Origin: Bacillota bacterium
Lineage (GTDB): Bacteria; Bacillota; Sulfobacillia; UBA995; UBA9673
Assembly (NCBI GenBank): GCA_003599345.1
Contig: QZJP01000009.1
Coordinates: 501 to 64,500, forward strand
Reading direction: 5' to 3'
Length of the DNA: 64,000 nucleotides
Shown here: positions 1-64,000 of the stretch, piece by piece
Layout of the letters: each line of letters begins with the position of its first letter
Numbering within the stretch: the first letter of the stretch is position 1
Position numbers and translations under genes: made by a program
The notes under the pieces: model-generated
The model's database searches: none
Seen by the model: the letters and a program-made list of their open reading frames with translations, nothing else
Told to the model about the DNA's origin: nothing

Positions 1-95
1 ACTTCGTGTCCATGCTAGTCACCTGGCTGTCTGAGGTAGCCGCACAGGAGGCCACGGGGAAGAGGCTGGGGAAAGAGGAGAAGGCAGGAGACTAG
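1..95 (+). CDS. 3' end of an unidentified upstream CDS (partial)
   Basis: Frame open from the window edge (codons from nt 3): ..FVSMLVTWLSEVAAQEATGKRLGKEEKAGD, then TAG at 93-95. No recognisable motif. Confidence 0.25.
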   Translation, partial: FVSMLVTWLSEVAAQEATGKRLGKEEKAGD

Positions 96-182
96 GACCC
101 GGCAAAGAAAAGAAAGGGCCAAAACGTAGGTCAAACCGCGTGGCCCTGCCCTCCAAGGGGTCAACGTGAGAGGTGACCGTGT

Positions 183-530
183 ATCCGCGTTCTAAACTTC
201 TACAGCTCGGTCTATCACGGGAACATCCTCACCCGGAAGAAGTGCTGCACCATAAGACTGGGTGACAAGACCGGGAAATACCACGAGGGCGACGTCGTCC
301 TGGTCACCTACGGCAACCGGTTCGAGCCCAGGCGGGAGCTCTTCCGTGCCGTGCTTGACCTGGTCGAGGTCAAGGCGGTCTCCGAGCTCTCCGCGCGCGA
401 CATCGCTGGGGAGAGCCCGGACATGAAGGGGACCGACGACGTTCTCGCTTTCCTTCAGAAGATTTACGGCCACGCCATAGACGAGGACGAGAAGGTCACG
501 GTCATCTACTTCTCCGAGATAACCGACTGA
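183..530 (+). CDS. ASCH domain-containing protein (PUA-like fold)
   Basis: ORF open from 177 to TGA 528-530 reads ..IRVLNFYSSVYHGNILTRKKCCTIRLGDKTGKYHEGDVVLVTYGN..VTVIYFSEITD, an ASCH-like pattern. It is absent from the ORF track because the first canonical in-frame start is GTG 351. SD AGAGGTGA at 169-176 points to ATC 183 or to a 1-nt indel after GTG 179. Confidence 0.55.
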   Translation: MRVLNFYSSVYHGNILTRKKCCTIRLGDKTGKYHEGDVVLVTYGNRFEPRRELFRAVLDLVEVKAVSELSARDIAGESPDMKGTDDVLAFLQKIYGHAIDEDEKVTVIYFSEITD

Positions 531-534
531 CGGG

Positions 535-1134
535 GTGACCCCGAAAGACACACTTTCCAAGGGTGACCTCAGGCGGAAGTACCTTACCCTGAGAGGCGCT
601 CTCGGAGCCCAGGCCGAGAGCCTGGGGCTGGCCGCCCAGACCCGTCTCACGGAGCATCCGGTCTTTGCCGGCGCGTCCTGCCTGATGGTCTACCTTCCGT
701 TCCGGGGCGAGGTCCCGACGGACGAGATAGTGAGGACAGCCCTCACCGCGGGCAAGACCGTCACCGCCCCCGTGACTTCGAAACCCGAGCGGCGCCTCGT
801 ACCATACCGGTTCGGCGGCCGGGCGGGCGAGCTGAGGGAAGGCGCCTACGGCATACTCGAGCCTGATCCCGCCCGGTGCGAGCCCTTCCCCGCGAAGGAA
901 CTCGATCTGGTCGTAGTTCCGGGTGTGGCTTTCGACGCGGTGGGGGGGCGGCTCGGGTACGGAGGGGGATACTACGACCGCTTCCTCGCCCTCGAGGCTT
1001 TCCGCGCCGCGCGGGCGGCCCTTGCTTTCGACGTGCAGGTGTCTAAAGTCCCCCTTCCCCGGGGGCTCCGGGACCAACTGATGGACTACGTTTTCACCGA
1101 GGACAGACTCATCGACTGCCTTGGCGGGAGGTGA
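535..1134 (+). CDS. 5-formyltetrahydrofolate cyclo-ligase
   Basis: 199 aa. Family hallmarks: ..MVYLPFRGEVPTDEIV.., ..YGILEP.., ..DLVVVPGVAFDAVGGRLGYGGGYYDRFL. Confidence 0.85.
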   Translation: MTPKDTLSKGDLRRKYLTLRGALGAQAESLGLAAQTRLTEHPVFAGASCLMVYLPFRGEVPTDEIVRTALTAGKTVTAPVTSKPERRLVPYRFGGRAGELREGAYGILEPDPARCEPFPAKELDLVVVPGVAFDAVGGRLGYGGGYYDRFLALEAFRAARAALAFDVQVSKVPLPRGLRDQLMDYVFTEDRLIDCLGGR

Positions 1135-2504
1135 TGACCGTGGCCGAGAGCGGCCTGGTCGCGGTGCTCGACTACATAAGGGCCAACCACGAGCGTTTCG
1201 TGTCCGAGCTCTCGGACCTCTGTGCCATGGAGAGCGTGTCGGCCTGGGGACGGAGTCTCGAGCAGACGGCGGAGGCGGTGGGCCAAAGCCTCGAACGAGC
1301 GGGAGCCAAGGTCTCCATCGTCAAGACCTCGGGCCAGCCCATCGTGGTGGGCAAGGCCGAGGGCGGCTCCGATCGGACCATTGTTTTCTATGATCACTAC
1401 GATGTCCAGCCTCCAGACCCACTGGAGCAGTGGACGGCGCCGCCGTTCGAGCCGGCTGTCCGCGACGGGTGCCTGTTCGCCCGGGGAACGGCCGACAACA
1501 AGGGGAACCTCATGGCCCGCGTCCAGGCGGTGGAAGCCTGGAACCGCGCCGGGGGAGGCCTGCCGATCAGTGTGGTGTTCATCGTGGAAGGCGAGGAGGA
1601 GACCGGCAGTCCCCACCTCGAGGAGTTCACCCGCGAGAACGCGGCGTGGCTCGGGCGGGCGGATGGAGTCATCTGGGAGGCGGGCTACCGGGACGTCACG
1701 GGCAGGCCCACCGTCTCCCTCGGGGTGAAGGGCATCTGCTACTTGGAACTTACCGCCCGCGGCGCGTCAAGCGACCTTCACTCGTCGATGGCGACCCTTG
1801 TCCCAAACCCGGCCTGGCGCCTCACCTGGGCTCTGGCCACAATCAAGGACAAAGACGAGCGCATCCTGGTGGAGGGCTTTTACGACGCGGTGCGCGATCC
1901 GACAAGAGAAGACCTGGCGCTTCTGGAAACCATACCCGACAACTCCGCCGAGACGGCGAGCCGGCTCGGGCTGGAGGGGCTCTTGCTCAGACTCACGGGG
2001 CACCAGGCCAACCTGCGGAACTTCTTCCAGCCCACGGCTACGATTTGCGGTCTCCTATCGGGCTACACGGGTAAGGGGGAGAAGACGGTCCTGCCGTCCA
2101 CCGCCATGGCCAAAGTCGATTTCCGCCTGGTTGCCGACCAGGACCCCGCCGACATAGAGAGCAAGGTGAGGGCGCACCTGGCTCGCCAAGGTTTCGACGA
2201 CATCGAGGTCAGGGCCTTCGCCGGGGAACGGCCCGCCCGCACCGACCCGAAGTCGCCTTTGGTGGGTGTGATCCGCCGCGCGATGAGTCGCGTCTACGAA
2301 CAAGAGCCTGTGGTATACCCGACGATGACCGGGTCTGGTCCCATGCCGCTCTTCACCGACCTCGGCCTACCCGTGGCCGGCTTCGGCGTGGGCCACGCGG
2401 GGTCCAGGGTACACGCGCCGGACGAGAACATCTCCCTTGAAGACTACCGGCTGGGCACCGAGTTGGTGGCGGCCCTTCTGGACGGGGACTCGTGGGCCGG
2501 CTAG
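1131..2504 (+). CDS. M20 family metallopeptidase (dipeptidase/deacylase-like)
   Basis: 457 aa. YDHYDVQP..WTAPPFEP..DGCLFARGTADNKGNL and VEGEEETGSP metal-binding motifs. Start overlaps the upstream stop (GTGATGA). Confidence 0.8.
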   Translation: MMTVAESGLVAVLDYIRANHERFVSELSDLCAMESVSAWGRSLEQTAEAVGQSLERAGAKVSIVKTSGQPIVVGKAEGGSDRTIVFYDHYDVQPPDPLEQWTAPPFEPAVRDGCLFARGTADNKGNLMARVQAVEAWNRAGGGLPISVVFIVEGEEETGSPHLEEFTRENAAWLGRADGVIWEAGYRDVTGRPTVSLGVKGICYLELTARGASSDLHSSMATLVPNPAWRLTWALATIKDKDERILVEGFYDAVRDPTREDLALLETIPDNSAETASRLGLEGLLLRLTGHQANLRNFFQPTATICGLLSGYTGKGEKTVLPSTAMAKVDFRLVADQDPADIESKVRAHLARQGFDDIEVRAFAGERPARTDPKSPLVGVIRRAMSRVYEQEPVVYPTMTGSGPMPLFTDLGLPVAGFGVGHAGSRVHAPDENISLEDYRLGTELVAALLDGDSWAG

Positions 2505-3229
2505 AGCCGCTCAGAGGCATAAAGGCCGTCACCTTCGACGTGGGCAACACCCTCTTCCCGTTCAGGCGGCGTGAGATGGACGCTCTCCTCGACGCGTTCA
2601 TCGCGTTCGTCGAAAGCCGCATCGGCCCTTGCGACCGGGAGCGCCTCGCGGAGCGTTACGACTCCGTGAGGCTGGGGCAGTACCGCGTCAACCTTCCGCG
2701 ACTCAGAGAGAACGATCTCATCGAAAGGCTGAAGCTCACCCTGGAGACAGTGACCGAAGATGTCACACCCGAGATGCTCGGTGAGGCCGCGGAGGCGTAC
2801 ATCGAGGCTCTCGCCGGGGCCTTGCCGCTTCCACCCGGGCTCCCGGCACTCCTGGCCACCCTCAAGAGCCGCTTTCGCCTCGGCGTGATATCCAACTACC
2901 TCTACTCGCCCGGCACCCGGTACCTCCTGGAGTCAAAGGGCATCGCGTCGTTCTTCGACTGCGTCATCGTCTCCGCGGATTGGGCGTTCATTAAACCGCA
3001 CCCCCTGCTCTTCAGGCAGGCCGCTCGGGGCCTCGGGGTCCCGGTGACCAAGATCCTTCACGTGGGCGACGACTGGGAGGCTGACATCATTGGAGCAACG
3101 GAAGCCGGCGCCAGGTGCGTCCTCTTCACCGGCTTCCGGGACGAGCCCGACCCAGCCCGTGGCGACCCCAGGGGACATCCTGAAGCGGTGCTGGACGCGC
3201 TCGAGGACCTGCTCCGTCTAGTCGGCTAA
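2492..3229 (+). CDS. HAD-superfamily hydrolase
   Basis: 245 aa. Motif I FDVGNTL, motif II ISN, motif III/IV ..HVGDDWEADIIGATEAGA. Confidence 0.75.
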   Translation: MGRLEPLRGIKAVTFDVGNTLFPFRRREMDALLDAFIAFVESRIGPCDRERLAERYDSVRLGQYRVNLPRLRENDLIERLKLTLETVTEDVTPEMLGEAAEAYIEALAGALPLPPGLPALLATLKSRFRLGVISNYLYSPGTRYLLESKGIASFFDCVIVSADWAFIKPHPLLFRQAARGLGVPVTKILHVGDDWEADIIGATEAGARCVLFTGFRDEPDPARGDPRGHPEAVLDALEDLLRLVG

Positions 3230-3468
3230 CCCGTAGCCGGCAGTGCCCCGCAATGACTTTAGTTGGCAATTAATGGCCCTATTGCCACGTGGGACCAGAG
3301 GCCACTCTCCGGGTTACTTCGCAGCTAGAAGGCGCTCCGGCAATGCGCTCGTTCACCAAAGCCTCCAACAAGTTACTAGCATGGGGTCTTGGCGCGCTGA
3401 AAAACCTAAACACGCGACTAGATGGGGCAAGAACGAACACGCTCGGAACCAGGAGGAGGTGAGAAAGA

Positions 3469-3783
3469 GTGGGTCAAGGTCAAAGGTCCAACCGCATCCT
3501 GGTGAGGGGAGCGGAGCATGCCCTAGACCAGTTCAAGTACGAAATCGCACGGGAGATTGGTCTTACCCCCCCGCCGGACGGGTACTGGGGTGAGTACCCG
3601 ACCCGCCAGTGCGGAGCAATGGGAGGTCACATGGTCCGCCGCATGATCCAGGACGCTGAACTGCGTCTTGCGGGCGGCGGTGGTCTGACCAACGTCGGAG
3701 GTTTCACCGGCGGAGGTTACGTCGGTGGCGGCTTCGGCGGAGGTTTTGCGGGCGGCGGCGTCGGTGGGTACACCACCCGGTAG
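3469..3783 (+). CDS. Alpha/beta-type small acid-soluble spore protein with glycine-rich C-terminal tail
   Basis: 104 aa, GTG start after SD GGAGGAGGTGA. ..ILVRGAEHALDQFKYEIAREIG..CGAMGGHMVRRMIQ matches the SASP DNA-binding core and the GPR cleavage context YE/IA. The last ~40 aa are GGGGLTNVGGFTGGGYVGGGFGGGFAGGGVGGYTTR. Confidence 0.85.
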   Translation: MGQGQRSNRILVRGAEHALDQFKYEIAREIGLTPPPDGYWGEYPTRQCGAMGGHMVRRMIQDAELRLAGGGGLTNVGGFTGGGYVGGGFGGGFAGGGVGGYTTR

Positions 3784-3825
3784 CTACAGCCCAGTCAGGT
3801 AACCTACAACTGAATAGGCAGTCAG

Positions 3826-3851
3826 GGAGCGGCTGTATATCCAGCCGCTCC
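3826..3851 (+). terminator. Stem-loop after first ssp gene
   Basis: GGAGCGGCTG (3826-3835) pairs perfectly with CAGCCGCTCC (3842-3851) around loop TATATC. Only a weak T tract follows (GTCGTT). Confidence 0.55.
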
Positions 3852-3962
3852 GTCGTTGAAGGGGAAATGACCAGGTAAATCTTCAAAATCGAGCCTTGGG
3901 AGCGGGCCTGAGAAAAGGTTTAATAGGGAACCGAAACTGCGCCAAGGAGAGGAGGTGACGTA

Positions 3963-4208
3963 ATGGGTCAGGGTCAGAGGTCCAACCGGATCCTCGTCCG
4001 GGGAGCCGAGGCCGCGCTCGATCAGTTCAAGTATGAGGTCGCGCGTGAAATCGGTCTTCAGCCACCGGCCGATGGCTACTGGGGTGAGTACCCGGCCCGC
4101 CAGTGCGGAGCGATGGGCGGACACATGGTCCGGCGCATGATCCAGGACGCCGAATCGCGGCTTGCCGGCGGTGCTGGCCTGCGGACGACCGGGGGAACCA
4201 CCGTCTAA
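3963..4208 (+). CDS. Alpha/beta-type small acid-soluble spore protein
   Basis: 81 aa, ATG after SD GGAGAGGAGGTGA. MGQGQRSNRILVRGAEAALDQFKYEVAREIG..CGAMGGHMVRRMIQ, a paralogue of 3469-3783 without the long Gly tail. Confidence 0.9.
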   Translation: MGQGQRSNRILVRGAEAALDQFKYEVAREIGLQPPADGYWGEYPARQCGAMGGHMVRRMIQDAESRLAGGAGLRTTGGTTV

Positions 4209-4237
4209 ACTGGCCGTCCCAGCGGCCTAGCGGAACA

Positions 4238-4268
4238 GGGGAGCGGCTCTCACGGAGAGCCGCTCCCC
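4238..4268. terminator. Strong hairpin between convergent genes (likely bidirectional terminator)
   Basis: GGGGAGCGGCTCT (4238-4250) pairs with AGAGCCGCTCCCC (4256-4268), followed by TATTGTT on the + strand. It lies between the ssp stop (4208) and the minus-strand stop (4321). Confidence 0.7.
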
Positions 4269-4320
4269 TATTGTTGCCTGGCAGTGACAAGGTATGCGGA
4301 AGCGACCTGATTTGGCAAAG

Positions 4321-5190
4321 CTACTTGGCTCCCTGCCTGGAGGCGACGTCGCCGAGTCTCTTGCCCAGTTCGTCCCATTCCGCCGCTATCTCTGGAGGCA
4401 CGTCGCGGCGCGAACGCTTGGACATCCCAGACGCCAGGAGGTACATCTGCGCCAGCCAGTACCCCCGGAAGGCCACATTGTAGTTGATCCATACCTCGAG
4501 TTTGGTGGTGATGTTCACCTGAGGGGAGCGGACGGGTACTCTCAGCCACCCGGAGGTCACGCGCCTGGACCTCCACGTAAAAGCGGGATCTTCGGGGTTC
4601 TTGAACGTGAGGACCAGAGCCCCCCGGTACGGGCCCCTGGGAGGCTTGCGACGGCGGAAGTGGTACTCGAGTTCCTGACGGTCCGCGCCGTAACGGAGGG
4701 CCTCTTTCATGATGAGTTCCGGGGTCATCTCCCGGTTACGGCTGATATAGGGAATCATGAAGTAGATTTCTATCTCGTCTCCGAGGAAGACGTCGTCGCG
4801 CCGCATCTCGGTCAGATACGGAAAGATGCCCCTAAGAATGTCCCCGACCGCCGCGGACGGATAGCCGCGCTGCATGAGGCGGAGGAAAACCTCTTCCCAA
4901 TCCTCCACTCCCAGCTGCTCCGGGGAGAGGTCCGTGATGCGGAAGTGGTCCGGCCAGGTCTCTGTGACGTGCTCGAGAGCTTTGGCTAGACCGGCATAGC
5001 GCCGGCGCACCGTACCGTCGAACCAGTTTGCCGCTAGGAAGACCTCGAGTTGGCTGAACGAGGGGACCTGGACGTGCAGGCGGTTGACAACACAGGGGCT
5101 GGACATGAACGATTCGATGAAATCGGGGACATCCCAGGCGGTGCTCACAACCTCGCCGAAGTAGCGGGGGACTCTCGAGCCTTCGGGCAT
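4321..5190 (-). CDS. Hypothetical protein (no family recognised)
   Basis: 289-aa ORF with a strong SD (GGGAGGTGGGCTG then ATG on the minus strand). Visibly less GC-rich than its neighbours. No motif I can name. Confidence 0.6.
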   Translation of the reverse strand: MPEGSRVPRYFGEVVSTAWDVPDFIESFMSSPCVVNRLHVQVPSFSQLEVFLAANWFDGTVRRRYAGLAKALEHVTETWPDHFRITDLSPEQLGVEDWEEVFLRLMQRGYPSAAVGDILRGIFPYLTEMRRDDVFLGDEIEIYFMIPYISRNREMTPELIMKEALRYGADRQELEYHFRRRKPPRGPYRGALVLTFKNPEDPAFTWRSRRVTSGWLRVPVRSPQVNITTKLEVWINYNVAFRGYWLAQMYLLASGMSKRSRRDVPPEIAAEWDELGKRLGDVASRQGAK

Positions 5191-5285
5191 CAGCCCACCT
5201 CCCAGCAGAAAGGGTACATAGCGCCAAGCCGGTTTGTCAAGGCAACCCCAGGCGGGAAAGACTAGGCCGGTGGAGGTGTCCTTGC

Positions 5286-5741
5286 TTGGGGCGCATGGCC
5301 CTGGCCATCCTGGCTGCCGCGATTAGCGGCGTTGCCATGGCTTTCCAAGGAGCATTCAACGCCGCCCTCGGCAAGCGAGTGGGACTCCTCGGCACCAGTG
5401 TCGCCGTTCACGTTACCGGGGCAACTCTCACGGCCGCGGTCATCGCCACGTTCTTTCTCTTTGGCCGGCGAGCATGGCCGGGCGCTCCTGACCTCTCGGG
5501 GATCCCGTGGTACGCCTACGCCGGCGGGGTTTTGAGCGTGCTCATCATCTCGGGTGTGGCCTTCGCCTTTCCGGTGACCGGCGCCGGTCTCGGGGTATCC
5601 ACTATCGTCACGGCCCAGCTGGCGGCCGCCGTTGTTCTGGACCATTTCGCGCTGTTCGGGATGGAAAGAAACCCAGCGACAGGATTGCGCATTCTGGGCG
5701 TGATCCTCCTCGTCGTCGGCACACGCCTGGTCGCCAGGTAG
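5286..5741 (+). CDS. DMT-superfamily transporter, YdcZ/DUF606-like
   Basis: 151 aa with about five hydrophobic helices. ..AFQGAFNAALGKRVG.., ..TIVTAQLAAAVVLDHFALFG.. is typical of DUF606. The start may be ATG 5295. Confidence 0.7.
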   Translation: MGRMALAILAAAISGVAMAFQGAFNAALGKRVGLLGTSVAVHVTGATLTAAVIATFFLFGRRAWPGAPDLSGIPWYAYAGGVLSVLIISGVAFAFPVTGAGLGVSTIVTAQLAAAVVLDHFALFGMERNPATGLRILGVILLVVGTRLVAR

Positions 5742-5857
5742 GACGGCCCCCGCGTTCCGGCCCGTCACCAACTCATCTCTCTCTGCTACTTCGACACGGT
5801 TTGGCACACTCCCCAGCCGTATTTCGAGGGCCTGCGCCAAGGTCTTTGCTTTCGGGG

Positions 5858-5886
5858 TTGCAGGAACCTGGAAGGCATAGTAGAAT
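5858..5886 (+). promoter_or_regulatory. Sigma-A type promoter of the mraZ/dcw operon
   Basis: TTGCAG (5858-5863), 17-nt spacer, TAGAAT (5881-5886). Confidence 0.6.
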
Positions 5887-5895
5887 GAGGTCGCG

Positions 5896-5920
5896 GTGGG
5901 CTGTAGTGGGATGGAGTGGG
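5896..5920 (+). promoter_or_regulatory. MraZ operator: three GTGGG direct repeats at 10-bp phasing
   Basis: GTGGG at 5896-5900, 5906-5910 and 5916-5920 (tcgcgGTGGGctgtaGTGGGatggaGTGGG), just downstream of the -10. This matches the described MraZ box architecture (GTGGG/TGGGN repeats with 5-nt spacers). A degenerate fourth copy, TGAGG, sits at 5886-5890. Confidence 0.65.
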
Positions 5921-6361
5921 ACAAAGACGAGCCTCTACGGTAGGCACACCCACGCCATAGACGCAAAGGGCCGGGTCAGCCTGCCGGCCAAGTTCCGGGC
6001 CGAGCTGGGCGAGAGGGTCGTTGTTTCCGAGGGTTTCGACCGGTGTCTCTACGTCCATGCGGTCGAGAACTTCGAGGCCCTGGTCGAGAAGCTCAACACA
6101 TTGTCCCTCGGTAAGAAGGAAGCGCGCGACCTCACGCGCGGACTTCTCAGCGGGGCGCACGACGCCGAGGTGGATACGCACGGCCGTATCCTCCTCCCGC
6201 CGGATCTCAGGGAATACGCGGGCCTCGAGCGAGAGGTGGTCATCGTGGGGGTGTCTACTCGCGTCGAGATCTGGGACCGGCAGGCGTACGAGGAGTTCCA
6301 CAGACGCGTCAAGGATGAGCTTGACAGTATCGGGGAGCGACTGGTCGACGCGGGCTTGTAA
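5906..6361 (+). CDS. mraZ: Transcriptional regulator MraZ
   Basis: ..HAIDAKGRVSLPAKFR.. and the second ..EVDTHGRILLPPDLREYAG.. SpoVT/AbrB-like repeats. GTG 5906 is the only canonical in-frame start near the conserved N-terminus. Confidence 0.85.
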   Translation: MGWSGTKTSLYGRHTHAIDAKGRVSLPAKFRAELGERVVVSEGFDRCLYVHAVENFEALVEKLNTLSLGKKEARDLTRGLLSGAHDAEVDTHGRILLPPDLREYAGLEREVVIVGVSTRVEIWDRQAYEEFHRRVKDELDSIGERLVDAGL

Positions 6362-6554
6362 CGCCGACCGCCCGCTCCCGCTGCAGTCCGGGGCTAGGCC
6401 CAAGTTACTTGACAACCTTTGGAGTCGGGAGTACCCCGCTCCTGGCTCGAAGTTGCTGCTCCCCGATGCGTGGCAAGGGGCCGTCCGGAAACCGGAAGGT
6501 CATGCCTGGCCACGCCCCTTTTAGAGCAAGCTGTTGCCCGGGAGGGCGAACGGC

Positions 6555-7505
6555 ATGACATACGGGCACCGGCCGGTGATGCTCGACGAAGTTGCGCGGC
6601 TCATCGACGCCGGGCCCGGCGCGACCTACGTCGACGCCACCGTGGGGTACGGCGGACACGCCGAGAGGTTGGCGGAGCTGGCCGGCCTCTCCGGCCGGGT
6701 CATCGGCATCGACAGAGACGCCCAGGCCTTGGAGGCGGCTCGCCGGCGGCTCTCCGGGTTCGGAGGCGTGGTGACCCTGGTGCGCCGCCGGTTCTCGGAG
6801 ATCGACGCGGTGGCCCGCGAAGAGGGCGTCACCAGGGTCGACGGGGTTCTGTTCGACCTGGGCGTATCGTCGCCCCAGCTTAGCAGCGACGAACGCGGCT
6901 TCTCTTTCCGCGGCTCATCGCGGCTGGACATGCGAATGGACCCGAGTCAGGGCCCTACCGCGGGTGAGCTTGTCAACGAGTTGGATGAAGCCGAGTTGAG
7001 CCGCATCCTCCGTGAGTTCGGGGAGGAGAAGTGGGCTTCCCGCATAGCCAGTTTCATCGTGGAGGCCCGCCGGCGCGAGGTCATTGACAGCACCGAGAGA
7101 CTCGTTGAGATTATCAAGGCCGCGGTTCCGGCGTCGGCGCGGCGAGGTGACCAGCACCCCGGTCGCCGGGTCTTCCAGGCCCTGCGCATCGCGGTAAACG
7201 ATGAGTTGAGCGAACTTCGGACCGCGCTGGAGAAGGTCCCGAAGCTCTTGCGGGGCGGAGGGCGCGTGGTGGTCATCTCGTACCACTCGCTCGAGGACCG
7301 CATCGTCAAAAGCGGGTTTCGCCAGGCGGAGCGCGGCTGCCGGTGCCCGCCCGACTTCCCGGAATGCCGGTGTGGCGGTAGGCCCACGCTGCGGGTGCTC
7401 ACGAAACGGCCGGTCGTGCCGGAGCCGTCGGAAGTCGCCGGGAACCCGAGGGCGCGGAGCGCCAGACTTAGGGCGGCCGAGAAAGTCGAAGTTGAGGGGC
7501 CATAG
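6555..7505 (+). CDS. rsmH: 16S rRNA (cytosine1402-N4)-methyltransferase RsmH
   Basis: HRPVMLDEV.., DATVGYGGHA.., DLGVSSPQL.., SYHSLEDRIVK motifs. ATG 6555 follows SD GGGAGGG. Confidence 0.9.
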   Translation: MTYGHRPVMLDEVARLIDAGPGATYVDATVGYGGHAERLAELAGLSGRVIGIDRDAQALEAARRRLSGFGGVVTLVRRRFSEIDAVAREEGVTRVDGVLFDLGVSSPQLSSDERGFSFRGSSRLDMRMDPSQGPTAGELVNELDEAELSRILREFGEEKWASRIASFIVEARRREVIDSTERLVEIIKAAVPASARRGDQHPGRRVFQALRIAVNDELSELRTALEKVPKLLRGGGRVVVISYHSLEDRIVKSGFRQAERGCRCPPDFPECRCGGRPTLRVLTKRPVVPEPSEVAGNPRARSARLRAAEKVEVEGP

Positions 7506-7539
7506 CCCGGACGTTCCCGGGGCATTGCCCTGAGAGGCG

Positions 7540-8271
7540 GTGAATACCGTGTTGAAGGTCACGTCGCCACGCGCGGCCGGCCAGTCCAGGCGGCATGTGT
7601 CGCCGGACGGCCCGCGCAGCCGCTGGGGTCGGGGGCTGACCCCGTACAGAGCGACCGGCAAGGTCGCGAGGACGGGACAGGTCGCGTTTCCCGCCGTCAA
7701 GCTGGGAATTGGGCCAAGGCCTGTGCCCGCGCAGCTTGCGGTGGCCGCCGCGGGGCATCGCGCGGGGTCGGACGGTGACGAGCGCCGCCGGGTCGGATTG
7801 AGGTCGTACTTGATTTACCTAGCAGTCGCGTTCCTCCTGGCAATGGCCCTGTCCTGGAGCTACGCGGCGACAGCGACTCTAGGCTACCGCATCGACGAGC
7901 TGAAGAACGAGATCGCCTCGCTCGAGAGCGAGCGGGAGAGGCTCACTTACGAACTTGCCGCCTGCCGCTCGATGGCTAACATCGAGCGGCAGGCGACGAC
8001 CCGGCTGGGGATGGTCCGCCCGGAATACGTTCGGGCCGGTTCGGTTGCCGCTGCCGTCGATCCGGTCGGTTCGGGCACTGCCGGTGACCGCGAGAGCTCA
8101 GTGGCACGCGTGATCCGCCTCACCTCCGCGGGCAGCGCCCGAGGCCAGCAAGAGTTGGCCCTGGCTGCGGTGGGAACAAGCGGCGGTCGCGGCGCCCTGG
8201 GTTCGTTGTGGGACCGGTTCTTCCGTTGGCTCACGGGCACCTCACAGGCCGACAACCTCGGCTGGCAGTAG
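7540..8271 (+). CDS. ftsL: Cell division protein FtsL (start uncertain)
   Basis: Single TM LIYLAVAFLLAMALSWSY followed by coiled coil YRIDELKNEIASLESERERLTYELA. Sits between rsmH and the PBP gene. Has long low-complexity N- and C-terminal extensions. Confidence 0.65.
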   Translation: MNTVLKVTSPRAAGQSRRHVSPDGPRSRWGRGLTPYRATGKVARTGQVAFPAVKLGIGPRPVPAQLAVAAAGHRAGSDGDERRRVGLRSYLIYLAVAFLLAMALSWSYAATATLGYRIDELKNEIASLESERERLTYELAACRSMANIERQATTRLGMVRPEYVRAGSVAAAVDPVGSGTAGDRESSVARVIRLTSAGSARGQQELALAAVGTSGGRGALGSLWDRFFRWLTGTSQADNLGWQ

Positions 8272-8313
8272 CGGGTCCGGTTTCCGGGCGCACTCCGAAG
8301 GCGGGGATTTGGC

Positions 8314-10443
8314 TTGGCGACACAGCCCGGGATAGGACTTCGCCGGCGTGTTTTCTTCCTGCTTGCCTTCTGCGTGGTCTTCTCGCTCGTCCTCGTGGGA
8401 CGTCTCGCCCACCTGCAGTTCGTCCGTGGGGCCGAATTGCGCGAGAAGGCGTTCAACGTGCGTGTTCGCCCCGTCCCCATAGAGGCGCGCAGAGGCGTCA
8501 TCTACGACCGGATGGGGAGGGAACTAGCGGTCAGCGTCAACGTAGACTCGATATTCGCGGTCCCGTCCGAGGTCGACGACCCTCCGGCCACGGCCCAGAG
8601 ACTCGCCGAGGCCCTAGACCTGGACTACGAGTGGGTGCTGGGGCGCCTCATCATGAACGAGTCGTTCGTCTGGATCAGCCGCAAGGTCTCGGATGAGGTT
8701 TCCCAGGTGGTCAAGATGATGGGGCTCTCCGGGATAGGCTTCACCCAGGAGAGCCGGCGAGTCTACCCCAAAGGGTCGCTCGCCGCCCACGTCCTGGGCT
8801 TCGCCGGCATCGACAGCCAAGGGCTGGGTGGTGTGGAGTACAGCTACGACAGGCAGTTGCGCGGCACTCCCGGGTCCATCGTCATCGAGTACGACGCCAT
8901 CGGGCACCAGATCCCACAGGCGATGCACCGCTACTTCCCGCCGACTGACGGGCAGGTCCTGGTCCTGACCATCGATGAAGTCATCCAGAGCATGGTCGAG
9001 CGCGAACTTGACCAGATCATGCTTACCAACCAGCCCAAGCACGCGACCATCCTGGTCATGGACCCCGACAACGGCGAAATCCTGGCCCTCGGATGCCGCC
9101 CGAGCTTCGACCCGAACCATTTCGCCGACTATCCCGAGGCTTCGTGGCGCAACTTCGCCGTCAGCGACACTTACCACCCCGGTTCGACCTTCAAGCCGGT
9201 GACCGCTGCCGCCGCCGTAGAGGCGGGGGTAGTGTCCTGGGACGACCACTTCGCGTGCGGCGGCAGCATAGGAGTCGAGGACAGACGCGTCAACTGCCAC
9301 CGGCGCGGGGGTCACGGCTCCCTCGACCTGACCGGGGTCATCGAATACTCCTGCAACGTCGGTTTCGTCCAGATAGGCCTTAGGCTGGGAATCCCGGGGT
9401 TTTACGAGTACTGGCACGCTCTGGGCCTCGACTCTGCCACAGGCATCGACCTTCCGGGTGAGGCGGTCAGTCTTCTGATGCCGGAGAAGGATTGCCGGCC
9501 GATAGACCTTGCGGTCATGTCCTTCGGCCAGACTCTGACGGTGACACCCCTCGAGCTGGCCAGGGCCATGGCCGCTATATGCAACGGCGGTTACCTTGTG
9601 ACACCCCACGTGGGCAAGGAGCTCCGGAGCCCCGACGGCAAGGTCGCCGCTCCCCTGGAATGGCCCCGAGGTCAGCAGGTGCTGTCCACCGAGACGTCGC
9701 GGGAAGTCAGCCGGGCCATGGAGGCCGTCGTCAGGATCGGCACGGGTAAGGCGGCCTACATGCCCGGATACCGGCTCGCCGGCAAGACGGGGACCTCCCA
9801 GAAGACGGTCGGGGGCGTCGTCTCGTCCAGCGCTTTCGTCTCGTCTTTCTGCGGGTTCGGGCCGGCGGAGGACCCCGAGGTGCTCATCCTGGTGGTCGTG
9901 GACGAACCCCAAGGGGCTTACTACGGAAGCCAGGTCGCCGCCCCGCCGTTCGGCCGCCTAATGCGCGATATCTACCGCTACCTCGAGATCCCGCTCGTCT
10001 ATTCGGCGGAAGAGGAAGAGGAAAGGGTCGAAAGGGAGAGCCGGGCCCCTAGCGAAGTGACCGTGCCAGGCGTTATCGGCCGGCCGCTCGGTGAGGCTTT
10101 GGCCCTGCTCCAGGAGGCCGGACTCAGGGCGGAGGTGTCGGGAGGAGACGGGGACGTTGCCGCCCAGACTCCCGGACCCAACGCCAGCGTCCCGCCCGGA
10201 ACCCTGGTTCTGCTCGAAGTGGTTCCGGGAGGACCTTCACGTGACCTCGTGGTGGTGCCGGACGTCACCGGCAGGAGCATGGCCGAGGCCGCCCTGCTCC
10301 TGGAGAAGGCCGGTCTCCTCCTGACCGTGGAGGGTAGCGGGATGGCCGCCGCGCAGAACCCCACGGCGGGGACAGCCGTGGCGCCGGGGACCGCCGTCCG
10401 GGTGGTCTTCGAACCACCCGCCTCCGAGGGCGCCCCGCCCTAG
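8314..10443 (+). CDS. Class B penicillin-binding protein (PBP2B/SpoVD-type) with two PASTA domains
   Basis: 709 aa. Has SxxK (GSTFKP), SxN (YSCN) and KTG (GKTGTS) motifs. Two C-terminal PASTA-like repeats (VTVPGVIGRPLGEALALLQEAGL.., VVVPDVTGRSMAEAALLLEKAGL..). Confidence 0.9.
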   Translation: MATQPGIGLRRRVFFLLAFCVVFSLVLVGRLAHLQFVRGAELREKAFNVRVRPVPIEARRGVIYDRMGRELAVSVNVDSIFAVPSEVDDPPATAQRLAEALDLDYEWVLGRLIMNESFVWISRKVSDEVSQVVKMMGLSGIGFTQESRRVYPKGSLAAHVLGFAGIDSQGLGGVEYSYDRQLRGTPGSIVIEYDAIGHQIPQAMHRYFPPTDGQVLVLTIDEVIQSMVERELDQIMLTNQPKHATILVMDPDNGEILALGCRPSFDPNHFADYPEASWRNFAVSDTYHPGSTFKPVTAAAAVEAGVVSWDDHFACGGSIGVEDRRVNCHRRGGHGSLDLTGVIEYSCNVGFVQIGLRLGIPGFYEYWHALGLDSATGIDLPGEAVSLLMPEKDCRPIDLAVMSFGQTLTVTPLELARAMAAICNGGYLVTPHVGKELRSPDGKVAAPLEWPRGQQVLSTETSREVSRAMEAVVRIGTGKAAYMPGYRLAGKTGTSQKTVGGVVSSSAFVSSFCGFGPAEDPEVLILVVVDEPQGAYYGSQVAAPPFGRLMRDIYRYLEIPLVYSAEEEEERVERESRAPSEVTVPGVIGRPLGEALALLQEAGLRAEVSGGDGDVAAQTPGPNASVPPGTLVLLEVVPGGPSRDLVVVPDVTGRSMAEAALLLEKAGLLLTVEGSGMAAAQNPTAGTAVAPGTAVRVVFEPPASEGAPP

Positions 10444-10444
10444 A

Positions 10445-12109
10445 GTGGCATGTACTGCCATCCTGGCGAGAAGGATAGAACGGGAAGAAGGGGTCCTCAT
10501 CAGGTTCAGCGACCTAGTCAGAGGTCTCCGCGTAGAAGCCATGGAGGGCGACCCGGGGGTCGAGGTGACCGGGGTCGCCTATGACTCGCGGCGAGTGACG
10601 CCGGGAGACGCCTTCTTTTGCGTCCGGGGCTACATCCACGATGGTCACGATTTCATCCCCGACGCGGTGGCTCAAGGCGCGGTGGCCCTGGTGGTAGAGG
10701 GCCGGGAAGGGCTGGCGGAGGCCAGGGCCTGGCTCTCGCCCGGGCGTGCCGCCGCGATCGCCGCGGTGCCCGGGATGCGGCCCGCCATGGGCCTCGCCGC
10801 GGCCAACTTCTTCGACCATCCCTCGCGGAGGCTCCGGGTCATCGGGGTGACCGGCACCAACGGCAAGACTACGACGACACACCTTGTCCGGGAACTGCTC
10901 GTAGCCAACGGGTGCACCTGCGGTCTCATCGGCACCGTTCACAATGTGGTGGGTGGGGAGAGCCTGCCCGCCGGGCGGACCACGCCCGAGGCATTCGACC
11001 TCCAGGACCTTGCTCTGAGAATGGTCCGCGCGGGGGACCGCTTCCTCAGCATGGAGGTCGGCTCTCACGCTCTCGCCCTCGACAGGGTGACCGGGTTCGA
11101 CTTCAACATCGCGGTCTTCACGAACCTCAGCCAGGACCACCTGGATTTCCACAAAGACCTCGAGAGCTACTTCCTCGCCAAGGCCAGGCTTTTCGAGAAC
11201 CTGGGCCGGAACGGCCGGGGCGCGTCCGGCGCGACACGAGGCATTGGCGGGGACGACACCAAGGCCGCCATTCTGAACGCTGAAGATCCCGCCTCCGGGC
11301 GGCTGGCTTCCATTGCCACCGCCCCGGTCGTCACATACGGCACCGATTCCAGTTCGGCAGACGTCAGGGCCGCGCGGATACGCCTCGAGCCGTCGAGGGC
11401 GGTCTTTTTCCTGGTCGTCAGCGAGGCTCTCGGTGGGTCGTTCCCGTGGGTGCCCGCGTACGAGGGCGAAGTGGTCCTGTCCATGACCGGGAGGCACAAC
11501 GTGGCCAATGCCCTGGCCGCGCTGACATCCGTGCTCGTCGAGGGGGTCAGCCCCGAGGGAGCGGTGGCCGCCCTGGCGGGAGTCAAAGGCGCGGCCGGCC
11601 GGTTCGAGACAGTGGACGCCGGGCAGGACTTCATGGCCGTCGTGGACTACGCGCACACCCCGGACGGCCTGGAGAACGTCCTGGGGGCCGCCAGGGCTCT
11701 CAAGCCAAGGCGGGTCATCACGGTGTTCGGGTGCGGCGGCGACCGCGACAAGACGAAGAGACCGCTCATGGGGGAGGTCGTCGCCCGCCTCTCGGATCTG
11801 TGCGTCGTGACGTCGGACAACCCCCGCAGCGAGCGACCCGAGGCCATAATCGACGACATCCGGCCGGGGCTGGCGAAGGCCGGCCGTAGGGAGAACTCGG
11901 ACTACTTCATTGAGCCGGACCGGGCCAAGGCCATAGACCTGGCCGTACGCGCGGCCGGGCCCGGGGACCTCGTTCTCGTGGCCGGCAAGGGTCACGAGAC
12001 CTACCAGATGTTCGCCGACCGGACCATCCACTTCGACGACCGCGAGGTCCTGCGCGACTGCATCGCCCGAACCCTGAGGGCGAGAGAGGGGGGACCCGGG
12101 GGTGTCTGA
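10445..12109 (+). CDS. murE: UDP-MurNAc-L-Ala-D-Glu:meso-diaminopimelate ligase MurE
   Basis: GVTGTNGKTTT P-loop and the DNPR motif (SDNPRSE, ~11811-11830) characteristic of DAP-adding MurE. Confidence 0.9.
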   Translation: MACTAILARRIEREEGVLIRFSDLVRGLRVEAMEGDPGVEVTGVAYDSRRVTPGDAFFCVRGYIHDGHDFIPDAVAQGAVALVVEGREGLAEARAWLSPGRAAAIAAVPGMRPAMGLAAANFFDHPSRRLRVIGVTGTNGKTTTTHLVRELLVANGCTCGLIGTVHNVVGGESLPAGRTTPEAFDLQDLALRMVRAGDRFLSMEVGSHALALDRVTGFDFNIAVFTNLSQDHLDFHKDLESYFLAKARLFENLGRNGRGASGATRGIGGDDTKAAILNAEDPASGRLASIATAPVVTYGTDSSSADVRAARIRLEPSRAVFFLVVSEALGGSFPWVPAYEGEVVLSMTGRHNVANALAALTSVLVEGVSPEGAVAALAGVKGAAGRFETVDAGQDFMAVVDYAHTPDGLENVLGAARALKPRRVITVFGCGGDRDKTKRPLMGEVVARLSDLCVVTSDNPRSERPEAIIDDIRPGLAKAGRRENSDYFIEPDRAKAIDLAVRAAGPGDLVLVAGKGHETYQMFADRTIHFDDREVLRDCIARTLRAREGGPGGV

Positions 12110-13616
12110 GACCCGAGCCCGCACGTCGCCGGGTCGCCCCCTGTTCACCGTCGCCGAGGTCGGCCGGTTGACGGGCGCCGAGGTGGTCGGCCAGCGGGAG
12201 CCCGCCGGGACTCGCGCGGGTGACCTTGTGCTCACCGGCGTCGAAGTCGACTCCCGGCTCGTTCGTGGAGGGGACCTGTTCTGCGCGCTGCCCGGTGAGA
12301 GGGTCGACGGGCACGCTTTCGTCGGGGCGGCCTTCGACCGCGGTGCCCTGGCTGCTCTGGTCAGCCGCGACCCGCCCACCCCGGTCGGGCCCGGCCGCGT
12401 CCTTCTCCGGGTTCCGGACGTGCTTACCGCTCTGGGCCGGCTGGCCCGGTACCACCGGGACCGCTACTCCCTGCCGGTGATAGGCGTCACCGGGAGCGTG
12501 GGGAAGACGACGACCAAGGACCTGGTCGCCTCCGCTTTGGGGGCGACAAAGCGTGTTCTCAAGAACCAGGGGAACCTGAACACTGATATCGGGCTGCCTC
12601 TCACGGTGTTCGAACTCGGACCCGAGCACGAGATTGCCTGCCTGGAGATGGGCATGAGGGGGCCGGGGGAGATAACCCGGCTCGCGCTGATCGCCCGGCC
12701 CGACATCGGCATCCTGACCAATATCGGCCCCGTTCACATGGAGTTGCTCGGCTCGCTCGAGGCAATCGCCGCGGCCAAGGAGGAGCTACTCGAGAGCCTT
12801 CCCCGGAACGGGTCGGCGGTCATGAACGCGGACGACCCTCTTGTCGCGGGTATGGCCGACCGGCACCGGGGCCGGCTCGGGCGCGTGGTGACCTACGGCC
12901 TGGACGTCCCGGCCGACATCACCGCCACCGATATCGACGGGAAGGACTCCGCCGGGGTACGGTTCCGCGGCGTCCTGCCGCAGGGGTCAGGCCTCGGAGA
13001 AGGGGACCTCGGGTTCTTCTCGGTTCCCCTGGCGGGACGCCACATAGTCTCCAACGCCCTGGCCGCCGTGGCCACGGCCCTTCTTGTGGGGCTTGGCGCC
13101 GACGACATCCGCCGAGGTCTCATGCGTCCGGACCTGAGCGCTATGCGCCAGGAGACTTTCACGGCGGGTGGGGTCCTCGTCATCAACGATGCCTACAACG
13201 CCGGGCCGGCCTCCATGGCGGCGGCGGTCAAGCTGCTGGAGGACACCCGTTCTCGGCGCGGCGGGAGGGCCGTGGCCGTCCTCGGGGACATGCTCGAACT
13301 GGGGGACCTCAGCGAGCCCGCTCACAGGGAGCTCGGACGGGCCGTCACGGCCGCGGGCATCGACTACCTGGTCACAGTGGGACCTCGTTCTCGCGACACC
13401 GCCACCGAGGCCGTGCTCTTTGGGTTCGATTCCGCCCGGGTCACCCATTTCGACGGCGAGCGAGCCGTGGAAGACGCCGCCCGCGCGGTCCTCGGCCTGG
13501 TGCGCGAGGGCGACGTAGTCCTTGTCAAGGCCTCCCGCGGGATGAAGCTCGAGCGAGTCGCCCAACGCTTGGCTACGGCCTTGAGGGACCGCGGGACGGG
13601 TGGCGACGGCCCATGA
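12102..13616 (+). CDS. murF: UDP-MurNAc-tripeptide:D-Ala-D-Ala ligase MurF
   Basis: GVTGSVGKTTTK P-loop, ..NDAYNAGPASM... Overlaps the murE stop. Confidence 0.9.
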   Translation: MSETRARTSPGRPLFTVAEVGRLTGAEVVGQREPAGTRAGDLVLTGVEVDSRLVRGGDLFCALPGERVDGHAFVGAAFDRGALAALVSRDPPTPVGPGRVLLRVPDVLTALGRLARYHRDRYSLPVIGVTGSVGKTTTKDLVASALGATKRVLKNQGNLNTDIGLPLTVFELGPEHEIACLEMGMRGPGEITRLALIARPDIGILTNIGPVHMELLGSLEAIAAAKEELLESLPRNGSAVMNADDPLVAGMADRHRGRLGRVVTYGLDVPADITATDIDGKDSAGVRFRGVLPQGSGLGEGDLGFFSVPLAGRHIVSNALAAVATALLVGLGADDIRRGLMRPDLSAMRQETFTAGGVLVINDAYNAGPASMAAAVKLLEDTRSRRGGRAVAVLGDMLELGDLSEPAHRELGRAVTAAGIDYLVTVGPRSRDTATEAVLFGFDSARVTHFDGERAVEDAARAVLGLVREGDVVLVKASRGMKLERVAQRLATALRDRGTGGDGP

Positions 13617-14584
13617 CGCCCCTCGAACTCGTCGCGCTGTGGGGCTTCGTGGTGGCTTTCCTCGGAGTGGCCATCATGGGAGTTCCGGCGGTCGGGCTCC
13701 TGACGAAGCTCCGCTTCGGCCAGACCGTGAGGAGTGATGGGCCGTCCAGCCACCTGTTCAAGAGCGGGACTCCCACGATGGGCGGCCTCATTTTCGTCCC
13801 GGCCATCGCCGCGATCGCGCCGGTCCTCACTGGAGCCGACCCCCGGGTTCTCATCGCCCTGGCCGTGACCGTCGGTCACGCCCTCCTCGGGCTGGCGGAC
13901 GACTTCATCAAGGTGGCCCTTCACAGGCCTCTCGGCCTCAAGGCCCGCTACAAGCTTGCCGGGCAGTCACTCCTCGCGGTCCTCCTGGGCTGGGGAGCCA
14001 CCAGCTACCTCGATCTCGGGACGGCCGTGGCCGTGCCGTTCACTCACTTCGCCGTGGACCTTGGGGTTCTCTACATTCCCTTCGTCATATTCCTTGTGTT
14101 GGGCTGCGCCAACTCCGTGAACCTCACGGACGGCGCCGACGGGTTGGCCGCCGGCTCGGTGTTGGCCAGTTCCGCGGCGTACGGTGTTGTGGCGTTGTCG
14201 CTAGGACTGGGAGGCCTGGCCGTGTTCGGCTTCGTTGTCGCCGGGGCCTGCCTCGGCTTCCTGGTGCACAACCACCATCCGGCCAGGGTCATAATGGGCG
14301 ACACGGGGTCGTTGGCCCTTGGCGGGGCGCTGGTGTCCCTGGCCGTTCTCACCCGGACCGAGCTGTGGCTGGTCATCATAGGGGGGCTCTACCTGGCCGA
14401 AGCCTTGTCGGTCATCATCCAGGTGACCTACTTCCGGCGGACGCGGCGGCGGGTCTTCAGGATGGCGCCGCTGCACCACCACTTCGAGGTCTCGGGCTGG
14501 CCGGAGACCAGGGTCGTCGTGGTGTTCTGGCTCGTCAACCTCGGCCTGGCGGCTCTGGGCCTCTGGGGGGTGGGCTTGCTGTGA
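13613..14584 (+). CDS. mraY: Phospho-N-acetylmuramoyl-pentapeptide transferase MraY
   Basis: ..NSVNLTDGADGLAAG.., ..MGDTGSLALGG.., ..APLHHHFE.. Confidence 0.95.
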   Translation: MTPLELVALWGFVVAFLGVAIMGVPAVGLLTKLRFGQTVRSDGPSSHLFKSGTPTMGGLIFVPAIAAIAPVLTGADPRVLIALAVTVGHALLGLADDFIKVALHRPLGLKARYKLAGQSLLAVLLGWGATSYLDLGTAVAVPFTHFAVDLGVLYIPFVIFLVLGCANSVNLTDGADGLAAGSVLASSAAYGVVALSLGLGGLAVFGFVVAGACLGFLVHNHHPARVIMGDTGSLALGGALVSLAVLTRTELWLVIIGGLYLAEALSVIIQVTYFRRTRRRVFRMAPLHHHFEVSGWPETRVVVVFWLVNLGLAALGLWGVGLL

Positions 14585-15678
14585 GCCGGAGGCCGCCGGA
14601 CTACGCCATCATCGGTACCGTTCTGACTCTCCTCGCCGTTGGCCTGGTCATGGTCTTCAGCTCAAGCTCGGTTCGGGCCCTGGGCGAGACGCAAGACGCG
14701 TATCACTACCTCAAGAGGCAGCTCGCCTGGGCCATTCTCGGGCTCGGAGCCATGTTCGCCGTAATGAGGGTGGACTACTGGGAGGTCCGCAAACACGCGC
14801 GATTGTTCTTTCTGCTCACCCTTCTGACGCTCATCCTGGTCCTAATCCCCGGGGTCGGGTTGACGGCCGGCGGGGCCCGGCGCTGGCTCGGTTTCGGCGC
14901 CATGCGGTTCCAGCCGTCGGAGTTGATGAAACTCGCCATCGTCGTGTACATGGCTTGGGCCCTGTCACGCGCGTCCGGGCGGATCCACGACTTCGCGAGA
15001 GGGGTTCTCCCCTATGTCGTGCTCCTCGGGCTGGTCTTCTTCCTCGTCCTGCAGCAGCCCGACCTGGGAACCGCGGTCGCGATCGGCGGCACCGTGATCG
15101 TCATGATCTTTGCGGCCGGCGCGAGGGTGGCTCATCTCATCTACCTGGGCCTTGCCGCCGTGCCGGTCCTGATTTACGCGGTGGTGGGCGCCGAGTACCG
15201 GATGAGCCGTTGGCTGGCTTTTGTCGACCCGTTCGCCGACCCCCAAGGGAGCGGCTTTCACATCATTCAGGCCCTCTACGCCTTGGGTTCCGGGGGTCTG
15301 TTCGGGTTGGGGCTCGGGAACAGCCGCCAGAAATTCTTCTACCTGCCGGCAGAGCACACGGACTTCATCTTCGCGATCCTGGGCGAGGAGCTGGGCTTCG
15401 TTGGAGGAGTGTTCGTCATCGGTCTCTTCCTGATCCTTGCCTGGCGGGGGTTCAACGTGGCCATGTCCGCTCCGGACTCCTTTTCGTCGCTCGTGGCGAC
15501 GGGCGTGACGAGCATGGTGGTCTTCCAGGCCTTGCTCAACATCGGCGTGGTGTCGGGCATCCTGCCCATCACGGGCGTGCCGCTGCCCCTTGTCAGCTTC
15601 GGCGGCTCGTCGCTGGTGCCCACTCTGGCCGGTATCGGGATACTGCTCAACATATCGCGTCACAGGAGAGTGGCCTAG
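14581..15678 (+). CDS. ftsW: SEDS-family lipid II polymerase FtsW/SpoVE
   Basis: GTG 14581 overlaps the mraY stop (GTGA). Polytopic, with ..FQPSELMKLA.., ..QPDLGTA.., ..PEAHTDFIFA-like (PAEHTDFIFA).., ..PLPLVSFGGSS. The upstream part of track ORF 14365 lies inside mraY. Confidence 0.9.
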   Translation: MSRRPPDYAIIGTVLTLLAVGLVMVFSSSSVRALGETQDAYHYLKRQLAWAILGLGAMFAVMRVDYWEVRKHARLFFLLTLLTLILVLIPGVGLTAGGARRWLGFGAMRFQPSELMKLAIVVYMAWALSRASGRIHDFARGVLPYVVLLGLVFFLVLQQPDLGTAVAIGGTVIVMIFAAGARVAHLIYLGLAAVPVLIYAVVGAEYRMSRWLAFVDPFADPQGSGFHIIQALYALGSGGLFGLGLGNSRQKFFYLPAEHTDFIFAILGEELGFVGGVFVIGLFLILAWRGFNVAMSAPDSFSSLVATGVTSMVVFQALLNIGVVSGILPITGVPLPLVSFGGSSLVPTLAGIGILLNISRHRRVA

Positions 15679-15769
15679 CGCGCCTCAGTCCATAGGGGTC
15701 AGGGGTGGGGGGAGACCTCGCCCCTGAGAGAGAACTGGACGAGGCGGGGAGCATTGGGGGAGTCAAGCC

Positions 15770-16966
15770 GTGCGCCTACTCGTTACGGGTGGCGGTACGG
15801 GGGGTCACATCTATCCGGCGATCGCCGTCGCCAGAGCCGTCCTAGAGTCCGAGCCCGGCGCGGACGTCCTCTACGTGGGCACGGTGAACGGGCTTGAAGC
15901 GGACATCGTCCCCAAGGAGGGACTGCCCTTCAGGACCATTCCATCCAGGGGGATGGTCGGCGGAGGCCTGATCCGGGCCCCTGGGACGGTCTGGGTCGCG
16001 GCCCGCGGAGTGCTGGCCGCGCTCCGCGTCATCCGGTGGTTCGATCCCGATGTGGCCCTGGGCACGGGAGGCTATGTGGCCGGACCAGTCTCGCTGGCGG
16101 CGGCCCTGCGAAGGGTGCCCTTGGTGCTCCATGAGCAGAACGCGTTCCCCGGAGTGACCAACCGCGTTGCTGCTAGGTGGGCGGCGGCGGTGGCCGTTCC
16201 GTACGCCGAAGCTCGACGCTACTTCCCTTCGCGGACACGAGTGGTCGTGACCGGCAACCCCATCCGGCGCTCTGTTGTCGAACTCACTTCCGAAGAGGGC
16301 CGCCGGATACTCGGATTGCCGGCCGGGAAGGCCGAGCCAAGGTTCGTGGTCTACCTGGTCGGTGGGAGCCGCGGCGCCGAGGCTCTCAATGACGCGGCCG
16401 TCCGGGCCCTCCCGGGGCTGATGGACATTCCCGGAATCCACGCCATCTTCGCCACCGGCAGCCGCTACTACGCGTCGGCGGCCGAGGCCCTCGCCAGCCA
16501 GGGCATAGGGCTGGAGCCCGGCGGAAAGATTACCCTTGTGCCCTACCTCGAGAGAGCCGATGCGGCTATCGCGGTGGCGGACGTCGTGGTGACACGGGCC
16601 GGCGGGACCACCCTGGCGGAGATCACCGCCCGGGGGGTGCCCGCCGTTATCGTGCCCTCGCCGAACGTGACCCACAATCACCAGGTGTATAACGCCCGGG
16701 TCTTGGAGAAGGCCGGGGCGGCGCGGGTGATACTCGAACAGGACCTCTCCGGGCCCGTGCTCGAGGCGGCAGTGCGCGAACTCTGGCAAGACGAGGCCTT
16801 ACGAAAGAACATGAGCCGCGCTAGCCTCCGGCTCGGCCGGCCGGAGGCGGCGGACGATATCGCCGGGCTGGTCATGCAGGCGGCCAGGCGCCGGCCGCGC
16901 GGGTCGCGACGCGGCCGGGGGCCCGTCGCTCGGCGCGGGTTAACCGCGACACGAAAGACCAAATAG
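15770..16966 (+). CDS. murG: UDP-GlcNAc:lipid I GlcNAc transferase MurG
   Basis: GGTGGHIYPAIAVA N-terminal motif. Basic low-complexity C-terminal tail. Confidence 0.9.
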   Translation: MRLLVTGGGTGGHIYPAIAVARAVLESEPGADVLYVGTVNGLEADIVPKEGLPFRTIPSRGMVGGGLIRAPGTVWVAARGVLAALRVIRWFDPDVALGTGGYVAGPVSLAAALRRVPLVLHEQNAFPGVTNRVAARWAAAVAVPYAEARRYFPSRTRVVVTGNPIRRSVVELTSEEGRRILGLPAGKAEPRFVVYLVGGSRGAEALNDAAVRALPGLMDIPGIHAIFATGSRYYASAAEALASQGIGLEPGGKITLVPYLERADAAIAVADVVVTRAGGTTLAEITARGVPAVIVPSPNVTHNHQVYNARVLEKAGAARVILEQDLSGPVLEAAVRELWQDEALRKNMSRASLRLGRPEAADDIAGLVMQAARRRPRGSRRGRGPVARRGLTATRKTK

Positions 16967-17050
16967 TATGGGTTTGCCGTCTGACGGGGTCGAGACCTCC
17001 GCCCGGTTCGAGCGGAGCGGCGACCGGCCCGTCGCGGGGGGAGCCGACTA

Positions 17051-18535
17051 GTGCTGGAGCTTGGAGGCAAGCGTCTGGAGCGCGTTCATTTCGTGGGCAT
17101 CGGCGGCGCCGGGATGAGCGCCATCGCCCACGTCGCCCTCGAATTGGGGACCAGAGTCTCGGGGACGGACCTGGTCGTCTCCGAGACCACGAGGCGGCTC
17201 GCGGCGAAAGGGGCCTCGATCACCCAGGGACATTCCGCCTCCAATCTCGATACCCCGGACGCCGTGGTCGTGTCCACGGCCATCGCCCCGGATAACCCGG
17301 AGGTCGTGGAGGCCACGCGGCGGGGTATCCCCGTACTCCACAGGGCCCAGATGCTGGCCATCATCATGGAACGGAAGAAGGGCATCGCGGTCTCGGGCAC
17401 CCACGGGAAGACGACGACCACATCGATGCTTGCGGTCGTGTTCAAGCGGCTGGGCCTCGACCCGACGTGGCTCGTGGGTGGTGAGGTGCTTGACCTCGGC
17501 TCGGGAGCGGGCTATGGCGAGGGGGACTACCTCATCGCCGAGGCTGACGAGAGTGACGCTTCGTTCCTCGAACTCCGTCCCTATGTCGCCCTGGCGACCA
17601 ACATCGACGACGACCACCTCGACCACTACGGGAGTTTGAGCCAAATCGTCCAGGCCTTCGAAACCTTCCTTAGGCGGACCCGCGAAGGCGGGTTTCCCGT
17701 GGTCTGCGTCGACAATCCCGACCTCGCCGCCATCGCGCGTCGCCTCGAGGGGAGGCTTGTCACCTACTCCGGCCCGGTGACCGCGCCGGGCCTGCCCGCG
17801 GGCCTGGAACAGGCCGTGAGACCGGCCGGCGGCCGGTCAGGGGAGACGGTTCGCTATCGGGTATCGGGCTACTCGCCCCGTTCGTGGGGAGCTCAATTCT
17901 CGGTGGAAAGATCGGGGACCCCAATCGGGGAGTTCACGCTGAACGTGCCCGGACCCCACAACGTCTCCAACGCTACGGCGGTGATCGCGACCGCCGTCGA
18001 ACTCGGGCTCGACGCCAGAGAAGTCGCGCCCGCTCTGGCGACCTTCAGCGGCGCCGGCAGGCGGCTTGAGAGGATGGGGCGCGTCCGGGACGTCGAAGTC
18101 GTGGACGACTACGCCCACCACCCGACGGAAGTGGCGGCCACGCTGAGTACTGTGCGGAGCCTGGTTCCGTCCAGTCGACTGGTCGTCGTCTTCCAGCCCC
18201 ACCGCTTCTCTCGGACCCGGGCCCTCTACTCCGCGTTCGGGCGGGCGTTCCCTGACGCCGACGTCGTGGTGTTCACCGACATCTACCCGGCTGGTGAGCG
18301 GCCGGTCCCGGGCGTGACCGGTGAGCTGCTCTACAACCACTTCTCGGCCAGGCCCGGGCAAGAGGTCACCTACATCCCCGCGCTGGCTGACGTCGCCCCC
18401 TACCTCGCCGAAAGGCTGCGCCCCGGTGACCTCGTGATGACCATGGGCGCGGGGAACGTGCGGCAAGTCGGCCCGCAGCTACTTGCTCTGCTCGACGGCC
18501 TCCGGTCGACCCGTCCGGAGAACGTGCCTCACTAG
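17051..18535 (+). CDS. murC: UDP-N-acetylmuramate:L-alanine ligase MurC
   Basis: HFVGIGGAGMSAIA, GTHGKTTTT, DDYAHHPTE motifs. Confidence 0.9.
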   Translation: MLELGGKRLERVHFVGIGGAGMSAIAHVALELGTRVSGTDLVVSETTRRLAAKGASITQGHSASNLDTPDAVVVSTAIAPDNPEVVEATRRGIPVLHRAQMLAIIMERKKGIAVSGTHGKTTTTSMLAVVFKRLGLDPTWLVGGEVLDLGSGAGYGEGDYLIAEADESDASFLELRPYVALATNIDDDHLDHYGSLSQIVQAFETFLRRTREGGFPVVCVDNPDLAAIARRLEGRLVTYSGPVTAPGLPAGLEQAVRPAGGRSGETVRYRVSGYSPRSWGAQFSVERSGTPIGEFTLNVPGPHNVSNATAVIATAVELGLDAREVAPALATFSGAGRRLERMGRVRDVEVVDDYAHHPTEVAATLSTVRSLVPSSRLVVVFQPHRFSRTRALYSAFGRAFPDADVVVFTDIYPAGERPVPGVTGELLYNHFSARPGQEVTYIPALADVAPYLAERLRPGDLVMTMGAGNVRQVGPQLLALLDGLRSTRPENVPH

Positions 18536-18681
18536 GCCTCCGTAACCGGCTTCCCCCTCCGCGCGTAAGATGGTCCGCGCCATCCGCCCGCGGACCGGGT
18601 CTTGGGGACCCCTCCCAAAGGCGGCCCCGAAACCCCCGGCGCGGGCCGGGCACGACCGGCGCTTGGAGGCCGGACCAGTTC

Positions 18682-19953
18682 ATGAGATCCTTCATAATCG
18701 AGGGCGGCCGCCGTCTCGAGGGCGAGATACGCGCATCGGGGGCGAAGAACGCGATCCTGCCCATCATGGCCGCTACGCTTCTCACGCGGGAGGAGTGCGT
18801 CATCCACGACGTCCCGGACCTCCTCGACGTCGGAACCATGGCCGACATCCTTACCGGCCTGGGGGCGAAGGTGAGGTTCGGACGCGACGGCGCAGGTCGC
18901 CGGAGGTACGTCCGGATATCCGCTAACAGCCTGACCGGGTGCGAGGTTTCGGCCGAGCTGATGGGCGACATGCGTTCGTCCATCGTCGTGATGGGGCCGC
19001 TCCTGGCGAGGCTCGGAAAGGCGCGCGTCTCGCGGCCCGGCGGCTGCTCCCTGGGGCCGCGGCCGATCAACTTCCACCTGCGAGGATTCGAGACGCTGGG
19101 CACCCGGATCCGCGAGAGCCATGGGTTTGTCGACGCCGAGACTCCCGGGTTGGTGGGCCGTGAGATAACCCTCGATTTCCCGAGTGTCACCACAACCGAG
19201 AACCTGATAATGGCCGCTATCCACGCCGACGGTAGGACTGTCATTCGCAACGCGGCCAGGGAGCCTGAGGTCGTGGATCTCCAGAACTTCCTCATCGCCA
19301 TGGGGGGCCGGGTCGACGGCGCCGGATCGGACACTGTCACCGTGACGGGGGGAAAGAGACTCCACGGCGCCGAGCACACGGTCATCCCGGACCGCATCGA
19401 GATTGGTACCTACCTGGCTGCCGCGGCCATCACCTCGGGGGACGTCAGGGTCACCAACGTCGTGCCCCAACACCTGGACGCCGTCACGGCGAAGCTCCGG
19501 GAGGCCGGGGTGGCCCTCGAGCAGGGGAACGACCACATCAGGGTTCTTCCCGGGACCAGGCTCAAGCCCGTCGATGTCAAGACCATGCCCTATCCCGGCT
19601 ATCCGACCGACCTCGGCCCGCCGGTCATGTCCATGATGTGTTTTGCTGAAGGCACAAGCCTGATAACCGAGAACATCTTCGAGAAACGCTTCGCCCACGC
19701 CGAGGAACTCAGCCGCATGGGCGGATCGGTCGAGGTCCTCAGCCGGCTGGCGGTGGTCAGGGGCACGGGCAGGCTCTCGGGGGCCAGGGTGCGGGCCCCC
19801 GATTTGAGAGCGGGCGCCGCTCTAGTCCTGGCCGGGCTCGGCGCGGACGGGACCACTACGGTCGACCACGCGCACCACATCGAACGCGGGTACGAGCACA
19901 TGGACGACAAGCTCGGGCACCTGGGGGCCTTTGTCCGCAAGGTGGAGAACTAG
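18682..19953 (+). CDS. murA: UDP-N-acetylglucosamine 1-carboxyvinyltransferase MurA
   Basis: ..GAKNAILPIMAATLL.., active-site region PGGCSLGPRPINFHL, ..YPGYPTDL.. Confidence 0.9.
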   Translation: MRSFIIEGGRRLEGEIRASGAKNAILPIMAATLLTREECVIHDVPDLLDVGTMADILTGLGAKVRFGRDGAGRRRYVRISANSLTGCEVSAELMGDMRSSIVVMGPLLARLGKARVSRPGGCSLGPRPINFHLRGFETLGTRIRESHGFVDAETPGLVGREITLDFPSVTTTENLIMAAIHADGRTVIRNAAREPEVVDLQNFLIAMGGRVDGAGSDTVTVTGGKRLHGAEHTVIPDRIEIGTYLAAAAITSGDVRVTNVVPQHLDAVTAKLREAGVALEQGNDHIRVLPGTRLKPVDVKTMPYPGYPTDLGPPVMSMMCFAEGTSLITENIFEKRFAHAEELSRMGGSVEVLSRLAVVRGTGRLSGARVRAPDLRAGAALVLAGLGADGTTTVDHAHHIERGYEHMDDKLGHLGAFVRKVEN

Positions 19954-20051
19954 CGATCAGGTTAGCTTGGGGATAAGCGGGACAGGCCCCGGGGAGGGAG
20001 AACGACCTGGCCGGAAAGCGGCGTGGCCCGCGAGGCCCACTTACAGGGAGA

Positions 20052-21047
20052 GTGCTGCCCGGCGGCCGGCGACCGGGGGAACGCCCGGCCGCGGGCCCAT
20101 CTTCACGGCTATCCCCGCGTCCGGCCACCCGTCCGTCCTCCCGCGCTTCCACCCGCCTGCCATCGCGCCTCCCTCGTCCGTCCTCGCGGTCTGCCCCTCG
20201 TCCTCGCGAGGCGGAAGCACCAGAGAGCAGGCGAGGTCGTTCGAGGGGTCAGGAGGGGCCGTCCTTCGACTTCACCCGGGCGCGCCGCCTGATTAGCCTC
20301 TTGTCCCTCGTCATCGTCATCGCCCTGGGAGCGAGCCTCTTCCTCACCTCGACGGCCTTCGGAATCCGCGACATCGTCGTGGTCGGGTCGGTGCGCCTGA
20401 CCTCACCGGAAATCGTGGAGCTGACGGGCGTCGAATTGGGGACGAACCTTCTCAAGATACCGACGGGCAAGGTCCGGGACCGGCTCCTGGCCTGTCCCGT
20501 GATCGCCGAGGCCACGGTCAGCCGGAAGTTCCCTTCGAGTCTCATCATCCGGGTATCGGAGAGGCACGGTGTGGCCCTCCTCCCCGCTAGTGGCCGGTTC
20601 CTGGAGCTGGATTCCTCGGGGCTGTGCATCGCGGAGCACCAATACGTCAGCGCGCTCGGGCTACCCTTAGTGTCCGGAATCGTGCTGGAGGAACTGGCCC
20701 CGGGGACCCGGCCGGCCGACGAGCGACTGGCCGGCGTTCTCCTGTGCGCGGACGCTCTGGGGGTCGCCGGTAGGCTCCAAGTCGCGGAGATACACATCGG
20801 GGACGCGGGCGAGTTGCTGCTCTACACGCGCGAGGGCACTCCCGTCTACCTTGGGCCGCCCGACGACCTCGAAGACAAGATAGTCGCCCTGCTCGGGATA
20901 CTGCTGGACCTCGAGGAGTCCGGCATAGAGGCGACGTACATCGACGTTCGCTACCCGCGCTACCCGGTCGTGGGTTCGCCGGACGCTCCCGCCCCTCCCC
21001 AGGGCTGGATCGACCCCGACATATACGTCATCTTCGGTGAACCCTAG
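20052..21047 (+). CDS. divIB: Cell division protein DivIB/FtsQ (POTRA domain)
   Basis: Pro/Arg/Ser-rich cytoplasmic N-terminus, then TM LISLLSLVIVIALGASLFL. POTRA-like segment IRDIVVVGSVRLTSPEIVELTGV..SRKFPSSLIIRVSER. GTG start after GGGAGAG. Confidence 0.75.
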   Translation: MLPGGRRPGERPAAGPSSRLSPRPATRPSSRASTRLPSRLPRPSSRSAPRPREAEAPESRRGRSRGQEGPSFDFTRARRLISLLSLVIVIALGASLFLTSTAFGIRDIVVVGSVRLTSPEIVELTGVELGTNLLKIPTGKVRDRLLACPVIAEATVSRKFPSSLIIRVSERHGVALLPASGRFLELDSSGLCIAEHQYVSALGLPLVSGIVLEELAPGTRPADERLAGVLLCADALGVAGRLQVAEIHIGDAGELLLYTREGTPVYLGPPDDLEDKIVALLGILLDLEESGIEATYIDVRYPRYPVVGSPDAPAPPQGWIDPDIYVIFGEP

Positions 21048-21234
21048 CCGGGGCGCTGCTCGGAGAACCTCTCCCTTTCCATGGGTTCGCCGGCGGCACT
21101 CCTCCACCGACCGGCTCCCGGCCTCGCTCAGTACCCGGACCCCCGTCTCGCCGACCTCCTCGTAGACATAACGGGAGAAGGGAAAGCCTGCACCCCAGAG
21201 AACATACCACCAGCCGAGGAAGGGGGAGGGCCGT

Positions 21235-22491
21235 TTGCCAGGGGCGAGAGGTAAGCAAGAGGTAATCGCGGCACTCGACATAGGTTCTACGAAGGTCTGC
21301 GCCCTGGTGGCCCAACTCTCCGACGACATGGAGGTTGACATAACCGGATACGGCGTAGCGCCGTCCTACGGGATGCGGCGCGGCGCGGTGGTCGATGTTG
21401 AGGGCACGGTCCGAGCCATCCGCGAAGCGATCCAGAAGGCGGAGGACATGGCCCAGGCGCGCGTCCACAGCGTCACTCTCAGTGTGGCCGGGACACACGT
21501 CCAGTCCTTCAACAACCGCGGCGTCATCGGTATCACCCGAGAAGACCGCGAGATCACCGAGGAAGACGTGGAAAGGGCTCTGGAAGCGGCCCGCGTGCTG
21601 AGCATCCCGCCGGACCGAGAGATCATTCAGGTCGTTCCCCGCGAGTTCATCGTGGACGGTGCCGACGGCATCCGGTATCCGGTCGGGATGGTCGGCAACC
21701 GCCTCGAGGTGGAGGCCAACATCGTGACCGGCTCCACCACCTCGGTGGAGAACATCTCCAGGTGCGTGTCCAAGGCCGGTCTAGAGGTTGACGCCATAAT
21801 CCTGGCGGGGCTGGCGTCGGGTGAAGCGGTGCTGCACGAGGCGGAGAAGGAACTCGGGGTCGCCGTGGCCGACATCGGAGGCGGCACTACGGATGTCGGC
21901 ATCTTCGACTTCTGCGGCCTCTGGTACGCCGGGGTGATCCCGGTCGGTGGGGACTACATAACCAACGACCTCGCCGTCGGTCTCCGGACGCCCCTCGCGC
22001 AAGCGGAGAAGGTGAAGATCCAGGACGGCGTCGCCTTGGCGGACATGGCCAACCCGGAGGAATTCGCAGAGGTTCCGGACGTGGGTGGGAGCCGGACCCA
22101 CAGGGTGAGCCGCAGGTCCATAGCCGAGATAATCCAGCCTCGGGTGGAGGAGCTGTTCGTTCTCATCATGAAGGAGATTGCCCGCTCGGGGCGGGAAGGC
22201 ATGCTGCCCGGCGGGATCGTCGTCACCGGCGGCACCGCGGCCCTGAGGGGCCTCCCGGAGGTAGGCCAGGAAGAGACCGGTCTCCCGGTGCGGGTCGGGC
22301 TTCCCGAGGGACAAGGCGGGCTCACGGAACTAGTCCGGGACCCGTCCATGGCCTGCGCGGTCGGGCTCATCAGGTGCGCGGCCCAGAACCTGTCCGCCGG
22401 GCACGGCGACGGCCAGGTCGAGAGCGGGCTGCCCGGGCTGTTCGGCGGCTTTCTGGCCAAACTGAGAGGCTGGATCAAGCAGTCCTACTAG
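21235..22491 (+). CDS. ftsA: Cell division protein FtsA
   Basis: ..[16 protein letters not shown].., ..[14 protein letters not shown].. actin-like ATPase motifs. Confidence 0.9.
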
Positions 22492-22562
22492 CGGCTGGTC
22501 CTGCCGGATGGAGCACCGACACGAGAGGCGGGCAGCGGTGGGGAAGAGGAGGGGAGAGACGA

Positions 22563-23627
22563 GTGGTTCCGGACGGCCTGTTGGCCCTTGACCTGGAGGT
22601 CGAGCATTTCGCCCTGATCAAGGTGATCGGTGTCGGCGGCGGCGGGAACAACGCCGTGAACCGGATGGTGAGAAGCGGGTTGCGCGGGGTCGAGTTCGTG
22701 GCCATGAACACCGATGTCCAGGCCCTCTACCGGTCCGAATCCCCCGTCAAGGTCCAGCTCGGCGAGAAGCTGACAAGGGGGCTCGGCGCCGGAGGGAATC
22801 CTGAGACAGGCCGGCAGGCGGCCGAGGAGAGCCGGGAGGCCATCAGCCGGGTGGTCAGGGGCGCCGACATGATTTTCATAACGGCCGGCATGGGAGGCGG
22901 GACCGGGACGGGCGCGGCTCCAATCATCGCTGAGTGCGCCCGCGAGGCGGGGGCTCTCACGGTGGGCATCGTCACCAAGCCCTTCACGTTCGAAGGCAAG
23001 CACAGGGCCCGTCAGGCCGAAGAGGGCGTGGGCACGCTGCGTGAAAGGGTCGATACGCTCATCGTCATCCCCAACGACCGCCTTCTGCAGATAGTCGAGC
23101 GCAAGACCTCCATGATGGAGGCCTTCCGCATCGCGGATGACGTTCTGAGGCAGGGTGTTCAGAGCATCTCCGATCTTGTGGCGATACCGGGCTTCATCAA
23201 CCTCGATTTCGCCGACGTCCGGGCGGTCATGGCCAACACCGGCTCGGCCCTGATGGGGGTCGGGGTCTCGGCGGGGGAGACCCGCGCCGCTGACGCCGCC
23301 AGGGCCGCCATATCGAGCCCCCTACTCGAGACGTCCATCGTCGGCGCGAAAGGACTCCTCTTGAACATCACCGGCGGCGAGGACCTGACCCTCTTCGAGG
23401 TCAACGAGGCCGCGGAGATAGTGACCGAGGCGGCCGACCCCGAGGCCAACATCATCTTCGGCGCGGCGCTCGACGACGAGATGGGCGACGAGGTGAGAGT
23501 GACGGTCATCGCCACCGGGTTCGAGGACAAGGTTAGGAGGAAGAAGCGCGAGCAAGCCGAGCTGGAGATCAGGCCGTTCTCGCGCGAAGACCTCGAGATT
23601 CCCACCTTCCTGAGGAAGCGGGAGTAG
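22563..23627 (+). CDS. ftsZ: Cell division GTPase FtsZ
   Basis: [17 protein letters not shown] and the tubulin signature [16 protein letters not shown] 22563 lies 8 nt after GAGGAGGGG. The track ORF start 22374 lies inside ftsA. Confidence 0.95.
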
Positions 23628-23726
23628 GCTCTACAGGTTCTCCACCCGGCCAGGCGTCGGTTCCCGGCGATTGGGCGCGACTGGGCTCAAGGATTCTCCC
23701 ATCATGCCTTGGCGCCAGCGCACCCC

Positions 23727-23759
23727 CTGACAGAATTCCTCCTACCTGGGGCGTATAAT
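23727..23759 (+). promoter_or_regulatory. Candidate spoIIG-operon promoter with over-long spacer
   Basis: CTGACA (23727-23732), 21-nt spacer, perfect TATAAT (23754-23759), ~20-55 nt upstream of the possible spoIIGA starts. Confidence 0.5.
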
Positions 23760-23779
23760 GGCCAAGCCGCCCCAATACC

Positions 23780-24730
23780 GTGTATGTCAGGACAACGTCG
23801 GGGGGCCAAGCCTTGCGCTACGTCTACGCCGACATTTTATTTTTCGTTGATTTCTGCTTCGATTTCTCCCTCCTCTACCTCGCGGGGCGGTTCGCTCACG
23901 CTCCGGTGGCGGGCCGGCGCCTCGCGCTCGCCGCTCTTCTCGGCGGACTCCACGGTACGGTCTCGCTGTTCCCCGGCTTTGGGCCAATGGCGACGCCCCC
24001 CATCCAGATACTGGTCTCTGCCCTGATGGTGGCGGTGGCGTACCCGACCGGGGTGAAGGCGTTCCGCCGCTACCTTACCGTCCTGGGCCTCTTCTACCTC
24101 TGCTCCTTCGTAATGGGGGGTGCGGCGATAGGTTGGGCCTACATAACCACGGGCACCACGACCGGGCTGGGGGTGACCCCCGGAACCCTGGGTCCCGGCG
24201 TCGTCCTGCCGGCGGTGGTCTTCGGGGCCACCCTGCTTCACTGGGCCATCGTCAGCGGGCGTGAGCGCGAAAGTGTCGAGGCCCTCCTGGTCTCTTGCCG
24301 GGTTGTCGTCGGTGACCGGCAGGCGGAGTTTCCGGCGCTTGTCGACACGGGCAACCGCCTCCGGGACCCTCTCTCCGACGCTCCGGTGGTGATCGTGGAG
24401 TATCCCGCTCTAGGACTCCTCCTTCCGCCGCAGTTCGGGCCGGTCTGGGAGGCGTCGGTCGACGACGAACCCGATCTTGGGAAGCTTGCGGACGCTCTGG
24501 GAGACAGCGGTTGGTCCTCGAGGCTGCGCCTGGTCCCGTTCTCCTCGATTGGGAAGGCAAGCGGGCTGCTCGTGGGTTTCCGGCCTGACGAACTCCGGAT
24601 CGGCCGCCGCGGGGGTCTGGTACGGACCGCCGACGTGATAGTGTGCGTCTCGCCCCGGCCGCTCTCGGCCGCGGGCGGGTACAGGGCCTTGCTCCCGCCG
24701 GAAGTCCTGCGGGGCGAAGCCGTGGCCTGA
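23780..24730 (+). CDS. spoIIGA: Sigma-E processing aspartic protease SpoIIGA
   Basis: Polytopic N-terminal half (..[22 protein letters not shown]..) and the catalytic ..[22 protein letters not shown].. motif. The start may instead be TTG 23813. Confidence 0.9.
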
Positions 24731-24776
24731 CTGGGGAGCAGTTCTCAACCACGCGGCTCAGGAAGGGGGAAGACAC

Positions 24777-25520
24777 GTGAGCTTACAGATAGTGACACCT
24801 TTGCCCGTGAGATTGCGCTGGTCCTTCATCCTCGTCCTCGGCCGTTGGCGCCGCATGCTCGGGTTGGCCGGAGCTCCCCAGTACTACGTCGGGACGAGTG
24901 AAGCCCTGCCTCCCCCGCTGTCATCGGCCGAGGAGGCCTACCTGCTGTCGCGCCTGCAGGCTGGAGACCTGGCCGTCCGCGGCGTTCTCATCGAACGGAA
25001 CCTGCGGCTCGTGGTGTATATCGCCAAGAAGTTCGACAACACCCGGGTGGGTATCGAGGATCTGGTGTCGATAGGGACCATCGGTCTCATCAAGGCGGTC
25101 AACACCTTTGATCCGACGCGGCGCATCAAACTCGCCACCTACGCCTCGAAATGCATCGAGAACGAAATCCTCATGTTCTTGCGGCGTAACCCTCCGCGCT
25201 CCGAGGTATCCTTCGACGAACCGCTGAACGTCGACTGGGACGGCAACGAGCTTCTCCTGTCGGACGTTCTGGGTACGGAGCCCAACGTAACCTACCGGGA
25301 ACTCGAGGAGGAGGTGGACCGCGCCCTTCTGCGAAAGGCGATGACCAGGCTGTCCGACAGGGAGCGGCGCATCATGGAACTCCGGTTCGGACTGGGTGAC
25401 GGGCAGGAGCGGACGCAAAAGGAGGTCGCCGACCACCTGGGGATTTCGCAGTCCTACATCTCTCGGCTTGAGAAGCGTATCATCAGGCGACTGAGACAAG
25501 AAATCGCCAGCATGCAGTGA
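24777..25520 (+). CDS. sigE: Sporulation sigma factor SigE (pro-sigma-E)
   Basis: ..[80 protein letters not shown] is near-identical in pattern to B. subtilis SigE. An N-terminal pro-sequence is present. Confidence 0.95.
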
Positions 25521-25575
25521 GGGCCTAACCGGGACCGGACGGCGCGGGGATACCTGCCCGCGGCGGCGTCCCCTC

Positions 25576-26322
25576 CTACCCGGTCTTCCCGAGGGCCAGG
25601 CCGTAGGCCAGCGCGGAAGTGGGGCACGCCGCGACGCAAGCGGGAGACCCTCCGCACAGGTCGCACACTAGAACCATACCCGTCTCCGGTGAGATACGCA
25701 TGGCCGAGAAGGGGCACGCCTCGACGCACCGCCCGCACCCGTTGCACCGGTGGCTCTCCGCCAATACCGCACGGGTAGTGGGCTCACGCCGAAGTGCCCC
25801 CTCGGGACACACCTCCACGCATCGGGCCGCTCCGCATTGCCTACAGATATCGAGTCTCACCGGGGTCGTTCGATCGTCCGCGGCCACCCACATGCGCGAC
25901 TCCCCGGCCGGAGCGCCCTCGCGGTGAGCTTCCCTGCATGCCCTCTCGCACTTGCCGCACGCGTCGCAGGCCGACACGTCGACGAGGATACGCTTGGGCG
26001 GGAGCGGGACGCCACTAGAAGAGTCGTCCGTCCGTTCTGAGACTGTCCCTCCGGCGGGAATACGCTCGAACCTGAATATCACCTGACCGTTGGGGTCCGG
26101 GCACACCATCCGGTGGGTGTCCGGAACCCAATCGTTGTCCTCCGCCAGCTGCCTCTGCTTGACGGGCACCATGGGCATCAGGCTCTGCAGCGCCCAGATA
26201 CAGAAGTACCGGCCGTCGGGGATGTGGAGTCTTCCGCCCTTCACCTCAATGTAGTCTCCGGGTCTCAGGGGTAGGTCACAGAATCCCCGAATCTCCTCCA
26301 CCACGATTCTCAGGTCGTACAC
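25576..26322 (-). CDS. Fusion protein: TIGR04076-like N-terminal domain + four-cluster 4Fe-4S ferredoxin domain
   Basis: 248 aa. The N-terminus MYDLRIVVEEIRGFCDLPLRPGDYIEV..YFCIWALQSLMPMV..MVCPDPNGQVIFRFERI resembles the small TIGR04076 family. The C-terminus carries four Cys motifs: CDACGKCERAC, CRQCGAARCVEVCP, CNGCGRCVEACP, CDLCGGSPACVAACP. Confidence 0.7.
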   Translation of the reverse strand: MYDLRIVVEEIRGFCDLPLRPGDYIEVKGGRLHIPDGRYFCIWALQSLMPMVPVKQRQLAEDNDWVPDTHRMVCPDPNGQVIFRFERIPAGGTVSERTDDSSSGVPLPPKRILVDVSACDACGKCERACREAHREGAPAGESRMWVAADDRTTPVRLDICRQCGAARCVEVCPEGALRREPTTRAVLAESHRCNGCGRCVEACPFSAMRISPETGMVLVCDLCGGSPACVAACPTSALAYGLALGKTG

Positions 26323-26356
26323 TTGCCCTCAACCTTTCAAGTGACTTGGGTGCTGA

Positions 26357-26373
26357 CTCGCGTGACACGCGAG
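26357..26373. promoter_or_regulatory. Perfect 8-1-8 palindrome in divergent intergenic region
   Basis: CTCGCGTG-A-CACGCGAG at 26357-26373, between the minus-strand Fe-S gene (start 26322) and the ECF sigma gene (start 26458). Confidence 0.4.
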
Positions 26374-26457
26374 ACTCGTGGGGTTCGGCGGGGAGCGCCC
26401 TAGACCTGCCGAATAAACCGAGGGACCCGGACGTTCATCAGTCGGGGAGGTAGAGCG

Positions 26458-27066
26458 GTGACCAGTTCTGACCTAGGCATCCTCTACGCCAGGCATCGCC
26501 GCGGTATCCTGCGGGTAGCCTCGAAGCTTCTCCGAGATCAGGCGGCGGCCGAGGACGTGGTCCAGGAGACCTGGGTGAGGGCGATGCGGTTCTTCGGAAC
26601 CCGCGCCACGGACGGACAGCCTTCCGCGGCCTGGTTCTACCGGGTCGCCCTGAACCTCTGCTATGACCGGCTGAGAGCCCTGGCCAGGGACCGGACGGCG
26701 GTAGCGGAACCGGCCGAACTGGATGGGGGTGAGCTTGCCGAGGCCCACGCGGTGGGGTCCGGCGCTCCGGCGGTCGACCCCGAACAGGAGGTTCTCAGGG
26801 CCGAACTGGCCCGCGCGGTACGCGAGGCCGTCGAGGGCCTCCCGCCCCTCTTGCGGGAGGCGGTCGTGTTGAGGGAGTACGGGGGCCTCAAGTACCGCGA
26901 GATCGCCGAGATCGCATCCTGCCCCGTCGGAACGGTCATGTCCCGCCTCCATCTCGCCAGGCAGCGGTTGAGGCTCGCCCTCGCGCCCTACCTGGAACTC
27001 GATACCGACCCGGCCGGAGAGCAGGCAGATACCGACACAGGGCAAGCCGGCCAGGGGGGAGGATGA
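26458..27066 (+). CDS. ECF (group 4) sigma-70 family RNA polymerase sigma factor
   Basis: 202 aa. Region 2: ..AEDVVQETWVRAMR..FYRVALNLCYDRLR. Region 4: ..LREAVVLREYGGLKYREIAEIASCPVGTVMSRLHLARQRLR. GTG follows SD GGGGAGG. Confidence 0.9.
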   Translation: MTSSDLGILYARHRRGILRVASKLLRDQAAAEDVVQETWVRAMRFFGTRATDGQPSAAWFYRVALNLCYDRLRALARDRTAVAEPAELDGGELAEAHAVGSGAPAVDPEQEVLRAELARAVREAVEGLPPLLREAVVLREYGGLKYREIAEIASCPVGTVMSRLHLARQRLRLALAPYLELDTDPAGEQADTDTGQAGQGGG

Positions 27067-27443
27067 AAGGCGTGAACCAACCACTCGAGCAAAGGCCGGA
27101 TTGCGCTCTTTCCTGCATGGCCGGCCCCTACTACGACGGGGAGTTGACCCCCGAGGAGAGCAGGCGGTTCCTGGAGCACCTCTTCTTCTGCCCGGTCTGC
27201 CGGATGGAGGTCAGGGCGATAAGGCGGCTGTCGGAACTCATCCACTCCGACGGGCGCCCCGGTCCGTGGACGCCCGGGCCCGAGGATGAATGTGAGGCGG
27301 CGGCGGAGTGGGGGGCGGGCCACGAGATGGGCCTGCCTTCCCCCGCAGGGGCAGAGGGGCGCCGCAGGCCGCGACTCAAGCCCCGGCCGGGCACGACTCC
27401 GGCTGTCGGCCTCGCGGGAGGTGGTCGGGGTGTCCGCGGTTAG
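27063..27443 (+). CDS. Zinc-binding anti-sigma factor (ZAS / zf-HC2), apparently soluble
   Basis: 126 aa. ATGA overlap with the sigma gene. Complete motif C-x24-H-x3-C-x2-C (DCALSC..FLEHLFFCPVC). No hydrophobic segment follows. Confidence 0.8.
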   Translation: MKGVNQPLEQRPDCALSCMAGPYYDGELTPEESRRFLEHLFFCPVCRMEVRAIRRLSELIHSDGRPGPWTPGPEDECEAAAEWGAGHEMGLPSPAGAEGRRRPRLKPRPGTTPAVGLAGGGRGVRG

Positions 27444-29067
27444 ATACCGGCCCGAGCCGGGGCCGGAAAGGGCCTTTCGGGAACTCTGGGAGGACATCCG
27501 GGATGTCCTGGTCCGCCCGACCCGTGCCTTCTACCGCATCGTTGAAGGGGGACGTATCATCGCCCCGGTAGTGGCTGCCGGCTTGGTGGGGCTCGTGGGC
27601 TCCGGGTCGCAGACCCTCAAGGTCGCGATTCTCGCGGCTATCGGAGGTGGCTGGAGTAGCCTCTGGCTAGCCAAGTTCGTGCTGGCTTTTCTCCTTCTGT
27701 TCCCGCTCGGCTACGCGGCATGGGTCGCCGCGACAGCCGCGGCCGGAAGGGTCGTGGCGGGCAAGGGACTCGGCCTGGGGTTCCGGCAGCTCTTCCGCCG
27801 CTGCTGGTCGGCGTTAGGCTGGGTTTACTTGCCCCTGCTCGTGACGACGGTCATCGTTCTCGTCTGGGTATCGGTCTTCTCAGGCCCGGGCCTGCGCGAG
27901 GCGTTCAGACTAGGCGACGACAGCCTTACGCCCAGCTTCTTCTTTCCCGTGGCGCTGCCTTTGGGGCTGGCGATCAGCCTCTGGGTGGTCGTGCTCCTCG
28001 TCATCGCCGTCCGCCAGGCCTTGGCCACCGACACGGTCAGGGCCATGGTCGTCATCGCCGTCACCTGCCTGGCCGGCGCCGTACTGGTTCACACGCCGGT
28101 CGCGCGGAGCATAGCCACCGGCTTTGTCGATAGCGAGGGCCTTCTGGGCCGCGGGCGGGCTTCGGTCGTCATCAGCCTGGTCGCCTACACCTGGCCCCGG
28201 GAGAGAGCACCCGAGCGGGGGGACCTCGTGGCCCTGAGGGACCCCGTTCGCGGTTCGGCCGACGTGTTCGTGTTGGACACCCCATTCGGGGTTATCACTC
28301 ACGGCTATAAGGGAGTGCCCATGGCGCGGGTCATCGGCCTGCCGGGGGACAGGGTGGCCGTCGATGCCGGAGTGGTCCTCCTCAACGGAGAAGTTCTGGA
28401 CGAACCGTACCTGCGCGATGTCCCGTCCCACATGGCCCACCCGATGCTTCTCGACGTCGATGAAGTAACCGTCCCTGAAGGGCATGTCTTCGTCCTGCCC
28501 GACGACCGGTCCAAGGCGCTCGCCGGCACGGCACCGCACCACGTAACCCCGCTGGGCCACGTGCTCGGAAGAGTCGTGTCTCTTCAGGTGTCGCCCGGTA
28601 CTGTGGTCATGGAGCTGGGGGGACTCCAGAACCAAGGGGGGCAGGAGGTCACCGGCGGTGTCGTAAAGGTCGATCCCTTGGCGGGAGAGGCCGAACCCGG
28701 GATGTTACCGGCGAGCTGGCAGGCCGTGGCGAGGACTCCCTGGGGAGAGGTCGAGGAGCTTGATACTTGGGAGACCCCCTTTCCTTGGCTGGCCGCTGAC
28801 CCGAGGTCGGGCCTGGTGTTGATCGCGGAGAGACCGCGGGCGTCGCTCTCCGCCGCTGTAGTCGTGCGGCCGTCCGGCGTAGCGAAGCGCCTGTCTAAGC
28901 TTGTGACCGAGCCGCTGGCCTTCTCCGCGGAAGGCGACGGTTTCGCCGTCATGAGCCCCTCGACAGAAGGCGTGTCAGGGTCCTGGCCCGCGACGACTAC
29001 CTGCTGCTGGAAAGCGAAACCTGGGTCGAGGCCTACCTCTACGACCTCATGGCCGCGACTGGTATAG
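27430..29067 (+). CDS. Polytopic membrane protein (Yip1-like N-terminal domain) fused to a degenerate signal-peptidase-I (S26)-like domain; 3' end probably frameshifted to 29078
   Basis: GTG 27430 overlaps the anti-sigma stop. About six hydrophobic helices (27.5-28.1 kb). Then ..ERGDLVALRDP.., ..MARVIGLPGDRVAV..LLNGEVLDEPYL.., ..GHVFVLPDDRS.. align to S26 boxes B-E. However, Lys of the KR(V/I)IGLPGD box is Ala, and the SMxPT and GDNRxxSxDSR boxes are degenerate. Confidence 0.7.
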   Translation: MSAVRYRPEPGPERAFRELWEDIRDVLVRPTRAFYRIVEGGRIIAPVVAAGLVGLVGSGSQTLKVAILAAIGGGWSSLWLAKFVLAFLLLFPLGYAAWVAATAAAGRVVAGKGLGLGFRQLFRRCWSALGWVYLPLLVTTVIVLVWVSVFSGPGLREAFRLGDDSLTPSFFFPVALPLGLAISLWVVVLLVIAVRQALATDTVRAMVVIAVTCLAGAVLVHTPVARSIATGFVDSEGLLGRGRASVVISLVAYTWPRERAPERGDLVALRDPVRGSADVFVLDTPFGVITHGYKGVPMARVIGLPGDRVAVDAGVVLLNGEVLDEPYLRDVPSHMAHPMLLDVDEVTVPEGHVFVLPDDRSKALAGTAPHHVTPLGHVLGRVVSLQVSPGTVVMELGGLQNQGGQEVTGGVVKVDPLAGEAEPGMLPASWQAVARTPWGEVEELDTWETPFPWLAADPRSGLVLIAERPRASLSAAVVVRPSGVAKRLSKLVTEPLAFSAEGDGFAVMSPSTEGVSGSWPATTTCCWKAKPGSRPTSTTSWPRLV

Positions 29068-29082
29068 AGGGGAAGTGACGAG

Positions 29083-29559
29083 ATGGGAGTCGTGACCTTG
29101 TTCTTGATGGCTGTTGCCGATGGAAGCAGTTGGTTCTACAGGTCGACTTGGGGCGGAATCGTCCTGCGGGCGGTCACCTACCTGGTGGTCGTCACCGCCC
29201 TAGTTCTGGCGGTGTGGAGCGTTCTGCCCAGGCTCTTCCCGCCGCGCTGCCCCAAGTGCCGAGGACTGCTCGACAAGGAGAACAAGCGCGTCTACGAGGG
29301 CGAAAAGCGGGACCAAATCATCCTGCCGCCCATAGACCTCATCACTAGCCGGTGCCCGTCTTGCGGCCATGAAACGCGGAGCCTGGTCGCGGACACGGGC
29401 CCGACCTTCTTCGAGCGTGGGCAGAAGACCAGGTGGCCCTTCGGGTGGTCGAATTCACCAGAGGCCGCCAGGGAGACCGCCCGCGCCGTCCTGGAGTGGG
29501 ATCGGACCATGGAGCGCTTGAAGCGAGAATTCGACGCGCAGGATAGAAGGCGCGCCTAG
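29083..29559 (+). CDS. Membrane-anchored zinc-ribbon protein (hypothetical)
   Basis: 158 aa. Two N-terminal hydrophobic helices, then the CPKC..(33 aa)..CPSC pairs and a charged C-terminal helix. ATG follows SD GAGGGGAAG. Confidence 0.65.
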   Translation: MGVVTLFLMAVADGSSWFYRSTWGGIVLRAVTYLVVVTALVLAVWSVLPRLFPPRCPKCRGLLDKENKRVYEGEKRDQIILPPIDLITSRCPSCGHETRSLVADTGPTFFERGQKTRWPFGWSNSPEAARETARAVLEWDRTMERLKREFDAQDRRRA

Positions 29560-29562
29560 TCG

Positions 29563-29607
29563 ACAGGCACCGCCCCCGGTTTGCCGCGCGGTGCCTGTTT
29601 CTTTCTT
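29563..29607 (+). terminator. Rho-independent terminator closing the accessory block
   Basis: ACAGGCACCGC (29563-29573) pairs with GCGGTGCCTGT (29588-29598), followed by TTCTTTCTT. Confidence 0.8.
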
Positions 29608-29640
29608 AAGTTCTCCCGGCCGAGCCGGGTAGCGGCCTCG

Positions 29641-29671
29641 GAATAAACCCCCGCCCCGCGTGGGCAGAATC
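29641..29671 (+). promoter_or_regulatory. Candidate forespore (sigma-F/G type) promoter of sigG
   Basis: GAATA (29641-29645), 16 nt, GGGCAGAATC (29662-29671). Compare the published sigma-F pattern GYATA-N15-GGnnAnAHTR. One or two mismatches, and the spacing is off by about 1. Confidence 0.4.
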
Positions 29672-29723
29672 ACCCCTAGTCCCACACAGGCAATAAATGG
29701 GAGTGGGCAGGGGGAACTGGCAC

Positions 29724-30497
29724 GTGCTCGTCAACAAAGTCGAGATTTGCGGCGTTAACACGTCCAAGCTCCCAGTCCTGTCAGCCCCCAAGATGCGCGA
29801 GCTCTTCGTGCGCATGCAGAACGGCGAGACTTCCGCAAGAGAGCAACTCATCCACGGCAACCTCCGCCTCGTCCTGAGCGTGATCCAGAGGTTCAACAAC
29901 CGCGGCGAGTACGTGGACGACCTCTTCCAGGTCGGGTGCATAGGCCTCATCAAGGCCATCGACAACTTCGACCTCGGCCAGAACGTCAAGTTTTCAACCT
30001 ACGCCGTGCCGATGATCATCGGCGAGATAAGGCGCTACCTGCGCGACAACAACGCCATCAGGGTGAGCCGTTCACTCCGCGACATCGCCTACAAGGCCCT
30101 CCAGGTCAGGGACGGTCTTGTGAACAAGCATGCCCGCGAGCCCTCCATCAACGAGATAGCCGACGAGCTTAAGTTGCCCCGGGAGGACATCGTTTTCGCG
30201 CTGGACGCCATCCAGGAACCGATATCGCTGTTCGACCCCGTATATCACGACGGGGGCGACCCCATCTACGTCATGGACCAGATCGGCGACGAGAAGAACC
30301 ACGACTCGACCTGGCTCGAAGGCATTTCCATCCGGGAGGCGATGAGCAAGCTCTCCGAGCGGGAGCGCCTCATCCTGTCCCTTCGGTTCTACCAGGGAAA
30401 GACCCAGATGGAGGTCGCCGAAGAGATAGGTATCTCCCAGGCGCAGGTCTCGAGGCTCGAGAAAGCCGCTTTAGGCCACATGAGGAAGCTCATGTGA
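29724..30497 (+). CDS. sigG: Sporulation sigma factor SigG
   Basis: ..NKVEICGVNTSKLPVL..GNLRLVLSVIQRFNNRGEYVDDLFQVGCIGLIKAIDNFDL..VKFSTYAVPMIIGEIRRYLRDNNAIRVSRSLRD is almost collinear with B. subtilis SigG. GTG 29724 follows AGGGGGA. Confidence 0.95.
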   Translation: MLVNKVEICGVNTSKLPVLSAPKMRELFVRMQNGETSAREQLIHGNLRLVLSVIQRFNNRGEYVDDLFQVGCIGLIKAIDNFDLGQNVKFSTYAVPMIIGEIRRYLRDNNAIRVSRSLRDIAYKALQVRDGLVNKHAREPSINEIADELKLPREDIVFALDAIQEPISLFDPVYHDGGDPIYVMDQIGDEKNHDSTWLEGISIREAMSKLSERERLILSLRFYQGKTQMEVAEEIGISQAQVSRLEKAALGHMRKLM

Positions 30498-30531
30498 CCT
30501 CGTCCTTCCTCCGCTGCCCTCACTTACCGGC

Positions 30532-31602
30532 ATGCGGAACCTATTGCGGGGCAGACTAAGTAGCCATTTCACCACCGGTGAGGTGAGTTCCGGTGGGTTT
30601 GGAGTGACCACGGTGAGACCTGTCATCGAAGTCGAGAGGCGAGGCCGCGACCCCGGCTCCGGTAAAGCGAAAACGACCCCGGCCCGGCGGACGTTCGGCC
30701 GCGCGCTGTTGGGCCTGCTTGTCGCGTTTATCGGGTTGGCGGCCGCGGCGGGCTGGTACCTGCGCGCCGACCTGGCCTACGACACCAGTAACCTCATCCG
30801 GCTCCACGTCGTGGCGAACAGCGACACGCCGACAGACCAGGAGGTCAAGCTCGCCGTCCGCGACGCCATTCTGAAAGCGTCCGGGGAGTTGTTCACGTCC
30901 ACGCCGCCGGAAAACGCCGTCGAAGTGGTCACGGCCAACCTCCCGCTGTTCCAGCGCGTGGCCGAGAACGTCCTCAGGGCCAACGGCTACGACTACCCGG
31001 TCGGCGTGGAATTCGGCACCTTCTCCTTCCCGGAGAGAGCCTACGGTCCCCTCATGCTACCGGCGGGACAATATCAGGCGGTGAGAGTGGTCCTCGGCGA
31101 GGGGGAGGGAGCCAACTGGTGGTGCATTCTGTTCCCGCCCCTGTGCTACCTTGACGTGGTGGGCGGGAACCGGGAAACGGTGTGGGGCATCACGCCGTCA
31201 GGCAGCCTCGCCGGAGCTTCGGGGGCGCCCCTGGCTGACGGCGGGAGCCGCGTCCTGCCTTTGACCTCGCTCACCGAGGCTCAGCTAAGGGACCTTGAGG
31301 TCATCCTCAGCCGGGCTCTCGACAGCCTGGACAACGACACCCGCGCGGCCGGCGCCGGCCTGTCTGAAACGGACTTGGCCGCCATCGGCGACGGGCAACT
31401 CAGGGTCATAATCACGGATGTCCCGACTGACGACGATAGCGGCCTCGTCATACTCGTGGCCGACACCGGCGAAGACAAGACCGAGGTCCGGTTCTACGTC
31501 CTCGACAGGCTCCGGGATCTTTTCACTTCCCTGGCCGAGTGGGCGCCGTGGCTCGTGGGCGCCGCGGGCACCACGCCGGCGCACGTTCCGCCTCAGCGCT
31601 AG
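30532..31602 (+). CDS. spoIIR: Stage II sporulation protein R (SpoIIR), with long internal/C-terminal extension
   Basis: ..IRLHVVANSDTPTDQEVKLAVRDAILK.. and ..VLGEGEGANWWCILFPPLCYLD.. signatures. 356 aa from the longest start (a GTG near 30613 is possible), versus ~220 aa typical. Confidence 0.85.
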   Translation: MRNLLRGRLSSHFTTGEVSSGGFGVTTVRPVIEVERRGRDPGSGKAKTTPARRTFGRALLGLLVAFIGLAAAAGWYLRADLAYDTSNLIRLHVVANSDTPTDQEVKLAVRDAILKASGELFTSTPPENAVEVVTANLPLFQRVAENVLRANGYDYPVGVEFGTFSFPERAYGPLMLPAGQYQAVRVVLGEGEGANWWCILFPPLCYLDVVGGNRETVWGITPSGSLAGASGAPLADGGSRVLPLTSLTEAQLRDLEVILSRALDSLDNDTRAAGAGLSETDLAAIGDGQLRVIITDVPTDDDSGLVILVADTGEDKTEVRFYVLDRLRDLFTSLAEWAPWLVGAAGTTPAHVPPQR

Positions 31603-31791
31603 ATAGCCCCCTGGTCGAGACGGTGGAGTTCATGGCCTGACCCCGGCGCAGGGTGCCTCCCGGAAACCGGACTTGGCGTAGGACTCGTTCCCGAGTCCAT
31701 GAAGCCGTCCGGAAGGCTGCGCAGTGACCGCTGGCTCAAGCCTGCTCTCGGACATACCCGAGGGCCATATACTGTCCCGAGGTGGTCCCGC

Positions 31792-32046
31792 ATGGTCAGG
31801 GCGTCCGACCTCAGGCTCCGCGATGTGGTCAACGTCACCGACGGCACCAGGCTCGGCCTCATCAGCGATTTCGAACTCGACCTCGAGAAGGGCACGGTCA
31901 GGGCCATCATCGTCCCGGGCCCCGGGCGGTTCCTGGGGTTTCTCGGGCGCGAGACCGAGTACACCATCCCCTGGGAACGGATAAAGAAGATAGGCACCGA
32001 CGTCATCCTGGTGGATGTCCCCGCTTACACCGACCCGTCACGCTAG
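31792..32046 (+). CDS. YlmC/YmxH-family sporulation protein (PRC-barrel)
   Basis: 84 aa from ATG 31792 (SD GAGGTGG 6 nt upstream). MVRASDLRLRDVVNVTDGTRLGLISDFELDLEKGTVRAIIVPG..YTIPWERIKKIGTDVILVDV. Confidence 0.85.
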   Translation: MVRASDLRLRDVVNVTDGTRLGLISDFELDLEKGTVRAIIVPGPGRFLGFLGRETEYTIPWERIKKIGTDVILVDVPAYTDPSR

Positions 32047-32204
32047 CCGGCTGCCCTACTCCCCCCAAGCCGGCATCATTCGCGCGACGTTTCGTCAAGT
32101 TGGATTCCTTCCCGCATTTTGGCGAATTTGACCCTAAGGGGCAGTCTCTGACCGGTAGCCCTTTCCGGGACCTCCGGCAGCCCCGATTCCGCCCCTCCAG
32201 ACCT

Positions 32205-32234
32205 TTAGACCACAGCATGTAGGATGGGTATAAT
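32205..32234 (+). promoter_or_regulatory. Candidate sigma-A promoter of nrdR-nrdJ
   Basis: Perfect TATAAT at 32229-32234. The -35 is weak: TTAGAC at 32205-32210 (18-nt spacer). Confidence 0.5.
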
Positions 32235-32241
32235 GGAGAAG

Positions 32242-32257
32242 ACACTACAGGTAGTGA
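32242..32257. promoter_or_regulatory. NrdR box
   Basis: ACACTACAGGTAGTGA. Inverted repeat CACTAC-ag-GTAGTG fits the NrdR-box consensus acaCwAtATaTwGtgt. Sits 8 nt downstream of the -10. Confidence 0.6.
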
Positions 32258-32303
32258 GGAATGTCTGTTCTCCGGAACGCTTGTTCCCCGGGGGGTAGTC
32301 GTC

Positions 32304-32750
32304 TTGCGGTGCCCGGCGTGCGGCCGTCCCGACTCGCGAGTCCTCGACTCGCGCCCGGCCCAGGACCAGCGCATCATCAGAAGGCGGCGCGAGTGTGAGG
32401 GGTGCGGTAACCGGTTCACGACCTACGAGAGGGTCGAAGAGCCCCCCCTCGTGGTCACCAAGAAAGACAACAGGCGGGAAGCCTTCGACTCCCGGAAGAT
32501 TGTCGGCGGCCTCCTCAAGGCGTGCGAGAAACGCCCCGTCACCACCGAGGCCATAGAGAACCTGGCCGCCGAGGTCGAACAGGAGATACGGCAGCGGGGC
32601 TACGGCGAGGTTCCGTCGAGCGTCGTGGGCGAGCTGGTGATGGACAAGCTCCGCCGCCTCGACAAGGTGGCCTACGTGCGTTTTGCCTCAGTCTACAGGG
32701 AGTTCAAGGATCTCGAGGAGTTCAAGAGAGAAGTCGACCGCTTGCGCTAG
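32304..32750 (+). CDS. nrdR: Transcriptional repressor NrdR
   Basis: MRCPACG..CEGCGNRFTTYERVE zinc ribbon plus an ATP-cone (..REAFDSRKIVGGLLKACEKRPV..). Confidence 0.95.
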   Translation: MRCPACGRPDSRVLDSRPAQDQRIIRRRRECEGCGNRFTTYERVEEPPLVVTKKDNRREAFDSRKIVGGLLKACEKRPVTTEAIENLAAEVEQEIRQRGYGEVPSSVVGELVMDKLRRLDKVAYVRFASVYREFKDLEEFKREVDRLR

Positions 32751-32767
32751 ATGGGGAGGAGCTCTTG

Positions 32768-35700
32768 ATGCCGAGGGAACCCATCCTGTCGGAGAACGCG
32801 CTTGTCGTTCTTCAAAGCCGCTATCTGGCCAAGGATGAGCAAGGACGGGTCGCGGAGACACCGGCGGAGATGTTCCGGCGCGTCGCGCGGAACCTGGCCC
32901 TCATCGATGTCCTGTACCGCCCGGAGGTTTACGACAAGGTTGGCCGGCAGGACGCCATTGGCGGGGAGGATGCCGTCGGCCCGCGGGGCACCGGCGCCGG
33001 TCCCGGCGTGCCGGGCGAGTCCGGTGACTCGGACCTACCCTACTCCAGCCACGACCTGGCCACGTTGCGCCGGGCCTACGATAGCCTGCGCTCCCGCGGG
33101 CACATGAAGGTGTCGTTCGCGGGCCTTCTCGATGAGGCCCGGCGGAGCCGCCGGGAACTCGCCGCCGCCGAGGAGCGCCTCTACGAGGCCATGATCGACC
33201 TCGAACTCCTCTTCAACTCCCCCACCCTCATGAACGCCGGGCGGGAGCTTCAGCAGCTCTCCGCTTGTTTCGTCCTACCCATCGACGATTCGCTGACCGG
33301 CATTTTCGAAACCCTCAAGCACACCGCGCTGATCCACCAGTCAGGAGGAGGCTGCGTTGCGGGCGACGCCCTCGTCCACACGACGTTCTGCGGCGTGGAG
33401 GAGATATCGACCCTCTACGAGCGGGTCCGCCGGACGGGCCTGCCTGAGACGAGCGGAGGCCGCTACCGGGTCATGGACGTCAGGCACCTCGGCGTCAGGA
33501 CGATGTCCCTCGACCCGTCCACCGGAGGGTTCGAGGCGAAGCCCGTCACCCGCCTCTGGCGATGGGAAGTCCCGGTCGAGGAGCAGGTGACGGTTAGCTG
33601 CCGGGGCGGGGAATCGGTCACGACCAGCAGCTGGCACCCGTTCATGGTCTGGAGCGGCGGCCGGGTGGAAGAGAAGGCCGCCGGGGACCTACGCCCGGGA
33701 GACGTCCTGTTTCAGCCCAATCGCGCCGTCCGCGACCATTGGCCCGTAGCCGGATACCATGAGGACGAGGGGCTGGCTCTCGACGAGGGCCTGGCGTGGC
33801 TGGCCGGGTTCTTCCTCGGTGACGGCTCCTTCGAGGTCTTGACCGGCCGCGGGGCCGGCCACCGGGCCCTTCGGCTTCGCCTGCTCGGCGACCGGCGGGA
33901 GACCCTCGATTTCGCCGCCTCGGTCCTGGCGGGGCGCGGGGCGGAGGCTAACGTGCGGCCGGACTCCGGCGGCCGGTGGAGCCTCCAGACGACCGACCGG
34001 CGTTTCACGGGGCGGTTCGCGCGGCTCCTGGAGGCCATCCCCGGTCCGAAGACGGACCTGACCCTGCCGTCGGGGGTCTCGAAATCGCCCCTCCCGGTGA
34101 TCGGGGCCTTCCTGGGCGGGCTCACCGACTCCGGCGGCTACGTCGACCCCCGCGGGCGCCGGGTCGGATTCTCGACCGCCTACCCGAGCCTTGCCCGCCG
34201 CCTGCAGGCCTTGCTGAGCCTCCTTGGCTTCAGCCCCACCTTGCGCGTGAGGAAACCCAAGGGCCGGTCCAGGCAGCCGCTATTCGACGTGAAGTTCGCC
34301 GCGGCGACGAAGACTCATGAACTGGCCGGCCTGGTCCTCCCTTGGGTTCACGACCCCCTCAAGGCGGAACGTTTGGCCGCCCTCACGCGGCCCGCCGCCC
34401 GCGACACCCGCCGGCGCGTTCCGGTCAGGTTCGAGGACATTCGGGACCTCGTCGCGGCGGCGGGGGTGGAAACACGGGGCACCGCCATCCCCCGCGGCCC
34501 GGTGCGGATAGGCGGGGAGACGTTCTGGCTCCACCGGATGAAGTGGCAGGAGGGGATGAGCGAGGCCGGTCTCCTGCGGCTGGTCGGGGCCCTCCGGAGG
34601 GTCCTCGGACCCGAGCACCGGCCGCGGCTCGACCTCCTTAAGGCCCTGGCGAGCGGCTGGACCGTCGTCGAGCGGGTGGCTCCCGCGTCCACGCCGCAGG
34701 ACTTCTACGACTTCACCGTGGAGGGTCACAACAACTATCTGGCCGGAAGGGGTAATCTGGCCGTAATCCACAACACCGGGTTCTCCTTCTCCCGCCTGCG
34801 CCCCAAGGACGACATCGTCCGTTCCACCGGGGGCGTGGCCAGCGGGCCGGTATCCTTCATGAAGGTCTTCGACGCGGCCACCAATGCCGTCAAGCAGGGC
34901 GGGACGCGCCGGGGGGCCAACATGGGCATCCTCCGCTGCGACCACCCCGACATCCTGGAGTTCATCGACTCCAAGGTGGACAGCCAGGCCATCACCAACT
35001 TCAACATCTCGGTCGGGCTGACCGACAAGTTCATGGAGGCGGTCGGGAGGGACGAGGTCTATGAGCTCAGAAACCCGCGCACCGGGGAGGTCACGGGAGA
35101 GTTCAAGGCCCGGGAGGTCTTCGAGAAGGTGGCGAAACGCGCCTGGGCCAACGGCGAACCCGGGGTCATCTTCCTCGACCGCCTGAACGCGGCCAACCCC
35201 ACGCCGCAGATAGGGGAGATAGAGAGCACCAACCCCTGCGGCGAGCAGCCTCTCCTGCCGTTCGAGTCCTGCAACCTCGCTTCGCTCAACCTCGGCCGGA
35301 TGGTGCGGGGCGGCCGGTTCGACTTCGAACGTCTCGGCTCCCTGGTCCACCTGGCCGTCCGCTACCTTGACAACGTCATCGACGCCAATCGTTACCCGAT
35401 GCCCGAGATAGAGCGGATGACCAAGGGGAACCGGAAGATAGGTCTTGGGGTCATGGGCTGGGCCGACGCCCTGATCCAGCTCGGCATCCCGTACGACTCG
35501 GAGGAGGCCGTCGCCCTCGCCGAGGAGGTCATGGGCTTCATCGATGCCGAGTCCAAGAAGGCGTCTACAGAACTCGCGAGGTCGAGAGGGCCCTTCCCGA
35601 ATTTCCCCGGTTCGGCTCTCGACAAGACCGGCCTCGAGCCCCGGCGCAACGCTACCACCACGACTATTGCCCCCACGGGGACCATAAGCATCATCGCCGG

Positions 35701-36847
35701 GGCGTCGGGGGGCATCGAACCTCTGTTCTCCATCGCCTTTACCCGGAGAGGCATCCTCGGAGGCAAGGAGCTCGTGGAGGTCAACCCCTACTTCGAGCGG
35801 GTGGCGGAAACGGGAGGCTTCGCGAGCGACGAGTTCATGGCCAGGGTGGCCGAGATCGGTAGTGTGCAGGGGATGGACGAGGTGCCGACCGAAATCAGGC
35901 GCGTTTTCGTCTCCGCTCTCGACATCTCCCCCGAATGGCACGTTCGCATGCAAGCCGCCTTCCAGAAGCACACGGACAACGCCGTGTCCAAGACGGTCAA
36001 CCTCCCGTTCGAGGCGACCCCCGAGGATATCCGGGCCATCTACACGCAGGCCTTTGAGCTTGGCTGTAAGGGCGTCACAGTCTACCGCAACGGGAGCCGG
36101 AGCGAGCAGGTTCTGAACGTGGGGAAGGGGGCGGCCGGCGCCGCCCCGGCCTTGTCGCCGGCGACCGGGTGCGGCGCTCCCGGAGGAGTCGCTGCCGCCG
36201 GTGGGGCGGGGGCTTCCGGCCCGACCGGCGCCCGGGCCGGCGGGGCGGTGGTGGACCTCGGGTCGTGGGGCGCGATACGACCCCTGCAGAGGCCCGAGGG
36301 CCTTCAGGGCGTCACCGTCAGGAAGGCGACCCCCCTCGGCAATCTCTACCTGACCCTCAACACGGTCGACGGGCACCCGTTCGAGCTCTTCGCCCAGATA
36401 GGCAAGGCGGGCACCGATGTCGCGGCCTTCACCGAGGGCCTGGCGCGCCTCGTGTCACTGGCCCTGCGCTGCGGCATCTCCCCCGACGAGATTGTCAGCG
36501 ATCTCTCCGGCATCGGCGGCAGCCGGAGTGTGGGCTTCGGCCCCAACAAGATACGGTCCATACCCGACGCGATAGCCGTCTTCATGGATGAGTTTCTCGC
36601 CGGGCGGGTGGCCGTTTCACCTTGGGCCGAAGTCAAGGCCGGCCAACTCACCTGGCTCACGAGCTCCAACGGCGGCGTGGTCGAAGACGGGACCGGAGTC
36701 GCGGCCGCCGCGAACGGGGCCGGGGTCTCACCGGCACGGCCCGTCGTCAAAGTCGACCACGACCTCTGCCCGAGTTGCTGGATGTACACGCTGGCCTATG
36801 AGGAAGGCTGTCTGAAGTGCCGCTCTTGTGGGTACAGTGAATGCTAG
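32768..36847 (+). CDS. nrdJ: Class II (adenosylcobalamin-dependent) ribonucleotide reductase NrdJ, intein-containing precursor
   Basis: ATG 32768 follows GGGGAGGAG. ..LFNSPTLMNAG..QLSACFVLPIDDS.., ..STNPCGEQPL.., ..TIAPTGTISI... C-terminal TSCPD-like region and Cys-rich tail CPSC..CLKCRSCGYSEC. The upstream part of the track ORF (from 32522) lies inside nrdR. Confidence 0.9.
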   Translation: MPREPILSENALVVLQSRYLAKDEQGRVAETPAEMFRRVARNLALIDVLYRPEVYDKVGRQDAIGGEDAVGPRGTGAGPGVPGESGDSDLPYSSHDLATLRRAYDSLRSRGHMKVSFAGLLDEARRSRRELAAAEERLYEAMIDLELLFNSPTLMNAGRELQQLSACFVLPIDDSLTGIFETLKHTALIHQSGGGCVAGDALVHTTFCGVEEISTLYERVRRTGLPETSGGRYRVMDVRHLGVRTMSLDPSTGGFEAKPVTRLWRWEVPVEEQVTVSCRGGESVTTSSWHPFMVWSGGRVEEKAAGDLRPGDVLFQPNRAVRDHWPVAGYHEDEGLALDEGLAWLAGFFLGDGSFEVLTGRGAGHRALRLRLLGDRRETLDFAASVLAGRGAEANVRPDSGGRWSLQTTDRRFTGRFARLLEAIPGPKTDLTLPSGVSKSPLPVIGAFLGGLTDSGGYVDPRGRRVGFSTAYPSLARRLQALLSLLGFSPTLRVRKPKGRSRQPLFDVKFAAATKTHELAGLVLPWVHDPLKAERLAALTRPAARDTRRRVPVRFEDIRDLVAAAGVETRGTAIPRGPVRIGGETFWLHRMKWQEGMSEAGLLRLVGALRRVLGPEHRPRLDLLKALASGWTVVERVAPASTPQDFYDFTVEGHNNYLAGRGNLAVIHNTGFSFSRLRPKDDIVRSTGGVASGPVSFMKVFDAATNAVKQGGTRRGANMGILRCDHPDILEFIDSKVDSQAITNFNISVGLTDKFMEAVGRDEVYELRNPRTGEVTGEFKAREVFEKVAKRAWANGEPGVIFLDRLNAANPTPQIGEIESTNPCGEQPLLPFESCNLASLNLGRMVRGGRFDFERLGSLVHLAVRYLDNVIDANRYPMPEIERMTKGNRKIGLGVMGWADALIQLGIPYDSEEAVALAEEVMGFIDAESKKASTELARSRGPFPNFPGSALDKTGLEPRRNATTTTIAPTGTISIIAGASGGIEPLFSIAFTRRGILGGKELVEVNPYFERVAETGGFASDEFMARVAEIGSVQGMDEVPTEIRRVFVSALDISPEWHVRMQAAFQKHTDNAVSKTVNLPFEATPEDIRAIYTQAFELGCKGVTVYRNGSRSEQVLNVGKGAAGAAPALSPATGCGAPGGVAAAGGAGASGPTGARAGGAVVDLGSWGAIRPLQRPEGLQGVTVRKATPLGNLYLTLNTVDGHPFELFAQIGKAGTDVAAFTEGLARLVSLALRCGISPDEIVSDLSGIGGSRSVGFGPNKIRSIPDAIAVFMDEFLAGRVAVSPWAEVKAGQLTWLTSSNGGVVEDGTGVAAAANGAGVSPARPVVKVDHDLCPSCWMYTLAYEEGCLKCRSCGYSEC
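33353..34774 (+). mobile_element. Intein (474 aa) with LAGLIDADG homing-endonuclease domain inserted in nrdJ
   Basis: The host motif SGGG / TGFSFSRLRP is interrupted. The insert starts CVAGDALVHT (block A) and has ..TTSSWHPF (block B). LAGLIDADG motifs are LAWLAGFFLGDGSF and VIGAFLGGLTDSGGYV. It ends ..DFTVEGHNNYLAG..LAVIHN, followed by +1 Thr. Confidence 0.9.
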
Positions 36848-36856
36848 CAATGGGAG

Positions 36857-37627
36857 GTGCGCCCGGTGTTCGACCTGGCCGGCCTAGGAGTCACAGTCAT
36901 CGCCCTCGGCTCGGCGGCGGTCGGTGCGGCGCACGCCGTTCTGCCTGACCACTGGGTTCCATACGTGGTCCTGAGTAAGGCCAGGGGCTGGGGCATGCCC
37001 CAGGCCCTAGGGGCCGCGGCCGCCGGCGGGATGGCGCACCTCGCCTCCACAACCGCTCTCGGCGTGGCCGTGGCGTTCCTCGGGGCCGAAGCGCTGGAGG
37101 GGGTCGGCCATTGGGCCCAACTCTTCGGGGCGGGAGTCCTGGTCCTCTTCGGCGCGGCGCTCCTCGCGCGGGGCTTCCTGACTCTCCGTGCGGGCGGCCG
37201 CGCCCACGGTGATCCCCACCACCACGGTCGCTCCCACGACGACGCCCGGTCCGAGGGCGACGTCCACTCCTACTACCCCGGCGGGTTCTCGTTCTCTCGT
37301 CCTACCGCGAGTCACGACCGGCCGCGGGCCCTGTCGCGGACGGGCCGCCGGGCTCACATCCTGCAGGGCCTACTGCTCGGCGTAAGGCCGTGCGCCGAGG
37401 CCGTTCCCATGTTCCTGGCGGCCGCCGCCTACGGGTTCACGTCTTCCCTCCTCTCGGTCGTCATGTGGACCGCGGCCACTCTTGTCACGATGGTCCTCAT
37501 GGTCTGGATATCCCTCCTCGGACTTCGCGGGCTCCCCCTGGACACGGTCAACCGATATGGGGAACTCGCGGCCGGCGGGCTCATCCTCCTGATGGGCCTA
37601 GGCGCGGCATACCTCGGGCTTCACTGA
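36857..37627 (+). CDS. Polytopic membrane protein with His-rich loop (putative Ni/Co/Zn transporter)
   Basis: 256 aa. Six or so hydrophobic helices. HAVLPDHW motif in TM1. Central loop HGDPHHHGRSHDDARSEGDVH. The start may be GTG 36866. Confidence 0.45.
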   Translation: MRPVFDLAGLGVTVIALGSAAVGAAHAVLPDHWVPYVVLSKARGWGMPQALGAAAAGGMAHLASTTALGVAVAFLGAEALEGVGHWAQLFGAGVLVLFGAALLARGFLTLRAGGRAHGDPHHHGRSHDDARSEGDVHSYYPGGFSFSRPTASHDRPRALSRTGRRAHILQGLLLGVRPCAEAVPMFLAAAAYGFTSSLLSVVMWTAATLVTMVLMVWISLLGLRGLPLDTVNRYGELAAGGLILLMGLGAAYLGLH

Positions 37628-37808
37628 GTACCTCTCCAGCGGAGTCACCCCCCGGGGCAGGGAGTCCAGCCCGGGGGGGCGAAGAGATGCCGCAATTGTC
37701 TGCCACCGGCCCGGGTCCGGAGAGTCCGTCGACCGGGCCCGGTACTCACGGCGCCGGCGGGCGGGATGGCGGCCCGAGTGAAAGCTTCGGAGAGGGGCGG
37801 GGTACCAG

Positions 37809-39254
37809 GTGAGCGCTGTTACAGCAACCCTTCGCACGACTGAGGACTACATCGAACGACTCCGGGGTATGCGAAAGAACGTGCACTACCAGGGGGAACT
37901 AGTGGAGCGGACCCACCCGGACATCATGCCGGGCATCCGGGTCATCGGCTTGACGTTCGATGTCGACAACCCGGAATACAAGGGACTGCTCACGGCATCG
38001 TCCCACCTCACTGGGAGGCAGATCAACCGTTTCTGCCACGTGCACCGGACGACCGACGACCTCCTGGCCAAACAGCGGGTGACCCGAATCCTGTGCCGCA
38101 AGTGCGGCGGATGCGTGCAGAGGTGCATGGGCGTCGACGCCATCAACGCCCTGTCGGTCGTGACCAAGATGGCTGAGGACGCGACGGGAATTGAGTACCA
38201 CCAGCGCTTCAATCACTTCCTCGAGTACTTCCAGGACAACGACCTCGTGGGCAACGCCGCTCAGACGGACGTGAAAGGTGACCGGTCCAAGCGCCCGCAC
38301 GAGCAAGTCGATCCCGACCTCTACCTGAGGGTGGTCGAGAAGCGCAAGGACGGCATCGTCGTGCGCGGAGCCAAGGCGCACAACACCATCGGACCCTACT
38401 GCGACGAGATCATCGTCCTGCCGACAAGGCTGATGACTCCGAACGACGCGGACTGGTCCGTGGCCTTCGCCGTCCCGGCGGACACTCAAGGAGTACACCT
38501 GTTCATCCGGGCGACCCACCCCCGTCCCAGGGACGAGCTCAAGGCCCCGGGGGCCGAGTTCGGCGCCTGCGACTCCCTCACGGTGTTCGACGACGTCTTC
38601 GTACCGTGGGAGCGCGTGTTCCTGTGCGGCGAGACAATGTTCGCCGGGCAGCTCGCCGCCCTGTTCGCCACGTATCACCGCCACAGTTACACGGGATGCA
38701 AGGCCGCCGTATGTGACCTCGTCCTCGGCGCCGCGGCCCTGGTGGCCGAGTACAACGGGGTGGCCAAGGCCCCTCACGTCCGGGACAAACTGGCGGAACT
38801 CATCGCCGTGGGCGAGCTCGTCTTCGCCGCGGGCATCGCGGCGAGCGTCACGGCTCAGGCGGCCTCTTCGGGTACCATGGTCCCGGACATAGTCTACACG
38901 AACGTCGGCCGCTACCACGCCGGAGTGAACGTGATGCACGAGTTCGACACGCTCATAGACCTGGCGGGCGGTCTTCCGGCGACTCTGCCGCCCGAGCAGG
39001 AGTGGAACAATCCGGAGAGCGCCAAGTTCCTCGAGAAGTACATCATGAGGAACCCGGCCGTCTCGGCCGAGAACCAGCACCGCCTCTTCCGCACGCTGTC
39101 AGATATGCTATGCTCTAGTAGCGCCGGCGTGATGCAGGTGGCCGGGGTGCACGGAGGCGGCTCGCCGATAATGGAGCGTATAGCCATAACCGGGCTCTAC
39201 GACATAGAGGAACGGAAGGCGATGATCCGTCGCCTGGCGGGCATAAAGGACTAG
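37809..39254 (+). CDS. abfD: 4-hydroxybutyryl-CoA dehydratase / vinylacetyl-CoA delta-isomerase family (AbfD-like)
   Basis: 481 aa, collinear by eye with Clostridium aminobutyricum AbfD. Cluster ligands are conserved: CGGCVQRCMGVDA and YHRHSYTGCK. Also ..DPDLYLRVVEKRKDGIVVRGAKAH.. Confidence 0.8.
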   Translation: MSAVTATLRTTEDYIERLRGMRKNVHYQGELVERTHPDIMPGIRVIGLTFDVDNPEYKGLLTASSHLTGRQINRFCHVHRTTDDLLAKQRVTRILCRKCGGCVQRCMGVDAINALSVVTKMAEDATGIEYHQRFNHFLEYFQDNDLVGNAAQTDVKGDRSKRPHEQVDPDLYLRVVEKRKDGIVVRGAKAHNTIGPYCDEIIVLPTRLMTPNDADWSVAFAVPADTQGVHLFIRATHPRPRDELKAPGAEFGACDSLTVFDDVFVPWERVFLCGETMFAGQLAALFATYHRHSYTGCKAAVCDLVLGAAALVAEYNGVAKAPHVRDKLAELIAVGELVFAAGIAASVTAQAASSGTMVPDIVYTNVGRYHAGVNVMHEFDTLIDLAGGLPATLPPEQEWNNPESAKFLEKYIMRNPAVSAENQHRLFRTLSDMLCSSSAGVMQVAGVHGGGSPIMERIAITGLYDIEERKAMIRRLAGIKD

Positions 39255-39388
39255 ACTGGTGACCCGCCGGCCTCTCGTGAAGCGGAAGGCCGGGGCCGGG
39301 CCCATGTTCACCCGGGCCGGTCCGGTCTATCCTGGACCCGGCCCGGGCCGTTCACGGGGTAGGGGTAGCCCCTCAAGGGGAGGACGCC

Positions 39389-40285
39389 ATGGCGAAACCC
39401 GCGCGGGACAACGGTAGCCGGCCGCCGGTCGCCTTTCCCCTCCACGAACTCGAGGGAGGCGTCGCCGTCGTGCGGGTAGCTCCCTTGGAGCGGGCCCTAC
39501 CCGGCACCCTCGCCGTCTTCTCGACACGGCTGGGTGGAGTCAGCTCTTCGCCCTGGCACTCCATGAACGTCGGCTACCACTCGGGAGACAGCCCCGCGGA
39601 CGTGACTGAGAACCGCAGGCGGCTCTTCAGGGCTCTCGGCGTGAGCCCGGACACTCTGGTCACCGCCGGCCAGGTCCATGGTGACGTGGTAGCCGTGGCA
39701 ACCAGGCCCGGTCACCAGGACAACACGGACGGGCTAGTCACCATCGACCGCGGGCTGACGCTGGCCGTGTTCTGCGCGGACTGCGTGCCGGTCTGGCTCC
39801 TGGACCCCAAGACTCCGGCGGCCGGCGTCGTCCACGCCGGCTGGCGCGGCAGCCTGGCGGGCATCGCCGGCAGGGCGGTCGAGACCATGAGGGTGAAACT
39901 CGGAAGCCGCCCCCGAGACCTTCTCGCGGCCGTCGGGCCGTCAATCGGCCCCTGCTGCTACGAGGTGGGACCGGAGGTGGCTTCCAGGGCGAGGGCTGTC
40001 TTCGGCAACGAGGTCCTCGTTGAGGAAGCGGCCCTCGCGAGACCCCGGCTGGACCTGTGGGAGATGAACCGGAAGTCGCTAATCCTGGCGGGACTGAGCC
40101 CGTCACGCGTTTACGTCTCGGACATGTGCACCTCGTGCCGCGAGGACCTGTTCCACTCCCATCGCCGGGAGACCATCCGCGGTGCGCGGCGCGGCGCGGC
40201 GGGAAGCTCCGGTGCCGCCCCCGGTGAACCTAGCCCTGGTGGGGCAGGCCGGATGGTCGCCATCATCGCTCTCCGCAGGCCCTGA
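39389..40285 (+). CDS. pgeF: Peptidoglycan editing factor PgeF / YfiH (YlmD, DUF152 laccase-domain protein)
   Basis: ..FSTRLGGVS..NVGYHSGD.., ..QVHGDVV.., ..ADCVPV.., ..HAGWRG.., ..CTSC.. motifs. Gly/Ala/Arg-rich C-terminal tail. Confidence 0.85.
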   Translation: MAKPARDNGSRPPVAFPLHELEGGVAVVRVAPLERALPGTLAVFSTRLGGVSSSPWHSMNVGYHSGDSPADVTENRRRLFRALGVSPDTLVTAGQVHGDVVAVATRPGHQDNTDGLVTIDRGLTLAVFCADCVPVWLLDPKTPAAGVVHAGWRGSLAGIAGRAVETMRVKLGSRPRDLLAAVGPSIGPCCYEVGPEVASRARAVFGNEVLVEEAALARPRLDLWEMNRKSLILAGLSPSRVYVSDMCTSCREDLFHSHRRETIRGARRGAAGSSGAAPGEPSPGGAGRMVAIIALRRP

Positions 40286-40426
40286 CGCCAGTCCTGGCGT
40301 GGCTCTAGCCTCCACCGCCGGCAGCCGTGGGAGAGGATACCCCCAGCTGGCGAAGAACTAGGCGCGGGTCCGGCACCATGCCGAGACCAGCCTAGGCGCG
40401 ATGTTGGGAAGGTAGGGCCTTCTCCG

Positions 40427-41857
40427 GTGCCCCGGTACGACAGTGGCAGGATCCACAGAGGGAGGCAGTCGCGCCCCGGTAGGAAATCGAACGCGCGGCG
40501 GCCGTCACGGGAGAGGCGGGCCGTGAAGGCCGGCCGTCCCGTGACCTCGGGATCCCGCCGGGCTTCGCGCGTCAAGCGGTCCAGGTCCGCCCGGCGGGCC
40601 CCTCGCCGCTGGCTGCGTCTTGGACTGCTGGCGGCGGCGATCGCCGGGGTCATGGCCCTCGGCGGCTATTCGACCCTCAAGACCTTCTTTATCTCGCAAC
40701 TCGTCGGCATCGCCGTCGTCGGCGAGGGCACCGTCGAGGAGGTCATCGACGGGCGCGGATTCGTGATTCGCCACGAGACGGTGCTCCGGTCGCCCGTGTC
40801 GGGGACGGTCACTCTCGCCGCGGCGGACGGAGTCCGCGCGCGGACCGACACGGTGGTGGCCGAGTTGTCCGACACGGTCGAGAAGTCGCGGGCCGAAGAA
40901 CGCGTGGCGCAGCTCGAGGCCGACCTGGCTGCCTTCAACGCCTCCCACGCCGCCGCCGAAGAGACTCTGAACCAGACCGCCCTACAGGCCCAGGCCGAGA
41001 CGCAGGCCAAGACCGACCAGCTGCGAACGGCCTGCCTTGAAGCTGACCTCGCCGCCATGGAGCGGCTGACGGCCGAACTTGACGCCTTGGTCCTGAGCCT
41101 GGCCGAGACGCGCGGCGAACTCGACACCATCCGTGAGGACAGGGCCTCCCTGGAAGCATCGCTGGCGACGGCCAGGGCCGCCCTTGCCCAATCGGTTTTC
41201 CGCGTGACGGCTCCCCACGCCGGGACCGTGTCCTACCGGCTCGACGGGCTGGAGGAGATCCTGACTCCCGCGGCCGCGGCGTCGTTCACGACCAAAGAGC
41301 TTCTTACCGTGTCGCACCGCGGGGCGGTGGTCGTCGACCAATCCCGCCTGCAGGCAGGGGACCCGGTGGCGAAGATAGTCGGCGACGATGAAGTCTACGT
41401 CGCCGTCATAGTGACAAACGGAGAGGCCGACCTGCTCTCGTCCCAGCCGGACGTGTCCCTTCGCTTCGAGGGGTTCGACGGCAGGCGGGAGACTGTGGCC
41501 GCTCTCTACCGTGTCGGCGAGAGAGAGAACAACGGGTACTGCCTTGTAACCTATCTAGCTGCTGAACTCCTGGACGGCATGGTGTCACAGCGCCAGGTCG
41601 ACACCACGATCATCGTCCACAGGTACACGGGCACAGTAATCCCGCGGAAAGCCCTGGTTCACCGCGGGGGTCTTGACGGCGTGTTCGTCGTGCAAGGGGT
41701 AGTGTGCCGCTTCCAGCCGGTCACGGTGCTGGGCGGGAATCGCGAGGATTGCGTGGTCGAAGGAGTCGCGCCGCAGACTCAGGTTATCACGACGCCGTGG
41801 CTCGTGGACGAGGGCACGCGCATCGGCCTTCGGGAAGGAGCCCGGGGACTTGCCTAG
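40427..41857 (+). CDS. HlyD/membrane-fusion-like protein (basic N-terminus, one TM, coiled coil, beta-barrel)
   Basis: 476 aa. Arg-rich cytoplasmic head, then TM LGLLAAAIAGVMALGG. Lipoyl-like ..SGTVTLAAADGVRARTDTVVAEL.., long Ala/Glu/Leu coiled coil, ..VTAPHAGTVSY... Family assignment is by pattern only. Confidence 0.45.
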   Translation: MPRYDSGRIHRGRQSRPGRKSNARRPSRERRAVKAGRPVTSGSRRASRVKRSRSARRAPRRWLRLGLLAAAIAGVMALGGYSTLKTFFISQLVGIAVVGEGTVEEVIDGRGFVIRHETVLRSPVSGTVTLAAADGVRARTDTVVAELSDTVEKSRAEERVAQLEADLAAFNASHAAAEETLNQTALQAQAETQAKTDQLRTACLEADLAAMERLTAELDALVLSLAETRGELDTIREDRASLEASLATARAALAQSVFRVTAPHAGTVSYRLDGLEEILTPAAAASFTTKELLTVSHRGAVVVDQSRLQAGDPVAKIVGDDEVYVAVIVTNGEADLLSSQPDVSLRFEGFDGRRETVAALYRVGERENNGYCLVTYLAAELLDGMVSQRQVDTTIIVHRYTGTVIPRKALVHRGGLDGVFVVQGVVCRFQPVTVLGGNREDCVVEGVAPQTQVITTPWLVDEGTRIGLREGARGLA

Positions 41858-42593
41858 AGCCGGGGACCACCATGCCGACCGTCGCCGCGAGATCATCCGG
41901 GCCAACCTCTCGGCAGTCCGCGAACGGGTGGCGGCCGCCGCCCTGAGAGCGGGGCGGAGCCCGTACGACGTGCGCATCGTGGTGGTCACCAAGGATGTCG
42001 AGGTGGAGTCGGTCAGGGCGGCCTTGGAGTTGGGCGTCCTGGACGTCGGCGAGAACCGCGTGAAGGAGGGTGTCGCCAAGCGGGCGGCCTTGTCGACCGA
42101 CTTCCCCGCCGTGAGATGGCACATGATCGGTCACCTGCAAACCAACAAGGCCCGCAAGGCGGCCCTGGAGTTTGACCTCGTCCACTCGGTGGACGGCCCG
42201 CGCGTGGCCGAGGCCCTGTCGAGGGCGGTCGAGGAGGGCGGGCGCGTCGGGCCTCTCGGAGTCCTCCTGCAGGTGAACGTGTCGGGCGAAGGAACCAAGT
42301 TCGGGGTCGGGCCCGGCGAGGCCGAGGCTCTCCTGCGCGAGGTCAACCGGCACCCCGGCATAGAGGTCAGGGGCCTCATGACCATCGCGCCTCTCGCTGC
42401 GGACGCCGAGGAAACGAGGCCCGTCTTCCGGCGTTTGGCCCTTCTCGCCCGGCAGATGCGCGAACTGGGGCTTGAGGGAGTCTCAATGGACATCCTGTCC
42501 ATGGGGATGAGCCAAGACTACGAAGTGGCGATCAGCGAGGGGTCCAATCTCGTGCGCATCGGTACGGCTGTTTTCGGGCCCCGAGGAGGGTAG
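41850..42593 (+). CDS. yggS: YggS/YlmE-family pyridoxal-phosphate homeostasis protein
   Basis: ..VRIVVVTKDVEVE..GENRVKEG..WHMIGHLQTNKA..VNVSGEGTKFG..LSMGMSQDYEVAI..G.NLVRIGTAVFG. Confidence 0.9.
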   Translation: MPRAGDHHADRRREIIRANLSAVRERVAAAALRAGRSPYDVRIVVVTKDVEVESVRAALELGVLDVGENRVKEGVAKRAALSTDFPAVRWHMIGHLQTNKARKAALEFDLVHSVDGPRVAEALSRAVEEGGRVGPLGVLLQVNVSGEGTKFGVGPGEAEALLREVNRHPGIEVRGLMTIAPLAADAEETRPVFRRLALLARQMRELGLEGVSMDILSMGMSQDYEVAISEGSNLVRIGTAVFGPRGG

Positions 42594-42601
42594 GATATCA
42601 G

Positions 42602-42913
42602 ATGGACGGGGGAGTGGTACCGGTGCCGTCCGTGGTGATGGTCATCAACGTAGCCGTCACTCTGCTCATCGCCGTCTTGGTGCTGAGGATCATCTTCGCC
42701 AACTTCCGGGTGGTGGCAGGTCGGGAGCGGCCGGGCCGGGTGCTGGGTCCTGTCAGTGACTACGTCATTGACGTCACTGAGCCCATCCTTAGGCCTATCC
42801 GCAGGGTTCTGCCGGATACGGGTCTGTCACTCGACTTCTCTCCGCTGGTGGCCATAATCGCCATAGACCTCATCGCCAGGCTCCTCACCGCCGCGCTGCT
42901 GCGCGTCATGTAG
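42602..42913 (+). CDS. yggT: YggT/YlmG-family membrane protein
   Basis: 103 aa with two hydrophobic helices. ..ILRPIRRVLP..GLDFSPLVAII.. is typical of YggT. Confidence 0.8.
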   Translation: MDGGVVPVPSVVMVINVAVTLLIAVLVLRIIFANFRVVAGRERPGRVLGPVSDYVIDVTEPILRPIRRVLPDTGLSLDFSPLVAIIAIDLIARLLTAALLRVM

Positions 42914-42980
42914 GGGAGGAACTTGTCACCAACCGTCGAAGCGAGAGCCATCTTCCGTGCCACACTGCGAGGTGAACCCG

Positions 42981-43787
42981 TTGACGCTCACGCCTCTTGA
43001 CATACACAACAAGGAGTTCGGCAGGGCCTGGCGCGGGTACTCCGAGGCCGAGGTCGATGACTTCCTGGACCTGGTCGTGAAGGAGTTCGAGGCCCTCATC
43101 CGCGAGAACGGGGAACTCAAGGACCGGCTCGACGAGCTCGAGCGGGTCTTGGAGCGCTACAAGACCATCGAGGACTCCCTCAACAAGACATTGCTCCTCG
43201 CCCAGCAGGCGGCCGAGGACGTCCGCCAGGTCGGGGAGAAGGAAGCCAGGCTCATCAAGGAACGGGCCATGGTTGAGGCCCAGCAGGTCATCGATGAAGC
43301 CCGCGCCAGAGCCAAGCAGGCCGTGGAGGACTACAGCGAGATGCGGCGCGAGGTCGAGTTGTTCCGCTTGAGGATGAAGACTCTTCTCGAGGCGCAGTTG
43401 GAGATATTCGAGGAAGCCGCCCTCAAAGACGAGGGAGAGCCGGCCTCGCCCTTCTTCACGGGGAGGAGGGCGAGGGAGATCACCTCACGCTACGGCCGGC
43501 AGAACCGGGACGCGGGGGACGAGGGCGACGCTGAAACCGAATCCCACATCGAGGCCGCGGCGCTGGACTTCAGGGGCCAAACGAGGAATCGCGCGGCACG
43601 CGTGCCGGGGACGGGCCGCCCCCAGTTGTTCGAGACAGAGCCGGTGCCCGAAGGCCCTGCCAGACCCAACTTGTGGGGTGAGCCGGCCGGCGCCGTGGAT
43701 ACGGTCCCCGCGAGGAGCCGGCCCGGCCTGGAGCCTGCGGAGGCCTTGGAGGAAGACCGGGACGACGGGGACGAGGAGACCTGGTAG
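42981..43787 (+). CDS. divIVA: Septum-site determining protein DivIVA
   Basis: From TTG 42981: MTLTPLDIHNKEFGRAWRGYSEAEVDDFLDLVVKEFEALIRENGELKDRL.. The lipid-binding N-domain and coiled coil are canonical. The tail is acidic and Pro-rich. Confidence 0.9.
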   Translation: MTLTPLDIHNKEFGRAWRGYSEAEVDDFLDLVVKEFEALIRENGELKDRLDELERVLERYKTIEDSLNKTLLLAQQAAEDVRQVGEKEARLIKERAMVEAQQVIDEARARAKQAVEDYSEMRREVELFRLRMKTLLEAQLEIFEEAALKDEGEPASPFFTGRRAREITSRYGRQNRDAGDEGDAETESHIEAAALDFRGQTRNRAARVPGTGRPQLFETEPVPEGPARPNLWGEPAGAVDTVPARSRPGLEPAEALEEDRDDGDEETW

Positions 43788-43831
43788 CTTCCAGGCGTCC
43801 TGGAGGTAGGCGGCGACCCGGGGAGAGTGAG

Positions 43832-44125
43832 GTGGGACCACCGGCCACGTTCAGAGTGCGCGCCCGGCCGGGGGCATCGCGCACCGAGATAGCCGGTTTT
43901 CATGGAGACGCGCTCGCGGTGCGCCTCGCCGCGCCGCCGGAAAAGGGCCGGGCCAACCGGGCCCTTTTGAGTTTCCTGGCCACCGAACTCCGGCTCCGTC
44001 CTTCCGACCTCCGCATCGTCGCTGGTTCGTCCTCAAGGGACAAGATAGTGGAGATCAGGGGTCTCCCGCACGAAGAGCTCCAAAGGCGGCTTATGGCCTT
44101 GGCGGGACCCCCGGAACGCCGGTAG
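43832..44125 (+). CDS. DUF167 / YggU-family protein
   Basis: 97 aa. ..VRARPGASRTEIAG..ALAVRLAAPPEKGRANRALLSFLA..IVAGSSSRDKIVEI.. Confidence 0.75.
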   Translation: MGPPATFRVRARPGASRTEIAGFHGDALAVRLAAPPEKGRANRALLSFLATELRLRPSDLRIVAGSSSRDKIVEIRGLPHEELQRRLMALAGPPERR

Positions 44126-44191
44126 GACCGGACCCGGCGCGACTCCCCGCCGGCCCGGGCCACCGCCCGGCGCCGGAAGGAGCGGCTTCCC

Positions 44192-45319
44192 ATGCCCAAC
44201 CTCCGCACTGTCGAGGTGCGACCGGACAACTCCGCCGACGTCTCCCGCTTCTCGGACTTCGTCCGGGACGGTCCGAAAGGGCACATCCTGCAGACTCTCG
44301 CCTGGGGAGACCTCAAGGCCAGAACCGGCTGGGTCCCCCTGCGCTTCCTCGTCGAGGAGTCCGGGTCCGGTGCCGTCCGGGGGGCCATCTCCGTCCTCCT
44401 GCGCCGGGTTCCCTTGCCGGGGTTTCGTCTCGAGGTCGCCTACGCCCCCCGGGGCCCGGTGGTCGACTACGAGGACGAGGAAGCCCTGGCCGAGATGGCC
44501 GGAGCGGTCGGGGCTGCCCTGAGACGCAGGGGCGCCGTCGTCCTGAAGATCGACCCCGACGTCCCCGCCTCGCGCTCCGACGTGGTCCGGCGCCTCGAAC
44601 GGCTCGGGTTCAGGCGGCTGGAGCGCGGCCTCGGCTTCGAGGGGGTCCAACCGCGGTTCGTCTTCCGGCTTCCCCTCCACCGGACGGTGGAGGACATCAT
44701 GGCCGCCTTCCAGTCGAAGACCAGGTACAACATCCGGCTGGCCGAGCGGAAGGGCGTGACTGTCCGGGTGGGGAAGTCCCTGTCCGATCTCGACACGTTC
44801 TACCGTATCCTGGAGGAGACCGCCCGGCGCGATGGGTTTCTCATCAGGGCCAAGAGCTACTACCGCGACATGTGGGAGCTGCTCGTGAAGGAGGGCCTAG
44901 CCAGGTTGTTCCTGGCCGACTACGAGGGACAGACGCTGGCCGGCGCGATCGCGTTCATCCTCGGCCCAATGTGCTGGTACGTATACGGTGCATCCTCGAG
45001 CACGCACCGCGAGGTCATGCCCAACTACCTCCTCCAGTGGACCATGATCCGCTGGGCCAAGGAGCAGGGCTGCACTCTCTACGATTTCCGGGGAGTGTCA
45101 GGACATCTCGACCCCTCCGACCCTCTCTACGGCCTCTACCGGTTCAAGAAGGGTTTCGGGGCCGAGTTCACGGAGTTCATCGGCGAATTCGACCTGGTGC
45201 TGCGTCCGGCCTGGTACCTCGTCTACGCCCACGGAGAGCCCGCCTACCGGCGCCTGAGAGCGAGACTGAGAGCCGGGGGCAGGGGCCCCGGCTCCGCCGC
45301 CGGCGCGGGCGACGGCTAG
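44192..45319 (+). CDS. FemAB-family peptidoglycan aminoacyl-tRNA transferase (FemX-like)
   Basis: 375 aa. ..HILQTLAWGDLK..GW.., ..FQSKTRYNIRLAERKGV.., ..MPNYLLQWTMIRWAKEQGCTLYDFRG.. matches the Fem/MurM family. Confidence 0.75.
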   Translation: MPNLRTVEVRPDNSADVSRFSDFVRDGPKGHILQTLAWGDLKARTGWVPLRFLVEESGSGAVRGAISVLLRRVPLPGFRLEVAYAPRGPVVDYEDEEALAEMAGAVGAALRRRGAVVLKIDPDVPASRSDVVRRLERLGFRRLERGLGFEGVQPRFVFRLPLHRTVEDIMAAFQSKTRYNIRLAERKGVTVRVGKSLSDLDTFYRILEETARRDGFLIRAKSYYRDMWELLVKEGLARLFLADYEGQTLAGAIAFILGPMCWYVYGASSSTHREVMPNYLLQWTMIRWAKEQGCTLYDFRGVSGHLDPSDPLYGLYRFKKGFGAEFTEFIGEFDLVLRPAWYLVYAHGEPAYRRLRARLRAGGRGPGSAAGAGDG

Positions 45320-45430
45320 TCCTGCCGTCGCCCCGCCCTGCCGCCTCCTCGCCCGCCTGACCGGCCGTCACGCCGGCCGTCTGTTTACCTACCTTGAGGG
45401 CCGGGGAGATTAGCGCCTGGGGGTACGGCC

Positions 45431-45766
45431 ATGGCCGGCTCGAACGGACGGTCTCACGGGGGCTCGCGAGCGGCGTCGGAGGAGTCGGTTCGGACGCTCA
45501 GCCGGCGGCTGGCGGACTACACCCAGCACATAGAGAACTTGAACATCGCCGAGTACGTCGAGTTGGTCCGGAACCCCCGCCGCATGTTCCTCCTGAACTT
45601 GCTGTCAGGCATCGGCCGCGGGTTCGGGATTGCCATAGGGTTCACCCTCCTAGGGGCCGTCGTCGTCCTCATCCTCAACCGGCTGGTGATGCTGAACCTG
45701 CCCGTCATCGGAGGGGTCATAGCGGAAATCGTCCGCATCGTCCGGTCCGATCTCGGGTCACCCTAG
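45431..45766 (+). CDS. DUF5665-like small membrane protein
   Basis: 111 aa. ..IENLNIAEYVELVRNPRRMFLLNLLSGIGRGFGIAIGFTLLGAVVV.. Confidence 0.6.
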   Translation: MAGSNGRSHGGSRAASEESVRTLSRRLADYTQHIENLNIAEYVELVRNPRRMFLLNLLSGIGRGFGIAIGFTLLGAVVVLILNRLVMLNLPVIGGVIAEIVRIVRSDLGSP

Positions 45767-45788
45767 TCCGACAGGAGGGAGTCTAGCC

Positions 45789-46571
45789 GTGGCAGATGAG
45801 GCGAGGTTCAGGCGTCTCCTCGAGGAGGAGAAACGGAGGCTTGAGGCCGGCATCAGGGCGCTCGGCGAGAGGGGGCTCAACAGGACGCTCGGCGATTCCA
45901 TCAGCGAGTTCTCTCTCTACGATAACCACCCCGCCGACGTCGGCACGGAAACCTTCGAAAGGGAGAAGGACTTCGGTCTCCGGGAGGACCAGATGACGAC
46001 CCTCGACATGGTGGAGGACGCGCTGGAGCGTCTGGATGACGGAACCTACGGCACGTGCGTCGGGTGCGGTCGGCCCATACCGGACGAGCGGCTGGAGGCG
46101 GTGCCTTGGACCAGCCGCTGCGTCCGGTGCGAGGAAGCCGTCGAGGAACAGGAAGCCAGGGACTGGCGGCGACCTCCGGAGGAGGATGTGCGCCCCGCGT
46201 TCTCAAGCTTCAACGACAGCGATCCAAGCGAGCCGGTCGAGTTCGACGGGGAGGATGCCTGGCAGGCCGTCGCCCGGTACGGGACCTCGAACGCGCCGTC
46301 GGACGTGCCCCCGGCCAGGGACTACGGTGAGACCTACGTGGGTGCGGGAGACGAGCGCGGGGGTGCGGACCGCATGGACCTCGTCCCGGACTCATCGTTC
46401 GACCCAGGCCGGGTAGGCGAGGAGGGCACTCTCTCCTACGAGGACGAGCGGATTGTGTCCTCGGCGACCGGTCGTGGGCCCGCCCGTGAAGGGCCCGGCG
46501 AGACGGGGCGAACCAAGCGACGGGGCAGGAGGGCCGCCGAGAAGGCTCGAAAGACTCGCCCCGAGCCGTGA
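45789..46571 (+). CDS. TraR/DksA-family C4 zinc-finger protein (YteA/YlyA-like sporulation protein)
   Basis: ..EFSLYDNHPADVGTETFEREKD..ALERLDDGTYGTCVGCGRPIPDERLEAVPWTSRCVRCEE. Sits upstream of lspA, as ylyA does in B. subtilis. Long acidic/Pro-rich C-terminal extension. Confidence 0.8.
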   Translation: MADEARFRRLLEEEKRRLEAGIRALGERGLNRTLGDSISEFSLYDNHPADVGTETFEREKDFGLREDQMTTLDMVEDALERLDDGTYGTCVGCGRPIPDERLEAVPWTSRCVRCEEAVEEQEARDWRRPPEEDVRPAFSSFNDSDPSEPVEFDGEDAWQAVARYGTSNAPSDVPPARDYGETYVGAGDERGGADRMDLVPDSSFDPGRVGEEGTLSYEDERIVSSATGRGPAREGPGETGRTKRRGRRAAEKARKTRPEP

Positions 46572-47158
46572 GAGGGCGGGTGGACCTGGCGGTCCAGGAG
46601 AACCGCCCTCCGGAGGAGGGGGAGTCCGGAGACGTGAGCCCCGGACATGCGAGCGCGGACGAGACACCACGCCTTGCCGGAGCACCCGGCTGGCTACCGC
46701 GCGCGGCGTTGGTGTGGGGCATAGCCCTCCTGTGGCTCGCCCTGGACCTGGCCACGAAGGCCTGGGCCCTCAGAACCCTGGCCGCGGGCGAGCTCGAGAT
46801 AGTCCCGGAGCTCCTATGGTTCAACCTGGCGCGAAACCCGGGCGCGGCGTTCGGCCTCTTTCCCGGCGGGCGCGGCTTCTTCATCGGCATCTCTCTCGTC
46901 CTGATGACCGTAGGGCTGTGGGCTCCGTCGGTCATGGGCGAGCGCACGAGTCTCGGCCACGTGGGCCTCGGCCTGGTCTTGGGCGGGGCCGCGGGGAACT
47001 TCTACGACCGCGTCTTCAGGGGCGGGGAGGTCATCGACTTCATAGACGTGAGAGTCTGGCCGGTCTTCAACCTCGCCGACACCGGGATCGTGGTCGGAAC
47101 CGTCCTGGTTTCCCTCTACCTCATCGGTCTAGAGCGCCGGAAGGGCCTGTCCCCGTGA
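46568..47158 (+). CDS. lspA: Lipoprotein signal peptidase (signal peptidase II) LspA
   Basis: ..DLATKAWA.., ..NPGAAFG.., ..NFYDRV..G.VIDFI.., ..FNLADTGIVVG... The N-terminal ~35 aa are uncertain. Confidence 0.85.
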   Translation: MRGRVDLAVQENRPPEEGESGDVSPGHASADETPRLAGAPGWLPRAALVWGIALLWLALDLATKAWALRTLAAGELEIVPELLWFNLARNPGAAFGLFPGGRGFFIGISLVLMTVGLWAPSVMGERTSLGHVGLGLVLGGAAGNFYDRVFRGGEVIDFIDVRVWPVFNLADTGIVVGTVLVSLYLIGLERRKGLSP

Positions 47159-48273
47159 TTCCCCCTGTCCCTCCGCGGGACCGCTATCCCCCTCAGGTTT
47201 CCCGGGTCGTGGAGCCGGTCGAGACGGATGAGCCCGAAGACCTCAACGAGGACGAGGCCGGAGAGCACCGGCAGACCACGGTCGAATTCGACGTGGAGCC
47301 GGTCAACAGCGGCGCCAGGGTCGACGCCTTCCTGGCTTCGAGGCGCGACTTGGGACTGTCGAGATCCCACGTCCAGAGACTGATAGCCGACGGTCTGGTG
47401 ACGGTCGACGGCGAGGCGGTGAAGGCCAGCTACCGGGTGGAGCCTGGAGACCGCGTCCGGGTGGAGGTCCCGCTGCCCGAGCCCCTGGAGGCCGAGCCTG
47501 AGGAGATACCACTCGACATCGTCTATGAGGACGAGCATCTCGTGGTCGTCAACAAGGCCAGGGGGATGGTCGTCCATCCCGCTCCAGGGCACTACCGCGG
47601 CACTCTGGTGAACGCTCTCTTGGCTCATTGCGACCGGCTCTCCGGCATCGCCGGGGTGTGCCGGCCTGGAATCGTCCACAGGCTCGACCGGGACACGAGC
47701 GGGGTCATGGTTGTGGCCAAGACCGACCTCGCTCACCGCTCGCTGGCCGAGCAAATCAAGTCGAGAACGGCGCACCGGCGCTATCTGGCGCTGGTACACG
47801 GAGACGTGGCCGCCGACGAGGGGACCATTGAATCGCGCATCGGGCGTGACCCGGTGAACCGGAAGAAGATGGCCGTCCTACGGGAAGGAGGGCGGGAGGC
47901 TGTGACCCACTACCGGACCCTGGAGAGGTTCACCGACTTCACCCTGGTCGAGTGCGCCCTGCGCACCGGCCGGACCCACCAGATACGGGTTCATATGAGC
48001 CACATCGGCCACCCCGTCGCCGGTGACCCCGTCTACGGCCCTCGGCGGCCCACACGCTTCAGGCGCGAGATGGCGCAGGCCATGGCCGTCGAGAGCGACG
48101 AGCCCTACCCGGCCGGTATCGCGGCCCTCGAAGGGCAGGCCCTTCACGCCTACCGGCTGTCGTTCCGGCACCCCGCGACCGGTGAGGCCGTCGAGTTCGA
48201 GGCGCAGATGCCCCGCGACATGAGACGGGCCCTCGAGGAACTCAGAAGGAGAGGCCCACTCGGGGTGGGGTAG
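47155..48273 (+). CDS. rluD: 23S rRNA pseudouridine synthase RluD
   Basis: GTG 47155 overlaps the lspA stop (GTGA). S4 domain ..RVDAFLA..SRSHVQRLI..G.VTVDG.., catalytic ..HRLDRDTSGVMVVAK.., ..GRTHQIRVH... The track ORF from 46453 runs through ylyA/lspA in another frame. Confidence 0.9.
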   Translation: MIPPVPPRDRYPPQVSRVVEPVETDEPEDLNEDEAGEHRQTTVEFDVEPVNSGARVDAFLASRRDLGLSRSHVQRLIADGLVTVDGEAVKASYRVEPGDRVRVEVPLPEPLEAEPEEIPLDIVYEDEHLVVVNKARGMVVHPAPGHYRGTLVNALLAHCDRLSGIAGVCRPGIVHRLDRDTSGVMVVAKTDLAHRSLAEQIKSRTAHRRYLALVHGDVAADEGTIESRIGRDPVNRKKMAVLREGGREAVTHYRTLERFTDFTLVECALRTGRTHQIRVHMSHIGHPVAGDPVYGPRRPTRFRREMAQAMAVESDEPYPAGIAALEGQALHAYRLSFRHPATGEAVEFEAQMPRDMRRALEELRRRGPLGVG

Positions 48274-48299
48274 CCAGGCCTCTGGCCCGGTGGGCTGCC

Positions 48300-48770
48300 C
48301 TAGCCGCGGGGTGGCTCCTCGGCCTCCACCTCGCACCGCCAGGTCGGCCTGGCCCTCAGTGAGTGCCCGACGCTGCAGTATCTCTCCATCGACATCTCCG
48401 CGGCGCGTTCTAGGCTGGGGCCTGCGTCCGGAGCGGCCTTTAGCCGGTAAGTGACCTCCACCTTGGTGAAGTACTTGGGGTGTTCGGGTGCCCTCTCGCC
48501 GACGACGTCGATGTGAAGACCGGTGAACGGGACCCTCATCTTCTGGAGAAGGCTGATGACGTCCAGGCCGGTGCAAGCCCCCGCGGCGACCAGTAGCAGT
48601 TCAGTGGGCTTGGGACCGGCCGCCGGAGCGTTCGCTCCTCCTGCCGGGGGCCGCGGGACGCCGGCGGCGGTCTCGCCCGGGGCGAAGTTCACGAGAACGG
48701 GCGCGCCCGTGTCCCCGAAACCCACAAAACGCCTGTCGCCATGCCAACTCAAGGTCACTCTGGTCGTCAC
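48300..48770 (-). CDS. OsmC/Ohr-family protein
   Basis: 156 aa. Two conserved Cys contexts, ..LLLVAAGACTGLDV.. and ..MERYCSVGHSL.. Confidence 0.75.
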   Translation of the reverse strand: MTTRVTLSWHGDRRFVGFGDTGAPVLVNFAPGETAAGVPRPPAGGANAPAAGPKPTELLLVAAGACTGLDVISLLQKMRVPFTGLHIDVVGERAPEHPKYFTKVEVTYRLKAAPDAGPSLERAAEMSMERYCSVGHSLRARPTWRCEVEAEEPPRG

Positions 48771-48963
48771 GCCGAGACCCCCCGGTCAGAATCGTCAGGT
48801 GTAAGGTAGAGTTTTCCCAACCCCGCCCGGCATCCCTCCCTGAGACCGGCCGCCGACGGCCTGCCCAAGACGAAGCCCGCCGGCCTCGCGCTCGTCAGGA
48901 TTCCCCCTGTCGCGTGGCCTGAAGGAGAACGCGTGTTCGGGTCGAACTCCCTGGCGAAAGGAG

Positions 48964-49455
48964 TTGAGGCTCGTGCCTGGCATGGCCGAGGTCTACGGGT
49001 GGGTCAGGGAAACGAGGAAAGGGCTTCTCGAGTGGTGCGCGTCGCTCCCGGCCGACGTCTATCTCCAAGAGCGGGACGAGTTCGGGTGGGGGTCGATCAG
49101 GAACACGCTTATTCACACGGCCGACTGCTATCGGTTCTGGCTGGCCGAGGAGGCTCTGGGGCGGGGGATGGACAGGTTCGACCCGTCCACTCACCCCGAC
49201 GCGCAGTCGGCGTTCGCGCTCTTTGGGAAGGTGGACGACATCGTCGCCGCCTTCATCGCCGAGTTCCCCCGGGAGGAGCTCGGGCGGTCGCTGGTTCGTC
49301 AGGTGCGGTGGCAACCTGAGCCTCTCGTTATAAGCCCGCTTTGGCTGTTGGCTCACACTGTCACCCACGAGTTCCACCATAAAGGGCAGATTGTGACCAT
49401 GGGGCGCATCCTGGGGAAACCGGCTCCGGAGACCGACCTCTGGATACCCGGCTAG
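48964..49455 (+). CDS. DinB-family (DUF664-like) four-helix metalloprotein
   Basis: ..WGSIRNTLIHTADCYRFWL.. and ..LLAHTVTHEFHHKGQIVTMGR.. His-triad pattern. The start may be GTG 48973. Confidence 0.7.
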   Translation: MRLVPGMAEVYGWVRETRKGLLEWCASLPADVYLQERDEFGWGSIRNTLIHTADCYRFWLAEEALGRGMDRFDPSTHPDAQSAFALFGKVDDIVAAFIAEFPREELGRSLVRQVRWQPEPLVISPLWLLAHTVTHEFHHKGQIVTMGRILGKPAPETDLWIPG

Positions 49456-49476
49456 TACGGCTTTGACTGGGCGGGT

Positions 49477-50520
49477 CTAGCGGTTACCTGAAGTCGAGGA
49501 TGACGACCCGCCGCTCGAGAAGCTGCGTCGCAAGGTCTCGATGAAGGCTTGGAAGTTGGCCGGGCCTTTCTTGTGGGCCTCGTTCATCTTCCGCCTGACG
49601 GATTCGGCCCTGGCGGTCTCGCCCATGTTGAGGAAATGCGTCAAGGCGAGGTGGTAGAGGTTCCCCGCCACCTCCGGGCCGCCGCCGGCACCGTCGAGCC
49701 GGGCTTTGTAGTCGCCCTCGGTCTCGTACGACTCGCCTTCAGCGAGCAACGCCCGTCGTTCGGCTTCCTCGTCCCCACTGAGCTTGTAGAGCTGGCGCAA
49801 GGACTTCAGTAGCCAACGCACGAGATGGTACTCCCGGGCCTTGACGAACGTCATCATGGCCTTCTCGAGGTCCTTGACAAGCTTGCCGCGTTGCTCCGGC
49901 GTGAGAGTCTCGGCCAGCCCCATCAAGGCCTCCGCGACCCTGGGGACGTACATGGTGGTCGAGGAGTTGCACATCCTGTCGATGAGAGCCAGGGCCGCGT
50001 CTCGCGTCGGGAAGAGGAGCTCCGGAACCCTGAACTGCCTGGCCAGGACACAGGCCCGGCGCATGGCCCGGAAGGCGCTGTTCCCGTCGCCGCGCCCGGC
50101 CGCCAGGCGGGCGCAATCGACGTAGGCCTTGACTGCCGCCTGTCCCGCTTCCCGGTCCCGGAACTTGTCCCACAGGAAGTCCGAATACCTGGCCTTGTGT
50201 AGAGGGTTGGTCGTCTCGGCGGCCCGCGCCTTGAGGTACTGCTGGGTGTGGGGTGGGAGGGAGTAGAAGTCGGGATAAGGAGAACCGTCCGACCGCGAGT
50301 ACCTGGGGCCGAAGTAACCGCCGGTATCGAAAGACTCCGTCTCGCGGAACGCGAAGACCAGACCTTGGAGCCGCGCGTGGGCGGCCTCGTCGAGTTCCCC
50401 GGAAGAAGCGAGCATGTCCGCGGCCCTCATGAACGCTTCGCTTCTCGCGGATGCCAGCGCATAGGTCGCCCCGGTATCCGACTCGATTCGTTCGAGCAGC
50501 TCCGTGGCCCGTCGGGACAT
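49477..50520 (-). CDS. Hypothetical all-alpha protein (no family recognised)
   Basis: 347 aa from the ATG at 50520, preceded by a strong SD (AAGGAGGGGGA). Helical-repeat-like sequence ..NPLHKARYSDFLWDKFRD.., Ser-rich tail. The 416-aa track ORF starts further upstream without an SD. Confidence 0.6.
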   Translation of the reverse strand: MSRRATELLERIESDTGATYALASARSEAFMRAADMLASSGELDEAAHARLQGLVFAFRETESFDTGGYFGPRYSRSDGSPYPDFYSLPPHTQQYLKARAAETTNPLHKARYSDFLWDKFRDREAGQAAVKAYVDCARLAAGRGDGNSAFRAMRRACVLARQFRVPELLFPTRDAALALIDRMCNSSTTMYVPRVAEALMGLAETLTPEQRGKLVKDLEKAMMTFVKAREYHLVRWLLKSLRQLYKLSGDEEAERRALLAEGESYETEGDYKARLDGAGGGPEVAGNLYHLALTHFLNMGETARAESVRRKMNEAHKKGPANFQAFIETLRRSFSSGGSSSSTSGNR

Positions 50521-50886
50521 CTCGTCCCCCTCCTTGCCGGCGCGATCCTCCAGGACACCTCGGGTCCCGGGCCCCGGGATGCCGCTGGTAACCGTACATG
50601 CTTCTTCCGCCCGAGTCGGATTCCTCCGTCGGGCCCGCTGCAACCGGAATCTGCTCCTCGTCTCCGCCGTCCTAAGGGGGCGTGGCTTTACGAGGGGTGT
50701 CGGTTCCGGATCGCGGCTGCCCTGCACGCTGCCTGAAACCTTGCGGAGCGGACCCCGGCCGTGACGGCACTCGGGGAAAGGGATCTCGGGCGGCTTTCCC
50801 GTGTCAAGTCACCTAAGAAAGTAACCGAAGGCGTTTCCTTGACAAGCCCCTCGAGGCCTTATTACACTGGTAGCAGCCAGGACGCA

Positions 50887-51660
<774 letters not shown>

Positions 51661-51683
51661 GTCAGGGGAGTACAGAGATGACA

Positions 51684-51776
51684 CCCTTTAAGGGCCGGTC
51701 CGGTGAGGCCGGCAAGGGACACGTAGGAACGCGGGCCTCGGACCGCCGCGGCGGTCTCGGGGTCTTTGTTCTTTTC
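51684..51776 (+). promoter_or_regulatory. PyrR-dependent transcription attenuator 2 (binding loop + terminator)
   Basis: Binding loop CCCUUUAAGGGCCGGUCCGGUGAGGCCGGCAAGGG (51684-51718). GC-rich hairpin 51736-51762 with one bulge, followed by TCTTTGTTCTTTTC. Confidence 0.7.
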
Positions 51777-51791
51777 GGGGAGTGAAGGATC

Positions 51792-52814
51792 TTGGGACTC
51801 AGACGCAAGGACATCCTGACCCTTGAGGACATGGATGTCGAAGAGATGACGACGGTCCTCGACACGGCCGAGTCACTCAAGGAGATCCTCAGCCGCGACA
51901 TCAAGAAGGTTCCCACGCTCAGGGGCAAGTCGGTCCTGACCCTCTTCTACGAGGCCTCTACCAGGACTCGAACGTCCTTCGAACTCGCGGGGAAGTACAT
52001 GAGCGCCGATACGGTCAACATAGCCACTACGACGTCGGCCGTGGTCAAGGGGGAGACACTCAAGGACACGGCCTGGAACGTGGAAGCCATGGGCATCGAC
52101 TGCATCGTGATGCGCCATCCGGTCGCCGGGGCTCCTCACTTCCTAGCCCGCCTGTGCCAGGCGTCGGTCATCAACGCGGGGGACGGGATGCACGAGCACC
52201 CGACTCAGGGCCTCCTCGACATGTTCAGCATCCGGGAACGGAAGGGCAGGCTGGTGGGGCTCAAGGTCGCCATCATCGGGGACATCCTGCACAGCCGGGT
52301 GGCCCGGTCGGACATCTGGGGCCTCGGCAAGATGGGCGCGGAAGTGTGGGTGGCGGGTCCTCCGACCCTGGTTCCCCCCGAAGTTGAGCGAATGGGACCG
52401 GCCTTTGGAGGCCGGCTGCGGGCGACCCACAGGGTGGACGAGGCCATCGAGGGCGCGGACGTGGTCATGGTGCTCAGGCTGCAGCTGGAGAGGCAGAAGA
52501 AGGGGCTCTTCCCGAGCATCCGCGAGTACTCGCGGGTGTTCGGGGTTAACCGGGCCAGGTTGGCCCTAGCCAAGGATGATTTCATCCTCATGCACCCAGG
52601 GCCGATGAACCGGGGGGTGGAGATCGCCTCCGACGTAGCGGACGCGGACTACTCCGTCATCCTCGAGCAGGTCACCAACGGGGTGGCCGTGAGGATGGCC
52701 ATCCTCTACCTGCTCTTGGGTGGGTCTGAATCTCCGGTCCAGGCGGTCGCCGGCCCGAGCGGCGGTGGCCCTACAGGGGCTAGAGGACCCGGCGGGGGAG
52801 GGGATCAGAGATGA
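51792..52814 (+). CDS. pyrB: Aspartate carbamoyltransferase catalytic subunit PyrB
   Basis: ..[13 protein letters not shown].., ..HPTQGLLD.., ..[11 protein letters not shown]... Gly/Pro-rich C-terminal tail. Confidence 0.95.
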
Positions 52815-54163
52815 AGCTCATCATCAGAGGCGGACTGGTCGTCGATCCGGTCGGCGGTAAGGCTGAGATCAGCGACGTTGTGGTGGAGGACGGCCGCGTG
52901 ATGGCCGTCGGACGGGCCGCGGGAGGCGACAAGGCTCCGGGGCCGGGCGCGCCCGGCGGCGCCCGGGGAAGCGCACGCGATGACCGGACCACGGTCGTCG
53001 TTGACGCGTCGGGGAAGGTTGTCCTGCCAGGCCTGATCGACTCTCATGTCCACCTGCGAGAACCGGGCCAGGAGCACAAGGAGGACATCGCCTCAGGGAG
53101 CGCGGCCGCCGCTCTCGGAGGGTTCACGACCGTCGCGGCCATGCCCAACACAGACCCCGTCATAGACAGCCGCACGGGTGTGGAGTTCATCCTGAAGAGG
53201 GCCGGGGAGGTCGGCCTGGTCAACGTCCTGCCGGTGGGAGCGGTGACCAAGGCACAGAAAGGCCAGGAACTCGCGGAACTCGGCGAGATGGCCGCCGCCG
53301 GCGCAGTGGCTTTCTCGGACGACGGGCACCCCGTGTCGAGCGCCGAGATCATGCGCTGCGCTCTGGAATACGCCAAGACGTTCGAGCGGCCCGTGCTCGA
53401 TCACTGCGAGGACCTCGACCTGGTGAACGAGGGGGTCATGAACCAGGGCTATTGGGCTACGGTTCTCGGTCTCAGAGGCATCCCGGCCGCGGCCGAGGAA
53501 GTGATGGTCGCCCGCGACATCATTCTGGCCGCCATGACCGGAGGACGGCTTCACCTGACCCACCTGTCCACGGCGGGATCGATGGAGCTCCTCCGGAGGG
53601 CGAAGGACCGCGGCCTGAACGTGACGGCCGACGTGACCCCCCACCACCTGTCGCTGACCGACGAGGCCGTCCGGACCCTAGACTACGATACCAGCACGAA
53701 GGTCAACCCGCCTCTCCGCTCGGAAAGCGACCGCGGGGCGCTCCTCGCCGCGGTGAGAGACGGGACCGTTGACATTGTCGCTACCGATCACGCTCCACAT
53801 CACTTCGACGACAAGGACGTTGAGTACAACTACGCCGCCTTCGGCATGGTCGGCCTGGAGACCGCGGTGGGGCTCATCGTGACCAACCTCGTGGGCCCCG
53901 GCTACCTGGACTGGGTCGGCATGGCCCGGCTCATGAGCCTGAACCCGGCGCGGCTGCTCGGGCTCGAGACCAAGGGCCTCCTCAGGGTCGACGCCGACGC
54001 GGACGTCACCATAGTGGACCCCAAGGCGGAATGGACCGTGGACCCCGACAGGTTCGCCTCCAAGGGGCGCAACACACCGTTCGCGGGGATGAGGCTCCGC
54101 GGGCGTGTGACGGAGACCGTAGTCGGCGGTCGCCTCGTGGTCTCGGGCGGCAAACTCATCTAG
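52811..54163 (+). CDS. pyrC: Dihydroorotase PyrC
   Basis: ..[14 protein letters not shown].., ..AFSDDG.., ..VATDHAPH.. amidohydrolase motifs. ATGA overlap with pyrB. Confidence 0.95.
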
Positions 54164-54177
54164 GCGGGGCGGGGAGC

Positions 54178-55140
54178 ATGGGTGTTTCGGACAACAAGGG
54201 GACGTGGCGGGGCCGGGCCGAGGTCACCGATAGCCGTAGGCTCGCTCCTTCGGGTCCCGCAGCGGGCTATTCTGAGTCTAACCAGGCACGGAGCTACCAC
54301 CGCCTGGGCCTCAAGGCCCCCGAGGTCGCGGGACGGGTCCGCCCGGGGCAGTTCCTTCACGTTCTGTGTCCACCGGGGGACCCCCGGGGGCACTCCCCTG
54401 GCCGTCCTCTCCTACGGAGGCCGCTTAGCGTGCACGATGCCGACCCCCAGGCCGGCACGGTCGAGATGCTGTTCGAAGTGAGAGGACCCGGGACGGCCGC
54501 GCTGGCGGCTACCCTGCCTGGAGACGTCCTCGACGTGGTCGGCCCGTTAGGAGGCGGCTGTTTTCCCGTTTCCGGCGACGACAGGCCGTCCGGCGCGACG
54601 GCCGGTCGGACGCCGCCCGAGCCCCGGAGCCTGACGGCGATACTTGTCGGAGGCGGGGTCGGGCTGGCCCCGCTCCTGCTCCTCGCCAGGGTCCTGGGCA
54701 CGGCAAGGGCCCGCGTGCGTGTGTTGGCGGGGGTAGCCTCGCGAGCCGACCTTGTCCTCGTCGAGCCGTTCTACGCCCTGCCGGGCCTGTCAGGCCTGGT
54801 CGTGGCGACCGAGGAGAGAACGGCGGGGGCCGAGCCCGGTCTAGTCGCCGACCTTCTGGCAAGAGAACTCTCGGAGCTGCCGGGGCTCCGGGGCGTGGAC
54901 CCCGGCCCCGTCGTGGTCTACGCCTGCGGGCCCAGGCCCATGCTGCGGGAAGTGTCAAGGCTCGCGCGGGGGGCCGGGGTGGAGGCGTGGGTGTCGGTGG
55001 AGGAGAGGATGGCCTGTGGTGTGGGCGCGTGCCGCGGGTGCGCGGTGCGTACGACCGGGCGCCCGCCCTACAGGCTCGTCTGCCGGGATGGGCCGGTCTT
55101 TGCGGCAGGGGAGATCGATTGGGGCGGAGCTGAGCCATGA
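54178..55140 (+). CDS. pyrK: Dihydroorotate dehydrogenase electron-transfer subunit PyrK
   Basis: ATG 54178 follows GGGGAG. FAD/NAD-binding fold and C-terminal 2Fe-2S motif MACGVGACRGCAV..C. The track ORF start 54031 lies inside pyrC. Confidence 0.85.
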   Translation: MGVSDNKGTWRGRAEVTDSRRLAPSGPAAGYSESNQARSYHRLGLKAPEVAGRVRPGQFLHVLCPPGDPRGHSPGRPLLRRPLSVHDADPQAGTVEMLFEVRGPGTAALAATLPGDVLDVVGPLGGGCFPVSGDDRPSGATAGRTPPEPRSLTAILVGGGVGLAPLLLLARVLGTARARVRVLAGVASRADLVLVEPFYALPGLSGLVVATEERTAGAEPGLVADLLARELSELPGLRGVDPGPVVVYACGPRPMLREVSRLARGAGVEAWVSVEERMACGVGACRGCAVRTTGRPPYRLVCRDGPVFAAGEIDWGGAEP

Positions 55141-56129
55141 GGCCCGATCTTGGAGTCGCGTTCGCCGGCCTCCGGATGAAGACACCGGTGATGACCGCGT
55201 CGGGGACGTTCGGCTACGGCCGTGAATACGCCGGCCTCGTCAACCTTTCGGCCATCGGTGCGATCGTGGTGAAGGGCGTCTCTCTCGAGCCTTGGGAGGG
55301 CAACCGGCCTCCGAGAATCATCGAGACGGCCTCGGGGATGCTGAACTCCATCGGGCTCGAGAACCCGGGGCTGGAGCGCTTCCTTGAGGCGGACTTGCCG
55401 TGGCTTGTCTCGTCCGGCGCTCCGGTGATAGTCAACGTCGTCGGTCGCACCCCCACCGAGTACCGCGAGGTCGCCAGGGCTCTCGACGGCGCCCCGGGAG
55501 TAGCAGCCCTGGAAGCCAACATCTCCTGCCCCAACGTCGAAGAGGGCGGCCTGGCCTTCGGGGCCGACCCCGAGGCCGCCTACGGTCTCGTGGCCGCGAT
55601 GCGGGAGGCGACGTCCCTCCCGCTCATCGTCAAGCTGACCCCCAACGTGACCGACGTGGCCGGCCTTGCCAAGCGGGTCGTGGACGCCGGCGCCGACGCC
55701 GTATCCCTGATCAACACGCTGGTGGGCATGGCCATAGACGTGGAGAGCGGTCGGGCCGTCCTGGCCCGCGGCACAGGTGGCCTGTCAGGCCCCGCGGTCA
55801 AACCCGTTGCCCTGGCCATGGTCTATCGTGTCGCGGCCGCCGTCAGCGTGCCGGTCATAGGGATGGGGGGCATATGGACAGGCCGGGACGCGGTCGAGTT
55901 TCTCATGGCTGGCGCGTCGGCGGTGGCCGTGGGGACGGCCACGTTCGTCGACCCTTCGGCCCCTGTGCGAATCGCCGGCGAGATCGCGGAGTTCTTGGCC
56001 CGACGGGGCTACGGGTGGGTGGGCGACCTTGTCGGCGTCGCCAACCCGGGTTTCCGAGCCGGCCGGCCTTCGCGGCTGGCCGACGAGGACCCCGTACGGA
56101 ACAATCAGGGAGGCACGCTCGATGACTGA
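55137..56129 (+). CDS. pyrD: Dihydroorotate dehydrogenase B catalytic subunit PyrD
   Basis: ..PVMTASGTFGYG.., ..NSIGLENPG.., ..NISCPN.., ..GGLSGPAVKP.. Confidence 0.95.
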   Translation: MRPDLGVAFAGLRMKTPVMTASGTFGYGREYAGLVNLSAIGAIVVKGVSLEPWEGNRPPRIIETASGMLNSIGLENPGLERFLEADLPWLVSSGAPVIVNVVGRTPTEYREVARALDGAPGVAALEANISCPNVEEGGLAFGADPEAAYGLVAAMREATSLPLIVKLTPNVTDVAGLAKRVVDAGADAVSLINTLVGMAIDVESGRAVLARGTGGLSGPAVKPVALAMVYRVAAAVSVPVIGMGGIWTGRDAVEFLMAGASAVAVGTATFVDPSAPVRIAGEIAEFLARRGYGWVGDLVGVANPGFRAGRPSRLADEDPVRNNQGGTLDD

Positions 56130-56862
56130 GGTCCCGCCAGTCATAGTCGCTCTGGACTACCCGGAGAAGTCCCCCGCTCTGAAACTGGCCGCCAGGCTTG
56201 CCGGCCGGGTGGCCTACTTGAAGGTCGGGCTCGAGCTCTACACCGCCGAAGGCCCGTCGGTCATCGGCGAGCTAGCACAGGCGGGCCACCGGGTGTTCGC
56301 CGACTTGAAGCTCCACGACATACCGAACACGGTGTCCCGGGCGGCGAAGGCCGTGAGGCGCGCCGGGGCGAGCATGCTGACGGTCCACGCCTCGGGAGGG
56401 ACGGGGATGATGCGCGCCGCGTGGGACGGGGCGGGCCCGGAGGTGAGCGTCCTGGGAGTCACGGTCCTCACCAGCCTCGGCCAGGCCGACCTCGCGGGGA
56501 CGGGAGTCGCGGGGCACGTGATTGACCAGGTCCTTCGCCTGGCCGCGCTCGCCTCTGAGGCCGGCTTGTCGGGCGTTGTCGCCTCGCCTCGTGAAGCCGC
56601 GCGGCTCAGGGCCGTCCACAAGCCGCCTTTCCTCGTCGTTACTCCCGGGGTGCGGCCGGCGTGGGACCCGGCCCCCGGCGACCAGGCCCGCGTATCATCG
56701 CCGCGCCAGGCCATCCTCTCGGGCGCCGACTTCGTGGTAGTGGGGCGTCCGGTGACCGGGGCGGCCGACCCCGTGGAAGCGGTCGAACGCATCGGCGAGG
56801 AGACTCTCGCCGCCCTCAGGGAACGCGGCCGCCCCCGTCCCTTCGGCGAGAGGCTTGAGTGA
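56122..56862 (+). CDS. pyrF: Orotidine 5'-phosphate decarboxylase PyrF
   Basis: ATG 56122 overlaps the pyrD stop. ..VIVALDYP.., ..FADLKLHDIPNT.., ..VVVGRPV.. Confidence 0.9.
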   Translation: MTEVPPVIVALDYPEKSPALKLAARLAGRVAYLKVGLELYTAEGPSVIGELAQAGHRVFADLKLHDIPNTVSRAAKAVRRAGASMLTVHASGGTGMMRAAWDGAGPEVSVLGVTVLTSLGQADLAGTGVAGHVIDQVLRLAALASEAGLSGVVASPREAARLRAVHKPPFLVVTPGVRPAWDPAPGDQARVSSPRQAILSGADFVVVGRPVTGAADPVEAVERIGEETLAALRERGRPRPFGERLE

Positions 56863-57497
56863 CGAGAGAAGAGGAGATGTTTCGGGTGAGTGCGAGGAGA
56901 CTACACGGCGAGAAGCTGCTCGAGAGACTGCGCGAGGTGGGCGCGGTCCTGGACGGCCACTTCCTCCTGACCTCGGGCAAACACAGCCCGGTCTTCATCC
57001 AGTGTTCCCAGGCCCTGCAGTACCCCGCGGACGCGGAGCGTATCGCCAAGACCCTGGCGGCGAGATTCGCCGCGCTGGAGCCGACGGTCGTGGCCGGGCC
57101 GGCCATGGGCGGCGTGATTCTCGCCCACGAGGTGGCTCGAGCTCTGGGGGTCAGGAGCTCGTTCACTGAGAAGCAGAACGGGTCACAGGTCTTCCGGCGC
57201 GGGTTCCGGCTGACCGATGAGGACAGGGTCCTCTTGGTCGAGGATGTCCTCACGACCGGGGGGTCCGTGTTGCGTTCGGCGGCGGCCGTCAAAGCCGCCG
57301 GGGCCGCTATCGTCGGCGTGGGTCTCATCATCGACAGGACGGCCGGAAAGGCCGCCGAGGCTCTGGGTCTGGGTCCGGGCGTCGAGGTCCGGGCGCTCGC
57401 CTTCATGGACGCGCCCGGGTATCCCCCCGACCAGTGCCCCATGTGCAGGGACGGGGTGCCGCTCGTAAGACCGAAGGAGCAGGACCCGGTCGGCTAG
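56859..57497 (+). CDS. pyrE: Orotate phosphoribosyltransferase PyrE
   Basis: ..GHFLLTSGKHS.. and PRPP motif ..VLLVEDVLTTGGS.. Confidence 0.9.
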   Translation: MTREEEMFRVSARRLHGEKLLERLREVGAVLDGHFLLTSGKHSPVFIQCSQALQYPADAERIAKTLAARFAALEPTVVAGPAMGGVILAHEVARALGVRSSFTEKQNGSQVFRRGFRLTDEDRVLLVEDVLTTGGSVLRSAAAVKAAGAAIVGVGLIIDRTAGKAAEALGLGPGVEVRALAFMDAPGYPPDQCPMCRDGVPLVRPKEQDPVG

Positions 57498-59481
57498 GCG
57501 GGAAGCCGTCCGGCGGAACGCCACAGGCCGAGGACGCCGCCGGGCTCTTCTCCGCCGGCGCGCCGGCCAGGGATAACCAGGCTTCGATGACCGCGCGGGC
57601 CACGGGCGCCGCCGTCCGGCTGCCACTTCCGCCCTGCTCCACTACCACCGCGACGACTATGCCGGGGTCATCGTACGGAGCCCAGCCGACGAACCAAGCG
57701 TCGTCGGCGAGCCCCAGTTCCTTCCCGTGCTCGGCTGTTCCGGTCTTGCCGGCGACGTCGACGCCCCATCGGGCCCTGAACTCCGGGCCGAAGACGTGCG
57801 CGGCGGTGCCGGCGTACCGGCCGCCCGGGTCCATGGCCACTCGCAGCATGCCCTCGCGGACCGCCCTCAGGGTGGGTTCGGACAACTGGACCACCCCGGC
57901 CGCCTCCGGGTGGGCCCGGGCCACAACGAACCCGTTCTCGTCCAGCACGGCGTCGACGACGTAGGGCCGCCACCGTGTCCCACCGTTGGCCAGGGCCGCG
58001 GTGAGGACGGCCATCTGAAGCGGTGTCACGGTGTGGCCCCCCTGGCCGATAGCCGCGTCCATGACCTCTGCCGGCCAGTAGGTCGGGTCGTCCGGGAAGG
58101 AGGCCGCCTTCCACGCCCGTCCCGGGACAGTCCCTCCGGGCTCTCCGCCGGTGGCGGGTCCGGTGACGGTCGGCCCGAAGCCGGCGTGAGCCTCGCAGAG
58201 GTCGAGTCCTGACGGCTCGCCGAGACCGAACTCCCTCGCCCACCGCTCGAGCCCGTCGACGCCGAGCCTGAGACCGACCTCGTAGAAGAATACGTTGCAC
58301 GACCAGGCCAGGGCGTCTTGGAGCCGGACTTGGCCGTGGCCGCCCCGGAGCCAGCATTTCTTCCTTCCGACGGAGTGGAGCCCCGGGTCCGGGACGGCCT
58401 CGTCCTCGCGGACCACCACCTCCTCCAGGGCGGCGCACGCCGTTACAAGCTTGAACGTCGAGCCGGGAGCGTACAGCCCGAGCGTGGCCCTGTTGAGAAG
58501 AGGGGTAAGGGGATGCCCCACCAGGGTGGCGGCCGGTACCGCCGCGGCCCCGCCGGTGAAAGCGGCGGGGTCGAACGACGGGCGGCTCACCAAGGCCAGA
58601 ACAGCGCCGGTGGAGGGGTCGAGGGCCACCAGGGCCGCTCCCGGCGCCGCCCACAGGCCCCCCGAATCCCGCCTCGCCCTGAACATGGCCTCTCCGAGAT
58701 GATAGAAGGCCACGTCTTGGAGCCTGGAGTCGACCGTCAGTTGAACGTCGCTTCCCGGCCGCCCCCGCTTCGTCGCCACCAGTCTTGTCGCCTTGCCCGT
58801 CGCGTCCACCTCGTAGACAGCGGCCATGGGTTCGCCTCGGAGAAGCCAATCACAAACCGCCTCGACGCCCCCTAGGCCGCGGATGTCCCCTGGGGCGTAG
58901 AGGTGCGGATAGGCGTCGAGGTCGGCCCGGCTTACCTCGCCCGTGTACCCGATGAGGTGCGCGGCGGCGGGGCCGAGCGGGTAGTCGCGGACGGGCTCCA
59001 CGCCCAGGCTCACCTCGGGCAGTTCGAGCGCGGTCTCGGCCAGCCGCGTGTAGGTGACGGGGTCGACGTCGCGGGCGACGATGACCGGGGCGTAGTGGCG
59101 GCCCAGGGAACGCTCGACTTCCGCCCTGATCCGCCACGCCGGTACCCCGGTGGCCCGGGCCAGAACACCGAGGCGGCGTTCGAAGCGGTCCCGGTCCTGG
59201 CACGTCACGGCCACGGTCAGCGCGGGCCGGCTTGTCGCCAGGACCACCCCTTTCCTGTCGAGAATGCGGCCGCGTGAGACTGGTTGGTGGACCTCTCGGT
59301 AGGCGTTCGCGTCGGCCTCGGCGGCGAACTCGGACCAGCGCACCAGCTGGAGCCAGGACAAGCGGAGCGCGAGAAGCGAGAAACAGATCCCCACACAGAG
59401 AAGGAAGGTCTTGAGCCGCGCCGCGGCCAGGCCCGGACCTTCACCCCGGCGGTCCCCGGGCCGCTCCAAAGCAGACTTCAC
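57403..59481 (-). CDS. mrdA: Class B penicillin-binding protein (PBP2/MrdA-type transpeptidase)
   Basis: 692 aa, GTG start. TM FLLCVGICFSLLAL. SxxK GSTFKL, SxN SCN, KTG GKTGTAE. The low-complexity C-terminal tail overlaps the pyrE 3' end. Confidence 0.85.
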   Translation of the reverse strand: MKSALERPGDRRGEGPGLAAARLKTFLLCVGICFSLLALRLSWLQLVRWSEFAAEADANAYREVHQPVSRGRILDRKGVVLATSRPALTVAVTCQDRDRFERRLGVLARATGVPAWRIRAEVERSLGRHYAPVIVARDVDPVTYTRLAETALELPEVSLGVEPVRDYPLGPAAAHLIGYTGEVSRADLDAYPHLYAPGDIRGLGGVEAVCDWLLRGEPMAAVYEVDATGKATRLVATKRGRPGSDVQLTVDSRLQDVAFYHLGEAMFRARRDSGGLWAAPGAALVALDPSTGAVLALVSRPSFDPAAFTGGAAAVPAATLVGHPLTPLLNRATLGLYAPGSTFKLVTACAALEEVVVREDEAVPDPGLHSVGRKKCWLRGGHGQVRLQDALAWSCNVFFYEVGLRLGVDGLERWAREFGLGEPSGLDLCEAHAGFGPTVTGPATGGEPGGTVPGRAWKAASFPDDPTYWPAEVMDAAIGQGGHTVTPLQMAVLTAALANGGTRWRPYVVDAVLDENGFVVARAHPEAAGVVQLSEPTLRAVREGMLRVAMDPGGRYAGTAAHVFGPEFRARWGVDVAGKTGTAEHGKELGLADDAWFVGWAPYDDPGIVVAVVVEQGGSGSRTAAPVARAVIEAWLSLAGAPAEKSPAASSACGVPPDGFPPSRPGPAPSVLRAAPRPCTWGTGRGDTRARP

Positions 59482-59485
59482 CTCG

Positions 59486-59523
59486 CTTCCGGCGGGTGTG
59501 ACCGGCGGTGGTCCCGCCGGAAG
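59486..59523. promoter_or_regulatory. Perfect 11-bp-stem hairpin / inverted repeat in divergent intergenic region
   Basis: CTTCCGGCGGG (59486-59496) and CCCGCCGGAAG (59513-59523) with a 16-nt loop. Sits 5 nt upstream of the mrdA start codon, followed by the AT-rich AATACATATTC. Confidence 0.45.
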
Positions 59524-59607
59524 AATACATATTCGGCTTCGAGGCGAAGATGGTCCGTGGGGCCGGCATCAGGACCGCGTCATCCGGCAGGAGCGCGGCG
59601 CTGAAGG

Positions 59608-60432
59608 ATGAAATTGGGGGCCATGAACCAGAGAGTGCTCGTCGTCGACGACGAGGCCCACATCCGCGAGCTCATCTGTCTCTACCTGGGGCAGGCAGGG
59701 TTCGAGACCTTGGAGGCGGAGAACGGGCGGACGGCCTTGGAGATGTTCAGGTCCGAGAATCCGAGCCTCATCGTTCTCGATTTGATGCTTCCCGAACGGG
59801 ACGGGTGGGAGGTGTGCCGGGAGGTCCGGGCGACCGGCGACACCCCGATCATCATGCTGACGGCGAGGGACGCCGAGACCGAGAAGCTGCTCGGCTTCGC
59901 CCTGGGGGCCGACGACTACGTGACCAAGCCGTTTCAGCCCCGGGAGTTGGTCGCGCGCGTTCGGGCCGTCCTGAAACGCTCCGGGCGCCCCTCGGCCGAG
60001 GCCCGGCCCGACCCCGGGACAACCGCCGGGACTGTTGCGGCCGGCGGGTCGGGACCAACCGCCACGGGCGGGGGGGAAGCCGGAGAGCCCCACCGGCTGG
60101 CCCCCATCCTCGACTTCGGCACGTTCCGGCTGAACCGCCTGAGCCGCGAACTGGAAGTCAGGGGCAAGCCGACCCCTTGTCCGGCCAAGGAGTTCGACCT
60201 GCTTTGGCTACTCGCGAGCCACCCCGACCGGGTCTTCGGCCGCGAGGAACTCCTCGAACGCGTCTGGGGCTATCAGTACTTCGGCGATCTGAGGACCGTC
60301 GACGTTCATGTGCGGAGAGTCCGGCAGAAGATAGAGCCCCGCCCGGATGAGCCGCGGTTCATCCTCACCGTGTGGGGAATCGGCTACAAGTTCAAGGCCG
60401 CCGCCCCGGACCTCGACGAGGAGCGCCCTTGA
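59608..60432 (+). CDS. OmpR-family response regulator with expanded inter-domain linker
   Basis: Receiver domain (VVDDE.., ..LDLMLP.., ..TKPF..) and winged-helix domain (..LTVWGIGYKF). The start may be ATG 59623. Confidence 0.9.
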   Translation: MKLGAMNQRVLVVDDEAHIRELICLYLGQAGFETLEAENGRTALEMFRSENPSLIVLDLMLPERDGWEVCREVRATGDTPIIMLTARDAETEKLLGFALGADDYVTKPFQPRELVARVRAVLKRSGRPSAEARPDPGTTAGTVAAGGSGPTATGGGEAGEPHRLAPILDFGTFRLNRLSRELEVRGKPTPCPAKEFDLLWLLASHPDRVFGREELLERVWGYQYFGDLRTVDVHVRRVRQKIEPRPDEPRFILTVWGIGYKFKAAAPDLDEERP

Positions 60433-61955
60433 TGGGCCTTCGGGGCAAGCTTTTCGCCAGCCACTTCCTCCTCACGCTCGCCGTCGTCCTTCTCATAGGC
60501 CTGGTGACGCTCGGTCGCGTGCGGGGCTTCATCATTCAGTCCGCGAGAGTGACCCTGGAAGGTCAGGCCCGGCAAGTGAGTCAGGCCGCGGGCCGGGCGT
60601 TCTTCCTCGCGGACGAGCGGCAATCGACCGCCTTCGGGGGTGGGCTGGCCTCAGCGGGTCTGGCGCGACTCGTCAGCCAGCTGGCTGCCGCCGACTTCCT
60701 GGTGGTCGACGCCGGCGGACGCATACTGGTGGGGTCGGACCGGCTTGGCCTGCTTGTCGGGGTCGTACTGGAGGACGGCATCGTCAACCGGGCCCTTCGG
60801 GAGGGTGAGACGGTGTCGGACACCAAGCGCGACCAACTCGGACGCCTATCAGTCATTGCCGTCGCTCCGGTCATGGGTCCCCAGGAAGCGGTCGTCGGAG
60901 CCGTCGCGCTGGTGAGGCCGGTGAGAGAAGTCACCCAGGCGACCCAGCGTTTCTTCGTCCTGGTGGTCCAGGGGCTTCTTCTGGGTGTAGGCCTGTCTTT
61001 GGCCCTGAGCGTGTTCCTGGCCAGGGGGTTGACCCGCTCGCTGACGGCTCTTGAAGCAGCCACATCGAAGATCGCCTCGGGTGACTTCGACCACAGAGTC
61101 CCGGTCGAAGACGACGATGAGATCGGGAGAGTCGCGCACGCCTTCAACACCATGACTCAGAGACTGGGTGACCTTGAGCGGGAGCGGCAGGACTTGTACG
61201 CCAGCGTATCCCACGAGTTGAGGACGCCTGTCACCTCCATCAAGGGGTTCGCGCAGGCTCTCCAGGACAACGTCGGCGGGCCCGAGGAACGACACCGCCA
61301 CACGAGCATCATCCTTGAAGAGGCCTCACGCCTGGAGCGTCTGGTGGCAGACCTGTTCCAACTGGCGCGGCTAGAGACGGGCCAGGTCGATTTCGAGTGG
61401 CGGACCTTGGACCTCGCGGCTTTGGTTGCCGGGACCGCCGCCAAGCACCGGCCGAGAGCCCAGGAGCGAGGCATCGAACTCGTCCTCGAACCTTGTAGCG
61501 ATGAGGCGGGGGAGCTTCCCGTCCGCGGGGACCCCGACCGGCTGGCCCAGGTCTTGACCAACCTCGTGGACAACGCGCTTCGATTCACGCCGGCAGCAGG
61601 ACGGATCACGGTCGGGGCCCGTCGGGCCGGGCCCTCTGACATGCCCGGAGGCCCGCCGGCGGTGCCCGCCGCCCGTCCCGAGGCTCGGGAGATGGCCCTC
61701 GTGACCGTCGGCGACACCGGCCCCGGCATCCCGGAAGACGACCTCGACCGGGTCTTCGAACGGTTCTACACGGTAGACCGCTCCAGGGCTCGGGAGAGGG
61801 GCGGCACGGGGCTCGGCCTCGCCATAGCGCGTGAGATTGTCGAGGCTCACGGTGGCAGGATCTGGGCCTCCCGTGGGTCCGGGGGCGGAGCCCTGGTCGC
61901 GTTCACCGTCCCGATAGAGCATAGCCGGCAAGACGTCGGGGGAGGGCATCAGTGA
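60432..61955 (+). CDS. Sensor histidine kinase (2 TM, HAMP, HisKA, HATPase_c)
   Basis: ATG overlaps the RR stop (TGATG). HAMP ..SGDFDHRVPVEDDDEIGRVAHAFNTM.., H-box SHELRTP, N/G boxes ..NLVDNALRF.., DTGPGIP, GGTGLGLAI. Confidence 0.9.
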   Translation: MGLRGKLFASHFLLTLAVVLLIGLVTLGRVRGFIIQSARVTLEGQARQVSQAAGRAFFLADERQSTAFGGGLASAGLARLVSQLAAADFLVVDAGGRILVGSDRLGLLVGVVLEDGIVNRALREGETVSDTKRDQLGRLSVIAVAPVMGPQEAVVGAVALVRPVREVTQATQRFFVLVVQGLLLGVGLSLALSVFLARGLTRSLTALEAATSKIASGDFDHRVPVEDDDEIGRVAHAFNTMTQRLGDLERERQDLYASVSHELRTPVTSIKGFAQALQDNVGGPEERHRHTSIILEEASRLERLVADLFQLARLETGQVDFEWRTLDLAALVAGTAAKHRPRAQERGIELVLEPCSDEAGELPVRGDPDRLAQVLTNLVDNALRFTPAAGRITVGARRAGPSDMPGGPPAVPAARPEAREMALVTVGDTGPGIPEDDLDRVFERFYTVDRSRARERGGTGLGLAIAREIVEAHGGRIWASRGSGGGALVAFTVPIEHSRQDVGGGHQ

Positions 61956-62827
61956 TGAGCACAGACGACAGGCCGGCCGGCTCTCCGGAAGGCCTGAGCC
62001 GGGCGGACCGCAGCGAGAAGCGGCGCCGCGGAACCACGAAGGTACGCGGTGCGGCCCTGCGGGCGGCCAAGCCCTCGCCGCTGCCGCCGCACCCCGAAGG
62101 ACTCAAACCCTCGATCTGGCCACCTCTGGCGTTGCTCGCCGCCATAGCTCTCGCGGGTTGGAGCCCGTTGGCCGCTTTCGTCGCCGTGGGCGTGGTCTTG
62201 GCCTACGCCGCCGCCACCCGGAACAATAGGAGGCAACACCTGCTCTACGCGTATATCCAGGGCCACAGGCAGTTTCGAGCCGGAGACTACGAGGCGGCCT
62301 TGGCTAACTTCGAGGATATGGAGAATGGGGGGTTCTCGCCGCCGGCCGTTGTCCGCGCCATCGGGCTGACGAACTACAACCTCGGCCGCTGGGCTGAGGC
62401 CGCCAGCTATCTGGAGGATGTCCCTGACCGTACGCCGGAGGAGAGCGGGGCCCTCGGCCACGCCCTTTTGGAACTCGGCGAGTTGCCCCAGGCGATAGAG
62501 GTCCTGGACGGTATCGAAGACCCACCCCCCGTGGTCAGGGTCACGAGAGCGGTGGCCGACTTGAAGGCGGGGCGACCCCGTGACGCCGCGCGGAAGCTCG
62601 AGGCCGTCCTCGACCAGGCGGGCGGCGGTCAGGCTCCGGCGGCCGAGCCCTACCTCGGGGCGAGGTACTGGCTCGGAACGGTCCTGCGCGACCTCGGCGA
62701 GGAAGAGCGGGGGACGAGACTCCTGGGCGAGTTGTACGACCTTGACCCGAGCTACCACGATGTGGCCGTCATCCTGGGGCGGCCGCTACCCGCCCGTGAG
62801 ACGGAGGAAGGTGACGGGAGCTCCTGA
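61952..62827 (+). CDS. Membrane-anchored TPR-repeat protein
   Basis: 291 aa. Overlaps the HK stop. Two hydrophobic helices, then TPR-like repeats (..GDYEAALANFEDM.., ..GRWAEAASYLEDV..). Confidence 0.6.
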   Translation: MMSTDDRPAGSPEGLSRADRSEKRRRGTTKVRGAALRAAKPSPLPPHPEGLKPSIWPPLALLAAIALAGWSPLAAFVAVGVVLAYAAATRNNRRQHLLYAYIQGHRQFRAGDYEAALANFEDMENGGFSPPAVVRAIGLTNYNLGRWAEAASYLEDVPDRTPEESGALGHALLELGELPQAIEVLDGIEDPPPVVRVTRAVADLKAGRPRDAARKLEAVLDQAGGGQAPAAEPYLGARYWLGTVLRDLGEEERGTRLLGELYDLDPSYHDVAVILGRPLPARETEEGDGSS

Positions 62828-62869
62828 GAAGACCCGCTCGTCCCGTCCCGGTCCTTACCGGTCGTCCGG

Positions 62870-63715
62870 CTAGATGGGGACGAACGTTGGGTGGCGGGCT
62901 CTGAACAGGGCTAGGCGGCGGAAGCCCGCCGCTCTGATGAAGTCGAGGGCCCTGGCGGACTCCTGCCCGACCGTCGCCGCCCTGTGCGAGTCGGACCCGA
63001 CGGTGACGATTTCCCCGCCCAGCTCGCGGAAGAGCCTGAGCGTCTCGAGGCCCGGGTAGGGCTCGCCGGGAGGCTGCCGGTACCCCGACGTGTTGACTTC
63101 CACGCCGAGACCCTCGCGAATGATGGTCACCAGTATCTCTCTGAGCAGTTCCCTGTGGTCACCCGCTCGGAAGACTCCGAACGTCGGCGACCTCTTGACG
63201 AGGTCAAGATGACCCAGAACGTCAAAGGCCCGCATTCGGACGGCTTCGCGGACCCCCGCGTAGAGACTCCCGAAGTACTCCCGAGACGCGGCCTGAGGAC
63301 CCAGGGGGTCGGTATACTCAGGAAGCTGGACCAGGACTCCGCGGATGCTGTGAAGTGAGCCGATCACGATGTCGAACCCGGGGTCATAGGTGTCGAGATA
63401 GGGACCCAAAGCCTTGAGGTTGTGGGGCTCTAGCCCCAGCTCCGCCCCGAGCCCCACGTCGAGCGTCCCCGCCCAGCGATCGCGGACGGCGGAAACGGCT
63501 TCTTGGTAAGCTCTTGCGTCGAGCACCCGGCCGGGGTGGTAGGCAGGCTCAGGCCAGTCGGGCGGAGGCGGGAACTCCAGGTGCTCCGTGAAGATGACGC
63601 CGCCGAGACCCCGCTCGGCGGCGTCAGCGACGCATTCCTCGGGCGTCGCCAGGCTATCCTCCGAGAAGCGCGTGTGGATGTGATAGTCAATCAGGGTCTT
63701 GCGACCGTGGCTCAC
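62870..63715 (-). CDS. PHP-domain phosphoesterase (histidinol-phosphatase HisJ family)
   Basis: From GTG at 63715: VSHGRKTLIDYHIHTRFSEDS.., ..GVIFTEHLEF.., ..GSLH.., ..HLD.., ..GSDSH.. PHP metal-binding motifs. The upstream 51 codons of the track ORF look non-coding. Confidence 0.8.
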   Translation of the reverse strand: MSHGRKTLIDYHIHTRFSEDSLATPEECVADAAERGLGGVIFTEHLEFPPPPDWPEPAYHPGRVLDARAYQEAVSAVRDRWAGTLDVGLGAELGLEPHNLKALGPYLDTYDPGFDIVIGSLHSIRGVLVQLPEYTDPLGPQAASREYFGSLYAGVREAVRMRAFDVLGHLDLVKRSPTFGVFRAGDHRELLREILVTIIREGLGVEVNTSGYRQPPGEPYPGLETLRLFRELGGEIVTVGSDSHRAATVGQESARALDFIRAAGFRRLALFRARHPTFVPI

Positions 63716-63731
63716 CGGGAGCGACCCGTCC

Positions 63732-64000
63732 TCACAGGCGGACCTTCCTGATAACGTATATCCCGCCGGCCCAGACCAGGGCGAGCAGGACGACGTAGAA
63801 GAGGACCCATTCGGTCTCGACCTCCCGCAGGAGACGGATGGACACGGCCTGGAGTGCCTGAGCGCCAAGCTGGTAGGCAGTGCAGTAGGTGAGTGACCCG
63901 ACGAAGAGTGCCGGCAGGACCTTCCAGGGCTTGACGTGGGCCATGCCGGTGCCGAGGAGGGCCGCCGGCCGGAGAACCCCCAGCCATCTCGAGGCGAGGG
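63732..64000 (-). CDS. DedA/VTT-domain membrane protein, C-terminal part (partial, runs off window)
   Basis: The frame stays open to the window edge: ..ASRWLGVLRPAALLGTGMAHVKPWKVLPALFVGSLTYCTAYQLG.., a DedA-like C-terminal pattern. Terminal hydrophobic helix. Confidence 0.5.
   Translation of the reverse strand, partial: LASRWLGVLRPAALLGTGMAHVKPWKVLPALFVGSLTYCTAYQLGAQALQAVSIRLLREVETEWVLFYVVLLALVWAGGIYVIRKVRL

Follow-up and report, generated by a model that had tools for sequence, protein, structure and literature searches.

Gene content of the sigE-sigG junction

We analyzed a 64-kb stretch of DNA (the window) from an uncultured high-GC Bacillota bacterium that carries a cassette of genes flanked by sigE and sigG, which encode sporulation sigma factors. 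The features of this junction, numbered from the first letter of the window, are as follows.

24777-25520, + strand: sigE, the left flank (NCBIfam SigE equivalog, 387 bits against a cut-off of 339)
25576-26322, - strand: TIGR04076 / 2x[4Fe-4S] ferredoxin fusion (TIGR04076, 75 bits against 33; Fer4 families, 4Fe-4S dicluster)
26411-26435, + strand: predicted ECF-type promoter GAATAAACCGAGGGACCCGGACGTT (-35 GAATA, 16-nt spacer, -10 CGT)
26444-26450, + strand: Shine-Dalgarno (SD) sequence GGGGAGG before the sigma gene
26458-27066, + strand: ECF (group 4) sigma factor, 202 aa (Pfam Sigma70_r2 and Sigma70_r4_2, region 3 absent)
27063-27443, + strand: soluble ZAS anti-sigma factor, 126 aa (Pfam zf-HC2, 33 bits)
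27430-29067, + strand: Yip1/S26 protein, a 5-TM Yip1 domain plus a predicted dead type I signal-peptidase ectodomain (Pfam Yip1 and Peptidase_S26)
about 27538-28107, + strand: Yip1-type 5-TM domain (five hydrophobic segments)
about 28114-28590, + strand: type I signal-peptidase ectodomain of S26 fold, predicted to be catalytically dead
about 28776-29067, + strand: truncated remnant of a propeller-like C-terminal domain
28975-29078, + strand: tail in shifted codon periodicity (GC3 by frame; alternative stop TGA at 29076-29078)
29083-29559, + strand: membrane-anchored zinc-ribbon protein (ZNR), 158 aa, with two CxxC pairs
29562-29607, + strand: intrinsic terminator closing the operon, a 12-bp GC-rich stem (29562-29599) followed by the U-tract UUUCUUUCUU
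29640-29672, + strand: sigmaF/G-type promoter-like motif GGAATAAACC...GGGCAGAATCA upstream of sigG
29724-30497, + strand: sigG, the right flank (NCBIfam SigG equivalog, 500 bits against a cut-off of 457)

The sigG reading frame is open from 29697 and the start used in relatives is the GTG at 29724, which sets the distance between sigE and sigG at 4.2 kb. This gap, its five open reading frames (ORFs), their overlaps and the terminator all lie where the initial annotation had placed them. The ORFs are real genes, as indicated by their GC3 (0.75-0.88), their homologues and a gene order kept in more than 20 loci. The initial annotation had also grouped all five genes in one block. However, the ferredoxin gene, whose 3' end faces that of sigE and whose 5' end faces the plus-strand operon, had no homologue in any of about 25 related loci searched by tblastn. 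Its absence indicates a separate, lineage-specific neighbor outside the module, probably an unrelated one, and the block therefore divides into two units. The plus-strand genes, by contrast, proved to be a genuine, conserved and uncharacterized signaling-type module, and they co-occur outside the source genome in every related locus recovered.

Promoter, sigma factor and anti-sigma factor

The predicted promoter ends 22 nt 5' of the sigma gene start. A single match to GAATA-N16-CGT lies in the 64-kb window, where 0.06 are expected; each module has one copy, at a constant distance from the ECF start, with no match elsewhere in 288 kb of related loci on both strands. Alignment of eight diverged loci left GAATA and CGT as the invariant upstream columns, at fixed spacing; the only others were one SD base and the start codon. 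The search of about 288 kb thus found no promoter target besides the operon itself, and the operon promoter contains no sigmaE/F/G/K-type -10 element. At the other end, the terminator folds at -26.8 kcal/mol (z = -5.07), and none of 200 shuffled sequences folded as well. Relatives keep the promoter, the SD sequences and the overlaps for translational coupling; in them a strong 16-bp GC hairpin also separates the operon from sigE.

The sigma factor scored 90 bits against the NCBIfam superfamily model TIGR02937 (cut-off 42.9), yet it passed the cut-off of no NCBIfam equivalog; its match to actinobacterial SigH (TIGR02947) reached 81 bits against a cut-off of 251. The closest solved structures are an AlgU-like sigma-H, Escherichia coli sigma-E, Mycobacterium tuberculosis SigH and SigW, and identity across related loci is 51-57%. 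The anti-sigma gene overlaps the sigma gene at the expected ATGA (27063-27066) and encodes a predicted zinc site formed by C14, H39, C43 and C46 (HxxxCxxC encoded at 27177-27200), all invariant across 10 homologues. Its Pro/Arg/Gly tail is variable, no hydrophobic segment was detected in the window protein, and matches in the PDB were weak and to the anti-sigma factors DdvA and RsiW. The N-terminal zinc ligand is Cys in the main subfamily and His in a distant one, whose anti-sigma factor carries an added C-terminal hydrophobic helix. That the membrane partner is kept through this change makes the membrane protein the better candidate for the conserved regulatory partner. Set against a sensor role for that protein is the ZAS itself, which has no TM helix and a C14-H39-C43-C46 set resembling that of the cytoplasmic redox sensor RsrA. 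Being soluble and RsrA-like in its ligands, the ZAS could itself sense a cytoplasmic signal, with the membrane proteins as outputs.

Such a SigR/RsrA-type thiol/redox switch would have the Cys/His zinc site of the ZAS respond to oxidants or electrophiles and so free the sigma factor, and the Yip1/pseudo-peptidase and zinc-ribbon proteins would be envelope-protective products of the regulon rather than sensors. The ligand set of RsrA is C11-H37-C41-C44, nearly the spacing seen here, and SigR promoters have an N18 spacer. The solubility of the anti-sigma factor and the sub-threshold SigH match are consistent with this alternative, as is the operon promoter, which, read as GAAT-N18-GTT, fits the SigR consensus (GGAAT at -35 and GTT(G) at -10; PMC5005934, citing Paget 1998). 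However, the sigma factor falls well short of the SigH cut-off, no locus has a thioredoxin or other thiol-repair gene within the operon or next to it, and the distant subfamily replaces the N-terminal Cys with His and adds a hydrophobic helix to the anti-sigma factor while keeping the membrane partner. The outer domains of the membrane protein are, in addition, hypervariable, a trait more typical of sensors than of housekeeping effectors. We therefore regard a redox switch as unlikely.

A Yip1 membrane protein with a predicted pseudo-peptidase ectodomain

The third gene begins 14 nt before the end of the anti-sigma gene (27430-27443), another overlap confirmed here, and its product passes the Pfam gathering thresholds for both Yip1 (35.7 bits against 28.6) and Peptidase_S26 (52.6 against 22.9). 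The AF2 model was of moderate quality overall (pLDDT 60.8), with the TM helices and the S26 core at 75-88, and its top Foldseek matches were the signal peptidases SpsB (E = 3e-6) and 4me8 (TMt 0.64). The S26 domain barely passed the equivalog TIGR02227 (48.7 bits against 47). The catalytic Lys column holds Ala, Gly or Val and the Ser-Met nucleophile motif is missing in all 13 family members examined, as expected from the earlier description of a pseudo-peptidase; the box E serines are also lost and the GDNR of signal peptidases is replaced by PDDR. From these substitutions the S26-like domain is predicted to be inactive, as it is missing the Ser/Lys dyad.

Unconventional residues could, in principle, sustain proteolysis and activate the sigma factor by cleavage of a partner. 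An invariant D234 aligns at the column of the nucleophile Ser, H221, T222 and P223 of the LVHTP motif at the membrane edge vary little or not at all, and signal peptidases are the site-1 proteases for RsiV and RsiP (PMC4183432, PMC8844934). Yet no member retains the general-base Lys (Gly, Ala or Val takes its place), the box E serines are gone, the alignment near box B is uncertain and the anti-sigma factor has no extracytoplasmic part to cut, making an active protease very improbable.

The outer domains that follow differ among relatives (propeller-like, DUF4932-like with HExxH, YD repeats, or none). In the window, the propeller-like domain is a truncated remnant whose last stretch changes frame: from about 28975, the alternative frame has a GC3 of 0.85, and the annotated frame falls to 0.65 from its 0.81 elsewhere. 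The alternative frame reads RVLARDDYLLLESETWVEAYLYDLMAATGIEGK* and its TGA is separated from the ATG at 29083 by 4 nt. The window sequence recurs at 99.8-99.9% identity and without gaps in two independent assemblies (SRR29054605 and SRR29054607); with three assemblies in agreement, the shift suspected in the initial annotation is real in the population and not an assembly error. Codon periodicity identifies it as a recent frameshift in a decaying C-terminal remnant, and its effect is confined to the final ~30 residues of a tail that is truncated and not conserved. Across the gene as a whole, dN/dS is 0.15-0.46 over more than 100 substitutions, a sign of purifying selection.

A detachable zinc-ribbon protein

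ZNR consists of a TM helix (aa 22-51), a cytoplasmic ribbon (C56/C59/C91/C94) and a C-terminal helix in which E138-W139 is invariant and D140 is shared by at least 90% of sequences. It matched no family in Pfam or NCBIfam, and its AF2 model (pLDDT 72) had no significant structural neighbor. The family comprises 11 clusters only, all within the source lineage. Neither the S26-like nor the zinc-ribbon protein matches a characterized family having another role. In P0007, P0012 and loci L008-L011 and L018, ZNR forms the C-terminal end of the Yip1/S26 protein, a fusion suggesting that the two act together. The resulting topology is self-consistent: N-terminus inside, five TM helices, S26 domain outside, and, in this clade, a sixth TM helix, on a separate gene in the window and fused in relatives, that returns the zinc ribbon and helix to the cytoplasm. 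Other related loci lack ZNR. The conserved core is therefore the triad of sigma factor, ZAS and Yip1/S26 protein, and ZNR is a detachable fourth part.

Conservation and decay of the cassette in relatives

Gene order is kept in every locus with upstream sequence (L004, L006-L018, L019-L021, L091, L093 and L094). The distant subfamily (L089 and L090) has the same order, with an ECF sigma factor and an HxxxCxxC protein before a Yip1/S26 protein that matches the family profile at E ~1e-10. The triad is thus kept over deep divergence and in differing genomic contexts. At least seven diverged lineages, in which spoIIGA is only 54-67% identical, carry the cassette at the sigE-sigG junction. Elsewhere, it is found in unrelated contexts, beside the pyr operon (a second copy within the same MAG assembly) and, in marine relatives, beside an ABC transporter with an FtsX-like permease.

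The cassette evolves far faster than its flanks, for which identity to related loci is 87-90% (sigE) and 88-93% (sigG), and it is often duplicated, truncated or deleted. L015 has a degraded duplicate, L093 a frameshifted ZNR, and L088 has lost the triad from the sigE-sigG junction but retains ZNR genes and the sigmaF/G-type promoter-like motif before sigG. Values of dN/dS are 0.8-1.0 for the ZNR-B and 0.55-1.0 for the ZNR-A paralogues, against 0.00-0.02 for sigG. The frequent decay and near-neutral ZNR ratios suggest that the system is dispensable and may be losing function in places. Taken further, they could describe a passenger that now does little or nothing in the window genome, lodged at a permissive intergenic site that gathers insertions, the ferredoxin gene being another. 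The frameshifted tail and truncated outer domain of the window Yip1/S26 gene fit this picture. It is nonetheless improbable, for all four operon ORFs in the window are intact and carry every family-invariant residue, the Yip1/S26 gene is under purifying selection, expression and coupling signals are kept, and the triad survives very deep divergence. Neither flanking repeats around the cassette nor viral-contig relatives were found.

The initial annotation had read the position of the cassette as a sign of compartment-specific sporulation signaling, with action in the intermembrane space between mother cell and forespore or modulation of sigmaE/sigmaG, as by a zinc-ribbon protein working like CsfB/Gin. 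Besides the repeated occurrence at the junction, a ZNR-A paralogue lies ~50 nt after sigE with no hairpin between in L014, L015, L017 and L088, where it is probably part of the spoIIG operon, and ZNR genes outlast the triad in L088. But the operon has its own ECF-type promoter, devoid of a sporulation-type -10 and insulated from sigE by the hairpin in relatives, and triads occur apart from sporulation genes. Moreover, ZNR has no Pfam Gin or Fin match and no homology to the ZAS (hhalign probability 1.8%). Deletion of the triad and decay in relatives indicate that the sporulation gene set can do without the cassette. Nothing except position ties it to sporulation, and this role, which we rate as improbable, is not supported; the sigE-sigG location appears to reflect inherited synteny and is not evidence for it.

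Proposed signaling mechanism

We give about even credence to the plus-strand genes (26411-29607) being one autoregulated ECF sigma operon, a lineage-specific accessory cassette for envelope signaling with a pseudo-peptidase sensor. The anti-sigma system would be split, and its sensor half would span the membrane and consist of the membrane protein and the zinc-ribbon module. Either the cleft of the dead peptidase or the variable outer domain could bind a cue from the envelope or from outside the cell, altering how the cytoplasmic parts hold or stabilize the soluble anti-sigma factor and releasing the sigma factor. Once free, it would transcribe its own operon and further targets elsewhere in the genome. 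A sensor role is suggested by the variable outer domains, as in the ectodomains of anti-sigma sensors. This combination of sigma, ZAS, Yip1/S26 and zinc-ribbon genes is previously undescribed, and a literature search found no paper tying Yip1 or S26 domains to ECF/anti-sigma systems.

Comparison with known systems

The operon resembles SigR-RsrA and SigH-RshA (ECF12-type) in pairing a two-domain ECF sigma factor with a small, co-transcribed, soluble HxxxCxxC anti-sigma factor that has an upstream Cys ligand, and, for SigR-RsrA, in an autoregulatory promoter of the GGAAT ... GTT type (PMC5005934). It differs in a sigma factor below every SigH/SigR model cut-off, in the constant presence of a polytopic Yip1/pseudo-peptidase gene and, usually, of a membrane zinc-ribbon gene, and in having no thiol-repair genes nearby.

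SigW-RsiW shares the ZAS motif, and both of its proteins are among the closest solved relatives. RsiW is a ZAS-type membrane anti-sigma factor removed by PrsW/RasP, whereas the window ZAS is soluble. The sigmaW regulon, too, includes a Yip1-family membrane protein, YknW, but one without an S26 domain and not encoded with the sigma factor. The sigmaW promoter (TGAAAC-N16-CGTA) also differs from GAATA-N16-CGT. CsfB (Gin) and Fin, small zinc-binding anti-sigma factors of sporulation, are like ZNR in size, in their two CxxC pairs and in a gene beside sporulation sigma genes; unlike them, ZNR matches neither Pfam family, is membrane-anchored and is part of the Yip1/S26 protein in relatives.

SipS, LepB and SpsB (MEROPS S26A) have the same fold as the ectodomain, which keeps their box D/E framework (R-V-I-G-L-P-G-D, D-R). 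Unlike these enzymes, all members of the family lack the catalytic Lys and the Ser-Met motif, are anchored by a 5-TM Yip1 domain rather than one or two TM helices, and bear extra C-terminal modules. An S26-fold protein is also tied to ECF sigma control in Bacillota in SigV-RsiV and SigP-RsiP, where the active housekeeping signal peptidase cuts a single-pass anti-sigma factor (PMC4183432, PMC6066255, PMC8844934). In the cassette, by contrast, the anti-sigma factor has no membrane or outer part to cleave, and the S26 domain is encoded within the operon, fused to the Yip1 domain and missing the Ser/Lys dyad.

A conserved ECF operon interrupts the sigE-sigG junction

The sigma genes that flank the junction, sigE (24777-25520) and sigG (from a GTG at 29724), both score above their NCBIfam equivalog cut-offs and lie 4.2 kb apart in a region of about 66% GC. 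In Bacillus subtilis, spoIIGA-sigE is followed immediately by sigG, and read-through takes place (PMC5942855). The window sequence is also part of a JGI metagenome contig (Ga0104761_1000078; 98.6 kb, sample 3300007354). The initial annotation had proposed a five-gene signalling module in the gap, and Pfam and NCBIfam profile matches recovered five open reading frames with the domains that it had guessed:

25576-26322, minus strand: TIGR04076 domain plus polyferredoxin
26458-27066, plus strand: ECF sigma factor
27063-27443, plus strand: zf-HC2 anti-sigma factor (ZAS)
27430-29067, plus strand: Yip1 plus Peptidase_S26 membrane protein (Yip1/S26)
29083-29559, plus strand: membrane zinc-ribbon protein (ZNR) carrying two CxxC pairs, without a family assignment

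The ATGA and 14-nt overlaps described between plus-strand genes are present, and the terminator at the end of the operon is real (-26.8 kcal/mol, z = -5.07). Directly after sigG, window 30532-32750 encodes, in order, spoIIR, a PRC-barrel protein (ylmC/ymxH-like) and nrdR. Further downstream (window 32768-36847), an intein with a LAGLIDADG endonuclease interrupts the ribonucleotide reductase large subunit; two inteins are present in its orthologue from related locus L004 (1632 aa), and the orthologues from L088 (884 aa) and L093 (919 aa) are intein-free.

A word-indexed protein search returned only three Yip1/S26 relatives. An exhaustive profile-based search across 1.84 billion representatives recovered eight full-length clusters (E 1e-189 to 1e-81) and a distant group of Yip1+S26 proteins of about 400 aa (E ~1e-10); the remaining matches were ordinary signal peptidases that aligned through their S26 part only. 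The family amounts to about ten clusters at 50% identity among 1.8 billion representatives and comes from uncultured organisms. Scanning metagenomes gave 14 loci with flanks, to which look-ups of exact protein sequences added others, and the scan of GTDB species-representative genomes gave a single 2-kb contig, so the clade is known essentially from metagenomes alone.

The order spoIIGA-sigE-[ECF sigma-ZAS-Yip1/S26-(ZNR)]-sigG-spoIIR recurs in L004, L008-L011, L013, L014, L015, L017, L018 and L093 (by tblastn for all but L093), and the wider ftsA-ftsZ-spoIIGA-sigE-[cassette]-sigG-spoIIR cluster is kept in all long related loci. The plus-strand genes therefore occur outside this genome in the same order, as the idea of a module anticipated. 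The proposed quartet held in part: every locus with upstream sequence carries the sigma/ZAS/Yip1-S26 triad with its genes in this order, and ZNR is absent from some loci and fused in others. The triad is also found away from sporulation genes. It follows an ABC transporter in marine-sediment contigs, and a second copy lies beside the pyr operon in L091 (6799-10340; GCA_041890195.1, contig JBEEQD010010295.1), whose MAG assembly also holds the junction copy L004, the presence of two copies in one genome being subject to MAG binning. The L091 triad is followed by a gene for a DUF4097 protein and has a duplicated -35 element (GGTGAATAAACCTGGTGAATAAACC). Even in the distant subfamily (L089 and L090), the Yip1/S26 gene is again preceded by a gene for a 151-aa HxxxCxxC protein and, ahead of that, by an ECF sigma gene, which in L090 is cut off by the contig end. 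The L089 contig also carries, next to a bacterial Tex gene, GatD/GatE-like genes (1184-4526) with an amidotransferase architecture of the archaeal type.

The fifth gene fared differently. The minus-strand gene, which is convergent with sigE and joins a TIGR04076 domain to a 2x[4Fe-4S] ferredoxin, had no counterpart in any related sigE-sigG locus in tblastn searches with the window proteins. This excludes it from the module, contrary to the proposed five-gene unit, and marks it as a separate insertion at the same junction in the window lineage. The TIGR04076 family is uncharacterised, and our literature search returned incidental mentions without a characterisation. Between the divergently oriented ferredoxin gene and ECF operon lies a perfect palindrome (CTCGCGTGACACGCGAG, 26357-26373), which may be an operator.

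We also considered other origins for the cassette. None of the five proteins matched a PADLOC model, which does not support an anti-phage defence system. Cargo of a mobile element or phage was likewise not supported: flanking direct or inverted repeats did not go beyond short matches at chance level, viral contigs yielded no relatives, and the 64-kb window gave no tRNA or Rfam match.

Promoter and transcription unit

Every sigma gene of the family is preceded, at a fixed distance from the Shine-Dalgarno (SD) sequence, by the in silico predicted promoter GAATA-N16-CGT(T/C). When eight diverged loci were aligned, GAATA and CGT were the only invariant upstream columns besides one SD base and the start codon. 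The strict form, GAATA-N16-CGTT, has a single match in the 64-kb window, against 0.06 expected, and the form with T or C at the fourth base of the -35 occurs at these positions only in 288 kb of loci. Further promoter targets were found neither in the window nor in those 288 kb. In L012-L017 and L088, the stretch from the preceding gene to the ECF promoter contains a conserved 16-bp GC-rich hairpin (CGACCGCCGGCCGCCC / GGGCGGCCGGCGGTCG; e.g., L088 10447-10485) with a weak U-tract, probably a terminator. The promoter motif and the hairpin in relatives indicate that the operon (26411-29607) is autonomous, not a read-through extension of spoIIG, and it is probably autoregulated. The sigmaF/G-like promoter region of sigG (29640-29672; GGAATAAACC ... 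GGGCAGAATCA) has a -35-like decamer almost identical to that of the ECF operon (CGAATAAACC, 26410-26419), and the -10 parts differ. We ruled out a sigmaF/G-type promoter for the operon: despite a -35 similar to that of sigG, the conserved -10, CGT, is not a sigmaF/G element.

The sigma factor and its soluble anti-sigma factor

Both proteins are ordinary members of their superfamilies. The sigma factor matches Sigma70_r2 (56.7 bits) and Sigma70_r4_2 (59.2 bits) in Pfam with no region 3 match, and scores 90 bits against TIGR02937 (cut-off 42.9), the domain content predicted for an ECF (group 4) factor. The ATGA overlap with the zf-HC2 gene and the GAATA-N16-CGT element likewise predict the co-transcribed anti-sigma factor and autoregulatory promoter of an ECF system. 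ZAS scores 33.4 bits against zf-HC2 (cut-off 22.2) and has invariant C14, H39, C43 and C46, i.e., HxxxCxxC plus an upstream Cys/His ligand, which predicts a class I anti-sigma factor. We detected no hydrophobic segment in the window ZAS and none was visible in nine further homologues of the main clade; in the distant subfamily, a single hydrophobic helix lies at the C-terminus of the anti-sigma factor. Pro, Arg and Gly abound in the variable tail of ZAS, the end of which overlaps the SD and start of the next gene.

The main alternative to membrane sensing is a cytoplasmic redox switch like RsrA, with the membrane proteins as outputs of the system. Such a switch would suit a soluble ZAS and also the promoter, which agrees with the GGAAT/GTT type reported for SigR (PMC5005934). 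The distant subfamily, where a zinc ligand is changed and the membrane partner is still kept, is harder to reconcile with such a switch. Moreover, the sigma factor scores 81 bits against TIGR02947 SigH_actino, far below the cut-off of 251.6 for the SigR/SigH family, and thioredoxin-system genes do not adjoin the operon in any locus.

A membrane protein built on an inactivated signal peptidase

The third gene product matches Yip1 (PF04893) with 35.7 bits (gathering score 28.6), some relatives falling below the threshold, and has five hydrophobic segments that match AF2 helices ahead of a beta domain. The profile match and five transmembrane helices place it in the Yip1 family. The beta domain has the S26 fold of type I signal peptidases (Peptidase_S26, 52.6 bits), which are also its best PDB neighbours (Foldseek SpsB, E = 3e-6; 4me8, TMt 0.64). 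In the structure model, which is of moderate confidence, five helices after an inside N-terminus make this domain face outward.

Alignment of the family profile to PDB sequences set 'lGRVIGLPGD' opposite the signal-peptidase 'yvKRiIGlPGD'. We then used MAFFT to align 13 members with eight signal-peptidase homologues from the search and with SipS. The column of the box D lysine (K-R-x-I-G-x-P-G-D) holds Ala in the window protein, Gly in 11 relatives and Val in one; among the comparators, it is Lys in SipS and six of the eight homologues and Gln or Ala in the other two. The box B serine column (S-M-x-P-T), where the alignment is less secure than in box D, is Asp in 11/13, and one distant member has Ser followed by Pro rather than Met. 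The Ser-Met nucleophile motif is absent from all 13, and GDNR has become PDDR. Having neither the catalytic Lys nor the Ser-Met nucleophile motif of type I signal peptidases, the domain is predicted to be catalytically dead, in agreement with the pseudo-peptidase suggested in the initial annotation. The window protein nevertheless passes the NCBIfam 'signal peptidase I' equivalog TIGR02227 by 1.7 bits (48.7 vs 47) despite the missing dyad, so automatic annotation will mislabel it. Several other matches of the profile search (proteins P0004, P0043, P0058 and P0084) also lack the Ser or Lys; dead S26 domains are thus not rare.

After the S26 domain, the C-terminus varies within the family: propeller-like, DUF4932-like with HExxH, YD repeats, a transmembrane helix plus ribbon, or nothing. 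That of the window protein is a truncated remnant of the propeller type. The suspected frameshift near its end is genuine. From about position 28975, GC periodicity moves into the frame ending at the TGA at 29076-29078, and two independent assemblies, 99.8-99.9% identical, have the same sequence without an indel, so that three assemblies agree and an assembly error is ruled out. A separate small ORF in the alternative frame was also discarded because no start codon precedes the internal ATG. The frameshift (28975-29078) is therefore a recent mutation in a decaying C-terminal remnant, and touches about 30 residues of non-conserved tail.

A detachable zinc-ribbon partner

ZNR follows the Yip1/S26 gene in most junction loci. 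In proteins P0007 and P0012 and the L008-type lineage it is fused to the Yip1/S26 C-terminus, which suggests that the two act as one unit; in the fused forms, a sixth transmembrane helix leads the zinc ribbon back inside the cell. L004 and the non-junction triads lack ZNR, and other loci have one to three paralogues. The family has 11 clusters and no Pfam domain, and the window protein is also in NCBI as a hypothetical protein. Its structure prediction, built with database homologues, retrieved only generic zinc ribbons such as NrdR, none at E <= 0.001. We ruled out a second ZAS-like anti-sigma factor (hhalign probability 1.8%). Neither ZNR, its paralogue ZNR-A nor a 76-aa zinc-finger ORF matched Gin or Fin in Pfam even at E <= 1, so that an identity with the sporulation anti-sigma factors CsfB/Gin or Fin is not supported.

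The paralogue ZNR-A is 33-35% identical to the window ZNR and is found in four loci:

L014 1105-1509: ZNR-A
L015 2597-3031: ZNR-A
L017 272-688: ZNR-A
L088 10001-10411: ZNR-A

In each it starts about 50 nt after sigE with no hairpin between, and probably closes the spoIIG operon as its last gene; L013 retains a remnant. The link to sporulation that had been suggested for the module draws its support from two observations, the position at the sigE-sigG junction and this paralogue in the spoIIG operon. The operon's own ECF promoter and the triads away from sporulation genes argue against it.

Divergence and decay of the module

Identity to the window proteins and dN/dS were compared gene by gene.

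Divergence of junction genes (identity to the window protein by tblastn in related loci; dN/dS between close relatives)
sigG: identity 88-93%; dN/dS 0.00-0.02
sigE: identity 87-90%; dN/dS 0.10-0.34
ECF sigma: identity 51-57%
ZAS: identity 42-66%
Yip1/S26: identity 35-44%; dN/dS 0.15-0.46
ZNR: identity 33-54%; dN/dS 0.55-1.0 (ZNR genes)

L015 has two tandem modules, the first of them degraded (3169-10685). The triad is deleted from L088 (10517-11103), leaving a promoter/sigma-start remnant and a C-terminal fragment of the membrane protein, with the ZNR genes kept. In L093 a ZNR gene is frameshifted (5208-5567).

Proposed mechanism and comparison with known systems

The gene content, membrane topology, missing catalytic dyad, ZNR fusion, promoter, terminator and recurrence of the triad in different contexts are shown by the analysis. 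They are best explained by an autoregulated ECF system in which a pseudo-peptidase-based transmembrane sensor is the conserved third partner. We infer that the membrane proteins regulate the anti-sigma factor rather than being simply its regulon. The zinc ribbon would be the cytoplasmic output module of the sensor and would act on the soluble anti-sigma factor. ECF sigma/anti-sigma pairs are a well-known kind of signalling system. What is new is the conserved third component, which combines a Yip1 domain with an inactivated signal peptidase, and the detachable membrane zinc-ribbon module, neither of which we found in the ECF literature searched. No paper in that literature linked Yip1 or S26 domains with ECF systems, nor does the main text of the ECF reclassification paper mention these domains. 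If the membrane protein is the sensor, the cassette would represent a split anti-sigma architecture with a pseudo-enzyme ectodomain, and a function would thereby be assigned to a bacterial Yip1 domain as well as to a class of S26 domains that are dead but that annotation pipelines will label 'signal peptidase I'. The cassette solves no long-standing problem, and its family is a small one from uncultured organisms. It does show that the otherwise rigid spoIIGA-sigE-sigG junction tolerates accessory cargo, stably in one clade, which is useful for comparing sporulation loci.

The architecture differs from those of known membrane-controlled ECF systems. Anti-sigma factors controlled by regulated intramembrane proteolysis (RsiW, RsiV, RseA) have a transmembrane segment and a cleaved extracytoplasmic domain, and the window ZAS has no such segment. 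Signal peptidases are the site-1 proteases for RsiV and RsiP (PMC4183432, PMC8844934), yet this mechanism cannot apply to the cassette if, as predicted, its S26 domain is dead and its anti-sigma factor soluble. A more specific version of the sensor reading, speculative and on balance improbable, is that the dead S26 ectodomain serves as a pseudo-enzyme receptor. Unprocessed signal peptides or natural inhibitors of signal peptidase I (arylomycin-like lipopeptides) would occupy the retained substrate groove, and the signal would pass by way of the Yip1 helices and cytoplasmic zinc ribbon to the soluble anti-sigma factor; at the sigE-sigG junction, such a receptor might report on the export of proteins to the intermembrane space while engulfment proceeds. 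Were this the case, the cassette would be a secretion-stress or antibiotic-sensing ECF pathway with an enzyme-derived sensor, conceptually like BlaR1/MecR1.

Follow-up and report, generated by a model that had tools for sequence, protein, structure and literature searches.

A growing number of pseudo-enzymes are seen to serve as scaffolds or receptors, among them the iRhoms, the germinant sensor CspC and SipA. SipA is a signal-peptidase-like protein needed for pilus polymerisation; to our knowledge it is the only dead signal peptidase that has been characterised, and we know of no ligand assigned to it. In SipA/LepA of S. pyogenes (PDB 4n31, 4k8w), the S26 fold is present with Asp in place of the nucleophile Ser and Gly in place of the general-base Lys. 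The protein shows no activity as a peptidase, and its cleft for peptide binding is preserved (PMC4049620). It has a single TM anchor with its domain outside the cell and is encoded in a sortase/pilin locus, with no link to a sigma factor.

Active signal peptidases (SpsB, PDB 4wvg-4wvj; B. anthracis, 4nv4; E. faecalis, 4me8; E. coli LepB, 9nlo) likewise hold their domain outside the membrane, on one or two TM anchors. Signal peptidase is reported to be the site-1 protease for the anti-sigma factor in the RsiV/sigmaV and RsiP/sigmaP systems (PMC4183432, PMC8844934). There, an active housekeeping enzyme cuts an anti-sigma factor that spans the membrane. Anti-sigma factors of the RsrA type are short, lack a TM helix and carry an HxxxCxxC zinc site; we know of no RsrA system in which a polytopic membrane protein is co-inherited with the anti-sigma factor and translationally coupled to it.

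We analyzed a 64,000-nucleotide stretch of a Bacillota genome (the window), in which a signal-peptidase-I-like domain is fused to a Yip1 membrane domain (Yip1-S26*) and encoded behind a sigma/anti-sigma pair (Table 1). Yip1-S26* shares with active signal peptidases the fold, boxes C, D and E and, by prediction, the position of the domain outside the membrane, but it lacks the Ser/Lys dyad, reads PDDR in place of GDNR, carries roughly 20 additional residues between its boxes C and D, adds a C-terminal region and has five Yip1-type helices instead of one or two TM anchors. Its dyad replacements and predicted outward-facing, membrane-anchored domain resemble those of SipA, whereas its neighbors are sigma, anti-sigma and sporulation genes. 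As with RsiV and RsiP, a signal-peptidase fold is linked with an ECF sigma factor in Bacillota; here, however, the peptidase-like protein appears dead and is encoded in the operon, and the anti-sigma factor, which is of RsrA-like build, has no membrane or outside part. In a literature search for Yip1 combined with signal peptidase, anti-sigma factor or ECF, we found no publication that deals with this architecture. Most likely, Yip1-S26* belongs to a small gene switch and has an extracellular target that it binds without cutting.

Table 1. Features of the Yip1-S26* locus (positions in the window)
Feature	Position	Strand	Evidence
ECF-type promoter-like motif GAATAA-N10-CCGGACGT	26411..26434	+	conserved in L003, L009
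ECF sigma factor, 202 aa	26458..27066	+	Pfam Sigma70_r2, r4_2, Sigma70_ECF
ZAS (zf-HC2) anti-sigma factor, 126 aa, TM-less	27063..27443	+	Pfam zf-HC2, E 4.8e-8
Yip1-S26* gene	27430..29067	+	uninterrupted frame, 545 aa
Yip1 domain, five TM helices	27502..28086	+	Pfam Yip1, hydropathy, positive-inside charges, structure model
Signal-peptidase-I-like (S26 fold) ectodomain (predicted) without catalytic residues	28111..28587	+	VIA-align, hhalign, pLDDT
GAT, Asp234, at nucleophile Ser position	28129..28131	+	three alignments agree
GCG, Ala299, at general-base Lys position	28324..28326	+	alignments
PDDR replacing box E motif GDNR	28498..28509	+	alignments; P and first D invariant
Variable C-terminal region, residues 390-545	28597..29064	+	BLASTP; pLDDT <60
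Alternative frame (VLARDDYLLLESETWVEAYLYDLMAATGIEGK, then stop) with high GC3	28980..29078	+	GC3 switch near 28960, ORF list
Membrane-anchored Zn-ribbon protein	29083..29559	+	sequence, structure model, homologs

Fold and catalytic positions of the S26-like domain

Pfam Peptidase_S26 (PF10502) matched residues 188-362 of Yip1-S26* with 52.9 bits against a cut-off of 22.9 (E 5.7e-14), and hhalign returned a probability of 99.7 (E 1.9e-25). Superposition of model residues 228-386 with VIA-align gave a Z score of 13.6 with S. aureus SpsB (4wvi; rmsd 2.7 Å over 130 residues) and of 11.8 with E. coli LepB (9nlo), in a domain modeled mostly at pLDDT 80-97. Together with the sequence alignments, these data show a true S26 fold from which the Ser/Lys dyad is missing, in support of the pseudo-protease of the original prediction; the alignments concur with the boxes C (RGDLVAL), D (MARVIGLPGD) and E (VFVLPDDRS) that it had placed by eye. 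Within box E, the canonical GDNRxxSxDSR reads PDDRSKALAG, which keeps only the D and R. The motifs GRVIGLPGD, VLPDDRS, GDLVA and LVHTP are retained in 10 family sequences that are 34-44% identical.

The SM.PTL box that carries the nucleophile falls on FVDSEGLL in hhalign, in per-sequence HMM alignments and in MAFFT; since the three methods agree, the nucleophile position is assigned to Asp234, an assignment made from sequence-based alignments with low local confidence. This column is invariant in all 10 family members. The Ser box had earlier been read as SLVAYTW, with Ser possibly retained, but that segment is the 'v.v.klsY' strand that immediately precedes box C, its Ser column holds S, N or D, and the nucleophile column holds the invariant Asp. 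The general-base Lys of VKRIIGLPGD in solved signal peptidases aligns to Ala299, as originally proposed; across the family the column reads A G G G V G G G G G (8 G, 1 A, 1 V; n = 10), that is, G or V in 9/9 relatives. Thus, as judged from the alignments, neither the nucleophile Ser nor the general-base Lys of an S26 peptidase (His in enzymes of the ER type) is present, and Yip1-S26* is a pseudo-peptidase from which both catalytic residues are gone.

Could the domain still be a hydrolase, with a non-canonical site in which the invariant residues Asp234, Asp358 and Arg300 are central? These residues and Arg360 are invariant or nearly so, and Lys294 lies five residues before Ala299 in Yip1-S26*. 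Lys294 is, however, unconserved, and no conserved Lys or His was found near Ala299 among the 10 family sequences; across the whole S26-like domain, there is no position at which 8 or more of the 10 share a Ser, Lys, His, Cys or Thr. Arg300 and Asp358 are scaffold residues common to all signal peptidases. Moreover, SipA with its Asp/Gly pair has no peptidase activity, and mutating the SipA Asp changes nothing (PMC4049620). We therefore consider a hydrolase extremely improbable.

The invariant Asp, the mostly Gly-filled Lys column and the retained S26 fold reproduce the dyad pattern of SipA. The family profile matched SipA/LepA with E values of only 0.03-0.05, compared to 6e-10 for an active Bacillus signal peptidase, and from this weak match the Asp/Gly pattern probably arose convergently, independently of SipA. 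Replacement of Ser by Asp and of Lys by Gly thus recurs in another lineage and another setting, an ECF sigma switch, which suggests a reusable peptide-binding device and not an accident.

Membrane domain, reading frame and C-terminal region

Pfam Yip1 (PF04893) matched residues 25-219 with 35.9 bits against a cut-off of 28.6 (E 8.6e-9), so that both HMMs, S26 and Yip1, score above cut-off and the polytopic Yip1-type domain of the original prediction is upheld. The Yip1 model also matches most relatives, some below cut-off, and the TM domain is well conserved across the 10 family sequences (34-44% identity). Hydropathy and the structure model, in which five long helices are placed at pLDDT 82-96, give five TM helices (approximately residues 40-60, 78-106, 125-151, 168-194 and 202-222) and not about six as first thought. 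Hydropathy and the positive-inside charge distribution place basic loops on alternate sides, and we predict that the N-terminus of the Yip1 domain lies inside and its C-terminus outside, with the S26-like domain outside the cell.

The polytopic anchor had been regarded as an unusual trait, but Yip1-S26 fusions with intact catalytic boxes, named 'signal peptidase I', occur in Acidobacteriota and Pseudomonadota. These proteins (ESM Atlas clusters with 87-189 members; P0164-P0171 and the P0064 group) have the same two domains and a similar core length, and are about 20-29% identical to Yip1-S26*. P0164-P0171 retain SM.PTL, KR and GDNRxxSxDSR and, from these motifs, are probably active, whereas only the Ser is lost in the P0064 group. 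No sigma/anti-sigma neighbor was present at the three loci read of three. As the intact fusions do not sit beside sigma factors, the architecture itself does not imply signaling.

The Yip1-S26* frame runs without interruption from GTG 27430 to TAG 29065-29067, with the ribosome binding site GGGAGG 8 nt 5' of the GTG; the end at 29078 given previously belongs to a different frame. The database gene call (P0002) starts at GTG 27421 and comprises 548 aa. Near 28960, the GC3 signal leaves the Yip1-S26* frame for another, which is probably the ancestral 3' end of the gene, now out of frame. This change was found in 4/4 run-level assemblies with no indel. Since the four assemblies agree, we rejected an assembly error of the metagenome-assembled genome: the population itself carries this copy with a frameshift at its 3' end. 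The frameshift in every assembly, and a final stretch of some 30 codons outside the GC3-favored frame, could mean that the gene is degrading and has no function. Against such decay, 545 codons stay open behind a good ribosome binding site, the Yip1 and S26-like parts are strongly conserved in 10 sequences, and the damage is limited to the end of a region that varies among relatives and is missing from some of them (P0006, P0009 and P0012 stop after the S26-like domain). We regard decay as very improbable; from the motifs kept at 34-44% identity in 10 sequences, the protein appears functional.

The extra C-terminal region, put at about 160 aa by eye, comprises about 155 aa and is poorly modeled. 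In BLASTP against relatives (E 7e-7 and 4e-5), it shows homology to the long C-terminal domains of P0003, P0007 and P0008, over their initial ~100 aa. In the relatives, the C-terminal ectodomain is absent, a DUF4932-like HExxH domain, a long beta-rich domain, or a TM helix plus Zn ribbon. A Zn ribbon is also encoded downstream in the window, as a separate protein with a TM helix (22-51), a CPxC...CxxC ribbon and a C-terminal helix, its domain predicted to be cytoplasmic. Its sole homologs are the C-terminal fusions to the S26* proteins P0011, P0013 and P0024. The Zn-ribbon protein is therefore seen only fused to or adjoining the Yip1-S26* family; the original prediction had named it as an adjacent protein. 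A fold search with its model (pLDDT 69) found no match at E <0.3, only generic zinc ribbons (NrdR, ZPR1).

The sigma/anti-sigma operon and its distribution

The sigma factor scored 90 bits with NCBIfam sigma70-ECF, and its stop codon overlaps the start of the anti-sigma gene. The anti-sigma factor carries the zinc site C-x24-H-x3-C-x2-C and a P/A/R-rich tail; it scored 14.6 bits with NCBIfam RsrA (cut-off 62.5). Six orthologs share the N-terminal 75 aa, lack any hydrophobic segment and diverge in the tail, which overlaps the next gene by 11-17 nt in all six. The order ECF sigma, anti-sigma, Yip1-S26* is adjacent in 6/6 readable loci, and orthologs of the anti-sigma factor (E <1e-17) were found in only three relatives, all carriers of the fusion, and not in 27 other genomes of the class. 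These results substantiate the proposed tie to the sigma/anti-sigma pair: the trio is translationally coupled and is gained and lost together. Within a single family of uncultured Bacillota, it occupies the space between sigE and sigG as an insertion, and these two genes are immediate neighbors in genomes that lack the module, with sigG behind sigE. The block lies within a spoIIGA-sigE-sigG-spoIIR cluster.

We also considered that the anti-sigma gene and Yip1-S26* were one frameshifted gene. This was unsupported: the anti-sigma factor is a separate protein of 113-129 aa, in a different frame, in 6/6 loci, and zf-HC2 is absent from all Yip1-S26* family members. The anti-sigma domain, TM helix and extracytoplasmic part are thus not on one polypeptide, as they are in a class I membrane anti-sigma factor.

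The Yip1-S26* family is small and confined to uncultured groundwater and related Bacillota. A scan of the genome contigs with the motif RV[IVA]GLPGD[TR]V and the family alignment returned ordinary signal peptidases, which the motif also fits, and no new members. A phylum-wide sample of 401 genomes yielded no further members either; the only extra hits (f104) were rejected as ordinary active signal peptidases with GASMEPTL, YIKR and GDNRNNSDDSR. One Lys-less S26 hit, P0015, lies on a contig of just 1.1 kb, too short to be informative about its gene context.

The promoter-like motif GAATAA-N10-CCGGACGT lies about 25 nt upstream of the sigma start codon and is kept at identical spacing in two related loci, L003 and L009. 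With a motif defined from these three sequences (GAATAA-N10-CCGRMCGT), a search of the 2.3-Mb genome, which is 82% complete, found one exact site, the operon itself. One-mismatch sites were no commoner than in the control; one of them lies upstream of an NfeD-SPFH pair, which cannot be claimed as a sigma target. A promoter and terminator scan of 25400-30600 gave nothing above shuffled expectation.

A single exact copy is what one would expect if the output of the operon consists of the proteins that it encodes. Yip1-S26* would then be an effector, the anti-sigma factor would sense cytoplasmic thiol or redox state like RsrA, and the sigma factor would activate its own operon; Yip1-S26* and the Zn-ribbon protein might act as a SipA-like, non-catalytic chaperone or scaffold for exported proteins or envelope parts, perhaps in sporulation. 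The complete C...HxxxCxxC site, the missing TM helix in six anti-sigma orthologs, the role of SipA, with the same Asp/Gly substitutions, as an assembly factor, the HExxH DUF4932-like domain of some relatives, which appears enzymatic and not sensory, and the location among sporulation genes are all consistent with this arrangement. On the other hand, further targets may have been missed with a three-sequence motif and an incomplete genome, strict co-inheritance and translational coupling with an anti-sigma factor are more typical of regulators than of targets, and a cytoplasmic Zn ribbon after an extra TM helix suggests a message to the cytoplasm. On balance, we hold an output role to be rather unlikely.

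Possible roles of the pseudo-peptidase module

Our preferred reading is that Yip1-S26* is a binding module which, with its Yip1 domain and the Zn ribbon, forms part of an ECF switch with a split membrane anti-sigma factor; we judge the case for it to be about evenly balanced. The S26-like domain would bind a peptide or protein segment, uncut, in its remnant substrate cleft, in the manner of the Asp/Gly protein SipA. The anti-sigma factor has no TM helix, and the Yip1 bundle, with the Zn-ribbon protein where present, would supply its missing membrane part and cytoplasmic face, so that Yip1-S26*, anti-sigma factor and, where present, Zn-ribbon protein would together make up the split anti-sigma factor. 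Binding of a ligand outside would alter the hold of the anti-sigma factor on the sigma factor inside, and the variable C-terminal ectodomains of relatives may tune what is sensed. Of the pseudo-protease sensor originally envisaged next to an anti-sigma factor, the dead S26 fold and the sigma/anti-sigma tie stand, the retained Ser and the six helices do not, and the binding or sensing role is suggested by this context. Two observations speak against parts of this scheme. The complete RsrA-like ZAS site could sense cytoplasmic redox alone, in which case Yip1-S26* would be output rather than input, and the closest functional precedent, SipA, is a chaperone of assembly and not a sensor.

A more specific form of the split-anti-sigma reading, which we put forward as speculative and rather unlikely, is that the dead ectodomain is a receptor for a signal-peptide-like cleavage region, relaying its occupancy via Yip1 and the Zn ribbon to the soluble zinc anti-sigma factor. 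Candidate ligands would be unprocessed preproteins, which would report directly on stress in secretion or processing, or a signaling protein that is secreted during sporulation. If true, the module would represent a new type of split anti-sigma factor, and a bacterial Yip1 domain would for the first time have a function assigned to it.

The dead cleft might also act as a decoy, competing for signal-peptide cleavage regions or binding the active signal peptidase and so tuning processing. The scaffold motifs, boxes C-E, are retained; in other Bacillota, site-1 cleavage of RsiV and RsiP is reported to be carried out by signal peptidase (PMC8844934, PMC4183432); a protein that inhibits signal peptidase directly, SpbR, has been described (PMC12260438); and the same organism family has an unusual signal peptidase paralog with Cys at the nucleophile position. 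However, the anti-sigma factor has no extracytoplasmic part for a signal peptidase to cut, and the Cys paralog also occurs in a genome that lacks the module (G001). A decoy therefore seems quite improbable.

Under the split-anti-sigma reading, the module bears on how an anti-sigma factor without a membrane span learns of the outside, on the role of bacterial Yip1 domains and on the ligand of a dead signal-peptidase cleft. It is a compact, self-contained three- or four-gene system that could be moved into model Bacillota; its present host is an uncultured groundwater spore-former.

Domain make-up and catalytic positions

The frame opened by GTG 27430 is stop-free as far as its TAG, has GGGAGG 8 nt 5' of the start, and overlaps the 3' end of the upstream gene by 14 nt. 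Residues are numbered on this 545-aa product; P0002, the gene as called in the database (548 aa), begins three codons upstream. Because the Pfam matches to Yip1 and Peptidase_S26 and the NCBIfam signal peptidase I match (48.9 bits, barely over the cut-off of 47) all exceed their thresholds, we conclude that the two-domain make-up is real and well above chance, as the original prediction of a signal-peptidase-like domain on a Yip1-type membrane domain had it.

Features of the window (nt) and of the fusion protein (residues)
Feature	Position	Strand	Remark
spoIIGA	23780-24730		
sigE	24777-25520		
ferredoxin-like gene	25576-26322	minus	
ECF sigma	26458-27066		
zf-HC2 anti-sigma	27063-27443		
Yip1-S26 fusion protein	27430-29067	plus	TAG 29065-29067
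Zn-ribbon membrane protein (P0155)	29083-29559		
sigG	29697-30497		
spoIIR	30532-31602		
Yip1	residues 25-219		Pfam, 35.9 bits, cut-off 28.6
Peptidase_S26	residues 188-362		Pfam, 52.9 bits, cut-off 22.9
TM segments (hydropathy)	residues about 40-60, 78-106, 125-151, 168-194, 202-222		

Five TM segments are given by hydropathy, and the AlphaFold2 model, made from 93 sequences, has five long helices, one fewer than the "about six" first counted. Given these five segments and the concentration of basic residues at the N-terminus, loop 2 and loop 4, the protein is predicted to lie N-in and C-out, which would put the S26-like domain on the outer side, where real type I signal peptidases (SPases) have theirs. 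The model is confident over residues 1-390 (pLDDT mostly 80-97) and poor beyond. Its residues 231-389 (P0002 numbering) superpose on the active enzymes SpsB of S. aureus (Z 13.6, rmsd 2.7 Å, 130 residues) and LepB of E. coli (Z 11.8; Foldseek E 5e-7).

A phmmer comparison with solved structures pairs MARVIGLPGD with the VKRIIGLPGD box found in the enzymes of B. anthracis and S. aureus, so the general-base Lys position is Ala299, the replacement originally proposed. Across ten family members this column holds Gly eight times and Ala and Val once each, and Lys294, five residues before it, is not conserved in the family. The SM.PTL box was located by aligning the family's profile to one from 33 ordinary SPases (prob 99.7, E 1.9e-25), by aligning each sequence to an HMM built from those 33, and by MAFFT with other Yip1-S26 proteins. 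All three place it on FVDSEGLL, just past the last TM helix and first beta strand, and would thereby put the nucleophile Ser at Asp234, invariant in 10/10 sequences, in a stretch of low local alignment confidence. These mutually agreeing alignments contradict the earlier assignment of the Ser box to SLVAYTW, whose Ser column is S, N or D among family members; SLVAY is the strand ahead of box C (RGD). Box E, in which GDNR had been called degraded, does read PDDR. Nowhere in the S26-like domain do eight or more of the ten sequences share a Ser, Lys, His, Cys or Thr. We conclude that the S26 fold is present without the Ser/Lys dyad; residual non-canonical hydrolysis by the domain is most improbable.

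Residues 390-545, poorly modelled, share homology with the opening ~100 residues of far longer C-terminal domains in the relatives P0003 (E 7e-7) and P0007 (E 4e-5). GC3 supports the gene's frame until about 28960 and another frame thereafter, which reads VLARDDYLLLESETWVEAYLYDLMAATGIEGK and stops at TGA 29076-29078, within the Shine-Dalgarno region of the next gene. The predicted end at 29078 is the stop of this alternative frame; apart from it, the Ser box and the helix count, the original observation was largely right. The same 3' sequence, with no indel, occurs in separately assembled contigs of four runs from a single groundwater metagenome study, with G>A at 29061 in three of the four. 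Since these assemblies agree, the frame change is real and in the population's DNA rather than a one-off assembly error. It touches just the last ~30 residues, in a region wholly missing from several relatives, and we consider a decaying gene very unlikely.

The family and its relatives

Searched exhaustively with HMMER, 1.84 billion representatives yielded eight proteins, query included, at E < 1e-30, and a word-indexed search gave three relatives. The Yip1 and S26-like core is common to all, with the kept motifs LVHTP, D-x4-LGRG, AY, GDLVA, GRVIGLPGD and VLPDDRS. Beyond this core, P0006, P0009 and P0012 carry nothing, P0003 and P0007 a ~500-aa beta-rich domain, P0011, P0013 and P0024 a sixth TM helix and a Zn ribbon, and P0004 and P0010 a DUF4932-like domain with HExxH. 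The last of these (locus L003:10001-12226; residues ~600-710, motif HEFCH) does not reach the Pfam cut-off and may be an ectodomain resembling a zinc peptidase. A survey of 60 relatives found the fusion in three of four further species placed in the window's own GTDB family, and in none from the class's other families. When 401 genomes sampled evenly across the phylum were screened, the window's genome was the only one in which it was detected. The family is rare and restricted to uncultured Bacillota.

The membrane-anchored protein P0155 consists of a TM helix, a four-Cys ribbon and a long C-terminal helix, with conserved VYEGE.RD.I.LP, FFERG.KT.WP and RAVLEWD, and has neither a Pfam family match nor a clear structural relative. 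Because its homologs occur solely as C-terminal fusions to members of this family (P0011, P0013, P0024), sequence comparison points to a Rosetta-stone link between the two. The predicted orientation fits the topology of such fusions, in which the S26-like domain would be outside and, past the TM helix, the ribbon inside.

[quoted passage not shown] Our family likewise has Asp at the nucleophile and mostly Gly at the general base (Ala299 in the window's protein). Since the family profile matches SipA/LepA weakly (E 0.03-0.05) and an active Bacillus SPase far better (6e-10), the pattern is probably convergent rather than inherited.

Anchoring of an S26 domain by Yip1 has precedents: three clusters of this make-up, with 87-189 members from Acidobacteriota and Pseudomonadota, are present in the ESM Atlas, and AlphaFold DB contains a 359-aa "signal peptidase I" matching residues 22-391. 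The fusions P0164-P0171 retain SM.PTL, KR and GDNRDNSxDSR and are therefore probably active. The P0064 group of other phyla (P0064, P0157-P0163; e.g. locus L107:5001-6149) has Ala/Gly for Ser (PN[DE]AMLPTL) with the Lys box retained, and is a second, independent kind of Yip1-S26 protein that is probably inactive. Three loci from other phyla, one from the P0064 group, show no sigma/anti-sigma neighbours. The window's protein differs from these fusions in having lost both catalytic residues and in its recruitment into an ECF operon. A literature search found no paper on this architecture.

Coupling to an ECF sigma operon

ECF sigma, anti-sigma and fusion genes lie side by side in 6/6 readable loci; assembly GCA_041890195.1 reads ftsA-ftsZ-spoIIGA-sigE-ECF-anti-sigma-fusion-sigG-spoIIR. 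In the fusion-less genomes G001 (same family), G005 and G007 (same order), sigE is followed directly by sigG within a contiguous spoIIGA-sigE-sigG-spoIIR, and for this reason we read the intervening block (25576-29559) as an insertion. The ferredoxin-like gene, part of the window's block, is missing from the otherwise syntenic L003.

Anti-sigma orthologs (E < 1e-17) were found in exactly those three relatives that carry the fusion; 27 other genomes gave weak generic zf-HC2 matches only. The six orthologs (113-129 aa) have in common an N-terminal ~75 aa with C...HxxxCxxC, all lack a hydrophobic helix, and each has a divergent P/A/R-rich tail whose coding end overlaps the next gene's start. The predicted tie between a pseudo-protease module and an anti-sigma is supported by this adjacency and co-inheritance, comparative evidence that couples the fusion to the ECF sigma and its TM-less ZAS anti-sigma.

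We propose, at roughly even confidence, that the ectodomain, like SipA, would recognise and bind a peptide or protein segment but not cleave it, and that it would supply, with the Yip1 bundle and the Zn ribbon where present, the membrane-spanning and outside parts missing from the anti-sigma, all of them together forming a split anti-sigma. A decoy for real signal peptidase is unlikely. Alternatively, the anti-sigma itself may sense redox like RsrA, the membrane protein being an operon output and SipA-like chaperone. The motif GAATAA-N10-CCG(G/A)(A/C)CGT, of ECF-like geometry, lies 5' of the ECF gene at three loci and has one exact copy genome-wide; this single copy, the enzymatic look of the relatives' C-terminal domains and SipA's own role fit the output reading, which we hold possible but doubtful, and above decoy, hydrolysis or decay. 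The three-gene unit is a variant of kinds already known, namely inactive SPase-like proteins, Yip1-S26 fusions and ECF switches that include accessory membrane proteins.

A one-mismatch copy, GAATAA-N10-GCGGAACGT (C36:10454-10477; L106:955-978), lies directly 5' of an NfeD / SPFH (Band 7) gene pair and may be chance, because one-mismatch matches are no commoner than control.

The sole ordinary signal peptidase I found in the 82%-complete genome (C51:9251-9814; L001:1471-2037, minus strand; trmD-rplS-lepB-ylqF locus) has Cys at the nucleophile position, since DGACMEPLL stands for G.SM.PTL; its Lys box and GDNRPESEDSR are intact. The same Cys (SCMEP/SCMRP) recurs in the orthologs of the remaining four species in the GTDB family (L112-L115), three of which also carry a tandem paralog with the usual Ser; elsewhere in the class, Ser occupies the position in each of the 26 other genomes. 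By sequence, the lepB-locus enzyme seems to be a naturally occurring signal peptidase of Cys-Lys type. In family f104 of the same phylum (L149-L155), ordinary active signal peptidases have long acidic N-terminal extensions and a ~25-residue insertion between boxes C and D, at the same site as the insertion in the window's S26-like domain.
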